A DNA stretch of 64,000 bases from Macrostomum lignano (GCA_002269645.1 NIVC01002284.1:62001-126000); one strand, 5' to 3'. Numbered from the stretch's first letter, positions 1-64,000 are shown. The notes: generated by a model from the sequence alone, not told the origin. Numbers and translations: made by a program.

Positions 1-410
1 CTGCGCAGGCAGGTGGGCAGCATGCTGCGAGCTGCCCTTCTCCACTATCAAGGGAGATGGGGTTGGATAAAAACTGCAATTTTCGCGAGTTGTTTATCTG
101 CTCACTGCAAACTGCAGTTCCTTGAGCTGCACCATTCAGTCCCTTTCTGCCCAAATCTGCAATAACTTGAATGCGCTCTCATATTTCAATTCCTATCTTG
201 ATCCTCCTTCCCCAACTTCCCCTTCTCCTAATTCCCTTGTCTAGATTCAATTTCTTTCCTAGTTAGCTCTCTAAGTCTTCCCTAATTTTCCCTTTCCAAA
301 GTTCCTCTCCTAATTCCCTTCTCTTCCCCATTCACGATTCCAATCCCCGGACAAAACTTTCTTGATTTTCCTTATTATTATTTCTTTATTATTATCATAC
401 TCGCAAACTA

Positions 411-2700
411 CCCCTCTCCCGACTCCCCTCTCCCGACTCCCCTCTCCCGTCTCCCCTCTCCCGACTCCCTTCTCCCGATTCCCCTCTCCCGTCTCCCTTC
501 TCCCGATTCCCCTCTCCCGACTCCCCTCTCCCGTCTCCACTCTCCCGTCTCCCTTCTCCCGATTCCCCTCTCCCGTCTCCCTTCTCCGATTCCCTCTCCC
601 GATTCCCCTCTCCCGATTCCCCTCTCCCGACTCCCCTCTCCCGACTCCCCTCTCCCGACTCCCCTCTCCCGATTCCCCTCTCCCGATTCCCCTCTCCCGA
701 CTCCCCTCTCCCGACTCCCCTCTCCCGACTCCCCTCTCCCGACTCCCCTCTCCCGACTCCCCTCTCCCGACTCCCCTCTCCCGATTCCCCTCTCCCGATT
801 CCCCTCTCCCGACTCCCCTCTCCCGACTCCCCTCTCCCGACTCCCCTCTCCCGTCTCCCCTCTCCCGACTCCCTTCTCCCGATTCCCCTCTCCCGTCTCC
901 CTTCTCCCGATTCCCCTCTCCCGACTCCCCTCTCCCGTCTCCACTCTCCGTCTCCCTTCTCCCGATTCCCCTCTCCCGTCTCCCTTCTCCCGATTCCCTC
1001 TCCCGATTCCCCTCTCCCGATTCCCCTCTCCCGACTCCCCTCTCCCGACTCCCCTCTCCCGACTCCCCTCTCCCGATTCCCCTCTCCCGATTCCCCTCTC
1101 CCGACTCCCCTCTCCCGACTCCCCTCTCCCGACTCCCCTCTCCCGACTCCCCTCTCCCGACTCCCCTCTCCCGACTCCCCTCTCCCGATTCCCCTCTCCC
1201 GATTCCCCTCTCCCGACTCCCCTCTCCCGACTCCCTCTCCCGACTCCCCTCTCCGATTCCCCTCTCCCGATTCCCCTCTCCCGACTCCCCTCTCCCGACT
1301 CCCCTCTCCCGACTCCCCTCTCCCGACTCCCCTCTCCCGATTCCCCTCTCCCGACTCCCCTCTCCCGACTCCCCTCTCCCGATTCCCCTCTCCCGATTCC
1401 CCTCTCCCGACTCCCCTCTCCCGACTCCCCTCTCCCGTCTCCAATCTCCCGATTCCCCTCTCCCGACTCCCCTCTCCCGATTCCCCTCTCCCGACTCCCC
1501 TCTCCCGACTCCCCTCTCCCGATTCCCCTCTCCCGACTCCCCTCTCCCGACTCCCCTCTCCCGATTCCCCTCTCCCGACTCCCCTCTCCCGACTCCCCTC
1601 TCCCGATTCCCCTCTCCCGATTCCCCTCTCCCGACTCCCCTCTCCCGACTCCCCTCTCCCGTCTCCCCTCTCCCGACTCCCTTCTCCCGATTCCCCTCTC
1701 CCGTCTCCCTTCTCCCGATTCCCCTCTCCCGACTCCCCTCTCCCGTCTCCACTCTCCCGTCTCCCTTCTCCCGATTCCCCTCTCCCGTCTCCCTTCTCCC
1801 GATTCCCCTCTCCCGATTCCCCTCTCCCGATTCCCCTCTCCCGACTCCCCTCTCCCGACTCCCCTCTCCCGACTCCCCTCTCCCGATTCCCCTCTCCCGA
1901 TTCCCCTCTCCCGACTCCCCTCTCCCGACTCCCCTCTCCCGACTCCCCTCTCCCGACTCCCCTCTCCCGACTCCCTCTCCCGACTCCCCTCTCCCGATTC
2001 CCCTCTCCCGATTCCCCTCTCCCGACTCCCCTCTCCCGACTCCCCTCTCCCGACTCCCCTCTCCCGATTCCCCTCTCCCGATTCCCCTCTCCCGACTCCC
2101 TCTCCCGACTCCCCTCTCCCGACTCCCTCTCCCGACTCCCCTCTCCCGATTCCCTCTCCCGACTCCCCTCTCCCGACTCCCCTCTCCCGATTCCCCTCTC
2201 CCGATTCCCCTCTCCCGACTCCCCTCTCCCGACTCCCCTCTCCCGTCTCCAATCTCCCGATTCCCCTCTCCCGACTCCCCTCTCCCGATTCCCCTCTCCC
2301 GACTCCCCTCTCCCGACTCCCCTCTCCCGATTCCCCTCTCCCGATTCCCCTCTCCCGACTCCCCTCTCCCGACTCCCCTCTCCCGATTCCCCTCTCCCGA
2401 CTCCCCTCTCCCGACTCCCCTCTCCCGATTCCCCTCTCCCGATTCCCCTCTCCCGACTCCCCTCTCCCGACTCCCCTCTCCCGTCTCCAATCTCCCGATT
2501 CCCCTCTCCCGATTTCCCTTTCCCGATTCCCCTCTCCCGACTCCCCTCTTCCGATTCCTCCCTCCCGATTCCCTCTCCCGACTCCCCTCTCCCGACTCCC
2601 CTCTTCCGATTCCCCTCTCCCGACTCCCCTCTTCCGATTCCTCCCTCCCGTTCCCTCTCCCGATTCCCCTCTCCCGATTCCCTTCTCGCGACTCCCCTTT
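411..2700. repeat. 14-bp minisatellite (CCCCTCTCCCGA[C/T]T)n, ~2.3 kb, G-rich on the minus strand
   Basis: Direct tandem periodicity; it explains the 310-2755 ORFs on both strands. Confidence 0.95.
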
Positions 2701-2815
2701 CCTGATTATCTGGTTTTTTCCCCTTCTCGCACCTCCCAGTTCCCTATCTTCCTAGTCAAATCTGAACCATCTATCTCCCAGTTTCCACTCTTCACCATCC
2801 GCGCCGTTCCCTGAG

Positions 2816-2987
2816 CAGCTGCACGCACACGCGACACCTCAGCACCCCACCCACCCGCAGCAAGCGCTGGTGGCCGGTGAAGTACACCTTTGAGGAGGCC
2901 GACCAGCCCAAGGAGCTGCCATTCCGCAACGGCGACGGCGGCCGGGAGACCAGGGGCGGCCGGCTCCGCTGGGAGGACTTGGAATGA
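2816..2987 (+). CDS. Putative terminal coding exon of a gene starting upstream of the window (..SCTHTRHLSTPPTRSKRWWPVKYTFEEADQPKELPF..WEDLE*)
   Basis: GC3-rich codons, pyrimidine tract plus AG at 2814-2818, TGA at 2985-2987. A possible phase-compatible donor AG|GTGGGC lies at 12/13. No family recognised. Confidence 0.35.
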
Positions 2988-3168
2988 CACCAACTGGGGC
3001 CGGAGCTGACCCGACAGGGTGACTCTGACACTTGCTGACATTTGCTGACACTTGACTTTGGAGTTTCTGACAAATATATTGGAGCCGTGCTGAGCGGACG
3101 CCGCAGCAGCTCTGCGTCCTGCATCGAAAATTCTGCTAATATTTGTGATCTTTTTGCCAATGCGACTG

Positions 3169-4003
3169 GCCCACCCTGTCTACCCCACCCTGTCTACCCC
3201 ACCCTGTCTGCCCCACCCTGTCTACCCCACCCTGTCTGCCCCACCCTGTCTACCCCACCCTGTCTGCCCCACCCTGTCTACCCCACCCTGTCTACCCCAC
3301 CCTGTCTACCCCACCCTGTCTACCCCACCCTGTCTGCCCCACCCTGTCTACCCCACCCTGTCTACCCCACCCTGTCTACCCCACCCTGTCTACCTCACCC
3401 TGTCTACCCCACCCTGTCTACCCCATCCTGTCTACCCCATCCTGTCTACCCCACCCTGTCTACCCCACCCTGTCTACCCCACCCTGTCTACCCCACCCTG
3501 TCTACCTCACCCTGTCTACCCCACCCTGTCTACCCCATCCTGTCTACCCCATCCTGTCTACCTCATCTGTCTACTCCACCCTGTCTACCCCATCCTGTCT
3601 ACCCCATCCTGTCTACCTCACCTGTCTACCCCATCCTGTCTACCCCATCCTGTCTACCTCACCTGTCTACCCCATCCTGTCTACCCCAGGTCTACCTCAC
3701 CCTGTCTACCTCACCCTGTCTACCCCACCCTGTCTACCCCATCCTGTCTACCTCATCTGTCTACCCCACCCTGTCTACCCCATCCTGTCTACCCCATCCT
3801 GTCTACCTCACCTGTCTACCCCATCCTGTCTACCCCATCCTGTCTACCTCACCTGTCTACCCCATCCTGTCTACCCCAGGTCTACCTCACCCTGTCTACC
3901 TCACCCTGTCTACCCCACCCTGTCTACCCCACCCTGTCTACCCCACCCTGTCTACCCACCCTGTCTACCCCACCCTGACTTACCCCACCCTGTCTACCCC
4001 ACC
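3169..4003. repeat. 14-bp minisatellite (CCCCACCCTGTCTA)n
   Basis: Direct tandem periodicity, with variant units toward the 3' end. Confidence 0.95.
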
Positions 4004-4332
4004 TACATGCGGAATACGAATCTATTCCACTGCATCTGCCATATCTACCCCACACTGTACGGCACATCCATACAGCATCAGCTCAGCCTAATTAGGTACC
4101 TGCCTACCCTATCTATTATCCACTCAAATCCCATTATGTCAGAAATGGGATATGGGAGAAATGGGAGATCATACAGGCATTTCCAATTTCAGGCATTCCA
4201 CTTACGACGCCTTTATCCCATTCAATTTATCCCGGCAACTCGCCGCAGCCAAAAGTTTAAGCCCACCTGCTGCGGGGACTGCAGCTGCGATCCTACAGGC
4301 TTTGGATGGCTGCACTGAGGTGTTAATTGACT

Positions 4333-4390
4333 CCTTCCCTTCCCTTCCCTTCCCTTCCCTTCCCTTCCCTTCCCTTTACCTTCCCTTCCA
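4333..4390. repeat. (CTTCC)n pentanucleotide tract
   Basis: Seen directly. Confidence 0.9.
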
Positions 4391-4617
4391 GACACACCCT
4401 CTATTCGCCACTTTTTCCCCATTTCCCTCTTCAACTCCCTCCAGCTCGGCGACCCTTTTATCCCCCCTCGGCACGGCCTGAAAGGCGGTGGCGGCTGCGG
4501 TCCGAATTCCGAGCGCGGCGAAAATTGAATTGAGGGGCTCAGCGGCCCGGCCTGCGGGCCCCGCTGAAATCCAATTGGCGCTCTGATATGAACTCAATTT
4601 GGCTGCAGCTTGCCGCC

Positions 4618-6921
<2,304 letters not shown>

Positions 6922-6931
6922 GAACTGCATG

Positions 6932-7118
6932 GAGAAGCTGTGAGCAGTTGTGCAGAGATTTCTTGGTAACCCCAAGTTATCCAACCATAAGCAAGTCATT
7001 GAGGACCTGCTCAAATCATACAAAAGAATGAGCTCTCGCTGAGGCTACAAAATGGGTGACTACTCAGTCAGAAGAGCACGGATGCCATCAGAACATCAAG
7101 GGCTTTGAGCAGGGGTAA
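6932..7118 (+). pseudogene. Decayed DNA-transposase C-terminal fragment (VV-x-x-FLGN...DLL-x-x-Y...EEHG-x-x-x-HQ-x-I type)
   Basis: Translates VVQRFLGNPKLSNHKQVIEDLLKSYKRM and then, after a stop, deletion and frameshift, MGDYS..EEHG..HQNIKGFEQ. This matches a widespread invertebrate transposase motif (FLGN...SDEHGERFHQDI). Superfamily not assigned. Confidence 0.5.
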
Positions 7119-8564
7119 CAAAGGCCAAGAACATTGCTTTCTGACTGCCTTTGTCCTACAAAGAGCAACTTCTGATTAAATGCCGATGAAGTAAGAAGCT
7201 GTTGGGAAAGAATAATAAAATAATTTTGCCAAGCAGAAGTTTCGTTGCAAACTGAAGTCAGGAGGTGGAGCAACAGTTTTTGCTGTGGGCTGTGTGCTTT
7301 TTCCGAATTGTCACTTCTGTATTAAAGCCAACATACGGCTACACGGTAAAAGCATTCCCTGTGAATTCACCGTCACATTCCCAATTCCCTGTGAATTCAC
7401 CGTCACATTCCCAATTCCCTGTCTCCGTCCCGGTTTATCCTCACCTTCCAGGCTTTAAGCTGCTTGCAGGGGTCTGTCCAGCACTTCTTTTCGATTGGCA
7501 CTTGCCACCGGCTCCAAAGCAGTCCGCTAATCTGCCGGATTTCTGGCGGCACAATTTTCCCCTTCCCCTTTCAGCGCTTTGGATCTCCCTGATTAACACG
7601 CTGTACATCAGTGGACTCAGCACAAGATGAGGTGAGCAGTGAGGAAGGGATTAGTGAGCTCAGGCTGCACTCAGCAGAATTAGTCTGGCAGTCACCACCC
7701 GGTGGTTAAAAACAGGGTTTTTTTTACCCCAATTAGTACCCCATGGGGTATTAGTCAACTGATTTGGGGTAATATTTTGCCCATTAATACCCCAGAATGG
7801 GGTACTATTTTTTCGACTTCAATTCAATTCAAACAAGTTAAGCTTTTTTTCTAAAATTAGCTGTTCAATTAAAATTCTGACTGGGCTGGTATGGGTCTTT
7901 GTACTAAGGTATATCCACTCGTGTGGTGAGTCAGACTGTCAGGCTAAAAGTGAGAGAGGGTTGGAATTGGAAACTTGGAATTAGATTTTTCAGTCTTGCT
8001 CAACCCAACTCTCAGCACCTCGGACTGGCTCGGCCTTGGGGTGGGCGCATGTCCCGCATGGCCCACAGAGCAAAAGAGACAAAGAGACAGACAGACCAAG
8101 AACAAGGATTTATACCACAGACCAAGAAATATAACTAGACTGCGCATGAGGGTAAAAAAAGTTGTGCCTTTTTCCTAGTAGGAAAAGTGGCACCCACAGA
8201 CCAAGAAATATAACTAGACTGCGCATGAGGGTAGCTCGTAAAAAAAGTTGTGCCTTTTTCCTAGTAGGAAAAGTGGCACCCCAGTGCCCACTCCCCCACG
8301 ATCGATAATTGTGCCCGGGCCTTTCTTCTTACCCTCAGCCAACTCAGCTTGTCGGGGTCTCTTTTTTCTTTATGTTCGTAACTAGTGAAAATTCAGACTC
8401 AGTAAGAAATAGGATTAACAAATCAACAACTACAGATTCATTTTTAATTTATCTAGAATTTTTTGCACGCATTTAATGGCAAATATATAGTTTATCACGG
8501 GAATAAGCTTAAACAGAATGCATTGAAGCCATAACTTACCAGCCTCCATATGCGAATACGCTGA

Positions 8565-11190
8565 TTACAAATTAAGAAAAATCGCTGTTCGAAGCAGCCT
8601 TTGCCTCTTGCCGGGTTTTCTTCCAGCGCGTGAAAGATCCTTAGCCAGCTTCTTCATTCGAATATTTATAAAAAGCATAGCCATTACTCGAATCAAATGC
8701 AGCTTATGAGACTCAATGCTGATACTCGCGGATGCCGAATGAGAGTCCAGTTCAGGGAACAGATCGATTGACATGCGCAGAATCTCCTGAACAGCTACAT
8801 CACTAGAGAATCCGCTGCTGTAGCTGGCACGCCGAACAACAGTCTCTGCATTGAGCAGCACCCGCAGGACATTGCTGCTAGGAAAAATCAGGTCGCCAGT
8901 TCCTTCCTTGTTCAAAAAATTTTTTATGGCAACGAGTGAGCATGGTCCGCGTGAAGCTCCTGGCGTCTCAGAGCTTGCGATCAGAGCTGACCTGCACGGA
9001 GCACATTCAACTGCTTTCATCATTCTTCGGACGACCGCGCCTGCGATATAGCCCACGATGGACTGGCAAATTTCACACACCGATGCATTCTTGCAGTGTT
9101 GGATTAAACCCAGACTCAGTCCCATTTCATTTTGAGCTTTCATCTGCTTCCATGGCTGCTGTCCTGATGATGATGGCAGACAAGACAATGATAACTGAAT
9201 AGTGGCATCCTGCTGCCTCACATTCGGACTCACGGACTGTAGAATTCCACCTCCGGCATGCACCAACAGCTGCCTGAATGCTGAGCGAAATTGCGTGGGC
9301 GTTGGGTTATGGTTCCAGCCATTTCGTAGCCTTACTGCATTAAAAAACAGTTCGAGAAAATCCTGCGAAAGCTTGTAAGTGCAAAGAAAGAAGAATTCGC
9401 CAGTCGAAAATAAATACTTAGCGAGCTCCATAATGCCATGGCAGTTGGTGATGAAGCCTAGGAAGCCAGTCTTCTTTGCGGTTTCTACTATCTTACAGCC
9501 AGCCGGAGTTTCAAGGCTACGGAGAAGTTCGATCGAGCTAGAGAAGAAATCGATCCAATCCGACTGATTGTCAGCTCTAAGCGCCATTTTGGCACCATAA
9601 CTGACCAGCCGCTTGGAATTGAAAGCGTCGAACAAATCATTCATGTGCTCAACGAAATCTGCGGTGACTAGCACATCAGAGTGCTCAAATCCGATCACAC
9701 CTTGCTGATGCACCCATCGCAAAGAGTCGGCCACTGACTTGCTAAACAGTTGTGATGCCAAATAGACCTTCATCTTTAAATTAGCAAAGTTGATGTGATG
9801 CCTGCTTAACTTGTTTCCAAGTCGGAGTCCATGACTTTCTTGTACTTGCTGCAACATGGAAACATATTTCCATTCAATATTTCCTCTGTTCGGCCAAACA
9901 AATCTTCCCAGTGACTGCCACTGATTGCGAATCAGCTTTAACATGTGAGGCACATCCAGGAAGGCTGCAACCTGAATGCTAGGATCGCAGGGGTGCGGGA
10001 AGCAGGCGACGACCTCGTTCGGAGAACTTATCCTGGAGCCAAGGAGTTCGATCGCTCGAATGTTGTGCTGAGTTCCATCGCATGTGAATGATGTTGCTAT
10101 GACGCCAACCTGGTACAGTCGCTGAATGGATTCCTCTACAACGCTCGAAAGAAATTCGCCGTCAACTCCATTCACTAGAAAATACCCTAAAGGCAGCTTC
10201 CAATAGCTCTTAAGCCCCACTGCCATCACTACCAGTGCCGAAGACGCCTCCTGATCACTTGGTTTGCCATCACCTTTGTCAACGTAGCCAAAAAACATAA
10301 CTTCGCTTGAATTCCATTCAATCATCGACTCTAGCGACATTTCATCAGCAACAACGTTGCAGTAGTCAAAGGCTTGGCCGTCAGTGGAGCTGCGTCGCCG
10401 CGAAAGTTCCTGGAAAGCCTGATCGCAAAACCCTGGAAAGCACTTTGCATTTGAGAGCCATTTTCTAAGTGACGCAGGATGTGAAAGCTGAAAGTACTTT
10501 CGTACATACTCATAAGCCTTCGGACTATAGAAATGCAATGTAGAGGCGAATTTGCGCACTTCGTCAGAGAACCTCTTTGTCCTTTTTCTATTGCAAGGCA
10601 CGATGCTGCTCAGCAGTGAATCGGAGGTCAAGAAATTCAATCGAGATGCCGCTGCTTCGTTTAACATGCACTTGGCCTTTAGATCCAGAATTGCGTCCTT
10701 CAATGTTTTGGCTCTATGTTTAATTTGCCTGTGCTTTGAGCGCAGAGATCGAATTTTTCTGTACTTGCTCTGTACCGTCCGACGCAGGATTTCAATGGCC
10801 TTAGCACTTTTCTTAGATCTCTTATGAGCAGCCAAAAGCCTTTTGTATCTGCGCCTCAGGTTTTTTAGGACTCTCACCTTTTCTTCGAATAGTTCTCTGG
10901 CCACACAGTTGGCATGCAGTTCTTGTAGGGGTTGTTCTGGTTCATCTGCCTCCGTGTCAGTTGGCTGAGCCTTCGTCTTGCTACATTCCGGCGCTTTCAA
11001 AAATGCAGCAAAGTCAACTTCCTGAGCAGCGGCGGCGGCGGCGGTGGCTGTTTTTCGCTTCTTTTCAACAGGCTGCAGGCGGTCAGGGAGCGTCGGGAAG
11101 ATAGAAGGAACAGCATTTGGATACAGCCGCCTTCTTGTGGTGGGCAGAAAGCCGGCTAGTTGTTCCTTGAAGCAAGAGTCTGCAAAGTGG
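8565..11190 (-). CDS. P1 transposase, 3' part (THAP C-terminal half, catalytic core, C-terminal domain)
   Basis: HF...AVPSIF THAP tail; P-transposase motifs VVADEMS, TCDG, FLDVPHMLKLIRN, LSQDFLELFF, YIAG..CxxC. Open to the stop at 8565. Confidence 0.92.
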
Positions 11191-11197
11191 ACCGAGC

Positions 11198-14100
11198 CAG
11201 GGACTTCTCTATATAGCATCTGGACTGGAAGCTCCCCACCCGCATATACCTTAGAGGGGCAAAAAAAGCCTTCCCAAAATAGGCTAGATCCTAGTTACAC
11301 CGTATATTAGATAGCATGGCAATTATGCATTTATATTGTTATAAAAATCATGAGCATAATAAAAAGTCATTCAGAATGATTTAGATTTCTTTTTGTAAAA
11401 AAGAAATACTCACAAATTAGCAGCTACTAGCAGAAGACTTGCCGGAAAGCTTGGCGATCTTTCGCTTTCCTGCACGATCACTATTGGAAACGTCTTTCAC
11501 TAAATTTTTCATCATGCAATTAAAGAATGCCTTCGACAGTCCGGTCTTGACGTCGTGTCCTTTTGTGCAGGTGGTCAGATGTGCAAAGCACTCCAGAAAC
11601 TTGGCGTCGTCTGTCATCTCGTCAACGAGTCCACAGAAGACTTGTTGCTGCTGTTGGGCGCGCAGGAATTCTTTGCGTAGTGATTCCTTGCTTTTAATTT
11701 CTTCGAAGATTTTCCAGCAGTGCGTGGCTAACGCAAAAGCAAGCTCCGTCGGCTGGCAAAGACCGCCTCGGTTGATCTGGTCAATGAATGCAGATGCCTG
11801 AGGTGGAACCCAATCAACTTCTAGCGGCGACGCAGCTTCGGATTCCAGCAGCATGCCTTTGCACGACTCGCATGCTCGGTTTCGCGAAAAATTTCGACCA
11901 ACTGCAGCGATAACGTAGTAAATAACAGTAAAATCATCTTGCTGGGGCTCGCAATCCAGTTCCAGTAAACTGGACAGATGGCTGACCAGCTCCTTGGTTC
12001 GACTACATTCACTAGGTTTGTCAAAGGCGTAGTCGATCTCCTTTATGGAAAACTTGGAGTACTTCAACAAACTAACTGTTGAGATCTTTCTGCTGTTCTC
12101 TTTGACTTGCCGAGCTGAAATATAGTAGTTGGCGCCTGACATTTGGCGAAGCCACCCAAATCTTCGCTCAATGCAGTCCGATTGGAGTGCTCCAAGGAGC
12201 ACGTAGGCGAAGCCCTGTCGATCGAGCAGGTGCATGGCACAGGCAGCCAGAGCGCGACAAGTTACTCTACATGCCAGGAAAGTCTCCTTGGACAGGCCAG
12301 GCAATGCTGATGCTTCCCACTCGTCCAGGAAAACGGCAAACTCGTGGAGAAACTGCAGCTTCCAGTCCAATGATGAGCGAATCGGGTCCTGGCTTATGTC
12401 ACGCTTGCGCTTTCCCTTCGAAGGTATCTTTACATTTAGTATGTGCCATAGCTTCAGTACTAGGCTAATGAAATCTGCAGTAGCTTTCCAGGCCTTGCCT
12501 CGCCATTCTGAGTAATAGAGAAGTGCATCTCGGGTAGCGTCATTAAAGACAGCAACTGCCAACTTGACAGAAGTTCTCTCGATGCTCTTCGGACTCAGTA
12601 CTGTCAGGTTCAACTTGTGTGCTAACTTCAGCGGCATCGATGCTTCCAGCTCGTGGAGTTGAACGATGTGCTCAAAACGAGCTTCGCGAGCATTAGGCAG
12701 TAGTGGAGTCGAAGGAAAGCTGAAGACTCGCCGAGTTTGAAAATTGTTGTAGATATTTTTCAAATTGTGCACCGGGTCAAAAAAGACAAAGATGGGCTGG
12801 CCGGTTACTTCATCTAAAAACGATGGGTTGAAGCTACTGCCGCACAATCCCTTCACAAATTTGCGGTTCACAGCGGCGTTGTCAACGGACACGGCAACAA
12901 CGGTAAACGACAGCCTTCTTAGCATATCCATGGCTTGCTGAAACCATTCAGTCAGCTTCTTTGCCGTCAAGGTTGCCACCGCATGCATCGCCACCATATC
13001 TTTGTATGGCCCAGCTACAGAGTTCACCATGAAGCAGCAGATCGTTGAAGCAACAGCACCATCTTCGCTTAGTCCAGTTACTTGACCGTTGCTGTACTCA
13101 ACCCGGCTGGCTATGTAAATCTCATCAATTACAAGTGTGACAGTCTTCTCAAACTGGGATAACTTCGATGCTCTCAACTGAAGGTAGCTTTCGATGTCTA
13201 GACCATTCTTTGAACCAACTTTGGCTGAAACAGACCGAAGGGTTCGATCAGATGGAAAACAGAGGACATCCTGCTCCAGTATTGTCTTATAAGCCGAAGC
13301 GCTGGTGGAGTACAGAAGATAAGCGAAGATCATGAGCTGCTGTGAATATCTCCTTCTGCAGCTCGGCTGCCTGCTGAGTTTCAGCTGCTCCAAAATGAAG
13401 CCAACAGTGCGATTCTCAACAAGATTCTCCGCTTCTTCCAGAAGATCTTGGGCCATGTCAAGCATACGGTTGGCCTTACCTTCAGCTTTGCCACTGTCAG
13501 TGTCTACCTCCCAGTTCTTGACTCTGGACATTATGTTGACTAGTTGACTGAGAGTCGATACTTTCCCGTCCGAAAGTAAGTCTCTGAGTCGGGTTGGCTT
13601 TAGCAGCACTCCATTGACTCCAATAGTGATGCTGTGGTCCTTAGCCATGCAGATGTAGCAGGAGACATGAAAGGAAGGCTCCATGTCCAGCGTGTAGATG
13701 CAGAGCTGGTCAGCAAGCATGGTGGTATGAAATCCTGCCGGTTTTCCTTCCTCTCGATTCAGTTTTAGCTGCACTTCATCAAGGTCGTCGTCCACGATTG
13801 AGTCCGCATCTCTGAACTGATCAATTTGGCCTTGCAATGCAGTATTTTCTCTCTCAAAGCGCTGAGTTGATGTTGCTGCAGTTGACCTCGGTTCGGCCTT
13901 GGCAGAAGAGAGATAAGAAGGAGTATTCGGGAAGATAGACGGCACCGTCCCTGGCTTCAGACACCGCCTCGACAGTTGGTCCCGGCCCTTCTTGCGGCTC
14001 GCGTTGGTGTCCAGAGAGTTTTCCACGAAGTCTTGGGGGTGGAAGTGCGCAGAGCAAATGGTTGAGCTCTTGGTAGGCTCGAAATTCTGCCTTGGATTTG

Positions 14101-14664
14101 CTCGCTTCCATTGTTCAAGAAGGACTGCATTGTGCATAGGATAGCCATGAAAGCTCAGTCGCTTGTCCGAGGAGGCTCGATTAGTGCAGCCCTGTGCTGA
14201 GCACGACTTAACCATTTTGTTGGTACAAAATTTTCAGTGCTTGAAGCAAGTGTAGCAGTGTTATGAAATTGATGAGGCAGGCACTGAAGGCAAAATTTTC
14301 TTTTTTATTTGTACAGTACAGCCAGCTCGTCAGTATATATAGAACGTGGGAGTGGGACTCCCACTTATCACCTCGAGTCATGACTCAGTCCGAATAGCAG
14401 ACTAGTTTTCAAGATAAACGTACATGTTAAAGATTCATTGTTGGGGGGTAAACTTTACCCCACGAGCTCTTCCCTGCATGCCCCTGAACTTTGCTTCCTT
14501 TCTGTGTACAGTGTCTTTGTCATGTTTATAGCCAGCTTGACAGTTAAATTTTTCCTGTCTCCTTTCCTCCTTCTGGGTCTTTTCTTCTTTTGCCCCGGTG
14601 AGGTATAGAGACGGAAAAAAAATTGCGAAGCTTCCAGTCCAGATGCTATATAGAGAAGTCCCTG
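11198..14664 (-). mobile_element. P-superfamily transposon P2 (3467 bp), apparently intact
   Basis: Perfect 36-bp TIR CAGGGACTTCTCTATATAGCATCTGGACTGGAAGCT (11198-11233 / 14629-14664); 7-bp TSD ACCGAGC (11191-11197 / 14665-14671); imperfect subterminal inverted repeat TATACCT..GGGGCAAAA. Confidence 0.95.
11417..14215 (-). CDS. P2 THAP-domain P-element transposase, 932 aa, uninterrupted
   Basis: Complete C2CH THAP (CSAQGC...W...P..ICSAHF...VPSIF); catalytic motifs LVIDEIY, SVDNAAVN, DPVHNLKN, QSDCIERRF. Confidence 0.93.
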   Translation of the reverse strand: MVKSCSAQGCTNRASSDKRLSFHGYPMHNAVLLEQWKRANPRQNFEPTKSSTICSAHFHPQDFVENSLDTNASRKKGRDQLSRRCLKPGTVPSIFPNTPSYLSSAKAEPRSTAATSTQRFERENTALQGQIDQFRDADSIVDDDLDEVQLKLNREEGKPAGFHTTMLADQLCIYTLDMEPSFHVSCYICMAKDHSITIGVNGVLLKPTRLRDLLSDGKVSTLSQLVNIMSRVKNWEVDTDSGKAEGKANRMLDMAQDLLEEAENLVENRTVGFILEQLKLSRQPSCRRRYSQQLMIFAYLLYSTSASAYKTILEQDVLCFPSDRTLRSVSAKVGSKNGLDIESYLQLRASKLSQFEKTVTLVIDEIYIASRVEYSNGQVTGLSEDGAVASTICCFMVNSVAGPYKDMVAMHAVATLTAKKLTEWFQQAMDMLRRLSFTVVAVSVDNAAVNRKFVKGLCGSSFNPSFLDEVTGQPIFVFFDPVHNLKNIYNNFQTRRVFSFPSTPLLPNAREARFEHIVQLHELEASMPLKLAHKLNLTVLSPKSIERTSVKLAVAVFNDATRDALLYYSEWRGKAWKATADFISLVLKLWHILNVKIPSKGKRKRDISQDPIRSSLDWKLQFLHEFAVFLDEWEASALPGLSKETFLACRVTCRALAACAMHLLDRQGFAYVLLGALQSDCIERRFGWLRQMSGANYYISARQVKENSRKISTVSLLKYSKFSIKEIDYAFDKPSECSRTKELVSHLSSLLELDCEPQQDDFTVIYYVIAAVGRNFSRNRACESCKGMLLESEAASPLEVDWVPPQASAFIDQINRGGLCQPTELAFALATHCWKIFEEIKSKESLRKEFLRAQQQQQVFCGLVDEMTDDAKFLECFAHLTTCTKGHDVKTGLSKAFFNCMMKNLVKDVSNSDRAGKRKIAKLSGKSSASSC

Positions 14665-14870
14665 ACCGAGCAGACTTGGGTGGTCGCCGATGGTTTGAAC
14701 TCCTTGCGTCGGAGCGCAACCAGCCACTTTCTCTTCATTTCAGTGTCTTTTGGAAAAAAATGGAAGGACACTGCCGGAGACATTGACGAGTTGTTCGAGC
14801 AGCCTAGAGCGCAGCAAAAGCTGCCGTGACTTTTTCTGCTAGGCAGTTTTGAAGAATTAGATTCTTCCAT
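14665..14870 (-). CDS. P1 transposase, 5' part (N-terminal half of THAP domain)
   Basis: MEESNSS..CCALGC..SFHFFP..W..R..P..VCS. Removing P2 and one TSD copy joins it in frame to VHFADS (206+2626 nt = 943 aa plus stop). Confidence 0.9.
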
Positions 14871-15448
14871 GGCAGTTCGATTTGGTGAGGATTGATTTAG
14901 ATTAGACTGAAGCAGCTTGCTTTGTATTTCAAGTATGTGTTTTATAAGTTTATATTTTTGGCCCCAGACCACTTTAATATATAGCTACATATCAACGCAG
15001 GCGGAAAGAAAAGCAGGCCTGTACCCTAACTTCTTGCCCAAGCACAATTATCGATCGTTTTCGAGTAGGGAGAGAGGGACCATTTTTTCCACTGTCATTT
15101 GGTCAAAAACAAGCCCAAGCAAGAAATGCGGGATGCGCAGTCTAGTTATATTTCTTGGTCTGTGATTTATACTTTGTGCGTCAGTGGGCAGGGGGATGGG
15201 TTAGTACTTAGTACGTTTTGGGTATTGTAGAGAGAATTGAATGTACGGAGGACAGATGTGAACAGTTTTTTTCGATCCTACTCGTATAAATGTAACAAAG
15301 GGGAATGCTTGGTAAGATCGCAATCACAGAGACAAACTTCTGAATCCAATCTTAAACTTTCAACTACAATTTTTATCGATTTACTTTTACCAAATTACTA
15401 AGCTAGTAAGTAACTAAGTAAGTGAGTTAGTAAGTAACAGTATTACTT

Positions 15449-17811
15449 ATGGATAAGTGGCTTATAAGGCCACAAAAGCGCATACGCGAAGATGAGTCAG
15501 ATGCGGCAGAAACTGCTGCAGCCGGAGAACTACAAGTTGCGCAGTCGACAGGAGAGCAGCGGAATGCACAATTAACGGAAGAGATGCAAGGTCAACAGCA
15601 AACTCGACGAAAGTTTTTAACGAAGTGGCTAGCAGATTTCAAATGGGCAAGATTCGATGCAGCTAGTAACACTGTTACCTGCAAATATTGTGTTGAGCAT
15701 GCATGTGGCCACTGGAAGTCAACGAAGAGTGTTCTAACAGCTTGGAAAGAAGGATGGACAAGAAAGCAGCTGCAACAACACGAAGAAAGCGACACGCATG
15801 TAAGAGCTAAAGAGGCGCAGTATCAGCGACCAAAGGAGGTGATTACTAAGAAGATTGTACAGATGACGGACCAGCAAAGCACTGCGCTTTTGTCGAAATT
15901 ACATGCTGTACACTTTACAGCAAAGAACCTCATCTCTCAGCACAGAACTACACAGGTGCATCAACTGATTTCAAATGAAGTCAAATTCATTTGTGCTCGT
16001 ACTGGCGTAGATGTGGCATTGCCAACTGCTGATCACGCTTCGAATTGGTCGACCCGACAGTTTGCTTTTGCACTTGCAAAGACTGTGCTTCTAAAGGATC
16101 TTGAGCAGCTGCGCAGCGCGGCTTGTTTCACCATCCATATTGATGAAAGCACAGACATTACATCAACCAAGAAGTTGCTCATTTATGTGCAATACCCGGA
16201 TATTGAGCAGCGCAAGCTTCTTCATAAATTTTTCAAGCTGATCGAGCTTGGGGCGACAGACGCTGACTCAATATCAAGTGCTGTGGTAAGCGCTTTTCAG
16301 CAGGAAAACGTTGACATTTCTAAATGTGTCATGTGCGTATCGGATGGAGCCAGTGTCATGCTGGGTGCACGTAACGGCGTCGTAGCTCGGCTGAAGCGAA
16401 TAGTTCCTCACATCGTTGAATTCCATTGTCTCGCACACCGCCAGGCACTATCTATCAATCAATCATGCATTCGACAGCATAGTTAAGTTTGTCGAGTTTG
16501 AGAGCCGCATTCGTGACCTCATCCGTTATCTCCATACTGCAAAGCACACGAAACAGCTGAAAAAGGTTGGAGAAGTCATCGGTGAGACTAGGATTTTCGA
16601 GATTCGTTGGCTATCGCGAGTAAGTGTTATTCGCTCGCTGGTTCGAAATCTAAAAGCAATTCAGTTGTTCCTAAAGGATGCAGCAACCAACGAAGATTCA
16701 GCCATTGGTCTTTTTAAGCGAGTGACGTCCACTGAGTTTTTGCTCATGCTGCATCATCTGATGGATGTACTCATGTCTCTTGAGGTTCTTTGCAAGCAGT
16801 TGCAGGTACGGAATGTTCATCCACTGGACGCATTCTCATGGATTAAGAGCTGCATAGCCACGCTTACCGAGATGTACCTGTGCGATGGCGTCATCGGAGG
16901 AAAAAACTAATCAACAGATTGTCTCGGAGTTTGCGAAGGGAGACTTGGAGGAACGGAGCATTCTCATTCAAGATGACGACGCGCTAAATGCTTTTGGTGC
17001 AGTCAGCGCTGTTGTGCAGGAAGATGTTGTTCAGCTTGTCTCAAAGATCTGTCAGAGTCTACGAGACAGATCTGATGCAAATAACAATGTTATTCGCGCT
17101 ACTGGAATTTTCAAACCCGAAATCTACCACGACATGATGCCGAAGGATCTGCCCGCATATGGTGATGAGCAGCTGAGGCTACTTCTAAGTCATTTTAGCA
17201 GCTTGCTAGATATCGATGAGAATGAGGCGGTTGACGAGTTCTTAACGGCGAAGAGGCAAATGCGAATGAAGAGTAGCTGGTCGGACTCTTTGTACGACAT
17301 CGCCACAGATCGAGAATTATTTCCCAATTTGTGCAAGCTCGCAGAGGTGCTGCTCTCTTTTGACTCTTCAAATGGTGAAGTTGAGCGCGGCTTCAGTGTG
17401 CACAACAACATCAAAACCAAGCTGCGTAATCGATGGACTACTTACAAGCTGGATGAGCAGATGCGCATTGTGCTCGATGATACGCCTCTTGAGAATTTCG
17501 ATTACGAGAAGGCTCTCATGATCTGGTCAACGTACAAGGCACCTGAGACCCGCCGCCAGAACAGTGTCGATAATTCACCACTGCTTAAGCGAGGCCGCTA
17601 CGCTAAGTTTTCAGTTGCAGGGCACACGAAAACATCTGGCCATTCTTCTGCAGGCGCGGCTGCAGAAGTCACCGTCTTAACAGCAGCTGAAACTAAACAA
17701 ACTTCAGGCGCCATGGATGATGAGCAACAGCTTGACAAAAGTGACGTGGACTTGGATAGTTCTGATGACGAACGGTGTGGTTGGTGGATCGGCGATGGCG
17801 GTGATGAGTGA
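15449..17811 (+). pseudogene. hAT transposase (ZNF862/C17orf113-like) with two frameshifts
   Basis: TTF-type zinc finger (KW..F.W...CKYC...HEES.H), IDESTD, DGASVM, HCLAH, RWLS and the dimerisation-domain motif SSNGEVERGFS..NNIKTKLRNR, spread over ORFs 15449-16486, 16416-16910 and 16885-17811. Confidence 0.9.
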
Positions 17812-17936
17812 TTTTGCTGATCAAAATGACAATGCCAATGCACTACTCTATTTACTATTTTTTAATTATTCACCTATGAAAATGCAATGCGCTGCTTTAT
17901 TATTTACTCATTAGTACATTAATACCCATGCTTTAA

Positions 17937-20132
17937 CCTTTTCAAGCCTGAATTCCTAAATAGAAAGCTCCGTTCCTGCCGGCATGGTCAGCAGAGCTGA
18001 CCATAGACTATTTCAAGTTTTCAGTGAACTGAATTGCACTGCCACTCCTGCCGATAAGCCAGCCATCGCTGGTCTAATCTAGGGTTGAAGGAGAATGTAC
18101 ATTTGGAATGGGTTGCACACACGCTTATCAAAACTGTACAAGACTGGCCATAGACAGTCCAGTTTTAGTATATTAAGGGCTGTGCCAAATTCTGTACAAT
18201 TCTATTCATGTAATTCAAATCAATCCAAATATGGATATTCTGTTGACTTCCGACTCCGAAAGTGACGCTGGAATAGCGGAGAACTCCGAGTCGTCTGAGC
18301 CGGTCACTATCAGCGAAGTAGAAGACGATTGGCAGTTTGTGGAGCCAGGCGAAGACATTGTTGAAGACGGCCCCAGTTTCACTGGAATTTCGGGTGTAAA
18401 CCCCAGCATTGTCCTTCCCGAAGACCGTGAAGACATCCAATATTTTCTACGACTGTTTCTAACCGATGAGCTGCTGGATAAGATCGTGGAGTGGACAAAC
18501 GCAAAAGCTTGGGCTGAGTATGAGCAGGCGACACATGATGGAGAAGATGTTTCGAGCTTGCTGAAGTCATGGAAGGACACAAACCGCAGTGAGATATCCA
18601 AGCTGTTGGGTATGTACCTGTTCATGGGCATCTCACGGAAGCCGGAACTGCATGATTACTGGAGCACCAGTGTCATTCACAGTACTCCGTTTTTTCAATC
18701 GCCCAATGGCTTGACCCGTGACCGATTCAAGCAGCTGCTGGCCTTCCTTCGTTTCTACGATGCACGAGCACCCGCCTCGAACGACCCACTGCACAAGATT
18801 CGGCCGCTGCTCCGTCTGGCTCAGCAGCTCTGCGCGAACGTGTACCAGCCGGAGCAGCAGGTCAGCGTCGACGAGTCCCTGATTCTGTACAAGGGGCGCC
18901 TTCAGTTTAGGCAGTACATCCCATCGAAGAGAGCCAGAGTTGGAATTAAAATGTACTGCGCCTGTGAGTCTGCATCTGGCTACCTGTATAACTTTCTAGT
19001 ACATTCGACTGCTGAAGAGAACTCTCATTTTGGCGACGACCTCGGTTGTGACCAGCTGTCTCTAAGCGAGAAAATCGTAGTGCACCTTTGCAAGGACCTG
19101 CTCGGTTTCGGCTATCACCTTTTCGTCGACAAGTGGTTTGCCTCAGTACGGCTTGCGACTTTTCTGTACGAACGCAGCACACTGCTGACAGCAACTGTTC
19201 GAGCCGACCGTGGAGTGCCGTTGGCATTGCGCAGTCAGCAGGTGCCGTTGAATGACGTAGTTTTCATGAGGAAGCTGCCAGTGCTGGCCATGAAAATCCT
19301 GGAGCGCAAGGAAAGCGGCTTGAAAACATTCTTCATGATCGACACCCACGGCTCAGCTCAGAAAGTAGCGACGAACCGAATTCGCAAGAATGGTGAAGCT
19401 GTGCAAGTGCAGAAAAGCGCCTCGAACCTGCTGTACAACCGCTGCATGGGAGGCGTTGACCGACTCGATGCCATGCTGAAACCGTACGACAGCTGCCGCA
19501 AAACCTACAAGTGGTTTCATAAGTTGGGGTTTCATCTCTGCCTGCTGCTTGTACACAATGCATGGGTTGTATACTCAAAGCACGGTGGCCGGCTGCAGTT
19601 CTTCAAATTCCTGGAGAGCTGTATCACCCTACTGGTTGACTCCACGGGACCAGGAAGACAGCGAACGGCAGCTAGGCAACCAGCGGCGGCCGCAGCTCAG
19701 CAGCACTTTCCATCAAAGCTGCCTCCGAGGGAATCGTGCCCGAGGCCGGTGAAGCGATGCCGCCTGTGCTACCGCAACGGCACTGCGAAGCGCACCGTGT
19801 TCTGCTGCAGTGCGTGTCCGAATCATGGATGAATGAATAGAATGGATTGCTATTCTGGCTCTGGCTATTTTCGTTTTTGACTCTTTTGCATCCGGTTCCC
19901 CCCCCCGTGCCTTTTCATTGGTTGATGATTGCCATAGACAATTTTCGGCCTTCGCCCCTTTCTTTCGATGGGTATTACTATTATTGTGCCATAGACATTT
20001 GTGTCCTAATTTGCATTAAAGTAAGTTTGGCATAGACAATCGGGCGTTTAATGTCATTAACTGCCCGCTAATTTGCATTAGTAAGTTTGACTCCTGCAAG
20101 CGGGCTTAAATGTAGTCTATGGCATTAAAAGG
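17937..20132 (+). mobile_element. piggyBac element nested in the hAT 3' region (right boundary uncertain)
   Basis: TTAA at 17933-17936 followed by CCTTTTCAAGCC. The candidate right end GGCATTAAAAGG (20121-20132) is a 10/12 inverted match but is followed by CAAG, not TTAA. Repeated (G)CCATAGAC subterminal motifs near both ends. Confidence 0.55.
18231..19832 (+). CDS. piggyBac transposase (PGBD4-like, DDE_Tnp_1_7), 533 aa
   Basis: DDD triad contexts VSVDESL, FVDKWF and MGGVDRLD; FRQYIPSKRAR.GIK motif; the Cys-rich tail CRLC..T..CCSAC ends early. Confidence 0.9.
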   Translation: MDILLTSDSESDAGIAENSESSEPVTISEVEDDWQFVEPGEDIVEDGPSFTGISGVNPSIVLPEDREDIQYFLRLFLTDELLDKIVEWTNAKAWAEYEQATHDGEDVSSLLKSWKDTNRSEISKLLGMYLFMGISRKPELHDYWSTSVIHSTPFFQSPNGLTRDRFKQLLAFLRFYDARAPASNDPLHKIRPLLRLAQQLCANVYQPEQQVSVDESLILYKGRLQFRQYIPSKRARVGIKMYCACESASGYLYNFLVHSTAEENSHFGDDLGCDQLSLSEKIVVHLCKDLLGFGYHLFVDKWFASVRLATFLYERSTLLTATVRADRGVPLALRSQQVPLNDVVFMRKLPVLAMKILERKESGLKTFFMIDTHGSAQKVATNRIRKNGEAVQVQKSASNLLYNRCMGGVDRLDAMLKPYDSCRKTYKWFHKLGFHLCLLLVHNAWVVYSKHGGRLQFFKFLESCITLLVDSTGPGRQRTAARQPAAAAAQQHFPSKLPPRESCPRPVKRCRLCYRNGTAKRTVFCCSACPNHG

Positions 20133-20745
20133 CAAGAATAAGTGCCCAGCGGGCACAAAGGTCATGGTACAATTTTCAATTATGCATCGATGACAATGCC
20201 AATGCGTTACTTTCTATTTATTCATTTTTCAACAGTAAACTACAGGTAACTTTTCCCTTGTCAATGCGATACTGCAACGCCATCTAATTTACTTGAAATT
20301 TCGAAATCTAGCTTGTTCAGCCTTCAACGAAAGACACAAGAATGCAGTCAAACATTAGCAGCTGTGTTTTAACTCTGAATATAGTCTTGATTAAGTTATT
20401 TGACTGCGCCAGAATCAATTTTTCTAAGAATTCAAGTAAACTACAGAGGCAAAATTAGAAATTTCATGGGGTATTACTCCTCCAAAATGGGGTACTACTC
20501 AGAGGCTTGATACCCCAATTCGGGTACTAATCAACAGCGAAAAAAAAACACTGGTTAAAAATAGCCGCATATCTGGCGACTGTCTATGGCCGGGAGGGCC
20601 TCGGGCCCGCGGTGTACAGTCAGCTCTAGTGAGCGATCTATTCCTAGGCAGCTAACACAGCTAGCAGGCGAGAGCAGTGGTTGGAAAGCACAGATTGGGA
20701 GCCCGAGCGGATTCTAAAGTGCACTCAGGCCAGCCAGTCGCCAGC

Positions 20746-22992
20746 ATGACCGGCAGCTCCAGCATCGTCACCCGCAAGCTCGTGCCGGCGCCGGCCGCGC
20801 CCGAGTCCCGCAACCTCAACAACCTGGCCAACGTGAACAACAGCTCGCACTACCCGCCGGTGCCCTACCCCCCACTGGCGGACTCCAGCGACTATGAGGT
20901 GCAGGTGCACGTGAACTTCCAGACCAGGGAGATGCGCCTGCTGCGCGTGCAGGGCGTCGCCGACACTGAGGGCGCCGACGTGCTGCTGTTCACCAGGCAG
21001 AAATGCCGCGACGACTGCGCGGACAGCGCCTGCCAGGCCTGTCGCACGCAGAAGCTGTACCAAGACCGCGCTGGCGACCCGCAGGGCTCCGTGCCCTTCA
21101 CGCCGCACCAGGAGTATCTGTACTGCCTGCGCTTCGACAAGCAGCCCATCACCGCGCTGCTGGCGCTGACGCCGCGAGAGCAAGACGTTGAAGTGCAGGA
21201 GAAGGGCGTCCTGGCCTACTGGTTCATGAAGTGGCTGGAACGGGCCAAGATCCTCAACCCCACTGGCGCGGTGGACGAGATCGGCAGCAGGCCGCTCGGC
21301 ATCAAGCCGGTCGCCTCCGCCCCGGCCGAGCCCGCGCCGGTGCAGCAGGCGGAGCCGCAACCGTCGCCACCGCCGCCGCCGCCCCCGCCAACATCGCTGC
21401 CGCCCCCACCGCCACCGCCGCCGCCGCCGTCGGAGGTCGAGGACCCGTACGACCAGCTTAAGGAGGAGGCACCGCAAGCGGAGGACCAGGCACCGCAAGC
21501 GGAGGACCAGGCACCGCAAGCAGAGTACCAGGCACCGCAAGCAGAGGACCAGGCACCCGCCACCGAGGAGTGCCCGCACAAGCAGACCAGCGACTACCTG
21601 CCCAACATGCAGGTGATCTACCAGGTAAAGAAGGACCAGCTGGGCGTCGTGCTGCCCAAGCCGGAGCAGCTCACCCGGCCCATCGACATCATTCTGATCT
21701 CGCACGAGGAGGGCAACAGCAAGGTGCAGTCGGTCACGATGGAGCCGGGCGCGGTGAAGAGCGGCAGCAACCTGGTGGCGCTGCGCAACATGGCGTACAC
21801 CCTGCGGGTGCAGCTGCACGGCCTGGGCCGCCCCGTGGACCTGCTGGACTTCATCACCGAGCAGAAGATTTTGCGCGTCCAGGAATCAAAGGATGCCCCC
21901 AAGCAGCTCAACTTCCTGATGGAGCGCCTCATCGAGCAGCGCGGCACCTTTGTGCTGCACATCACTTTCGACGAGAAAATCGTGGAGGTCGGCACGAAGC
22001 CTCTCGGCGAGTTCTACCTGGACGTCGATGTTGACGCGCACCGGATGCTAATCGGCACCATCAAGTCGCACGTGGCCAAGCACTACCGCGTGGAGAAGGT
22101 GCTCAAGGAGACCAACTCGAACATCCTGCTGGCCGACAAGCAGCTCGTGTTTGAGGGCGGCGTGGACCCCGACAGCCTGACAATCCGGGAGAGCATCCCC
22201 ATCGAGCGGATGTCCGACTATCTCATCACGGTGGTGGACCCCACCACCAAGCAGACGCTGCCCACCAGCGTGCTGGCCTTCCAGCGCAACGCCCTGTACG
22301 TCAAAGAGATCAAAAACAGCGACGTCCGCCTGCACGTGACGGTGCAGCGGCAGCCCACCATGGTGTCACAGTCCTCCAACGCCAACAATTGGCGCTCCGC
22401 CGCCTCGCCGCTGATTTCCGTGGACCGGCAGGACCCAAGCGACCCCAGTTCGGCCTTCCACTGCCCGTTCCGCAGCGGCTGGAACTGCTTCCGCATTCAC
22501 CACAGCGCCTGCGCCGAGGGCGACCGCCCGCTGCTGTCTTCTGTCGGCTCCGCCTCGCCCGCTGAGTCCGTCCGGGACGCCGAGACGGCCACCGCGGCCA
22601 CCGGCCAACTGGCGACGTCCTCAACGTCCGAGCCAGTCAGCGGGCGGCGCAGCTCGGCCGCCAAGTCCGCCAGCTTCAGCCTCGACGTCGACCTGCCGGC
22701 GCTGAAGGCCCGCCTGCTGCCCTGCGGCGAGACGGCCGCTGCCCAGCCTCCCAGATCGGCGCTCTTCATCATCTACGAGGAAAGCTACGACGGCAAACTG
22801 CGCTCGACGCCCTGCCACCTGGGCCAGGCCTTCAAGGTGAAGCACTGGTGCAAGTACACCGTCAAGTGCGTCGAGTCCGACTGCCTGAACCCTCTGCTGA
22901 CCTTCTGCATCACCGACAAGGAAGTCGCCGACGTCCGCGCCTGCAGCTCCTCCGTGCGGCTCAGCAAGAGGTTCGTCCACGAGGTCGTCTGA
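20746..22992 (+). CDS. Intronless hypothetical protein, 748 aa, family not recognised
   Basis: Strong GC3 codon bias like the CNOT1 exons; ATG in GCCAGCATGA context; non-repetitive apart from a poly-Pro/EDQAPQA linker. Confidence 0.8.
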   Translation: MTGSSSIVTRKLVPAPAAPESRNLNNLANVNNSSHYPPVPYPPLADSSDYEVQVHVNFQTREMRLLRVQGVADTEGADVLLFTRQKCRDDCADSACQACRTQKLYQDRAGDPQGSVPFTPHQEYLYCLRFDKQPITALLALTPREQDVEVQEKGVLAYWFMKWLERAKILNPTGAVDEIGSRPLGIKPVASAPAEPAPVQQAEPQPSPPPPPPPPTSLPPPPPPPPPPSEVEDPYDQLKEEAPQAEDQAPQAEDQAPQAEYQAPQAEDQAPATEECPHKQTSDYLPNMQVIYQVKKDQLGVVLPKPEQLTRPIDIILISHEEGNSKVQSVTMEPGAVKSGSNLVALRNMAYTLRVQLHGLGRPVDLLDFITEQKILRVQESKDAPKQLNFLMERLIEQRGTFVLHITFDEKIVEVGTKPLGEFYLDVDVDAHRMLIGTIKSHVAKHYRVEKVLKETNSNILLADKQLVFEGGVDPDSLTIRESIPIERMSDYLITVVDPTTKQTLPTSVLAFQRNALYVKEIKNSDVRLHVTVQRQPTMVSQSSNANNWRSAASPLISVDRQDPSDPSSAFHCPFRSGWNCFRIHHSACAEGDRPLLSSVGSASPAESVRDAETATAATGQLATSSTSEPVSGRRSSAAKSASFSLDVDLPALKARLLPCGETAAAQPPRSALFIIYEESYDGKLRSTPCHLGQAFKVKHWCKYTVKCVESDCLNPLLTFCITDKEVADVRACSSSVRLSKRFVHEVV

Positions 22993-23280
22993 CCCCAGCC
23001 GACCCGCCTGTGTTGCGCCGATTCTGCGACCTATTTTTGAATTTGACCGCACAGCATTTGTTTGCCAGTCAGTTTTCTGTTCCTCCAGGCCCCATTATTT
23101 TGAAGAACGAAAACAATAAAAACTCCGCACTTTGCTCTGCTGGCGAGAATTTTGCGGTTGAATTGGCAGCGCAGTTTATAAAATGTCAATTCTTCTGAAG
23201 CCGACAAACGGACCTCCTGCTCTCGTGTTCCTTGCCTGGCATTTTCAAATTTGCTTGGTGGCTTCTTGCAGTCTAATACT

Positions 23281-23775
23281 TAAGTCACTCACTTAGATTG
23301 TGATCTGATACTCAAGTCACTCACTCAGTGTGCGATCTGATCCTCAAGTCACTCTACTCAGTGTGCGATCTGAACCTCAAGTCACTCACTCAGTGTGCGA
23401 TCTGATCCTCAAGTCACTCACTCAGTGTGCGATTTGATCCTCAAGTCACTCTACTCAGTGTGCGATCTGAACCTCAAGTCACTTTACTCAGTGTACGATC
23501 TGATACTCAAGTCACTCACTCAGTGTGCGATCTGATCCTCAAGCCACTCTACTCAGTGTGCGATTTGATCATCGAGTCACTCTACTCAGTGTGCGATTTG
23601 ATCATCGAGTCACTCTACTCAGTGTGCGATCTGATCCTCAAGTCACTCTACTCAGTGTGCGATCTGATCCTCAAGCCACTCTACTCAGTGTGTGATCTGA
23701 TCCTCAAGCCACTCTACTCAGTGTGCGATTTGATCATCGAGTCACTCTACTCAGTGTGCGATCTGATCATTGAGT
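23281..23775. repeat. ~33-bp minisatellite AAGTCACTCTACTCAGTGTGCGATCTGATCCTC
   Basis: Direct tandem periodicity. Confidence 0.93.
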
Positions 23776-24454
23776 CACCAGCCGTTGATTGCATGGCAGG
23801 ATCTGATGAATTCAGTTCAGCCGGTGATTCGCTCCCAATGCATCCCTACTGGCCCCATCAAGTGCAGTGTACCAGATAGAACACGAGAGACATGTACGAG
23901 TTGAAGGCTGAGCTGCATTATCACACTCTTTCTTTCGTTATCTCATCGGAAGTAATTGATTCATTAATATGATTCATCATTACACAGAGCTTTTTTGATT
24001 ACAATTTATTTCCCACGTTTACAATGCCGTCAGTTTAAAGGCTTTTTTCTGCTTTTACTGCCCTAGATAGGGCCGGGCTTAACTAAAAGCAAGATTTCTA
24101 TAACCGCTCTTCTAAATTAATCGAGTTTAGCACTTTTGTACGCTCCAATATCATGTTTACCGATTGGCAGTCCCCTATGCGGCTTCAATTCCTGGAAAAC
24201 TTCATTAACCGTTGACTGGTTGAACATGCTCCTGTCGGAGAAGCGGTTTGAAGTGGTGTGCAGCGGTTCCGCAGCCCCCCCGTAGCCGCTCCAGTTCCGC
24301 TTCTCGATCGATGCCAATGGAAACCACGATGTTGTGAAGAGTTTAAGAGAGGTGATCAGTCACTCGAAAACTCCCACTTCTAGACACTGGACAACAAGTG
24401 CCTATAGGTATATGCAAAATCAAACAACTCTCACTGCGGCGGATCCTCTTGTCC

Positions 24455-24867
24455 CTGAATGGGACAGGGACAGCCCACTGAATGGGACAGGGACAGCCCA
24501 CTGAATGGGACAGGGACAGCCCTACACTGAATGTGACAGGGACAGCCCTACACTGAATGGGACAGGGACAGCCCACTGAATGGGACAGGGACAGCCCACT
24601 GAATGGGACAGGGACAGCCCACTGAATGGGACAGGGACAGCACACTGAATGGGACAGGGACAGCCCACTGAATGGGACAGGGACAGCACACTGAATGGGA
24701 CAGGGACAGCCCACTGAATGGGACAGGGACAGCACACTGAATGGGACAGGGACAGCCCAACACTGAATGGGACAGGGACAGCACACTGAATGGGACAGGG
24801 ACAGCCCACTGAATGGGACAGGGACAGCCCACTGAATGGGACAGGGACAGCCCACTGAATGGGACAG
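24455..24867. repeat. ~23-bp minisatellite GGACAGGGACAGCCCACTGAATG
   Basis: Direct tandem periodicity. Confidence 0.93.
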
Positions 24868-25619
24868 CTGGCTCACATCCAATAGGTCTTTTCAGCAGGC
24901 TCGCATCTCTAGGCAAAAACGAAGACTCCGAATATCCGTCCAGAATCAAAGTATAAAACTAAACTCTACCTACTAAACAGATGACCAATGTACAAAAACT
25001 GCTCTTACAACACTTGGCCAACCTCAGCCACCGCTAAAAATAGCGACACCTGCTGAAATTCCCTTGTGGATGCGTGCAAGTGACATGGTGCGGTAGGCAG
25101 GCAGGCTATCAGCAGTGCACGAGGGACTGAAGTTGAAGATAACAAATTTTGCACAAAGCCAGGCAGTGCAGAAACTGCTTTGACATCACCTGCAGTTTTA
25201 CACGCGTGTTTAGCGAATGCCCGATTTAATCGCTTAGTCTTGAATAGCTGCAGTCAGTCCAGTAAGCCAAGGCCAGCATGACTAAACTCATAAAGTACTG
25301 CGGACGCGAATAAAAACTATTAAAAAATCGTCAGCGTCACATCTACGAATACGGAGATAACGCAGATAAGCTGCGACCTCATCCAAACTGCATAAAAGTA
25401 GCGCAGCTGCCGGGCATGTGGAGCATCGCCGGCATTTGCAGCTGCAGTGGAAGCCTCTCAATCTGAAGAGCAACACAGACAAGGTAAGTCTCCGTGCAGT
25501 GTCGCTGAATTCGAACGGTTTCAAGCATAGTCAGGTGTTTATGGCGTACTGGCGCTGCTGCCCCGCATAAACTCTTGTCCGTGTTTGATATCGTTGCTTC
25601 AGGAAGCCTCAATAGCATG

Positions 25620-25945
25620 CAGACCAGCGGTTCCAACGGGGATCTGGGAGACCAGCGGTTCCAACGGGGATATGGGAGACCAGCGGTTCCAACGGGGATC
25701 TGGGAGACCAGCGGTTCCAACGGGGATCTGGGAGACCAGCGGTTCCAACGGGGATCTGGGAGACCAGCGGTTCCAACGGGGATCTGGGAGACCAGCGGTT
25801 CCAACGGGGATCTGGGAGACCAGCGGTTCCAACGGGGATCTGGGAGACCAGCGGTTCCAACGGGGATCTGGGAGACCAGCGATTCCAATGGGGATCTGGG
25901 AGACCAGCGATTCCAAATGGGGATCTGGTAGACCAGCGATTTTAA
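25620..25945. repeat. 28-bp minisatellite GAGACCAGCGGTTCCAACGGGGATCTGG
   Basis: Direct tandem periodicity. Confidence 0.93.
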
Positions 25946-26493
25946 TAGGGATCTGAGACCAGGGATTCCTATGGGGATCGGAGAACAATGGGGGGTGGGA
26001 GTATGCTAGAGTATTCTACATGCAGGTGTACACTTGAGCTCATCTCACATAGAAAGCGCTAACAGGACTCTCGGACAACTTTCGCAACAACTCTACGATT
26101 CTACAGCTCACTTGATGCGTGACTCGATCAACAGTCGCCTCTCCATCGAATTATTGAGTCTCCCCAGTGTCGCTAGTGATTTACCGTTTGCAATGACTCC
26201 AAAGATAACTTTTTCAACGGGTAATAAACTAAATCCATTTACAGATTACGCGGTGCTTTGTAGAAGATAATAAAAAAGAAACTCGTATAAAACTCTAAAA
26301 TTTCAATTAACTTTGCTCCAAACAGGCAGAATTGAGTTAATTGCAGTAGTTTTGTTCTATTTGAGAAAAGCCACAAATAAAAGGCAGCTCGAAGGCAACA
26401 AAAACGATTATGAACAGACAGGAGTCTGGAAACTTTTCCTTCAAGCCGAGCAGCTGGGGCCGCCTGCAGTAAGGCTTCGGGAACAGGTCGTGT

Positions 26494-26846
26494 CTACTCA
26501 GCCAGCCTGCCAAGATTCTCCATGGCCTGGCAATGAGCCCACAATGCAAACAACTATGCAGGAGCACTTGACCACCTTGTGCAGCTTGCCATCCTTGTCA
26601 ATCTTGCACAGGCTGGCCTCAAGGGCCTCTGGCAGAGGGCCTCAACCAGCTTGGCATAGGCAGCATTGTCGCAGTCGCTGGCCAGCACGCACAGGTGGGC
26701 ACTCCATTTCTCTAGTCTAGCACCTAAGCAGACTCATGCAGGCCATGCACAAGACCATCATGGCTTAGCAAAGGCTTCAGCCAACACCTAGACAGCATTT
26801 GCCATAGTCATCTTGCCATTGGGGGCATCTCCTTCTTGTTGCTCAC
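26494..26846 (-). pseudogene. RPS12: Processed pseudogene of 40S ribosomal protein S12
   Basis: The minus strand gives [80 protein letters not shown], matching RPS12 (HDGL..G..E...LDKR.AHLCVLA..CD...Y.KLVEALC..LCKID.EGK.RKVV.CSC). No introns; contains stops, frameshifts and an internal deletion. Confidence 0.88.
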
Positions 26847-29800
26847 GCTTTGGCTTGGCATGTTGCAAGAATCTAAAACAGATATCCTCCTATGGGGAAA
26901 ATGGGGGGAAATTAGTGAATAGCAATTTATATATTGAACTTATCATTTTTAAACAACTGGCAGATTATAAGCCTTATGGTATGTTAGAATTGGGGTAGTT
27001 TGCCTGTGTCAGTCCTATCATTCACAGTCACTGATTGATTCTCAGTAAAAAGGCTCAGGTTTTTTCATCATTACAGGCAAACAACTTTTCTAAACATTAG
27101 AAAGTGGATTACTTTTAAAAATATTAAGATTTTGAGCAAATACACAGCTTGGAGATTGAAAATCTCTAAGACTTGCCCCTTGACTTGCCCCTCTCAGTTG
27201 TTCTGCAAATGCATCCATGCAAAAACTAGCTAGATCTCTGCATTGCTATATATATATATTATATTTATATAGGGCCTACCTCAGCTTAGCCCAAATCTTC
27301 AAATCTAACCCACATTGAAAAAAGTTTGCCAGCCCCTGATATAGATATTTCCAAGCTTGTATTGTGAAGGTTAATGAAGTGAAAACCACTGCTTCTATTT
27401 AAAAGCTGTTTGAAATAGGCCTAATAGATCATAGATCAAGTCATCTACCTTTAGTTTTGTATCTATGACTATACTTTTTGCAATCCTACTGGGTATGGGT
27501 AACTGAATAACTTAGGCAGTCGCTAGGAGTTTATCCACAATAATTACTTACGATGCCACCAAAAACTTGTACGCAGACTCAGACAGACAGTTTGATAGGT
27601 TGAAACCTGATGGCTTATTTTAAAGCAGCAGCCTTCCATAATTAACCTGTTTAATTGCGGCATAAACAACAAATGCTCAGTATAAAACGATCAAGAAAAT
27701 AGGTAGGATAAAGGTAAAACAAATTAAGTTAAATTAGGTTGTTTTTTAATCTAAAAAACTCTTTAAAATAGTTATGCCGAGTACAAATGTGTATAAATTA
27801 AAGAAAAAGAAATTAAATATTCTAATAATAAATACTTGTCAACAAATTTAAATAGTAATGAGATCGGACGAAATTGGTCGAAGTGTGTTTACAAATGAAA
27901 TTCAAAGAAGCTGTATGACGTCCTTAGTTGAATCAAAATGACTTCCTTTAATTTTAAGACACCATAGTTTGTTGGATTAAAATGTGATTGTCGAAATTAA
28001 CGTTTTGCTTGTATCTTGTACATGCCATTTAAACCATTTTATCATTAGAAATTGATGCCAGAAATCCTTTAAGTATACTTTAGATTTTATCTTGTTATGT
28101 TTATAGTCTAAAGCAGGTTTTAGGTCTTTCACGCAACAAAATGCTTGATGCACTGCAATTCGCTCTGGTACAAATAGAGAATTTGGTGAATTCTCTAAAC
28201 AAGAAGACTCTAAAGCAGTCATTATCAGAAATATCTCAGGTAAGGTAACCAACTGTTTTAAGTTTGCATTTTTATAAAATTTGATACTTCACTATTGCAT
28301 TTTTATTAGATTTAATTGAAATTAATGTTACTGAGTTGAATTTAGCCATTTTTTTCCTAGGCTTATTGAATAGCCCCCCTAACTTTCAAAAAACCCATCA
28401 ATGTGCAACATGGATGCAAAAAAGTACACTAAATGTGCAATATAAAATACAAAAATGAAAAAGTGATACCTAGGATGTTCCAGGACATTTTGTCAAAAAC
28501 TTTTCATCAAAAGCCTTTATATCCAACTATTATTAGGGCATTTTTTGTCAAATGCAATAAAATAAATAGAGCCCATATGAAGTGAAACGAAGGCGCCGTT
28601 AGCAAGAGGATGGGAGAAATCAGCCGACACGCGCGTGATGCGTGAACAAGCATCCAGCCTTGGCAGCAACTCCCAGATGCACAAGATCTGCATGCCTAAA
28701 AATAGTCCTGATGATCGGCGAGCAAGAAGCCCAGCCATGCGACCCTCGCGTGATGCATGCATAACCTCTGACCGACACTGCCTATTGGGCCTCGAAATCC
28801 CACTCTCTCCCCCTACTGCTCCTATTCCTCGTTGCTCGCGTACAGTGTGCTAGCTTATAAAATATACTGATTGAAGAGGAAAGATCCTCGCCTGAAGTTT
28901 GAGAATGTGACTCTAGAGATCATACAGAGAAAGTTACCATCGAGGTCCATTGTTCATTGTCTTCCTGAACTGTTGGCAGAAGGAAACGATTATAATATGG
29001 GAAAAACCCATATAAATTGTCGTTTCACATAGTTATTTTAAACTTATATTAAAATTAAAATAGTTTTCTTATGTAACTAATTTAATGCCCTTCAAATTCT
29101 AAGTTAAAATTGTCTAAAAATGACTTAAATTTACTATTTTTGTTTAAGTAAAAGGTTTTTAAAAGACATGTTTTCAAAAAGGAGTCTAATCCTAACTTTA
29201 AACCTTTTCCCTTTATATATTTTAGCTTTGTGCATAAAAAATATTTTACATTGTGAAATTATATTTCTATTATTATATTATTATTTCAAAGTCAATACTA
29301 ATGGTACAATTTAATTGTTTCATTGGCTAAAAATATATATTTAATAATAAGAATAATAACTAGCAATAAAGGTTGGACAATATTGATTTTTTAAGATTTT
29401 AAGATTAAATATTTTTGATGATATAATCATTTGGCTAAATCCTTTTAGTTTTAATATGGGTGACAGTATAATATGTTGATTTTTGATTTTGTTGATAAGT
29501 TGATTTAAGTTGAAAATCAATGTGTTAATTTTTATGTCTAGATAATTAATGCTATATTCAAAAGATTGATATTCAACATAGGGCTCTTTACTTTATTAAA
29601 AGTAATGTTCTGCTGCAGCTATAGCTATGGCTATAGATGCTTGGGCCCAACCTTGGGCGCAATCTTATATATGTTTAGGTGCAACCAAGCATATATAAGA
29701 TTGTATATAGGATAAGTTGCTATTGGACAAAATAGTAGTCACGTGACTGCTCTCAGCCAATAGCGACTTATATATGTGTGTTGCCAATAGAAATGGCCAA

Positions 29801-30754
29801 GTGAATCCCAAGGTTGCGCATATATGATCTTATGGCAAATATGGTAAAATAAGTGCCTATAGCAACTAAGGATATGCCTATGGTAGATAGTTGCTTTTAT
29901 AGCTACAACTACAGAAATATGGTAGTCTTGTAGATTCTTATAGCCATAGTTATTAATTTGTTATGAGCTAATTTTTTTAATTAGCTAATTAGCATTAGCA
30001 TAGCATCACTATGCATTAAAGTTCTTTTGAATAATACAATAGATGGCTGTCTACTAAGATAGAATTTTCATACAAAATCCTAGATGCATTTTATGCATAC
30101 TAAAAAACTCATACATTTTATAGCACATTGTTGACAAACTTGTGTAGTTATATGGACTTTTTGTATAAAGCTAACAAGAAAATTGAAAGTTAGCATGAAT
30201 TTTTTAAAAAGGTTTATTTTCTATTTGTGACATAAAACAAATATTTTGCATGCAAAAGGTAATTGGTATTCTAAGAAAGGTTCTTTATAACATTTTTGTA
30301 AGGTTCTACCATAAGTGATATCAATGTGTTATAGCCATAGCCATAAGCAAAACTATGGCTTATTTCAATTCTCCATATTTTATAGCTATAAAGACCCCAA
30401 TATTATCATATTCTTATAGTTCCTTTAGCCATAGTTATAGTTTACAAACTCTAAGAAAAAATATATTTTCAATCATGAAGATAACCCAGTATTTAAACAA
30501 CTACAAATGAAGGTAACTATGGCTATAGAATATATGGAATGTGACTTATGCTTATGCATGCCTAACTGCTGGCTAACCTGGCTGATCTGGCCATTATAAA
30601 TTGTGTTAGACTAGGGGTAAGTTGCAAAATTAAGCTAACCAAAAACAAAAAAGCCAAGAACTGAAAAAAGTAAAAAAGATACAAGGAAAAAGAAAAAGAA
30701 AAAAGTACAAATTTTACTAAATTAAAAATGGTGAAGCAAAAGAAAATCAAGTTG

Positions 30755-31500
30755 TACAAATGATTAGGTAAGTTGGAACAAGAGCAACTAAGTCACAAAA
30801 AGATTTGTTAAGTCACAAAAGGAACAAACTCAGTTGCAAAAATGATTTTGTAAGTTGCAACAAGAGCAAACTAAGTTGCAAAATTGATTTTGTAAGTTGC
30901 AACAAGAGCAACTAAGTCACAAAAGGATTTGTTAAGTCACAAAAGGAGCAAACTCAGTTGCAAAATGATTTTGTAAGTTGCAAGAAAAGCAACTAAGTCA
31001 CAAAAGGATTTGTTAAGTCACAAAAGGAGCAAACTCAGTTGCAAAATGATTTTGTAAGTTGCAACAAGAGCAACTAAGTCACAAAAAGATTTGTTAAGTC
31101 ACAAAAGGAGCAAACTAAGTTGCAAAAATGATTTTGTAAGTTGCAAGAAAAGCAACAAGTCACAAAAGGATTTGTTGTCACAAAAGGAGCAAACTAAGTT
31201 GCAAAATGATTTTGTAAGTTGCAACAAGAGCAACTAAGTCACAAAAGGATTTGTTAAGTCACAAAAGGAACAAACTAAGTTGCAAAAATGATTTTGTAAG
31301 TTGCAACAAGAGCAACTAAGTCACAAAAGGATTTGTTAAGTCACAAAAGGAGCAAACTCAGTTGCAAAATGATTTTGTAAGTTGCAAGAAAAGCAACAAG
31401 TCACAAAAGGATTTGTTGTCACAAAAGGAGCAAACTAAGTTGCAAAAATGATTTTGTAAGTTGCAACAAGAGCACCAAGTCACAAAAAGGATTAGATAAG
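30755..31500. repeat. ~81-bp higher-order tandem repeat built from ~20-bp AAGTTGCAA / AAGTCACAA subunits
   Basis: Direct periodicity in an AT-rich block. Confidence 0.88.
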
Positions 31501-32521
31501 TTGCAAAAATGCTGACCTAAAAATATAGGCATAGTACTAATTAGATTATAAGGCATTTAGCCTTAATAAGATAGGCATAGTTACTCTTACCATTTACCCA
31601 AAATTGTGTTGATATTTGCTCTACAGTTTTTTTACTAGTAAGTTGCATTTTTGGTCAAAAAGTAAGTTGCATAGCCAGTAAATCAGGGCATTGCATATGT
31701 ATGATATGACTGTAATTACTATATTTCCATAGTCATAGCTATAAGAGCAGCTATCTACTGTAATCATATCCAACATTTATATTAACATATTAACATAATT
31801 TTAGTCATATTAACATTGCAAGCACTCCTAATTAAAGTTTATATTCAGAAAAAATTGCACCTGAATTGTGTCTGGACTAAAATTAAAAAGGCCTCAATAA
31901 TACATCAAATATTTTTGTCACTACACTAGTCTATTCATTTAGTTTTAAAGATCATTATTTCTTTTAAATGAAAAATTTATAACTTGTGTCTAATTTATAG
32001 ACGAAATATATATTTAGACTAGTGTTCTATTGTAATTAGGGTCTTTTCACTATTGGTACAGTTTTAAGCATAAAAATTGCTTCTTTTAAAGTCATTATGT
32101 TTTCATATTTCTAGCCATGACTAAGAAAATAAATTGGTATTCAATATATTAGAGTTGGACATTATAGTTATTTTTCATTATTTTATAATGATTTTCATCT
32201 AAATGGGTTTTTTAATGTGAAAAGGGCTTGCTATGCTAGAACCCTTTTGATCTGGCTAAACATTAGTATTGACTAGCCATGAACATAAAATAGCTTATTA
32301 TAGTTTATAATGTATTTTGTAACAATAGGTATGAATATATTAAAATATTTGACTTAACTAAAAACGTCCCAATTTTAAACTTGATCTCTGATTCTATTAC
32401 AATTTATTTTGTTATGAAAATATCGCTGGCTATAAGACTTAATTGGTTAAAGTGAACAGACTTAAAGATTTACTGCCTAGCGCTATTAGTAACTCAAAGC
32501 TCGCCTTTTCCCATTGCTCAG

Positions 32522-33601
32522 CTGGTTAACCAGCATGGCTTCGAGGCCGAGCGCCACCTGTACAGGTGTCTGTTTTCCTCCATCGACTTCTCGGGCGCGC
32601 CGCACGACGCCAGAGGCTCGGTGAAGGACTACCACCAGACCCAGCTGCTCATCCAGGAGATGCACAGTCTGTTCGCCAAGCCCAACTTCGTCACCCTCAT
32701 CTGCTACGCCCTGGACCATCCGTTTGCCTCACAGAAGTCGCTGCGGCCGGGGTCCGGCCTGCTGCCGCAGGTCAGCCGCACCCTGAAGCTCAGCCGGGTG
32801 CAGGAGGTCACCCTCGGCCTCGCCCTGCTGTCCTCGCTGCGCCTTGAGACTCGCGAAGGCGCCCAGGCCTGGCTGCGCGCCAAGTTGCCCGACCTGCTCG
32901 CCACCTACGTGGACGCTGACGCTGGTGCAGGCGGGCACGACGGAGTTGGCGGAGTCGGCGGAGGCGGCGCCGGCGGCGGTGTGGCCGGCCTGCAGGACAT
33001 GAGCATCGAGATGGTGCACCTCATTCTCACCAAGCTGCGTGAGGAGCCGCACAGGTTCGGCGCCAGCAAGGACCTCATCGAGGCCTTCCTGCGCGTGCTG
33101 CGTAAGGATTTCCCCAAGCAGCGGGTGCCCGTAGTGCTGGCGCCGCTACTGTACGCAGAGACTGAGGATCTGCCAGTGTCGAAGGCCTTCCGCGAGCCGA
33201 CCAGCCTGCAGCAGATGGTGGTGAGCTCCAACTCGGCGCTGCAGTCCAGCCAGCAGGTTGACAGCAGCCTGGCCGAGCTGCTGGAGGAGCTGGGCTACGG
33301 CTGCACGGCTACACCGGAGGAGATGCGGCTGACCCTGGCCGAGTTCGGAGTGCGGGACATCACCCCCGCCGCCGTGGCCCGTTGCATCTCCATGTTCATG
33401 CGCACCTGCGAAGGCCACGTTGGCAACCAGATCGCCCTGCACGGCCCCGGCTCAGCCAGCTCCATCAGTTGGAAGCTGGACCAGCAGCAGCAGCAGCCGG
33501 ATACCTGGAATGTGGAAAATTTCCTCATGGCTGTGCGGGAGCTCAACTCCAGTCTGCAGCTTCGCAGCGTTGCATCCGAGCTGGACCATCCCGGCTTTGA
33601 G
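32522..33601 (+). CDS. CNOT1: CCR4-NOT subunit 1, first identified coding exon
   Basis: LVNQHGFEAERHLYRCLFSSIDFSG..KDYHQTQ..LSRVQEV..DFP..R.PVVLAPLLY..TWNVE..ELDHPGF matches the CNOT1 N-terminus; AG at 32520-32521, GT at 33602, phase 0. Confidence 0.95.
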
Positions 33602-33879
33602 GTGAGGCTCAGTCCCGCTCAGATATGATTTATGGCATTGGGGCTTTTGCTCTGATGCCCATGCCATTTTAGTAACTTTATCAAATAATTGGCTCTTTGA
33701 GTAAATTATTGTAAGAGATCGCCGACTAACGAGTAGCAAGAAAAGAACTTGATGTGTTCATAGGTGGGGGTTAGGTCAGCGGTTCCCCACTTCGTAGCCT
33801 GTCCGCTTGCCGCCTTGCGTCTTGACAAATTGATTCTTATTAGAAACTCGCTCATTGCCATTTGCCATTGACAACCCAG

Positions 33880-34347
33880 GTGAAGTCTAAGCGGGCATTC
33901 GAGCTGCTCCGCAAGTGCCTCAGCAATGGCGCCCAGGCCTCCAGCAGCGACCTGCCCATTGACGTCTTTTACCGAGACTGGAACTACGCGCAGGGCCAGC
34001 TGTCCTTCCTGCGCCACTGCATCATCCACTCGGACGTGCTCTGCCTGACCTTCTATCGCTACAGACAGACCGACATTGGCCGCCTCAAGCTGCCGCCAGA
34101 CTACGAGCTGCGCGGCAGCCCCACCCAGGTGTGGCGCAACCTGGACCTCATCGACGCCCTCATGAAGCTGTCTGAGCAGGGATTCTACACGGAGGTTCGC
34201 GAGCTGTTCGACTATCCGCTGAAAAGCTGCCCCGACCTGCTGATGCTGTCCTTGCTGCAGGCCCACGAGTCTATGGGGATATTGAAGCAGGAGCTGCTGC
34301 ACTGCCTTATCTGCATCCTGCTGACCAGCCACTCCAGTGCTTCTCTG
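33880..34347 (+). CDS. CNOT1: CNOT1 exon
   Basis: QGQLSFL..W.NLDLI..L..L..P..CPDLL.L.LLQ; AG/GT boundaries, phase 0/0. Confidence 0.93.
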
Positions 34348-34377
34348 GTGAATTGCTTTGCGAATTTTCTGCTTTTG

Positions 34378-35150
34378 TTCCAGATCCCAATTTCATTCTG
34401 CCGCCTTCCCAGATCCCCATCTCATCCTGCAACCTTCTGAGATCCCTATTGCATCCTGCCGCCTTCCCAGATCCCCATCTCATCCTGCAAACTTCCCAGA
34501 TCCCCATCTCATCCTGCCACCTTCCCAGATCCCCATCTCATCCTGCCACCTTCCCAGATCCCCATCTCATCCTGCCACCTTCCCAGATCCCCATCTCATC
34601 CTGCCACCTTCCCAGATCCCCATTGCGTCCTGCCACCTTCCCAGATCCCCATCTCATCCTGCCACCTTCCCAGATCCCCATTGCATCCTGCCACCTTCTG
34701 AGATCCCCATTGCATCCTGCCGCCTTCCCAGATCCCCATTGCATCCTGCCGCCTTCCCAGATCCCCATCTCATCCTGCAACCTTCCCAGATCCCCATCTC
34801 ATCCTGCCACCTTCCCAGATCCCCATCTCATCCTGCCACCTTCCCAGATCCCCATCTCATCCTGCCACCTTCCCAGATCCCCATCTCATCCTGCCACCTT
34901 CCCAGATCCCCATCTCATCCTGCCACCTTCCCAGATCCCCATCTCATCCTGCCACCTTCCCAGATCCCCATCTCATCCTGCCACCTTCCCAGATCCCCAT
35001 CTCATCCTGCCACCTTCCCAGATCCCCATCTCATCCTGCCACCTTCCCAGATCCCCATCTCATCCTGCCACCCCAGATCCCCATCTCATCCTGCCACCTT
35101 CCCAGATCCCCATCTCATCCTGCCACCCCAGATCCCCATCTCATCCTGTC
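34378..35150. repeat. 29-bp intronic minisatellite CCCAGATCCCCATCTCATCCTGCCACCTT
   Basis: Direct periodicity, within CNOT1 intron 34348-35269. Confidence 0.93.
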
Positions 35151-35269
35151 CCTCCCCTCTCGCCACCTCACTAAATTCTAATTTAATATTAAATTCCCAA
35201 ATCCCCACTTCCGCAATTTTATTCCACTCAAACGTCACACCGATTCTTTCTTTTCCCCTCGCCGCCCAG

Positions 35270-35942
35270 CTGCTAAACTACGCGTGGAATTTCGCCCAAG
35301 TGCGGCCGATCCTCCTGCACGCCCTGGTCGACTGGGTCTCGGAAGGAGAGGCCGTGGCGGGCGAGGGCTACCGGGCCAGCCGCGCCCTGGACCTGGTGCT
35401 GGAAATGCTGCCCAATGGGCCGGCCATGGACACCCTGGCCTGGGTGCTGAAGTCGCACAACCACCTGTTCAGCCTCAGCCTGGCCTGCCTGGCCGCCAAG
35501 CGGGACTACGTCAAGCTGGAGGCCTGGATAACCGAGCGGCTGGCCGAGTACGGCGACCAGTTCGCCCAGGCCGCGCTGAAGTTCCTGGCCGGCCGGGCCG
35601 GCCGCATGGTGGGCAAGGACGATCCGACAGACCAGATGCGGGCCGCTCAGGTGGACGCCGTCTCCGTCAAGACCATCCTGCAGTGCCTGGACCGGCGGCA
35701 GGACCGGCTGACCTTGGCGTCAGAGATTAAGACCGAGCTCGACCTGATGAAGATTAGCTTTAACAAATATGTCACTTTGGCAACCGGGCGCGACCCTCAA
35801 CAGCAGCAGCAGCCGCCAGTTCTGCCGCCTCAGCCGCCGCCGCAGCAACAGCAGCAGCCGCCGTTTGCGAAGGCGACCACGGCGGCCGCGGCCGCAGCGA
35901 TGATTGGAGCGCCGGTGCCCACCATCAGCTCGCAGCTGGCCG
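35270..35942 (+). CDS. CNOT1: CNOT1 exon
   Basis: LLNYAW..LA.LAAKRDYVKLE.W; AG/GT boundaries, phase 0/1. Confidence 0.92.
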
Positions 35943-36329
35943 GTGAGTTTCACTGCATTTGTTGAAGCATATAGCTGTTGTATCTTATTGTATCAATAAG
36001 TGGCTTTTTGTGTGTATCTTAACGCTTCAATGCGAGATGTAGAGGATGGGTGAGGGGGGTCGATATTAATCACAAGCCATGCAGCCGAAACCGCAGCTCA
36101 CAGGCATAGAAAAATATATAATGGAATTGGAGTCCCACAATTTTGCTGCAATCAGTTGAATGTACATCTGATGCGATTCGCTCACTGAATGTCGGTGATG
36201 TGAAAAAAATAAAAATGTTCAGCTGGCTATTTGCAGTAGCTTCACTGTTCGTTGTGATCCAAAACTGATGTATCGAAAAACTGGCAACGCAGTTTGCAAC
36301 TACTTTACTCTGGTCGCTCGATCCCACAG

Positions 36330-36984
36330 GCCTGCCTATGTCGCCAGCCTCCGCCATGCTGAAGCAGACTCTGGCCAGCCAACTGCCCGGCTTCGTGCCC
36401 CAGCAGCAGCAGCCCGGCCTGGCCACGCCCAAGCACAAGATCCCCATGTCCGCCATTCCCATCGGCTCGCCTGCTGGACTCGCCTTGCCGCCGCCGCAGG
36501 TGTCGCAGCAGCCGCCGCAGCCTCCCATGCCGATGTCGATGCACCATCACCCGCACCAGCAGCAGCCCATGCCGTCGATGCCGCCCGCTGGCAGATTCGG
36601 TCCCTCGCTGCCGCCTGAACTGACGGCGCCCAGCCCGCCCGAGCTGGACGAGCGCATCAACATGATGATGAAGAGCCTATTCAGCGGCACCATCACCTCC
36701 GACGAGGTGTTCAACATGCTGCGCGAGCCCAAGGAGAAGCCGCTGTGCAATTATTTCCTTCGCGTGCTGGTCGACGAGTTCCACCACATTCCCACCAGCT
36801 TCCCGCCAAAGCAGCGCGCCATCATGGCCGAGCTGTTCGGCCAGGTGATCGCCCTGGGGTTTCAGCTCACTTCTCACTCTGTGCTGGCCTTCTTCCTGCG
36901 CCTGCTCAGCCTGATTGTCACCCGGAATATCGAGACCGAGGCAGAGCAGACATTCTTCAACTTTGGCGTGGACATTCTGTTAAG
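36330..36984 (+). CDS. CNOT1: CNOT1 exon (Q/P-rich linker and start of the TTP-binding HEAT region)
   Basis: L.DEF...FP.K...I.A.LFG..I; AG/GT boundaries, phase 1/2. Confidence 0.88.
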
Positions 36985-37069
36985 GTGAGCGACCTTTCCA
37001 GCCTGAGTCTTGAAAGAGCCTTGAAAATTGCACCCAAGCACTCATGACATTCAAATCACCTCTTAGCTG

Positions 37070-38205
37070 TCATTGAAGATCGCCCTCTAGATGTCATTGA
37101 GGATGGCCCTCTAGATGCCATTGAGGATCGCCCTCTAGATGCCATTGAGGATCGCCCTCTAGATGCCATTGAGGATCGCCCTCTAGATGCCATTGAGGAT
37201 CGCCCTCTCGATGTTATTGAGGATCGCCCTCTAGATGCCATTGAGGATCGCCCTCTAGATGCCATTGAGGATCGCCCTCTAGATGCCATTGAGGATCGCC
37301 CTCTAGATGTTATTGAGGATCGCCCTCTAGATGCCATTGAGTATCGCCCTCTAGATGTCATTGAGGATCGCCCTCTAGATGTCATTGAGGATCGCCCTCT
37401 AAATGTTATTGAGGATGGCCCTCTAGATGCCATTGAGTATCGCCTTCTAGATGTTATTGAGGATGGTCCTCTAGGTGCCATTGAGGATCGCCCTCTAGAT
37501 GCCATTGAGGATCGCCCTCTCGATGTTATTGAGGATCGCCCTCTAGATGCCATTGAGTATCGCCCTCTAAATGTTATTGAGGATGGTCCTCTAGATGCCA
37601 TTGAGGATCGCCCTCTCGATGTTATTGAGGATCGCCCTCTAGATGTCATTGAGGATCGCCCTCTAGATGTTATTGAGAATGGTCCTCTAGGTGCCATTGA
37701 GGATCGCCCTCTAGATGCCATTGAGGATCGCCCTCTAGATGTCATTGAGGATCGCCCTCTAGATGCCATTGAGGATCGCCCTCTAGGTGCCATTGAGGAT
37801 CGCCCTCTAGATGCCATTGAGGATCGCCCTCTCGATGTTATTGAGGATCGCCCTCTAGATGTCATTGAGGATCGCCCTCTAGATGCCATTGAGGATCGCC
37901 CTCTAGATGCCATTGAGGATCGCCCTCTAGATGTTATTGAGGATCGCCCTCTAGATGCCATTGAGTATCGCCCTCTAGATGTCATTGAGGATCGCCCTCT
38001 AGATGTCATTGAGGATCGCCCTCTAAATGTTATTGAGGATGGCCCTCTAGATGCCATTGAGTATCGCCTTCTAGATGTTATTGAGGATCGCCCTCTCGAT
38101 GCCATTGAGGATCGCCCTCTCGATGTTATTGAGGATCGCCCTCTAGATGTCATTGAGGATCGCCCTCTAGATGTCATTGAGGATCGCCCTCTAAATGTCA
38201 TTGAG
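37070..38205. repeat. 24-bp intronic minisatellite GAGGATCGCCCTCTAGATGCCATT
   Basis: Direct periodicity, within CNOT1 intron 36985-38247. Confidence 0.95.
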
Positions 38206-38247
38206 AATGGCCTTGGCATCTCGAATTGCAACTCTGGCTGCCCGCAG

Positions 38248-41100
38248 GTGCAAGAGTAGCCTGGTGAACTATCGCCAGGTGGCGGCCCACCTGCTGGCCA
38301 GCAACAACTTCGCCAAGTTCCCCAAGGACCTGCAGATCGGCATCCAGCTGGCCGCCAGGTCCCAGCAGAGCGGCGATCCCGACTCGCAGATTCGCCGAGC
38401 CGGCGAAGGCGAAATCAACGAAGAGGCGGCCGTCCCGCCGGAGGGCGTACAGGACGCGGTGTTCTTCATCTTCAACAACCTGAGCAAGATAAACATGAGC
38501 ACCAAGTCGGAAGAGCTGCGCAGAGCCGTCCCGGACGAGTTCATGCCCTGGCTCGGCCAGTACCTGGTGATGAAGCGAGTCACCACCGAGCCAAACTTCC
38601 ATCAGCTGTTCGTAGACCTGATGGACGCGCTGAATGTGCCCCGCCTGCGCGAGATCGTCCTGCAGCAGACCTTCCGCAGCATCCGCGCCCTGCTGCAGAA
38701 CATGCGCCCGGACCTCAACGACTACAACGATCGCTCGCTGCTGAAAAACATCGGGCACTTTCTGGGCCTGCTCACCCTAGCAAAGAACCGGCCAATCCTG
38801 TTTGACGACATGGACCTGAAGGGCCTGCTGTTGGAGGCCTATTGCAAGGGCCAGGTAGAGATGCACTACGCCGTGCCGTTCGTAGCCCGCACTCTGGAGG
38901 CCTGCTCCCTGAGCCCCGTGTTCCGGCCGCCCAGCCCCTGGACCATGGGCATCGTCCGTGTGCTCAAGGAGCTGCACATGGACAAGGCGGTGAAGAACTC
39001 GCTCAAATTCGAAGTGGAAATCCTGTGCAAGAAGCTGGAAATCAACTTTGACCAGCTTGATCCCGCCTACTACTTGCGCGATAGCGACCGAATCCGCCAG
39101 ATCGAAGTGGAGAACTGCCTTATCCGGGGCTCCGCTGCCGGCGCCCGCGGCTCTGCAGCCGCACCGTCCACCGCCGCTGAGCACGAGCAGCAGCTGCCGC
39201 CCAGGATGACCGCCCCAGCCGAGGAGTTCGAGCCGCAGCAGCCGCTGCCGCCGCCGTCCCAGCAGCAGCTGCCGCCTCAGATGCACCTCGACCCGTCAGC
39301 GTTGCAGCTCATGCAGCAGCAGGGCGGCATGAACCCGCCGCTGCCGAGGTTCAAGTGGACCGACATCGAAACCAGTCGACCGCTAAGCGCCTTCTTCAAC
39401 GTGAATCTCGGCCTCCCGCTGCTTCAGGCCAGCCCAGGCCTGGCCAGCGGCATCCGACAGACCCTGGAGCTCACAGTCGGCGAGCTGATGGAGCCTGTGG
39501 CTCAGCGCTGCGTTCGGATCGTCCTCGGCACCGTGGAGGGCGTCGTGCGCAAAGACTTTGCCCTGGACGACGACGAAAGCCACCTTAGGTCGGCGGCGCA
39601 CAACATGACCCGCTGCCTGACTGCCGGCATGGCCCTCATCACCTGCCGAGAGGCGCTGAGCGTCAACATGGAGACCAAGCTCAAGCAGCAGTTCATGCAG
39701 GGCCTTAGCTCTCCCACCGCCCATCAGCGCGAGTTGATCGAGGACGCCGCCCGCGTCATCGCCCAGGACAACTTCGAGCTGGGCACGGCCTACATACAGA
39801 AGGTGTGCGTTGAGAAGGCCCTGGTGCAGGTGGACGTGACCCTGGAGACCGAGTACCGGCTGCGCATCCACGCCCGGCAGGAGGGCAGGCGGTACTTCGA
39901 CCAGCAGCAGCTGAGCTACCAGAACGAGTTCATGCCGCCCCTGCTGCGCAAGGCCGTGGGGCCACCACCGCTCAACAGCCTGGCCGTGTACTCCGAGTAC
40001 GCCAACTGCGTTCCCGGCTTCGCCAGTGACGCTCCGCCCGCCGTTCCTCCGCCCATGCCGGCCATGGCCGCCGCCCAGCCTTCGCAGCCGCCTCAGCAGC
40101 CACCTCCGCAGGCGTCGCAGGTGGCCGCACCGGCGCAGCCGCAGCACCGCAACGAGGTTGCCCAGCTGTTCGACACCATCGTGGCCGAGGTTGAACGGCA
40201 GTCGCAGTACATCGCCAACTCGTCCAGCCTGGCTACGCCAACTTCAACAGCCGCGGCCGGTGCCGGCATCGGGGACAGCGCCCAGCTGGTGCAGCGCCTC
40301 CGCGTGCTGGTCGAGCGGGCCAAGCGTGCCAAGTCGTCCGCCAACGACGCTTACGCTAGCAAAGTGGTGGAGGCGGCCGTCCAGTCGCTGTTCCAGACGT
40401 TCCGGCGCCACCCAATGCAGGCGCAATTCCCCCAGGAGGTGCTGGAGCGCTACAAGGAGGCGCACACTGTGGTGCTCAGGCTGATGTACCAGCCCAAGCT
40501 CAGCGGCCTGGGCTACTCCAGCTGCATGAGTCACGTGGTGACGCAGATCTGGACGGACATGCCGGAGCCGCAGAAGTGGAATAGCGACGCCTTCATCGAG
40601 CTACTAAAGATTCACATCGTCAGTCTGCAGGCTGTGGACTCGCACCTGGCCAAGCAGATCCGGCAGAGCAACCTGCGAGCCCTGCGGTTTGTCATGGACC
40701 TGTTCCACGCGCTGGTGCTCAACGACAGCCGGGAGCAGACTGTGCTCAACGAGTGCGACCTCACCGGCACCATCGCGGTGATCGCCCATCTGATTGAGAA
40801 GTCTCCGCCAGATCACGTGCCCAGGGAGTACGTCCAGGTCTACCACCAGGTGCGCGGCCTGCTGGACTTTGGCCTGCTGGAGGCCCACCAGCAGCCCGCC
40901 ACCACCTATCTGTACAGCGGCTGCTCCCAGGCCAGGGAGTTCGACGATCCACACTGGCTGCAGGAGGCCAGCGAGAACCTCATGAAGAAGTGGTACACCA
41001 TGTACAGCACCCAGCGGGTGGTGGACCAGCGCGGGTTCAACACCTTCGTGAAGGATATGACGACGTTTGGAATACTAAAGACCGACGATATCATTACTAG
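38248..41100 (+). CDS. CNOT1: CNOT1 large exon (CAF1-binding MIF4G domain, DUF3819, start of the NOT1 C-terminal domain)
   Basis: PPEGVQDAVFFIFNNLS, YLVMKRVTTEPNFH, DRSLLKNIGHFLG.LTLAKNRPI, LKFEVEILCK, RKDFALD.DE, ALITCREAL, GILKTDDIITR; AG/GT boundaries, phase 2/2. Confidence 0.97.
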
Positions 41101-41136
41101 GTAAATCTGTGGCTTTATAATATGTACTCTTAAATA

Positions 41137-41545
41137 ATCTGAGATTCAGGATCTCATCTGCCCCATAGTCGCACCTGAGATTCAGATCTGCCCCCATAAT
41201 CTGCATCTGAGATTCAGGATCTCATGTCTGCCACATAATCTGCATCTGAGATTCAGGATCTCATGTCTGCCACATTATCTGCATCTGAGATTCAGGATCT
41301 CATGTCTGCCCCATAATCTGCATCTGAGATTCAGAATCTCATGTCTGCCCCATAATCTGCATCTGAGATTCAGGATCTCATGTCTGCCCCATAATCTGCA
41401 TCTGAGATTCAGGATCTCATGTCTGCCCCATCATCTGCATCTGAGATTCAGGATCTCATGTCTGCCACATCATCTGCATCTGAGATTCAGGATCTCATGT
41501 CTGCCACATAATCTGCATCTGAGATTCAGGATCTCATGTCTGTCC
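41137..41545. repeat. 39-bp intronic minisatellite CTGCATCTGAGATTCAGGATCTCATGTCTGCCCCATAAT
   Basis: Direct periodicity. Confidence 0.92.
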
Positions 41546-41672
41546 CGTAGTCTGCACTTGGGATACAAAACCATCAACTTCAAAGCGTTCCTCATTAGAC
41601 TGCCAAACTTAGACTTGCTTAATTCAGCCATATCCTCCCCGAATCACTGCTCCACCCCTCCCACCGCTGCAG

Positions 41673-42150
41673 GTTCTTCCGGCTGACCACCGACTACGTG
41701 ATGGAGCACTGCTTCCGCGCTCTGCTCAAGTCCGGTCAGGAGGTCCTTGGCAACCGGGTCAGCTGCTATCAGGAGCTGGACGCCTACATCCGCCTCATCG
41801 CCGTGATGGTGAAGCACAGCGGCGAGCATGGGGCCGCCGCAGACATAGAGAGACAGCGAGAGCGCGAGGGCAGCGCCAGCACGAAGATCAACCTGCTGAA
41901 CAAAATCCTCGGCATCATTTCCGGCACCCTGCTGCAGGAGCAGGACATCCGGTCTGACCGGTTCCACCCGATGCCCTTCCAGCGGATCTTCATCCTTCTG
42001 TTCAGCGAGCTGCTCTCCCCGGCCACCGCCGATGCTGACAGCCCGCAGATCAACACCCTGACCACCTTGACCGTCCCCATGCTGGCGGCCTTCGCCAATG
42101 CGCTGCACATCGTCAGGCCTGCCAAGGCGCCGTCCTTCACCTACAGCTGG
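41673..42150 (+). CDS. CNOT1: CNOT1 exon
   Basis: RFFRL..LDAYIRLIA.MVKHSG..KINLLNKILGII..F..PFQRIF..P.KAPSF.YSW; phase 2/0. Confidence 0.95.
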
Positions 42151-42214
42151 GTAAGGCGCTTGCTTTATGGCTTCTTCACTGACACCGGCCGTTTTGCGTT
42201 CTCTGGCCGCCGCC

Positions 42215-42500
42215 AGATCCTCAGTTGCTGGGCCACCGCCACCTCACTCCCAGATCCTCAGTTGCTGGGCCACCGCCACCTCACTCCCAGATCCTCAGTT
42301 GCTGGGCCACCGCCACCTCACTCCCAGATCCTCAGCTGCTAGGCCACGGCCACCTCACTCCCAGATCCTCAGCTGTTGGGCCACCGCCACCTCACTCCCA
42401 GATCCTCAGCTGTTGGGCCACCGCCACCTCACTCCCAGATCCTCAGTTGCTAAGCCATCGCCACTTCACTCCCAGATCCTCGCTGGGCCACTGCCCCCCC
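42215..42500. repeat. 37-bp intronic minisatellite CAGATCCTCAGTTGCTGGGCCACCGCCACCTCACTCC
   Basis: Direct periodicity. Confidence 0.9.
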
Positions 42501-42606
42501 CCCCCTCCCAGATCCCCTAATGACTTTGCCACCCTCTTGGGTCGCGTATCAGTTTCCCAGTGCCAGCACCGCATCCTCACCAGCGCCCCAACCTGCGCAC
42601 CCCCAG

Positions 42607-43409
42607 GTGGAGTGCATCTCGCACCGGTCCGTGCTGTCCAAGTACCTCGGCAACCAGGCGGCCTGGTCCATGTACGCCCAGCTGCTGGTGGACCTTCTGA
42701 AGTTTATCGCGCCATTCCTGGCCACCGCCAACTTCATCAAGACTGTGCACCTGCTGTACCGCGGCACCCTGCGCCTCATCCTGGTGCTGCTGCACGATTT
42801 CCCGGACTTCATCAGCGAGTATCACCATGCCCTGTGCGACGTGATCCCCGCCAACTGCATCCAGCTCCGCAACCTCGTCCTGTCCGCCTTTCCCAAGTTC
42901 GTGCAGCTGCTGGACCCCATCCAGAGCCCGGCCTCGCAGTGCTGCGCCCTGCCGGAGATGCAGCAGGAGCCGCGCGGCTCCTTCGCCGGCCTGGAGACCA
43001 ACATCCCCGCCAAGCTGCGCGAGGAGGTTGACGGCTTCCTGGCCACGCGGAAGCCGGTGCAGTTCCTCACGGACGTGCAAAGCCGCATCCGGGCTGACGA
43101 CGGCGAGGAGGGCCGGCGCTACCACGTCGAGCTCACCAACGCGCTGGTGCTGTACGTCGGCAGGCGGGCCGTCAAGCGGATCAACGAGAGCGGCAACTCG
43201 CTGCAGCCGTACAACATGACTCACTGCGTTGAGACCGAGACCCTGCAGGCTCTGGTCATGCTGTGCTGTACCGAGGGCCGCTACCTGCTGCTCAACGCCA
43301 TGGCCAATCAGCTGCGCTATCCGAACTCGCACACCTTCTACTTCAATCAGATCCTGTTGTTCTTCTTCCGCGAGAGCAACAACGAGCAGATTAAGGAGCA
43401 GATTACCAG
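42607..43409 (+). CDS. CNOT1: CNOT1 exon (NOT1 C-terminal domain)
   Basis: LYRGTLRLILVLLHDFPDF, CDVIPANCIQLRNLVLSAFP, EGRYLLLNAMANQLRYPNSHT, EQITR; phase 0/2. Confidence 0.97.
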
Positions 43410-43489
43410 GTGATTACATAACTTGATTAAAAACCCAAATGGTGTTCAGTTGATAAACTGTTTAATGGTTTCGTTTGCTAGCAGAACCA

Positions 43490-43640
43490 AGGGTGTTACA
43501 GAAGGATCCTAGGGTGTTACAGAAGGATCATAGGCCCTAGGGTGTTACAGAAGGATCATAGGCCCTAGGGTGTTACAGAAGAATCATAGGCCCTATGGTG
43601 TTACAGAAAAATCATAGGCCCTAGGGGTGTTACAAGAGGA
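43490..43640. repeat. ~28-bp short intronic array GGCCCTAGGGTGTTACAGAAGGATCATA
   Basis: About five copies seen directly. Confidence 0.85.
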
Positions 43641-43776
43641 TTCTATGGTGTCAGAAAAGGCTGCAAGGGGAAACGTGGGGCAGCCACAGTAAGTAAAACT
43701 AAAGCTGGAATCACTAAATGGCATCCTTCAGCTGATTTCAATCTCGAGCCCGCCTTCCCCCCCCCCCGAACCGCAG

Positions 43777-43911
43777 GGTGCTGCTGGAGCGCCTGATCGT
43801 GAACCGGCCGCATCCGTGGGGTCTCCTGCTGACCTTCACCGAGCTGCTGAAGAATCCCAGCTACAAGTTCTGGGATCACGAGTTCGTGCGCTGCTCGCCG
43901 AGCATTGAAAA
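43777..43911 (+). CDS. CNOT1: CNOT1 exon
   Basis: [46 protein letters not shown]; not in the ORF track; phase 2/2. Confidence 0.97.
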
Positions 43912-43947
43912 GTGAGTCAGCTATCGGAGCTTGAAATTTGTTATTTT

Positions 43948-44470
43948 GCCTGTGTCACAGGGCTATTCACCTGGGCCTGTGTGTCACAGGGCTATTCACC
44001 TGGGCCTGTGTGTCACAGGGCTATTCACCTGGGCCTGTGTGTCACAGGGCTATTCACCTGGGCCTGTGTGTCACAGGGCTATTCACCTGGGCCTGTGTGT
44101 CACAGGGCTATTCACCTGGGCCTGTGTGTCACAGGGCTATTCACCTGGGCCTGTGTGTCACAAGGCTATTCACCTGGGCCTGTGTGTCACAAGGCTATTC
44201 ACCTGGGCCTGTGTGTCACAAGGCTATTCACCTGGGCCTGTGTGTCACAGGGCTATTCACCTGGGCCTGTGTGTCACAAGGCTATTCACCTGGGCCTGTG
44301 TGTCACAAGGCTATTCACCTGGGCCTGTGTGTCACAAGGCTATTCACCTGGGCCTGTGTGTCACAAGGCTATTCACCTGGGCCTGTGTGTCACAAGGCTA
44401 TTCACCTGGGCCTGTGTGTCACAAGGCTATTCACCTGGGCCTGTGTGTCACAGGGCTATTCACCTGGGCT
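43948..44470. repeat. 29-bp intronic minisatellite TGTGTCACAGGGCTATTCACCTGGGCCTG
   Basis: Direct periodicity. Confidence 0.95.
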
Positions 44471-45144
44471 CTTGTGGCCTGAAAACTGATTAATAATCTT
44501 GCCACATACTGCAATCACTGCTGGCCATTGCGCTTTCCCCGGGCCCGCTGCGTCAGCCATAAAAGCCTGTCCTAATTGGTTGGCTAAACTAATTGGATTG
44601 AAAACCTAATCAAATCGGTGCGGGACCCAAGTGTAGCTGCGATGAAGGCGAGCTGGGATTCTGTGCAGGGCTTGTCAGTCTCTGGGCAGCACTGTTTATT
44701 CGGCCGCAATCTGGGCTTCGAGCGGCGCATTGTCTGCGTGTCCCCAGCTGTCCCGGCTGCTCCGGCCAATAATCTGGCCAAATTGCATCGTAAAAACATT
44801 ATATTTCTGCTTCAAGGAAACACTGCTATCGCTTGCTTGCGTCCATAGACCTGCCGCTGTGCCACTTTCAGTTTCCTGGCTGGGCTGGGGGGGCAGCTCA
44901 GTAATGGCGATAATAATGAGAATGCTCAAGCACTGAGCAGCTTTCCGTGTGTGTACCCCCTGTGAATGCCCACTTTATTTCCCTTTTCTCATAATTTTCA
45001 TTCTCTTCATTCCTTATTTGATTCGATAATGAACTGTGCCTCTCCGGCCAAAATAACACCTGGGGGCTTTGCTAATTACATGACTACTGTGCTCACATTG
45101 AGAATTTGTCCACATTGTTTGCATTTTCTCGGCGTGGATTCGAA

Positions 45145-46397
45145 GTCCGGGATCTGAGGGTTGAGACTGCACCTGGGAATCTGGGAGTTGAGACTGCATC
45201 TGGGGATCTGAGGGTTGAGACTGCACCTGGGAATCTGGGGGTTGAGACTGCATCTGGGAATCTGGGGGTTGAGACTGCATCTGGGGATCTGGGGGTTGAG
45301 ACTGCACCTGGGAATCTGGGGGTTGAGACTGCACCTGGGAATCTGGGGGTTGAGACTGCACCTGGGAATCTGGGGGTTGAGACTGCACCTGGGAATCTGG
45401 GGGTTGAGACTGCACCTGGGAATCTGGGAGTTGAGACTGCACCTGGGAATCTGGGGGTTGAGACTGCACCTGGGAATCTGGGAGTTGAGACTGCACCTGG
45501 GAATCTGGGAGTTGAGACTGCACCTGGGAATCTGGGAGTTGAGACTGCATCTGGGGATCTGGGGGTTGAGACTGCATCTGGGGATCTGGGGGTTGAGACT
45601 GCATCAGGGGATCTGGGGGTTGAGACTGCATCTGGGGATCTGGGGGTTGAGACTGCATCTGGGGATCTGGGGGTTGAGACTGCATCTGGGGATCTGGGGG
45701 TTGAGACTGCATCTGGGGATCTGGGGGTTGAGACTGCATCTGGGGATCTGGGGGTTGAGACTGCACCTGGGAATCTGGGGGTTGAGACTGCACCTGGGAA
45801 TCTGGGAGTTGAGACTGCACCTGGGAATCTGGGAGTTGAGACTGCATCTGGGAATCTGGGGGTTGAGACTGCACCTGGGAATCTGGGGGTTGAGACTGCA
45901 CCTGGGAATCTGGGGGTTGAGACTGCACCTGGGAATCTGGGGGTTGAGACTGCACCTGGGAATCTGGGGTTGAGACTGCACCTGGGAATCTGGGAGTTGA
46001 GACTGCACCTGGGAATCTGGGGTTGAGACTGCACCTGGGAATCTGGGAGTTGAGACTGCACCTGGGAATCTGGGAGTTGAGACTGCACCTGGGAATCTGG
46101 GAGTTGAGACTGCATCTGGGGATCTGGGGGTTGAGACTGCATCTGGGGATCTGGGGGTTGAGACTGCATCAGGGGATCTGGGGGTTGAGACTGCATCTGG
46201 GGATCTGGGGGTTGAGACTGCATCTGGGGATCTGGGGGTTGAGACTGCATCTGGGGATCTGGGGGTTGAGACTGCATCTGGGGATCTGGGGGTTGAGACT
46301 GCATCTGGGGATCAGGGGGTTGAGACTGCATCTGGGGATCTGGGGGTTGAGACTGCATCAGGGGATCTGGGGGTTGAGACTGCATCAGGGGATCAGG
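45145..46397. repeat. 27-bp intronic minisatellite GAGACTGCA[C/T]CTGGG[A/G]ATCTGGGGGTT
   Basis: Direct periodicity, with alternating blocks of two variants. Confidence 0.95.
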
Positions 46398-46668
46398 GGA
46401 TAATAATCCCTGACTTGAGTAGCTTATCCCCCAATCAGTTGGCCTAAGGTGTCGCTTCTGTCACACGAAACATTGTTAAGAGCCTCGTTTGATGGAGTGC
46501 AAAGTTGCCTGACAGGCTGTCAGATTGAGCTGTGAAGGGATCGAGAACTTGGGATTTCTTTCCCGCCTACGTAATCCCCATTACCTTATTTGCGGCTCCA
46601 TTAAGTGCATTCTTTGACCATGAGCATCGGTTGATGACGCCACAATCTCCCCTTCATTCGCCCCGCAG

Positions 46669-46870
46669 ACTCCTGGAGTCCGTGGCCCGCTCTTGCGTTC
46701 CCGGCTTCCGGCTGCCTCCGCCGACACCGCTGCCCTTGACTGCCTCGGCCAGCGTCGCAGCCGCAGCCGCTGTCACCTCCTCGGCCGCTGGCGGAGTGCC
46801 GACCTCGGCCACCGGAGCGGCCTCGATGGCCAACGGGCCGCCGCCGGTGTCCGCCATCAACTCGCAGTGA
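46669..46870 (+). CDS. CNOT1: CNOT1 last coding exon
   Basis: K|LLESVARSC corresponds to the conserved KLFQSVAQCC; AG at 46667-46668; TGA ends at 46870. Confidence 0.9.
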
Positions 46871-47504
46871 GCAGCGGCCAAGAGCAGAAGACACTCGAGC
46901 TGACTCTAAGTTGCACCCCCCGTGTTTTTGCTGCCGTCTCCCCTGCTAACAATTCGCCGTCTGTGCCGTTCCGACTGTCCTGTTTGATTTTGCACCTGCA
47001 CAGAGCCTGCAACTCTGCTTGTTATAATCTGCCGATTTTTATCCCATTGTTGAGAATCCGTGAAGCAGCTGCAATCCGCATATCAGCGCGCCCCCTCCCA
47101 ATTTCTTTTCTTCTCGACAGTCTCTGGCGCCCTCCGTTCCGTTGTTAAGGCGCCCGCCCTGTGCTGCGAATTGAACTTAGAAAATTCCTCTATAAATTCC
47201 CCGCATTGGCAATTGTTTTTTAATCTGCGCGACACCCCTTAGCACTGTCAGGCCTTGTGTTATAAACCGCGTCTCCCCCCTGTTCATTTTTGCTCTCTTC
47301 ATTTTTATCGCGCAAAACCCATTGCTGCGGGCGCCGTCCCGCTCTGCATTCGCCGGCCCCGCTGCTCTCTCTATAAATTTGCCCCCCTGGCAGCGCGCTG
47401 TGTTCGCACAAGCAGACTAATTACTACTATATCCATTACTCTCGCTATTTACTATACTACTATTATTATTACTGTTATACAGCGCTCGGACGGTTCTTTT
47501 CTTT

Positions 47505-47510
47505 AATAAA
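47505..47510 (+). terminator. Candidate CNOT1 polyadenylation signal AATAAA
   Basis: First clear AATAAA about 630 nt after the stop, in a T-rich context. Confidence 0.45.
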
Positions 47511-47964
47511 CTTCGTCTTTAAGTAGCCGCCCGCGTCAACCAGCTCTGATCTCCCCACCTTGCTATGCTATAATTACTGCTGTAGGCTTGCTGTTGTCAA
47601 CCCTGCCGCCCCCGCCATGCTGACTGTCACTCTCCATCTGGCACTCCGCCTGTCACCCTCCAACTGTCGATCTCGCATTGCATTGCTGTTGTTGAGGCGC
47701 TCAGCGGCGCGATGCTGAAAGCTCAGGGTCCTACTGGCCAGCGAGCGAAACTCCGAGGGATTTCAGATGCGAGACTGGCTGCCGGCTGGCGGTCTGCGGC
47801 AAAATACATTTTCAAAGACGCAAAAAAACTAATATAAGCTGCCTCGGGCCCGCCAACCAGTTGAAAAATGTGCATTTTGGCTTCTCTGCCTTCCACTGTG
47901 TTTCCTGATTTTCGATTCAGCTCGGGTTTTCAATTCACTTCGGTTGGAAGGTTGGTTTCTTACA

Positions 47965-48535
47965 CCTTACACCAAATCGGTCTCAGGACCCGCTCCTTAC
48001 ACCAAATCGGTCTCAGGACCCGCTCCTTACACAAAATCGGTCTCAGGACCCGCTCCTTACACAAAATCGGTCTCAGGACCCGCTCCTTACACAAAATCGG
48101 TCTCAGGACCCGCTCCTTACACCAAATCGGCTTCAGGACCCGCTCCTTACACAAAATCGGCCTCAGGACCCGCTCCTTACACAAAATCGGCCTCAGGACC
48201 CGCTCCTTACACAAAATCGGTCTCAGGACCCGCTCCTTACACAAAATCGGTCTCAGGACCCGCTCCTTACACCAAATCGGCTTCAGGACCCGCTCCTTAC
48301 ACCAAATCGGCTTCAGGACCCGCTCCTTACACCAAATCGGCTTCAGGACCCGCTCCTTACACAAAATCGGCCTCAGGACCCGCTCCTTACACAAAATCGG
48401 CCTCAGGACCCGCTCCTTACACCAAATCGGCTTCAGGACCCGCTCCTTACACCAAATCGGCCTCAGGACCCGCTCCTTACACAAAATCGGCCTCAGGACC
48501 CGCTCCTTACACCAAATCGCACTCAGAACCCGCTC
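47965..48535. repeat. 30-bp minisatellite TCAGGACCCGCTCCTTACAC[A/C]AAATCGG[T/C][C/T]
   Basis: Direct periodicity. Confidence 0.93.
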
Positions 48536-49225
48536 TGCATGGCATCATCGTATGCTTCCTTGGAAAAGCATATTGCATTTTTTGACCATTCGATTCTTGC
48601 GAAAACTTTGATTTCATTCGTTATGAGACTTTCTCTGTTTGATAATGTCCAAATTGACTGCCTGGCGGCCTCAAAGAGATGAGGAAAAAGCAGCTGTAAA
48701 AAGAATCGCACACGTGTCAGTCCAATGCATTTCGCCCTGGGTGGTTGTATTTAATCGTGGCGTGAAAAACACGAACTAACTTCACTGATGCTGAGCCTTT
48801 TGATGTGGTCTGGTTGCTTTTGCATTTGCCTTCTCTGCTCATTTTCCTTGACGCTTGCCGCCATCGCTTTGAGTCTCCCCTGCATCTATATTGAGCATTA
48901 GCGACTGGTCCTATATCAGCCCAACGTCATATCCCATCTCACATCCCATCCCCAAATCCCATCTCACCATATTCTCATATCCTATCTCAAATCCCATTCC
49001 CATGTCTCATCTTATCCCATTCCCTTATCCCATCTCACATCCCATTCCAATATCTTATCCCGCATCCTATTCTGATCTCACATCCCGTTCCCATGTCTCA
49101 TCTCGCATTCCATTCCCATGTCTCATCTCCTCCCAACAGCTAAACTCCCCCCCCTTGGCGCGGCGCGGCTGGCTGGGTGTAAAATTGCAGGAATGTGGCT
49201 GTCAGTGGCAGTCAGGGATTGCGAT

Positions 49226-49325
49226 TACTTCGGCCGAGCACCGAAGACGATCCGGCAGCTGCTGGCCAAGTGGCAACGCACCAGCACGGTCGCTCATGGC
49301 AACTCTGGCCGACTTCGTAGGCCGG
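49226..49325 (+). pseudogene. Possible Tc1/mariner N-terminal HTH remnant
   Basis: YFGRAPKTIRQLLAKWQRTSTVAHGNSGRLRR resembles the FG.S..TV.....K...TG.V....SGR.R pattern. Short and isolated. Confidence 0.3.
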
Positions 49326-52300
49326 CATCAACAGGCTCTTGTTAAGCATGTTACGGCAAGTTGCTGTCCTGCTTCGAGTTCGCGGGGCGGCGTACACGCG
49401 CTAACTGACTTCTAGTGAGAGACTTGAATGTGTACTTTTGTGTGATGCGATGCACTTTACTGCTGCAGCCTTCTGCTGAGGCGCAGTGGCTGTTACGCAA
49501 CTGCTGAGCCGCGGAACCCAGCAAGCGACAGCCTCGCCGCGCTAGGTGGGGGGGGGGGGGTTCAGCTGTCGCTGAGTGTATGTGTAGGGTGCACCGGGCA
49601 GTGCAGGCACGCACGTACATGTAATTATGTTTAGCGGTAAGCGTTTCCTGAATTCTGAGTAGCGCAGCGCAGACCTTCGTACATTTTTATCCATTATTAT
49701 CTCTCCCCTGTCAGTGCTGTTCGTTATCCCATTTTCTTATCCAACAGGTCTTGTATAGGAGTTTCTTCCCTTAGTTTAGGGATCAGGACTTGTCTGCGCT
49801 GAGCCGAGACCCCCCACTTGGCTGTTCGCATGACTGCCGGAGACGCACCGCAGCGGCCGCGCCCGTTTGTCCCCCGCAATTCCCAAATGAAGTTATGCGG
49901 ATTTTCTTCGATGCGTCGCTTTTTTCCTCTTCCCCTTTCTTGGCGTCGAAATTATGGTTGTCGAGCTTCCAGCTACAGGGAGCAATCATAATTCGATTGA
50001 GCGCACAGACCCCAGTTTGTACAGTTGTCCTTTGGCAGTGACTATCTCATCTTGTTAGCTAATTTGCTTTGTAGGCGAGACTGTTTCAGGTGCTGCAGAA
50101 GGCGATCGCGCCGCGGAATGGACTCAGCCGCAGTGCAGGCACACATTTGAAAAGCCAGTTTGAAGTCACCACCAGTCAAGACAGAGTCAAGATATTCAAG
50201 GAATATTTTAGATTATGACTTTGCTATTTTATATTTTAACTCATAAACAAAATGGTTCGAGCGTCAGAAATAGATATTTTTGTTATAAATGGTGCGAAAT
50301 TAAAGCTAGCCGAGTACATCCCGTGGCTCTGTTCCAGCCAGGAGGCAAATCTCATCAGCTCCTGCAGATTCAACTTTAAGCGTCTTGGAAGTGGGATGGC
50401 GGTATCGCATACAAGACCAAAACAGTGACGTGCAGACTGGATTGGGGTTGGGGCAGGGAATGTACACGGATAGCTAATGTACAGAGCCGGGCTGGCCAGA
50501 GCCGGGTGAGTGGGTGGGCATGTCTACCCAAACAGCCAGGGGCAGAAAACATAAGAGTGGAGTTGGGGTGGCGGCATCACGTGACCCAGGCCCAGACAGA
50601 CGTGGACTCTAGGATGGTGGGTGGTTGTGAATCGCTGCTAAAGTGCAAGCGATTTCGTGAGCGTGCAGACAGTTGGTGCCTTGGTGAGTGGTCGCGTTAT
50701 CAGCTGTTTATCAGAGTATCTGTTTATCAGATCTGGCCATCAATCAAATCGCCAGATGTACATTAACTTTTAATGTGTGCATCTAAGGCTCGTTCATAAA
50801 AAAAGCCAACAAATCACAAAGTGCACATGATTCCCAGTTCGAACGGACCTTCAGTAGCGCAGGCGCATCTCGGCACAGGTTACACGCCTCAGACACCTTG
50901 ACATTTATTCATCATATTAACATCTACTGAGTGACTGAGTCCCATGTTCCCTCAAAATGTAATGCAACTTTTGTAATCCGCCCGAAGGAAGTATACGTTT
51001 ACGAGTAACTAATCTGGAGCATTTAACTCATCTCAATCCTTAGAACAGTGTATTACTGGTTTTGTCATAATAAATACATGTAGCTCCGACTCATTTGTTC
51101 CCTTCTCTTGAGTTTTTCCCATCGTTGCCCAATTACAAAGCAATTATGAATTAATTTGAATTCCAAGAAGAAAAACGGCTCTGCACGTTATGTGCTTTTG
51201 ATAAATTAATTTCTCTCATACCTTTGCTTGTCATTAACAGCACGGCGCAATCTCCTTACTCTTTCTAATTGATCAGTGCAGTCAGGCAGGTTGAATTTGG
51301 GTGGCTGCATCGCTTCGTCTCCACCCACCGCCAACCTCGGCCTCCGCAGCGCCATCACTGGCGGAGAGGAGGCTGGATGGCCGCGCCCGCCCCAGCCTCC
51401 TGCAGCGGCCTCCTATATTTTTACTCGGTAAAAGTCGGCCGTCAGGAAAGTCGCCGATAAAGGAAGGAAGCGCACTCAGCCCTCAACCTCCGCCAGCGAC
51501 TGCAGCAGCCCGACTCCGCCAGCCTTGAATAAAGTCAGGTGAGAAAGTTGCTTCAGCAGGCCAGAGAGACCCAGAGAGTATCAGAGAGCGGCTGCACTCG
51601 CTCAATACTGAGTGAGCAGACTGCGGGCAGCTGCAACTGACTTTAGACACTAATTGAGAACAATTAATAAGGGCCAGGGAGTCGATATGCACAGAGGTCT
51701 CCTTGCCAGTCGATATGCAAATGAAAAGCCTGGCTGGGCGGAAAGTCGCCTTCAATGCCCAGCAACACAGCGAAGGTCTCCGATGGGATCTATAGATAGC
51801 TGTGGGCCGTGTCCGCGCCCTCTGTTGCCGCCATGATGAGCAGCTCTCCCGATCCGCAATCAGCTTGTCCTGCAGCCAACATCGTCTCCGTTTATCCCCT
51901 GCAATCGATACCTCAGTAATCTCTTGTCTGCCGCGGATCTTTATGGCCCCGGGATATCAGCCGCGGTCTCGAACCCGACTCAAATGAAAAATTCATCTGC
52001 AAAGCAGCCGCTTGCGCAGAATTTTTGCTGAATTCTGACTTGAACTGCAGGCATGTCCGCTTGCGGTCTCGCGTGCGCTATGGTTGCTTATAATGAGGCT
52101 GAATAATTAATTAGCCCCAACCAGGGCTGCTGCATCCTCTCAATGAGTCCGCGCAGTTTTCTAAGCCTCTTGAAGTTTTTTCTTGGCTAACTTTTTTTGA
52201 GGCGCATCTTAGCGATTGGAAACAATTAGTGATCCAATTTTGCTGCCATGAATTCACGTGAAACTGTATTTTGTCCCTGTCTAACTGACAAAAACCTCCT

Positions 52301-52351
52301 TGCAGAACCCAAGACGAAAATAGACTGTCTATCTACTGAAGCCACGCTGAA

Positions 52352-52432
52352 ATGCGCCACAATTCCACCTGCCGGATTGGCCTGGCCTGCCTGATGGCCT
52401 TTCTGCTCTGTGCTGGAGTGACCCACTGCGAG
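52352..52432 (+). CDS. Neuropeptide precursor exon 1 (signal peptide [27 protein letters not shown])
   Basis: Basic n-region, hydrophobic core and small residues at -3/-1; donor GAG|GTGCGT at 52432/52433, phase 0. Confidence 0.8.
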
Positions 52433-52436
52433 GTGC

Positions 52437-52812
52437 GTGACGGGCTGGGTGACGGGCTGGGTGACGGGCAGGGTGACTGGCTGGGTGACGGGCTGGGTGA
52501 CGGGCTGGGTGACAGGCTGGGTGACGGGCTGGGTGACGGGCTGGGTGACGGGCTGGGTGACGGGCTGGGTGACAGGCTGGGTGACGGGCTGGGTGACGGG
52601 CTGGGTGACGGGCTGGGTGACAGGCTGGGTGACGGGCTGGGTGACGGGCTGGGTGACAGGCTGGGTGACGGGCTGGGTGACGGGCTGGGTGACGGGCTGG
52701 GTGACGGGCTGGGTGACGGGCAGGGTGACTGGCTGGGTGACGGGCTGGGTGACGGGCTGGGTGACGGGCTGGGTGACGGGCTGGGTGATGGGCTGAGTGA
52801 CGGGCTGGGTGA
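52437..52812. repeat. 12-bp G-rich intronic array (GGGCTGGGTGAC)n
   Basis: Starts immediately after the donor site. Confidence 0.93.
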
Positions 52813-53107
52813 GAAGCTGGATAAACTTGACCTCAAAGAAAACTCGCCTGTGAGCAAGGCATCCGGCCTCTGTGCAATGCCAGCAAGCGTCTGAGTTCTG
52901 TTTCAGTCAAGCAGTCACAAAGTCGGCGAAATGAGTAAATTGGGGATGCCGACAGTTAAATGACAGCAATTTGCATTTCCAACAGGAGAATTCCATTAAG
53001 GCTCTGGAAGCAACGTTTTAGGGAGTTTAGCGATCTGAAAGTGACTTCAAAGTGCAGATTTGGAGATTTAGTTTCGCTACAATTGATCTTAAAACTGATC
53101 TCTCCAG

Positions 53108-53554
53108 ATGCCCGACTCCGAAGCCATGGAAGATGACAGTCGGGATGAAGAGAAGAGGTTCGACCCGCTGATGATGAAGAAGTTCGACCCGCTGATGATG
53201 AAGAAGTTCGACCCGCTGATGATGAAGAAGTTCGACCCGCTGATGATGAAGAAGTTCGACCCGCTGATGATGAAGAAGTTCGACCCGCTGATGATGAAGA
53301 AGTTCGACCCGCTGATGATGAAGAAGTTCGACCCGCTGATGATGAAGAAGTTCGACCCGCTGATGATGAAGAAGTTCGACCCGCTGATGATGAAGAAGTT
53401 CGACCCGCTGATGATGAAGAAGTTCGACCCGCTGATGATGAAGAAGTTCGACCCGCTGATGATGAAGAGGTTCGACCCGCTGATGATGAAGAAGTTCGAC
53501 CCGCTGATGATGAAGCGCAGGTTTCTCCGCAAGCTTCACCGCCTGCACGAGTGA
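53108..53554 (+). CDS. Neuropeptide precursor exon 2: acidic spacer plus 15 x FDPLMM flanked by KK/KR
   Basis: Acceptor CTGATCTCTCCAG| at 53107/53108, phase 0. Translates MPDSEAMEDDSRDEE-KR-(FDPLMM-KK/KR)15-RFLRKLHRLHE*. Spliced precursor is 175 aa. Confidence 0.85.
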   Translation: MPDSEAMEDDSRDEEKRFDPLMMKKFDPLMMKKFDPLMMKKFDPLMMKKFDPLMMKKFDPLMMKKFDPLMMKKFDPLMMKKFDPLMMKKFDPLMMKKFDPLMMKKFDPLMMKKFDPLMMKRFDPLMMKKFDPLMMKRRFLRKLHRLHE

Positions 53555-55092
53555 ACTCAGCACAGAACCTTTCAGCCGTAGATTTCACACTTGAAGACCT
53601 GTCCTCACTTTCGGTGACTCAGAGTAGAGCAGAGCAGAGTTTGCGGTAGTGGGTGAAACTAACTACTGATGAAGCTACTATATTCGATTCCGAAATACAC
53701 CAATTGAGCAAACTCGCTAGCCAGGGAAGCTCGGTGCAGATTATCTTGAGCAGTCCGCGCCAATGTCACTTAACGATTATTTTTATATTTTGAGCATGAA
53801 TTGCAGAACAGTCGGCTCTCTGATTCCAAATTTAAGCTACTGATCAAGAATTTCTGCATCACTCTGCAGCCCGCATTCGTGCAGGGCAGCTCAGATCTGC
53901 CGCTGAGGGGCTCAAATTACCAATTTAGATTGCTGGAGCCCCCAGGCCGCGGAATTGAAAGCTGAGAGGTGAGAGGAAAACAGAACTGTGTTTCAGGTGC
54001 ACGGCAGGTCTGAGTCCAGTGAGCCCTTGTGAGCCGAAGTGGAGCTAATTATGTTTGACACGGGAGCCTCCGCTGCAGTGCCGCGAAATTCTTCGGCTAT
54101 TTCAGAGGCTCTTTGAGATTCTTTATTCCCAAAGAAGCCGTAGGCGGATCCAAAAATGTCCCAGAGCTTCGTCTGAGCTGCTGCCTCCAGTCCGTCATCA
54201 AATGACCGAAGATGGATTTCCTGCTGCTGAAGCCAGCCATCCCGCGCCGCTGCAGAATTATTGAGCCTCATCAATTACCCCCCCCCCCCCAGCTTACGCG
54301 GGTCTCAGCTTCCCTCAATCCTTCATCGTTCGGATTTTTTATTGTTTTAAAATAGGCCAACCAAGCGATCACAAAGCGATTAGGTAGACTTCCAAGAAAC
54401 AGCAGCAGTCACCCGCACCTGACCAGGCCTTGGCAAACACGGGACTGCCTGAGCTGCCCACCTGAGCAAAGTGGTTCGGGGCGCCAGCAAGAGGCTGCCT
54501 GTGCTCACCGAATGGCAACAATGCTGCTGCGGGGGGAGACACTGAGGCTGTTTGCTCTCAGCAAACAGAGCCGGCATCGGGGCTGTTTTTACACCATCAG
54601 AAACTGACTGATGCTGCACAGCATCATCGCTGCCGCTCTCAAGACCCGGCCGGGCCCAGGAAGGCATTAGCGGGGCTGTCAATCACACGGACTGCGACTC
54701 GCCCCACAGACCACCATTAGAGTCGCACTCGGCGCTGATGCCCCTCGGCGATTAAAAAGCTGCGTTCTTTACGGCGTCCCTCCTGCAGGCAGCAACAGTT
54801 TTTTATGACTGATGAGTCTGACGCTATTTCTGTCTGAGACTGGCGCGAGGCATTACAGGTGCGATAATTGGCCTGGACTTTCCTCTAGGAGAGCTTGCTT
54901 TTAGTGGCAGCAGACTTGCCAATTTGCTTTGGCACAGCTCGTGTGGAGCTGTCAGGCGGCCTATTTTTAGGGCCCAGCTGCTTTTTATAATGGGGCAGAC
55001 TGTCTGATAGGCGAGTTGGTTGAAGTCCGCAAAACATTTGCAAATTGTCGAATTGCTTTTGCGAGACAGTGCAGCGCTAAATTGTTCCCTCA

Positions 55093-56250
55093 AGTCCTGC
55101 TGACACAGCCAGCATCCCTGCTGACAGTTTCCTCTAGTCCTGCTGACACAGCCAGCATCCCTGCTGACAGTTTCCTCTAGTCCTGCTGACACAGCCAGCA
55201 TCCCTGCTGACAGTTTCCTCTAGTCCTGCTGACACAGCCAGCATCCCTGCTGACAGTTTCCTCTAGTCCTGCTGACACAACTGACACAGCCAGTATCCCT
55301 GCTGACAGTTCCCTCTAGTCCTGCTGACACAGCCAGCATCCCTGCTGACAGTTCCCTCTAGTCCTGCTGACACAGCCAGCATCCCTGCTGACAGTTCCCT
55401 CAAGTCCTGCTGACACAGCCAGTTCCCTGCTGACACAGCCAGTATCCCTGCTGACACAGCCAGCATCCCTGCTGACAGTTCCCTCAAGTCCTGCTGACAC
55501 AGCCAGCATCCCTGCTGACAGTTTCCTCTAGTCCTGCTGACACAGCCAGCATCCCTGCTGACAGTTCCCTCAAGTCCTGCTGACACAGCCAGTATCCCTG
55601 CTGACACAGCCAGTATCCCTGCTGACAGTTCCCTCAAGTCCTGCTGACACAGCCAGTATCCCGGCTGACAGTTCCCTCAAGTCCTGCTGACACAGCCAGC
55701 ATCCCTGCTGACAGTTTCCTCTAGTCCTGCTGACACAGCTGACACGGCTGACACAGCCAGCATCCCTGCTGACAGTTTCCTCTAGTCCTGCTGACACAGC
55801 TGACACGGCTGACACAGCCAGCATCCCTGCTGACAGTTTCCTCTAGTCCTGCTGACACAGCTGACACGGCTGACACAGCCAGCATCCCTGCTGACAGTTT
55901 CCTCTAGTCCTGCTGACACAGCTGACACGGCTGACACAGCCAGCATCCCTGCTGACAGTTTCCTCTAGTCCTGCTGACACAGCTGACACGGCTGACACAG
56001 CCAGCATCCCTGCTGACAGTTTCCTCTAGTCCTGCTGACACAGCTGACACGGCTGACACAGCCAGCATCCCTGCTGACAGTTTCCTCTAGTCCTGCTGAC
56101 ACAGCTGACACGGCTGACACAGCCAGCATCCCTGCTGACAGTTTCCTCTAGTCCTGCTGACACAGCTGACACGGCTGACACAGCCAGCATCCCTGCTGAC
56201 AGTTTCCTCTAGTCCTGCTGACACAGCTGACACGGCTGACACAGCCAGCA
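55093..56250. repeat. 43-bp minisatellite TCCTGCTGACACAGCCAGCATCCCTGCTGACAGTTTCCTCTAG, with a 61-bp variant block at the 3' end
   Basis: Direct periodicity; internal CTGCTGACA subrepeat. Confidence 0.93.
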
Positions 56251-57906
56251 TCCAGCTGTTGAAGTTGTCAGCGCGTCACTCCGCAGGTCGGCGGATCTGT
56301 CAGCCTGGAATTGCCAGTTTCGCATTAAATCGCAAAGCTTTTAAATTTGCTTCTTGATCGAATAACTGATGAGAAAGGATGATGAAGCTTGCGATTTTTT
56401 ACTTTAATTATAGCCCACATTTGAGATGGCACTGCACCGGAATTTTTGAGACACAGAGCCAGTCAGAGAGCGCTCTTGCATTTTACTATCAGTCATTCGA
56501 TTAAGCTGAAGAGCTTTTTAAGTACCCCGAACCCGCCTGCAGCCAGTCAGCCCAACTTTTTCGCTTTTGCATCGTCTCCTTTGTCCGGGGCTTTTTTGTC
56601 CGGGGCAAAATCACCAATGATTTTGCTTTATGGCGCGCGCATGGGAGCTGCCATTTTTATTGAAATCTGCTTGAATTGGCGGCACCAGCCTGTGGCCGAG
56701 CGGCTGACTGACTGACTGCCAACGGACGGGAGAGTGGATGAATGCAGCTCACATTTTGGTTTTGTTCTGGCGACTGCAATTCAGATGAAAGCCTGAGTTT
56801 GAGGTGAAGAAGAAATTATAATAAGTGCTCGCCATTTCACCAATCTCTCAAATATTTTCATTTATTAATGCTTTCTGTGTATACTACTGAGTGCGATTTG
56901 AATAGTAGTAGTACGCTAGATTTTTCTAGCTATTCGACCACAAACTATGAGCCCAAAAATTCGCAATGGCTAGTCTGCAGTGGTCCGGTAAATTTCCCCA
57001 GTAAATGGGAGATTTTCCCCGCAACTCAGCCAATTGAGACGTAAAGACTGCGCGATTGCCTGTTTGGGTGCACTCTGCCCGGAGGGTACTTTTGTGTGAC
57101 CGGGGCAGCCTGGCTGACGAACTTGGCGGCTGAGCTGCTCGTATTTCAGGAAGAGTGCCGCGCTCGGTGCTGCTTTGAGCTGTCATTGCGCTAGGTGAAC
57201 CTACCCGCGAAGGGAGCTGGTAAATGGACCACCTGGAAGGCATGAGCCCCAGAAGTTATTGGTACCCTGACAGTGTGACCCACCAGATACCGCGATTCTA
57301 GACAATGAAGATGAGTGACAGGCTCTCGCGTGTTTACGGCAGTGGGATCAAGTGTTCACCGGTGGCGAAATTGATCTCACGGTCGACCCTGTCTGACGGG
57401 CATTTTGCACTCGATGGCACCCCCGTTTAACAACAACAGCTCCCTCTGCCCTTTTCATCCGATTCGCTTCAGGCGATGCACTTTAAGGCTTGTTCACATC
57501 GCCATCAAATAGACCGACGAACCCACGAACGACACGATGGCTGACAGAAAACTTTTGCCCCCAGATGCCTTGGCTTCGGCGTCTCTTTTCTGGCCGGTTT
57601 GTTTACGATTGCTGGGGTCAGCTCGGTGCAAAATGCGAAGAAGACATGCCTGGTAGGTTAACAGCTAGGAGATGACCGAAGTCTAGATAGTAGAGAATTA
57701 GCAACGGAATAAGATAAATAATTAAAACTAAGGGTAGAAGACGCTTCAGTTCAAATTCCAAAGTCTACGTAGCTGCATGTTGTTTGCATGCAACGTGCAG
57801 CCAATTATCAGATGAAAGTTTATGACGCGGGTAAATAAATGCTTCAAATGTGCGACCCCGAACTGAAATGCATGTGGGCTCAATCCTGCACTGAAATCTG
57901 AACGCA

Positions 57907-58087
57907 ATGATTTTCTCTGCAAGCTTGACATTGCTGGCCGCAGTCGCGACTGTTGCTGCCCAAGAGGACGCCGCGTCGCTGCGGAGGACGCACGGATGCA
58001 CCGAGTTCCAGATGGTGAGCAGCGATGGCTGCGTCCCCTGTCCCGGGCGGGGCTTCGCCAGGCTGCCGCTTAACAAAGACTGCTACG
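57907..58087 (+). CDS. Secreted protein exon 1 (signal peptide plus short Cys motif)
   Basis: MIFSASLTLLAAVATVAAQ signal; C-x10-C-x2-C-x13-C; donor TACG|GTGAGC, phase 1. Confidence 0.72.
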
Positions 58088-58352
58088 GTGAGCACATGAC
58101 GGAGCTCTTGCGCTGTCCTTAACCGTGCGTTTTGACATAATCCAGATGGTGTCCGATTTTTTCATACCAATTTCCTCAGCTGAAGCTGAAGTTTACTGTA
58201 CTAGTGTAACACCATGAACTCTTCTCTTTTATAAGGCATTGATGATAGTAATGTTCACAGGAGTGCTGTGGGCTCCCTGCCGCAACACGCCTTCGACAAC
58301 AGCCCACGTCCCACAACGATGCGGCAATTTTGTCCATTCCGCTGATTGCTGA

Positions 58353-58830
58353 TCACCTATAAGAGGGGGTTGGCCCTAATGGGTGTGATTCGCCTGTCAA
58401 TCCCCCAGCCAACTTTCATGCACAGGCCTCAAATGAATGTTGGTCACGTCACCTATAAGAGGGGGTTGGCCCTAATGGGTGTGAGTCGCCTGTCAATCCC
58501 CCAGCCAACTTTCATGCACAGGCCTCAAATGAATGTTGGTCACGTCACCTGTGAGAGGGGGTTGGCCCTAATGGGTGTGAGTCGCCTGTCAATCCCCCAG
58601 CCAACTTTCATGCACAGGCCTCAAATGAATGTTGGTTACGTCACCTATGAGAGGGGGTTGGCCCTAATGGGTGTGAGTCGCCTGTCAATCCCCCAGCCAA
58701 CTTTCATGCACAGGCCTCAAATGAATGTTGGTTACGTCACCTATGAGAGGGGGTTGGCCCTAATGGGTGTGAGTCGCCTGTCAATCCCCCAGCCAACTTT
58801 CATGCACAGGCCTCAAATGAATGTTGGTTA
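58353..58830. repeat. 96-bp tandem repeat x5 in the intron of the secreted-protein gene
   Basis: Direct periodicity. Confidence 0.93.
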
Positions 58831-58932
58831 CGCACGTAGTCAAACCAGGGGTCGTAGCACGAAATTCAGACCTGTTTTCTATTTCGACTTTCGATAGAAA
58901 ACTCGTCTGACTGAACTCAACGCATCTTGCAG

Positions 58933-59447
58933 ACGCTTTCGAGGTTCTGTCTGCCTTCACGGGCGATTCCTACATGAACTCAATGATTGACAGGGATAGC
59001 AACAGCTCTAGGAGCATCTTCAATCCCACCATCATGAAGGCCATTGACGGTATCCGTGAGGACAACTTCGGTCCAGACGAGAACTCAAATATGACCATCG
59101 GCAGCTCATTGCAATTCAACTTTGGCAGTTTGTCGACAAAAAGGTTTGTGGAGAAGATCGTAGTCTGGAAGCGGAAAGGGAATGACTGCAGTTTCGACCC
59201 CAATGACTACACATTCGACTCCGTGGTGCGCAGATTAGGCAACGTCATGTACATGGGCTTCTGCTTGCCAATTGACAAGGGCGAATACTTCGTTGTGAGC
59301 TGCTCCAGGATGCTCATGGTGAGTATCAGCGTTAGTCGGCGAGATTCGCGGCCAATGACCGCCTGCGATGTGCCGGCAGAGCTGGAGGTCTACGGCAGCC
59401 GGCCCACTCTGATCGCCAATCTGGAATACTTTGATAGGAATGGATAG
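58933..59447 (+). CDS. Secreted protein exon 2, putative galactose-binding (F5/8C / F-type-lectin-like) domain
   Basis: Acceptor TTGCAG| at 58932/58933 joins in frame (231 aa total). KAIDG, VEKIVVWKR, GEYFVVSC and ELEVYG recall that fold's motifs. Confidence 0.65.
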
Positions 59448-59714
59448 AAAACTCATTGGAGGACTCTTTTTATAGCCCACAGACATTGTGCAACACTAAC
59501 ATTTTTTATTCTGATGGTCAGCAAGCCAAATTTAAGTCTTTGTTTTCCAGTTATCTTCTGCTTACATGTCAGAGAATTTCAAACACTGGCTTGTAAAGGC
59601 CATATCAAAACAAGTGCATGGATAGCGCGATGCTCTGGAGTGCCAGCGGCCCAGGCTCGATTCCAAGCGCAAGTCAGGTCAGGAGCTAAACTAAACATGG
59701 TCTGTCGGTATCAA

Positions 59715-60420
59715 TTTAGGTAGGTAGGTGGGTATGTGATCGATTTTAGCAAAAACGGCTCAATCGATTTTCTTCGAACTTGCACTGATCGTTTAGAAAT
59801 TTTTCCGTGATGGTATGATTGCTTACATGACGCTTCTATGATTCTTTCATGACGCTTCTATGATTTTATCATGACGCTGCATTTCAAGTCGAAAGAGCTG
59901 CTTGACCTTTGCAAAAAATATGTTTTTCGAATATTTAATCCCTTTAGCATCGAGCAATTTCTTAGCCACGATGCAAGTAGAAGCGTCATGAAAGAATCAT
60001 AGAAGCGTCATGTAATAAGTCATAGAAGCGTCATGTAAAAATCATAGAAACGCCATGTAAAAAATCATAGAAGCGTCATGAAGGAATCATAGAAGCGTCA
60101 TGTAATAAGTCATAGAAGCGTCATGTAAAAATCATAGAAACGCCATGTAAAAAATCATAGAAGCGTCATGAAGGAATCATAGAAGCGTCATGAAGGAATC
60201 ATAGAAGCGTCATGTAAAGTCATAGAAGTGTCATGTAAAGTCATAAAAGCGTCATGTTAAATCATAGAAGCGTCATGTAAAAAGTCATAGAAGCGTCATG
60301 TAAAATCATAGAAGCGTCATGTAAAATCATAGAAGCGTCATGTAAAAAATCATAGAAGCATCATCTAAGGCCGCTGTACACAGTCTGTGACTGCGCACGC
60401 ATCCGTGTGCTTGTGTGCCT
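59715..60420. mobile_element. Possible Helentron/DINE-like non-autonomous element containing a ~20-22-bp CATAGAAGCGTCATGTAAAAAT array
   Basis: Short GGTA microsatellite followed by AAAACGGCTCAATCGATTTT..GAACTT, resembling the conserved core of such elements; small hairpin at ~60395-60410. The array itself (59804-60362) is certain; the element call is weak. Confidence 0.3.
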
Positions 60421-61199
60421 ACTCAGGGGAGTTGGCAGAATGGGTTATGTGACAATCCCGCTTAAAGTGCACCAGGGTGTGAAAAATGGTGAAGAAAAAT
60501 TTCCCAGATCGACTTCGATCGTTTTTTATTTACTTCTTAATAACATCAGTAGTTACATCAGTAGTTACATCAGTAGTATATACGTGTTTTCTTTCTTTAG
60601 ATACTTGACTCTTCGTAAAATTGAGCACGTCTTGAACACGATTCTCTATTTAGCTGAAACACACCAGGCTAGGCTTAGCCTCTTTTCCTTATCTCTGAAT
60701 CTCTGAGGGAGGGAACTGTCCTCCTGATCCTCGCAAATTTGACGTCATTTATACCAATTTTTGGTTCGTTTAAAACAACAAATACTTGTTAATTTATCGT
60801 TTTATACTGAATATGGTGCTCACTAAAACAAAAACTTATCATTAGTAGTGTGAGATTAAATTAAATTGTGAAAAATAGAAAGATTTGTTGATTTCGAGAA
60901 GAACAAGTTGACCTTCCACAAAGACTACTCAATTAGAAGGATGGGAGCTAAATTTCTAGGAATTTTTTGAAGGCAGGTTTCCCGAAAAAAATGCTTTACG
61001 GAGAGGGGAGATTAAATTTTTTTAGCCAAAAAATGTTATTTCTTTTGATAGGGGGCAGACCCAATGTTCATCTTTTGATATGTGTATCTCATGGCTCTAT
61101 TGATATTTATAAAAGTTTTTTGTTTATAAAATTAGGATTCGATGTTAGTTCTACATCCAACGTCCAACACTAAAAACAAAATGTGTAAAAAATACGCAG

Positions 61200-61880
61200 C
61201 CCTGAAGGCAAGTCACAGTTAGAGCAGGGTGTCTCAGCGTCGCATAGCAGGCAGTCCACTTATCGACGGATTCGGGACTGACCCCGCCTGAACTGAGCCT
61301 GCAAGGTGAGCAGCAGGACGTCCTGAACAGGTTGGCGGCAGTAGCCCTCGCCACGTGACTCGCCAGTTGAAGTCGCCGCCGGCGCAGGATGGTGGACGGG
61401 CGCTGCAGCTTGACCCGATCGTACAGGGCCTCGGTCCCGACGCTCTCGTCAGCTCGAAAGGCTCCAACCGCCGCTCGCTCCAGCGTACCCGTCAGCGTCC
61501 ATGTGTCGACTACCGCCTGCCACAGCCGAGCCCTCTGGCGGGTCGGGCAGCGCTTCGGACGGAGGCAAGTCCTCTGCACCGCCGGAGGTTCTTCACGTGA
61601 AGCACCAGACCGCCGAAGTAGGTGAGCCGCTGGCAGCATGCGAGCCTGATCATCTGCTGATCAGATGAGCCTGATCACCTGATCAGCGTGCGAGCTGCGG
61701 CACGTCAGGTCCTCTGGGATGTCGGCCGGCACAGTCAGCACCTCGGTCTTCAGCATGTTGACAATCAGACCGACGCTCGATGCCACCTCGACCAGCCTGT
61801 CGATCTGGCGCTGGGCGCCTTCAACCGACGATGACATGAGGCGAGGTCGTCGGCGTAGCCAAGCACGCTCAGGCGCTTTT
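61200..61880 (-). mobile_element. 5'-truncated, frameshifted non-LTR retrotransposon (RT C-terminal fragment)
   Basis: LGYADDLA (YADD at 61857-61846), followed by SSSVEGAQRQIDRL..VGL.VN..KTEV, ..RARLWQAVV..TWTLT and ILRRRRLQLASHV. Confidence 0.85.
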
Positions 61881-62392
61881 CGCCAGCTGGAACTTTGAAC
61901 TTTGGCTCAGAAGTTCAAAGGCTCAGAACTTTGCCAGCTGGAAAGTTGCCAGCCGAGAAAACTTGCAGCAAGGAAGCAGCTAAGAAAGTTCAGTAGCTGT
62001 CTAACGTTACAATTATAAATCAACAATAAAAGCTAAACTATATCGGATAAATTTATTTATTGCACTTATTATTGCAGTACTAGGCTGCATAACAGACCTG
62101 TATTTTAAAAACGCTTTAGCAACTTGCTGCAAATTTTCTCGGCTGGCAAAGTTTTTACACCCGTTCATAACTGCTTCTTGTGACTGACTTACTGTAACCG
62201 ACTTGATGTGTGAGTATTCAATTATAAGTGCTTCAATTCAGATCATCAGTTCGAAGAGAGCTGGACTAGATCTGAACACACTGAACTGCTAATGTAGCGA
62301 CCTGGTTTCAAATTTTTAAAGTGTATACATTTTTATCAAAATTATTTTCAATGTCAAGAGCTGTAAACTCCACGAAAAACTAAAGAATAAGG

Positions 62393-62600
62393 AAGCGTCA
62401 TGTCAAACATAAAAAGCGTCATGTCAAACATAAAAAGCGTCATGTCAAACATAAAAAGCGTCATGTCAAACATAAAGGAAGAGTCATGTCAAACATAAAA
62501 AGCGTCATGTCAAACATAAAGGAAGAGTCATGTCAAACATAAAAAGCGTCATGTCAAACATAAAAGAAGAGTCATGTCAAACATAAAAGAGGCATCATGT
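62393..62600. repeat. 21-bp array AAAGCGTCATGTCAAACATAA
   Basis: Direct periodicity; shares the AGCGTCATGT core with the 59.8-60.4 kb array. Confidence 0.9.
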
Positions 62601-62883
62601 AAAACATGAAAAAAACCTCGACGCAGCTGGCGTGTCAAGGTATCGACTTTGTCAGACATCAATGGCAAACAGGTTCTGTGCGTTTTATTTTTACTGACGC
62701 TCGGACATTGCAAATTTTGCTTTTCTCTCCGTCTCAGGTGCTTTCTACTAGCGAAATTTAACATACACATTTGCCATCGATGTCGGCTTGTTGTCCGGAA
62801 TGTACTGTGCATCTGTAGTTACTCTGTCATTTATCCAGAGACTGTAGAAGGGCGCAGTGTGGTCCATCAGCTCAGGTACAGAT

Positions 62884-63698
62884 GCATGTTAATGTTAAGC
62901 CTTAAAACTGGCTGTGTCTACAGTGTCCAATGAGACAAATGGCATGTTAATGTTAAGCCTTAAAACTGGCTATGTCTACAGTGTCCAATGAGACAAATGG
63001 CATGTTAATATTAAGCCTTAAAACTGGCTATGTCTACAGTGTCCAATGAGACAAATGGCATGTTAATGTTAAGCCTTAAAACTGGCTATGTCTACAGTGT
63101 CCAATGAGACAAATGGCATGTTAATATTAAGCCTTAAAACTGGCTATGTCTACAGTGTCCAATGAGACAAATGGCATGTTAATGTTAAGCCTTAAAACTG
63201 GCTATGTCTACAGTGTCCAATGAGACAAATGGCATGTTAATATTAAGCCTTAAAACTGGCTATGTCTACAGTGTCCAATGAGACAAATGGCATGTTAATG
63301 TTAAGCCTTAAAACTGGCTATGTCTACAGTGTCCAATGAGACAAATGGCATGTTAATGTTAAGCCTTAAAACTGGCTATGTCTACAGTGTCCAATGAGAC
63401 AAATGCTGGCTAATGTTAAGCCTTAAAACTGGCTATGTCTACAGTGTCCAATGAGACAAATGCTGGCTAATGTTAAGCCTTAAAACTGGCTATGTCTACA
63501 GTGTCCAATGAGACAAATGCTGGCTAATGTTAAGCCTTAAAACTGGCTATGTCTACAGTGTCCAATGAGACAAATGGCATGTTAATATTAAGCCTTAAAA
63601 CTGGCTATGTCTACAGTGTCCAATGAGACAAATGCTGGCTAATGTTGAGCCTTAAAACTGGCTATGTCTACAGTGTCCAATGAGACAAATGCTGGCTA
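62884..63698. repeat. 58-bp minisatellite, ~14 copies
   Basis: GCATGTTAATGTTAAGCCTTAAAACTGGCTATGTCTACAGTGTCCAATGAGACAAATG repeated at a 58-bp period. Confidence 0.95.
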
Positions 63699-63741
63699 AA
63701 AGAGCTGGCGTGTAATTGGTGATTGCAGCGCTTCAAAAAGA

Positions 63742-63744
<3 letters not shown>

Positions 63745-63773
<29 letters not shown>
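63745..63773. repeat. (TA)n microsatellite
   Basis: Seen directly. Confidence 0.9.
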
Positions 63774-63775
<2 letters not shown>

Positions 63776-64000
63776 GCATAACGCAGTGGAGCGCCAATCC
63801 AGCAAGTTCTGATAAAACAGCAGCATATTTTGCAATGTTAGTTGGTGTAATATCGCTATTGTTTTTGTGCTACCCAGCTGTAGCATGCGAGCAATGCTCT
63901 GCCGTGTATGAGCTTCTGACCAACACCTGTCCGAGTGCTCTGTCTGGCCTGGAGCCCGCGACCGCTGCGGTCGAGTCCGAGTGCGTGCTGCACTGCACTC

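Follow-up and report, generated by a model that had tools for sequence, protein, structure and literature searches.

A 24-bp tandem array in the genome of Macrostomum lignano raises the question of whether it is a non-coding minisatellite like those around it or an exon that encodes many copies of a secreted peptide. The array lies in a 64-kb stretch of DNA from this flatworm (hereafter the window), in which TRF calls about 25 other tandem arrays. A first-pass annotation had read the locus as a neuropeptide precursor: a signal-peptide exon spliced to an acidic spacer and to fifteen FDPLMM units between dibasic sites. Re-reading positions 52352-53554 reproduced this structure base for base.

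Gene structure and a second genomic copy

The FDPLMM locus is probably a transcribed M. lignano gene with two coding exons and three exons in all. The coding exons are joined in phase 0 to give a coding sequence of 528 nt, that is, 175 amino acids and a stop. The donor after the first of them reads GAG/GTGCGT, and the acceptor tctctccag/ATG opens the second at 53108.

An exhaustive HMMER search of 1.84 billion representatives returned 410 matches, most of which are unrelated low-complexity repeat proteins. Among them was a 95-residue M. lignano protein, 98% identical to the query, which is deposited as PAA57848.1 ('hypothetical protein BOX15_Mlig023240g1') and which carries the same THCE/MPDSE junction and the same tail as the window protein. 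A word-indexed protein search with the 175-residue query gave no match, and missed PAA57848.1 as well. The locus of PAA57848.1 (here L001) lies on NIVC01002440.1 of assembly Mlig_3_7 and is collinear with the window from 47.7 to 55.8 kb, with a substitution divergence of 1-2.6% in the flanks. Exon 1 matches at 81 of 81 positions and the tail throughout, and the spacer differs by A33D alone. The single difference in 174 unique coding bases, set against flanks that differ by 1-2.6%, represents too little divergence to show purifying selection on the unique parts. Judged from sequence, the window locus is another allele, homeologue or assembly of the L001 gene. The features of the locus are listed below.

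51414-51422, plus strand: TATA-like motif TATATTTTT, read from the sequence; identical in L001; it precedes the putative first exon by about 25-30 bp
51447-51538, plus strand: inferred non-coding 5'UTR exon, from the translation of UniProt A0A1I8GQH5; 3' end at the donor CAG/GTGAGA, 5' end uncertain
51539-52341, plus strand: inferred 5'UTR intron of 803 bp, GT..AG, with boundaries implied by A0A1I8GQH5
52342-52432, plus strand: exon that opens with 10 nt of 5'UTR, then 27 codons starting at the ATG (52352), which encode a signal peptide of 26 aa and E
52433-53107, plus strand: phase 0 intron of 675 bp, GTGCGT...tctctccAG; junction THCE/MPDSE in PAA57848.1
52437-52812, plus strand: intronic 12-bp minisatellite GTGACGGGCTGG, 31 copies (TRF)
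53108-53158, plus strand: acidic pro-region MPDSEAMEDDSRDEE, then the first KR cleavage site (spliced translation)
53159-53518, plus strand: 15 coding units of 24 bp, FDPLMM followed by KK (13) or KR (2) (TRF and translation)
53519-53554, plus strand: C-terminal tail R-FLRKLHRLHE and TGA (53552-53554) (translation); identical in L001

The Mlig_3_7 GenBank annotation draws on transcripts that StringTie/TACO assembled under guidance of the genome and on others assembled de novo; TransDecoder supplied the ORF calls (PMC5730564). Because the annotation that yielded PAA57848.1 is derived from RNA-seq, the 52432/53108 junction is counted as RNA-supported, in a gene model that collapses the 16 units of the L001 DNA to 5 in the deposited product. 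This loss, as we read it, is the collapse that transcripts assembled from short reads commonly undergo at a repeat. The phase 0 splice between 52432 and 53108, as first proposed, is thus borne out both by the sequence and by the junction in PAA57848.1.

The upstream part of the map depends on UniProt A0A1I8GQH5, a 60-residue M. lignano protein from an older assembly. Its sequence is exactly what 51447-51538, spliced to 52342-52429, would encode; it lacks a start methionine and ends with the signal-peptide exon. We read it as a 5'-partial ORF that would run through a non-coding first exon. The intron implied by this protein begins with GT at 51539 and ends with AG at 52340-52341, and both junction sequences are conserved in L001. 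The first-pass annotation had placed the signal-peptide exon at 52352-52432; its ATG and its end stand, and its start does not, as the exon most likely begins just after a splice acceptor, at 52342. The 117 nt upstream of 52352 lack an ATG, and the GC3 of the exon (52342-52432) is 0.78. The motif TATATTTTT may serve as a promoter element, to judge from its sequence and position. Rfam and tRNA scans of the 64-kb window gave no match.

The same two protein models bear on the earlier warning that repeat masking would hide the gene, which proved partly justified: the GenBank model retains 5 of 16 units and the UniProt model stops after the signal-peptide exon. Neither the gene ID Mlig023240 nor the peptide FDPLMM was found in the searchable literature and the M. 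lignano supplements checked.

The precursor and the flatworm FDP peptides

Flatworm prohormones have been recognized by a signal sequence, basic sites that flank the peptides, a length of less than 200 aa and no likeness to otherwise annotated genes (Collins et al. 2010; PMC2953531). The window protein begins with a leader in which n-, h- and c-regions can be told apart (MRHNSTCR, a 15-residue core, THC, with small residues at -3 and -1). A rough signal-peptide heuristic accepted 6 of about 1,900 ATG ORFs on both strands of the window, the ORF at 52352 included. KR precedes the first unit, KK or KR stands between all units and KRR follows the last one. The protein has 175 residues and no Pfam family above cut-off, and its only precursor-like relatives are uncharacterised proteins or ones named 'Secreted'. 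Two Pfam candidates, 'Cornifin' for the precursor and 'TrAA12' for a read-through ORF, fell below cut-off, reflected repeat composition and were rejected. The first-pass annotation was right on the signal peptide, the acidic spacer, the repeats flanked by dibasic sites and the missing amidation glycine.

The closest known family of the FDPLMM precursor consists of the SPP-15/NPP-26 prohormones. The planarian gene Smed-spp-15 (GenBank BK007013) encodes a signal peptide followed by eight copies of KR-FDPIQF-G and one of KR-FDPIMF-G, and both FDPIQF-amide and FDPIMF-amide were confirmed by mass spectrometry (PMC2953531; the machine-read sequence prints FDPPIQF, the main-text and mass-spectrometry tables FDPIQF). 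Its expression was found in the cephalic ganglia, the ventral nerve cords, sub-epidermal cells and the pharynx (PMC2953531). In the same study, spp-15 was aligned with schistosome npp-26, which encodes NFDPILF, SYFDPILF, SYFDPIIY and EHFDPIIY (PMC2953531). Two of the Sm-npp-26 peptides, NFDPILF-OH and SYFDPILF-OH, were identified by LC-MS/MS in a non-amidated form (PMC9495596).

Like the window gene, Smed-spp-15 encodes a precursor of less than 200 aa in which a signal peptide and a pro-region are followed by tandem copies of a hexapeptide that starts with FDP right behind a dibasic site. FDPIMF and FDPLMM match at four of six positions, with the fifth-position Met shared and I/L and F/M at the other two. 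Compared with the F-D-P-[I]-x-[F/Y] core of SPP-15/NPP-26 as a whole, FDPLMM has an identical F-D-P, L at position 4 and M in last place. However, the planarian units close with a Gly and yield amidated peptides, whereas those of M. lignano have no Gly; the planarian sites are KR, whereas 13 of 15 in the window gene are KK; and the planarian peptides have Ile at position 4 and a C-terminal Phe in place of Leu and Met. Copy number differs as well (nine in Smed-spp-15, 15-16 in M. lignano). Sm-npp-26 and Sj-npp-26 (Smp_071050) resemble the window gene in encoding several KR-flanked FDPI-x-hydrophobic peptides with a free C-terminus. Their peptides, in contrast, carry one or two extra N-terminal residues (SY-, N-, EH-), differ from each other, number about five and end in F or Y, and the precursor has no homogenised tandem array in its DNA.

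BLASTP of the window protein against Smed-SPP-15 gave E = 3e-10, a value from a single comparison that is inflated by the repeats. The N-terminal regions of the two proteins are unrelated, with no similarity beyond the leader, and homology is unprovable from them. Measured against a few hundred flatworm peptides, the chance of finding FDP[IL] at a peptide N-terminus is 0.003-0.01, a rough figure and not a formal test. Since the likeness consists of the four-residue FDP[IL] core and the overall architecture, homology to SPP-15/NPP-26 is indistinguishable from convergence.

Two further M. lignano proteins carry the same core. A0A1I8HH48 contains ...ERR-FDPLIM-RKR-FDPLIM... repeats, and A0A1I8FZM5, which is named 'Secreted protein' and has an N-terminal hydrophobic leader, contains ...KR-FDPLYGM-KR-FDPLYGM.... 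Both resemble the window gene in being multi-copy, with the FDPL core placed after KR or RKR sites, and differ from it in their peptide tails (IM, YGM), basic linkers and N-terminal regions; the two proteins were predicted on an older assembly. A core that is kept while linkers, tails and N-termini differ is the pattern that would be expected for released ligands. The sole non-Macrostomum precursor-like match among the 1.84 billion representatives is CAI5456649.1 of Caenorhabditis angaria, in which about 12 KR/KK-FDP-x peptides (FDPY, FDPLS, FDPMFN and others) likewise follow a signal peptide. Unlike the window gene, this uncharacterised protein comes from a nematode and has heterogeneous peptide tails; convergence may well explain the resemblance. 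The protein and metagenome searches found no orthologue from another species, and scans of metagenome contigs with degenerate DNA patterns gave 0 matches.

On this evidence we consider it likely that the window gene encodes a 175-residue secreted prohormone of the flatworm FDP-peptide family (Smed-spp-15/Sm-npp-26). The prohormone reading of the first-pass annotation is supported, and is strengthened by a family that the annotation did not name. The same family removes the implied novelty of the peptide type, as FDP peptides were already known in planarians and schistosomes. The annotation had also seen a resemblance to pedal-peptide/orcokinin-type peptides. Those precursors are likewise multi-copy and non-amidated; their peptides lie between dibasic sites, and near the N-terminus an aromatic residue is followed by an acidic one. 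Orcokinin and pedal peptides, however, have about 13-15 residues with conserved N-terminal (NFDEIDR-like) and GF-type C-terminal motifs. FDPLMM has six residues, no GFG-type C-terminus and no Pfam or other profile match, and shares only 'FD' with them; membership of that family was rejected.

The alternative that survives best, although it is improbable, accepts the gene and a secreted product and disputes the neuropeptide. The source could be a gland of the prostate/seminal fluid, pharyngeal, adhesive or epidermal type, and the peptide could be antimicrobial, seminal or similar to a pheromone; or else the product could remain uncleaved, as a repetitive secreted protein rich in Met and Lys. 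M. lignano glands secrete many products that are specific to its lineage, convertases cut KK sites poorly, and the sub-epidermal and pharyngeal expression of Smed-spp-15 (PMC2953531) would suit such a role. Against it stand an architecture that fits the flatworm prohormone criteria, a peptide core that matches a CNS-expressed family with mass-spectrometric confirmation, and the retention of FDPL in three paralogous precursors of which the rest differs, as would be expected of a released ligand and not of a structural repeat.

The array as coding sequence

TRF calls the array at 53152-53515 with a period of 24, 15.2 copies and 99% matches. Thirteen of the 15 units are identical (TTCGACCCGCTGATGATGAAGAAG); one unit ends in AGG and the last unit ends in CGC. 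The claim of fifteen near-identical FDPLMM units whose variation keeps the dibasic site is thus confirmed by translation and by TRF. Differences among the window units are confined to AAG>AGG and the terminal AAG>CGC. The 16 units of L001 vary only by GAC>GAT and CCG>CCA, which are both silent, and by AAG>AGG (K>R). Of the 72 single-base changes that a unit can undergo, about 13 by our own count keep FDPLMM and a K/R pair. For at least three distinct variant events, all in the tolerated class, this gives roughly P = 0.006-0.03, which is suggestive and, because variant units may spread by duplication, not decisive. The array behaves as a coding minisatellite: its copy number shifts (15 vs 16) and its peptide sequence is fixed.

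An open reading frame as such is weak evidence here, because five of the six frames of the 24-bp array are open; many neighbouring arrays also give long ORFs. Codon use was compared with the CNOT1 exons in the same window, which have a GC3 of 0.87 and a strong codon preference and served as the reference for CAI. In the FDPLMMKK frame, TTC, GAC, CCG, CTG, AAG and AAG are each the most used codon for their amino acid, and the CAI is 1.0, against 0.12-0.68 for the unit's other open frames. In each of the 24 other arrays in the window, the best frame scores 0.26-0.72. Among 20,000 random 24-mers, 15 (0.075%) reached a CAI of at least 0.95 in any frame. The frame with a CAI of 1.0 is exactly the one that is continuous with the signal peptide. 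A non-coding minisatellite would be expected to have no frame-specific codon bias and variants that are indifferent to coding; neither was found. The FDPLMM coding frame is not a chance ORF.

The intron between the coding exons holds an array of its own, and from it a different main product can be drawn up. Retention of the intron would give a protein of 180 aa (52352-52894) with a signal peptide and DGLG repeats, or else the donor CCT/GTGAGC near 52849 would place a DGLG domain before FDPLMM. The 12-bp period is a multiple of three, the DGLG frame is open in frame with exon 1, and the phase-compatible GTGAGC donor, read by eye, lies downstream of the array. However, the DGLG frame uses the rare Gly codons GGG and GGT (CAI 0.28), and the array has 31 copies in the window vs about 2.5 in L001. 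With this copy-number difference and its non-coding-like codons, the 12-bp array behaves as an unconstrained intronic repeat. PAA57848.1, moreover, carries the 52432/53108 junction, and we regard either DGLG-bearing main product as very unlikely.

Least likely of all, and largely refuted, is the reading in which the array is an ordinary non-coding minisatellite, the ORF, dibasic pattern and leader are coincidental, and the gene models are ORF-calling artefacts on spurious transcripts: simple and tandem repeats do make up about 15% of the M. lignano genome (PMC5730564), open frames are common in these arrays and no AATAAA occurs within 1.2 kb downstream of the stop, but this reading has to face a CAI that is an outlier among 25 arrays in the very frame of the signal peptide, variants that are silent or K/R only in two copies, canonical splice sites in the right phase with their junction in an RNA-derived model, and a peptide that matches a known flatworm family.

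Proposed processing and significance of the locus

If the gene encodes a prohormone of the FDP family, its processing can be outlined as follows. The N-terminal signal peptide would direct the precursor into the ER and would be cleaved off at some point between residues 20 and 26. A convertase of the PC2 type in the regulated secretory pathway would cut after KR, KK and KRR, and a carboxypeptidase would trim the basic residues. Each precursor would then yield 15 FDPLMM peptides that end in a free carboxyl group ([M+H]+ 753.33, calculated), the acidic pro-peptide and FLRKLHRLHE. FDPLMM is predicted to be non-amidated because there is no Gly before the basic pair. By analogy with planarian spp-15, the peptide may be released from neurons and act on a receptor.

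KK is the least favoured dibasic site for convertases, and with KK at 13 of 15 internal sites the processing of FDPLMM may be partial. Cleavage after KK is documented in the planarian mass-spectrometry tables, as in KK.FRGLLa and KK.pQQFF... (PMC2953531). The PC2 homologue of M. lignano is expressed in the nervous system, and its knock-down by RNAi is lethal (PMC4490696).

GenBank already had an entry for the locus, under a hypothetical protein, and other flatworms were known to have the peptide family. New here are the 15/16-copy structure, the probable assignment to SPP-15/NPP-26, the extension to Macrostomorpha, where the paralogues are of at least three types, and the finding of a clear coding array among non-coding ones. 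In a genome of which about 15% is tandem repeat, one array is a protein-coding exon that standard pipelines mishandle. This amounts to a useful correction of the annotation and a modest evolutionary data point, and no new principle is involved. For the family, it would mean that FDP-peptide prohormones, known from planarians and schistosomes, reach the early-branching Macrostomorpha.

More tentatively, the three peptide types FDPLMM, FDPLIM and FDPLYGM may represent a lineage-specific Macrostomum expansion of FDPL peptides in homogenised coding minisatellites, the copy number of which varies between alleles or homeologues (15 vs 16). Replication slippage or unequal exchange would in that case be the means by which peptide dosage evolves, and the Met-terminated, non-amidated peptides might be ligands of a receptor that is conserved across Platyhelminthes and common to SPP-15 and NPP-26. 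If this is true, M. lignano, with its transgenesis and RNAi, would offer a tractable model for a peptide system that is also present in parasitic flatworms. As it is the one flatworm in which transgenesis is routine, studies of receptor and function in a family shared with parasites would become more practical.

Intronic and coding arrays of the FDPLMM gene

The intron of the FDPLMM precursor gene contains a 12-bp minisatellite, of which there are 31 copies in the window (52437-52812) but about 2.5 in L001 (5089-5113), the collinear copy of the locus on NIVC01002440.1. The coding 24-bp array, in which each unit encodes FDPLMM followed by KK or KR, differs by a single unit between the same two copies (15 in the window, 16 in L001). 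Although only 300 bp separate the two arrays, the repeat dynamics look free in one and constrained in the other, which makes for a neat comparison.

The GenBank model of the L001 copy, PAA57848.1 (L001 5001-5872), has five FDPLMM units in the deposited product, whereas the DNA of the locus has 16. The model must therefore omit 264 nt within the array. This shortfall is an annotation artefact, and the unit count deserves correction.

By eye, the acidic spacer (window 53108-53158) and the C-terminal tail (53519-53551) of exon 2 resemble decayed, partly frame-shifted 24-bp units; the similarity of GACAGTCGGGATGAAGAGAAGAGG to GACCCGCTGATGATGAAGAAG is one example. The second forward open frame of the unit encodes the acidic RPADDEEV. 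Taken together with the likeness judged by eye, this suggests that the unique parts of exon 2 may have been derived from the array itself.

Other repeats and open reading frames in the window

Features of the window (strand in brackets where assigned)
411-2702: 14-bp unit, 165 copies (TRF)
3170-4003: a different 14-bp unit, 60 copies (TRF)
4618-6921: TCTG, about 576 copies (TRF)
8565-14215 (-): two neighbouring intact ORFs, 884 and 932 aa, P-element/THAP9-like transposases (Pfam domains)
15449-19832 (+): hAT-like element and piggyBac-type transposase ORF
20677-22992 (+): 771-aa ORF
32621-43413 (+): CNOT1 (CCR4-NOT subunit 1) gene
34380-35148: 29-bp array, between or at the edges of CNOT1 ORF pieces
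37059-38212: 24-bp array, positioned likewise
41187-41556: 39-bp array, positioned likewise
42213-42515: 37-bp array, positioned likewise

The simple arrays between 411 and 6921 are of very great length. The P-element/THAP9-like ORFs carry TNP-like RNase H, GTP-binding and THAP domains (Pfam). As both copies are full-length and lie in tandem, they may be elements that are active or genes that have been domesticated. The hAT-like element is fragmented, its coding sequence being spread over three ORFs; the hAT dimerisation domain lies at 16885-17811. Next comes the intact piggyBac-type ORF (533 aa, 18231-19832; Pfam DDE_Tnp_1_7, E = 5e-71).

No Pfam match was found for the 771-aa ORF. Positions 21361-21429 of it form a poly-Pro/CCG run, and a 21-bp repeat that stays in frame (21467-21557) encodes APQAEDQ-like units. 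The ORF may be a further example of a tandem repeat within coding sequence.

The exons of CNOT1 are unusually long, one ORF reaching 969 aa, and their GC3 is 0.87 against an overall window GC near 50%. Identity to vertebrate CNOT1 is only about 38%. Judged by position relative to the ORF pieces, the four arrays in this region look mainly intronic.

A nematode protein with FDP-type peptides

The Caenorhabditis angaria protein CAI5456649.1, found in the HMMER search with the FDPLMM precursor, combines a signal peptide with some 12 peptides of the form KR/KK-FDP-x and ends in ...GFGRK. It has the look of an NLP-type precursor and is uncharacterised. Its peptides share the 'basic-basic-FDP' start with the precursor of Macrostomum lignano, which reflects either convergence or a deeper family.
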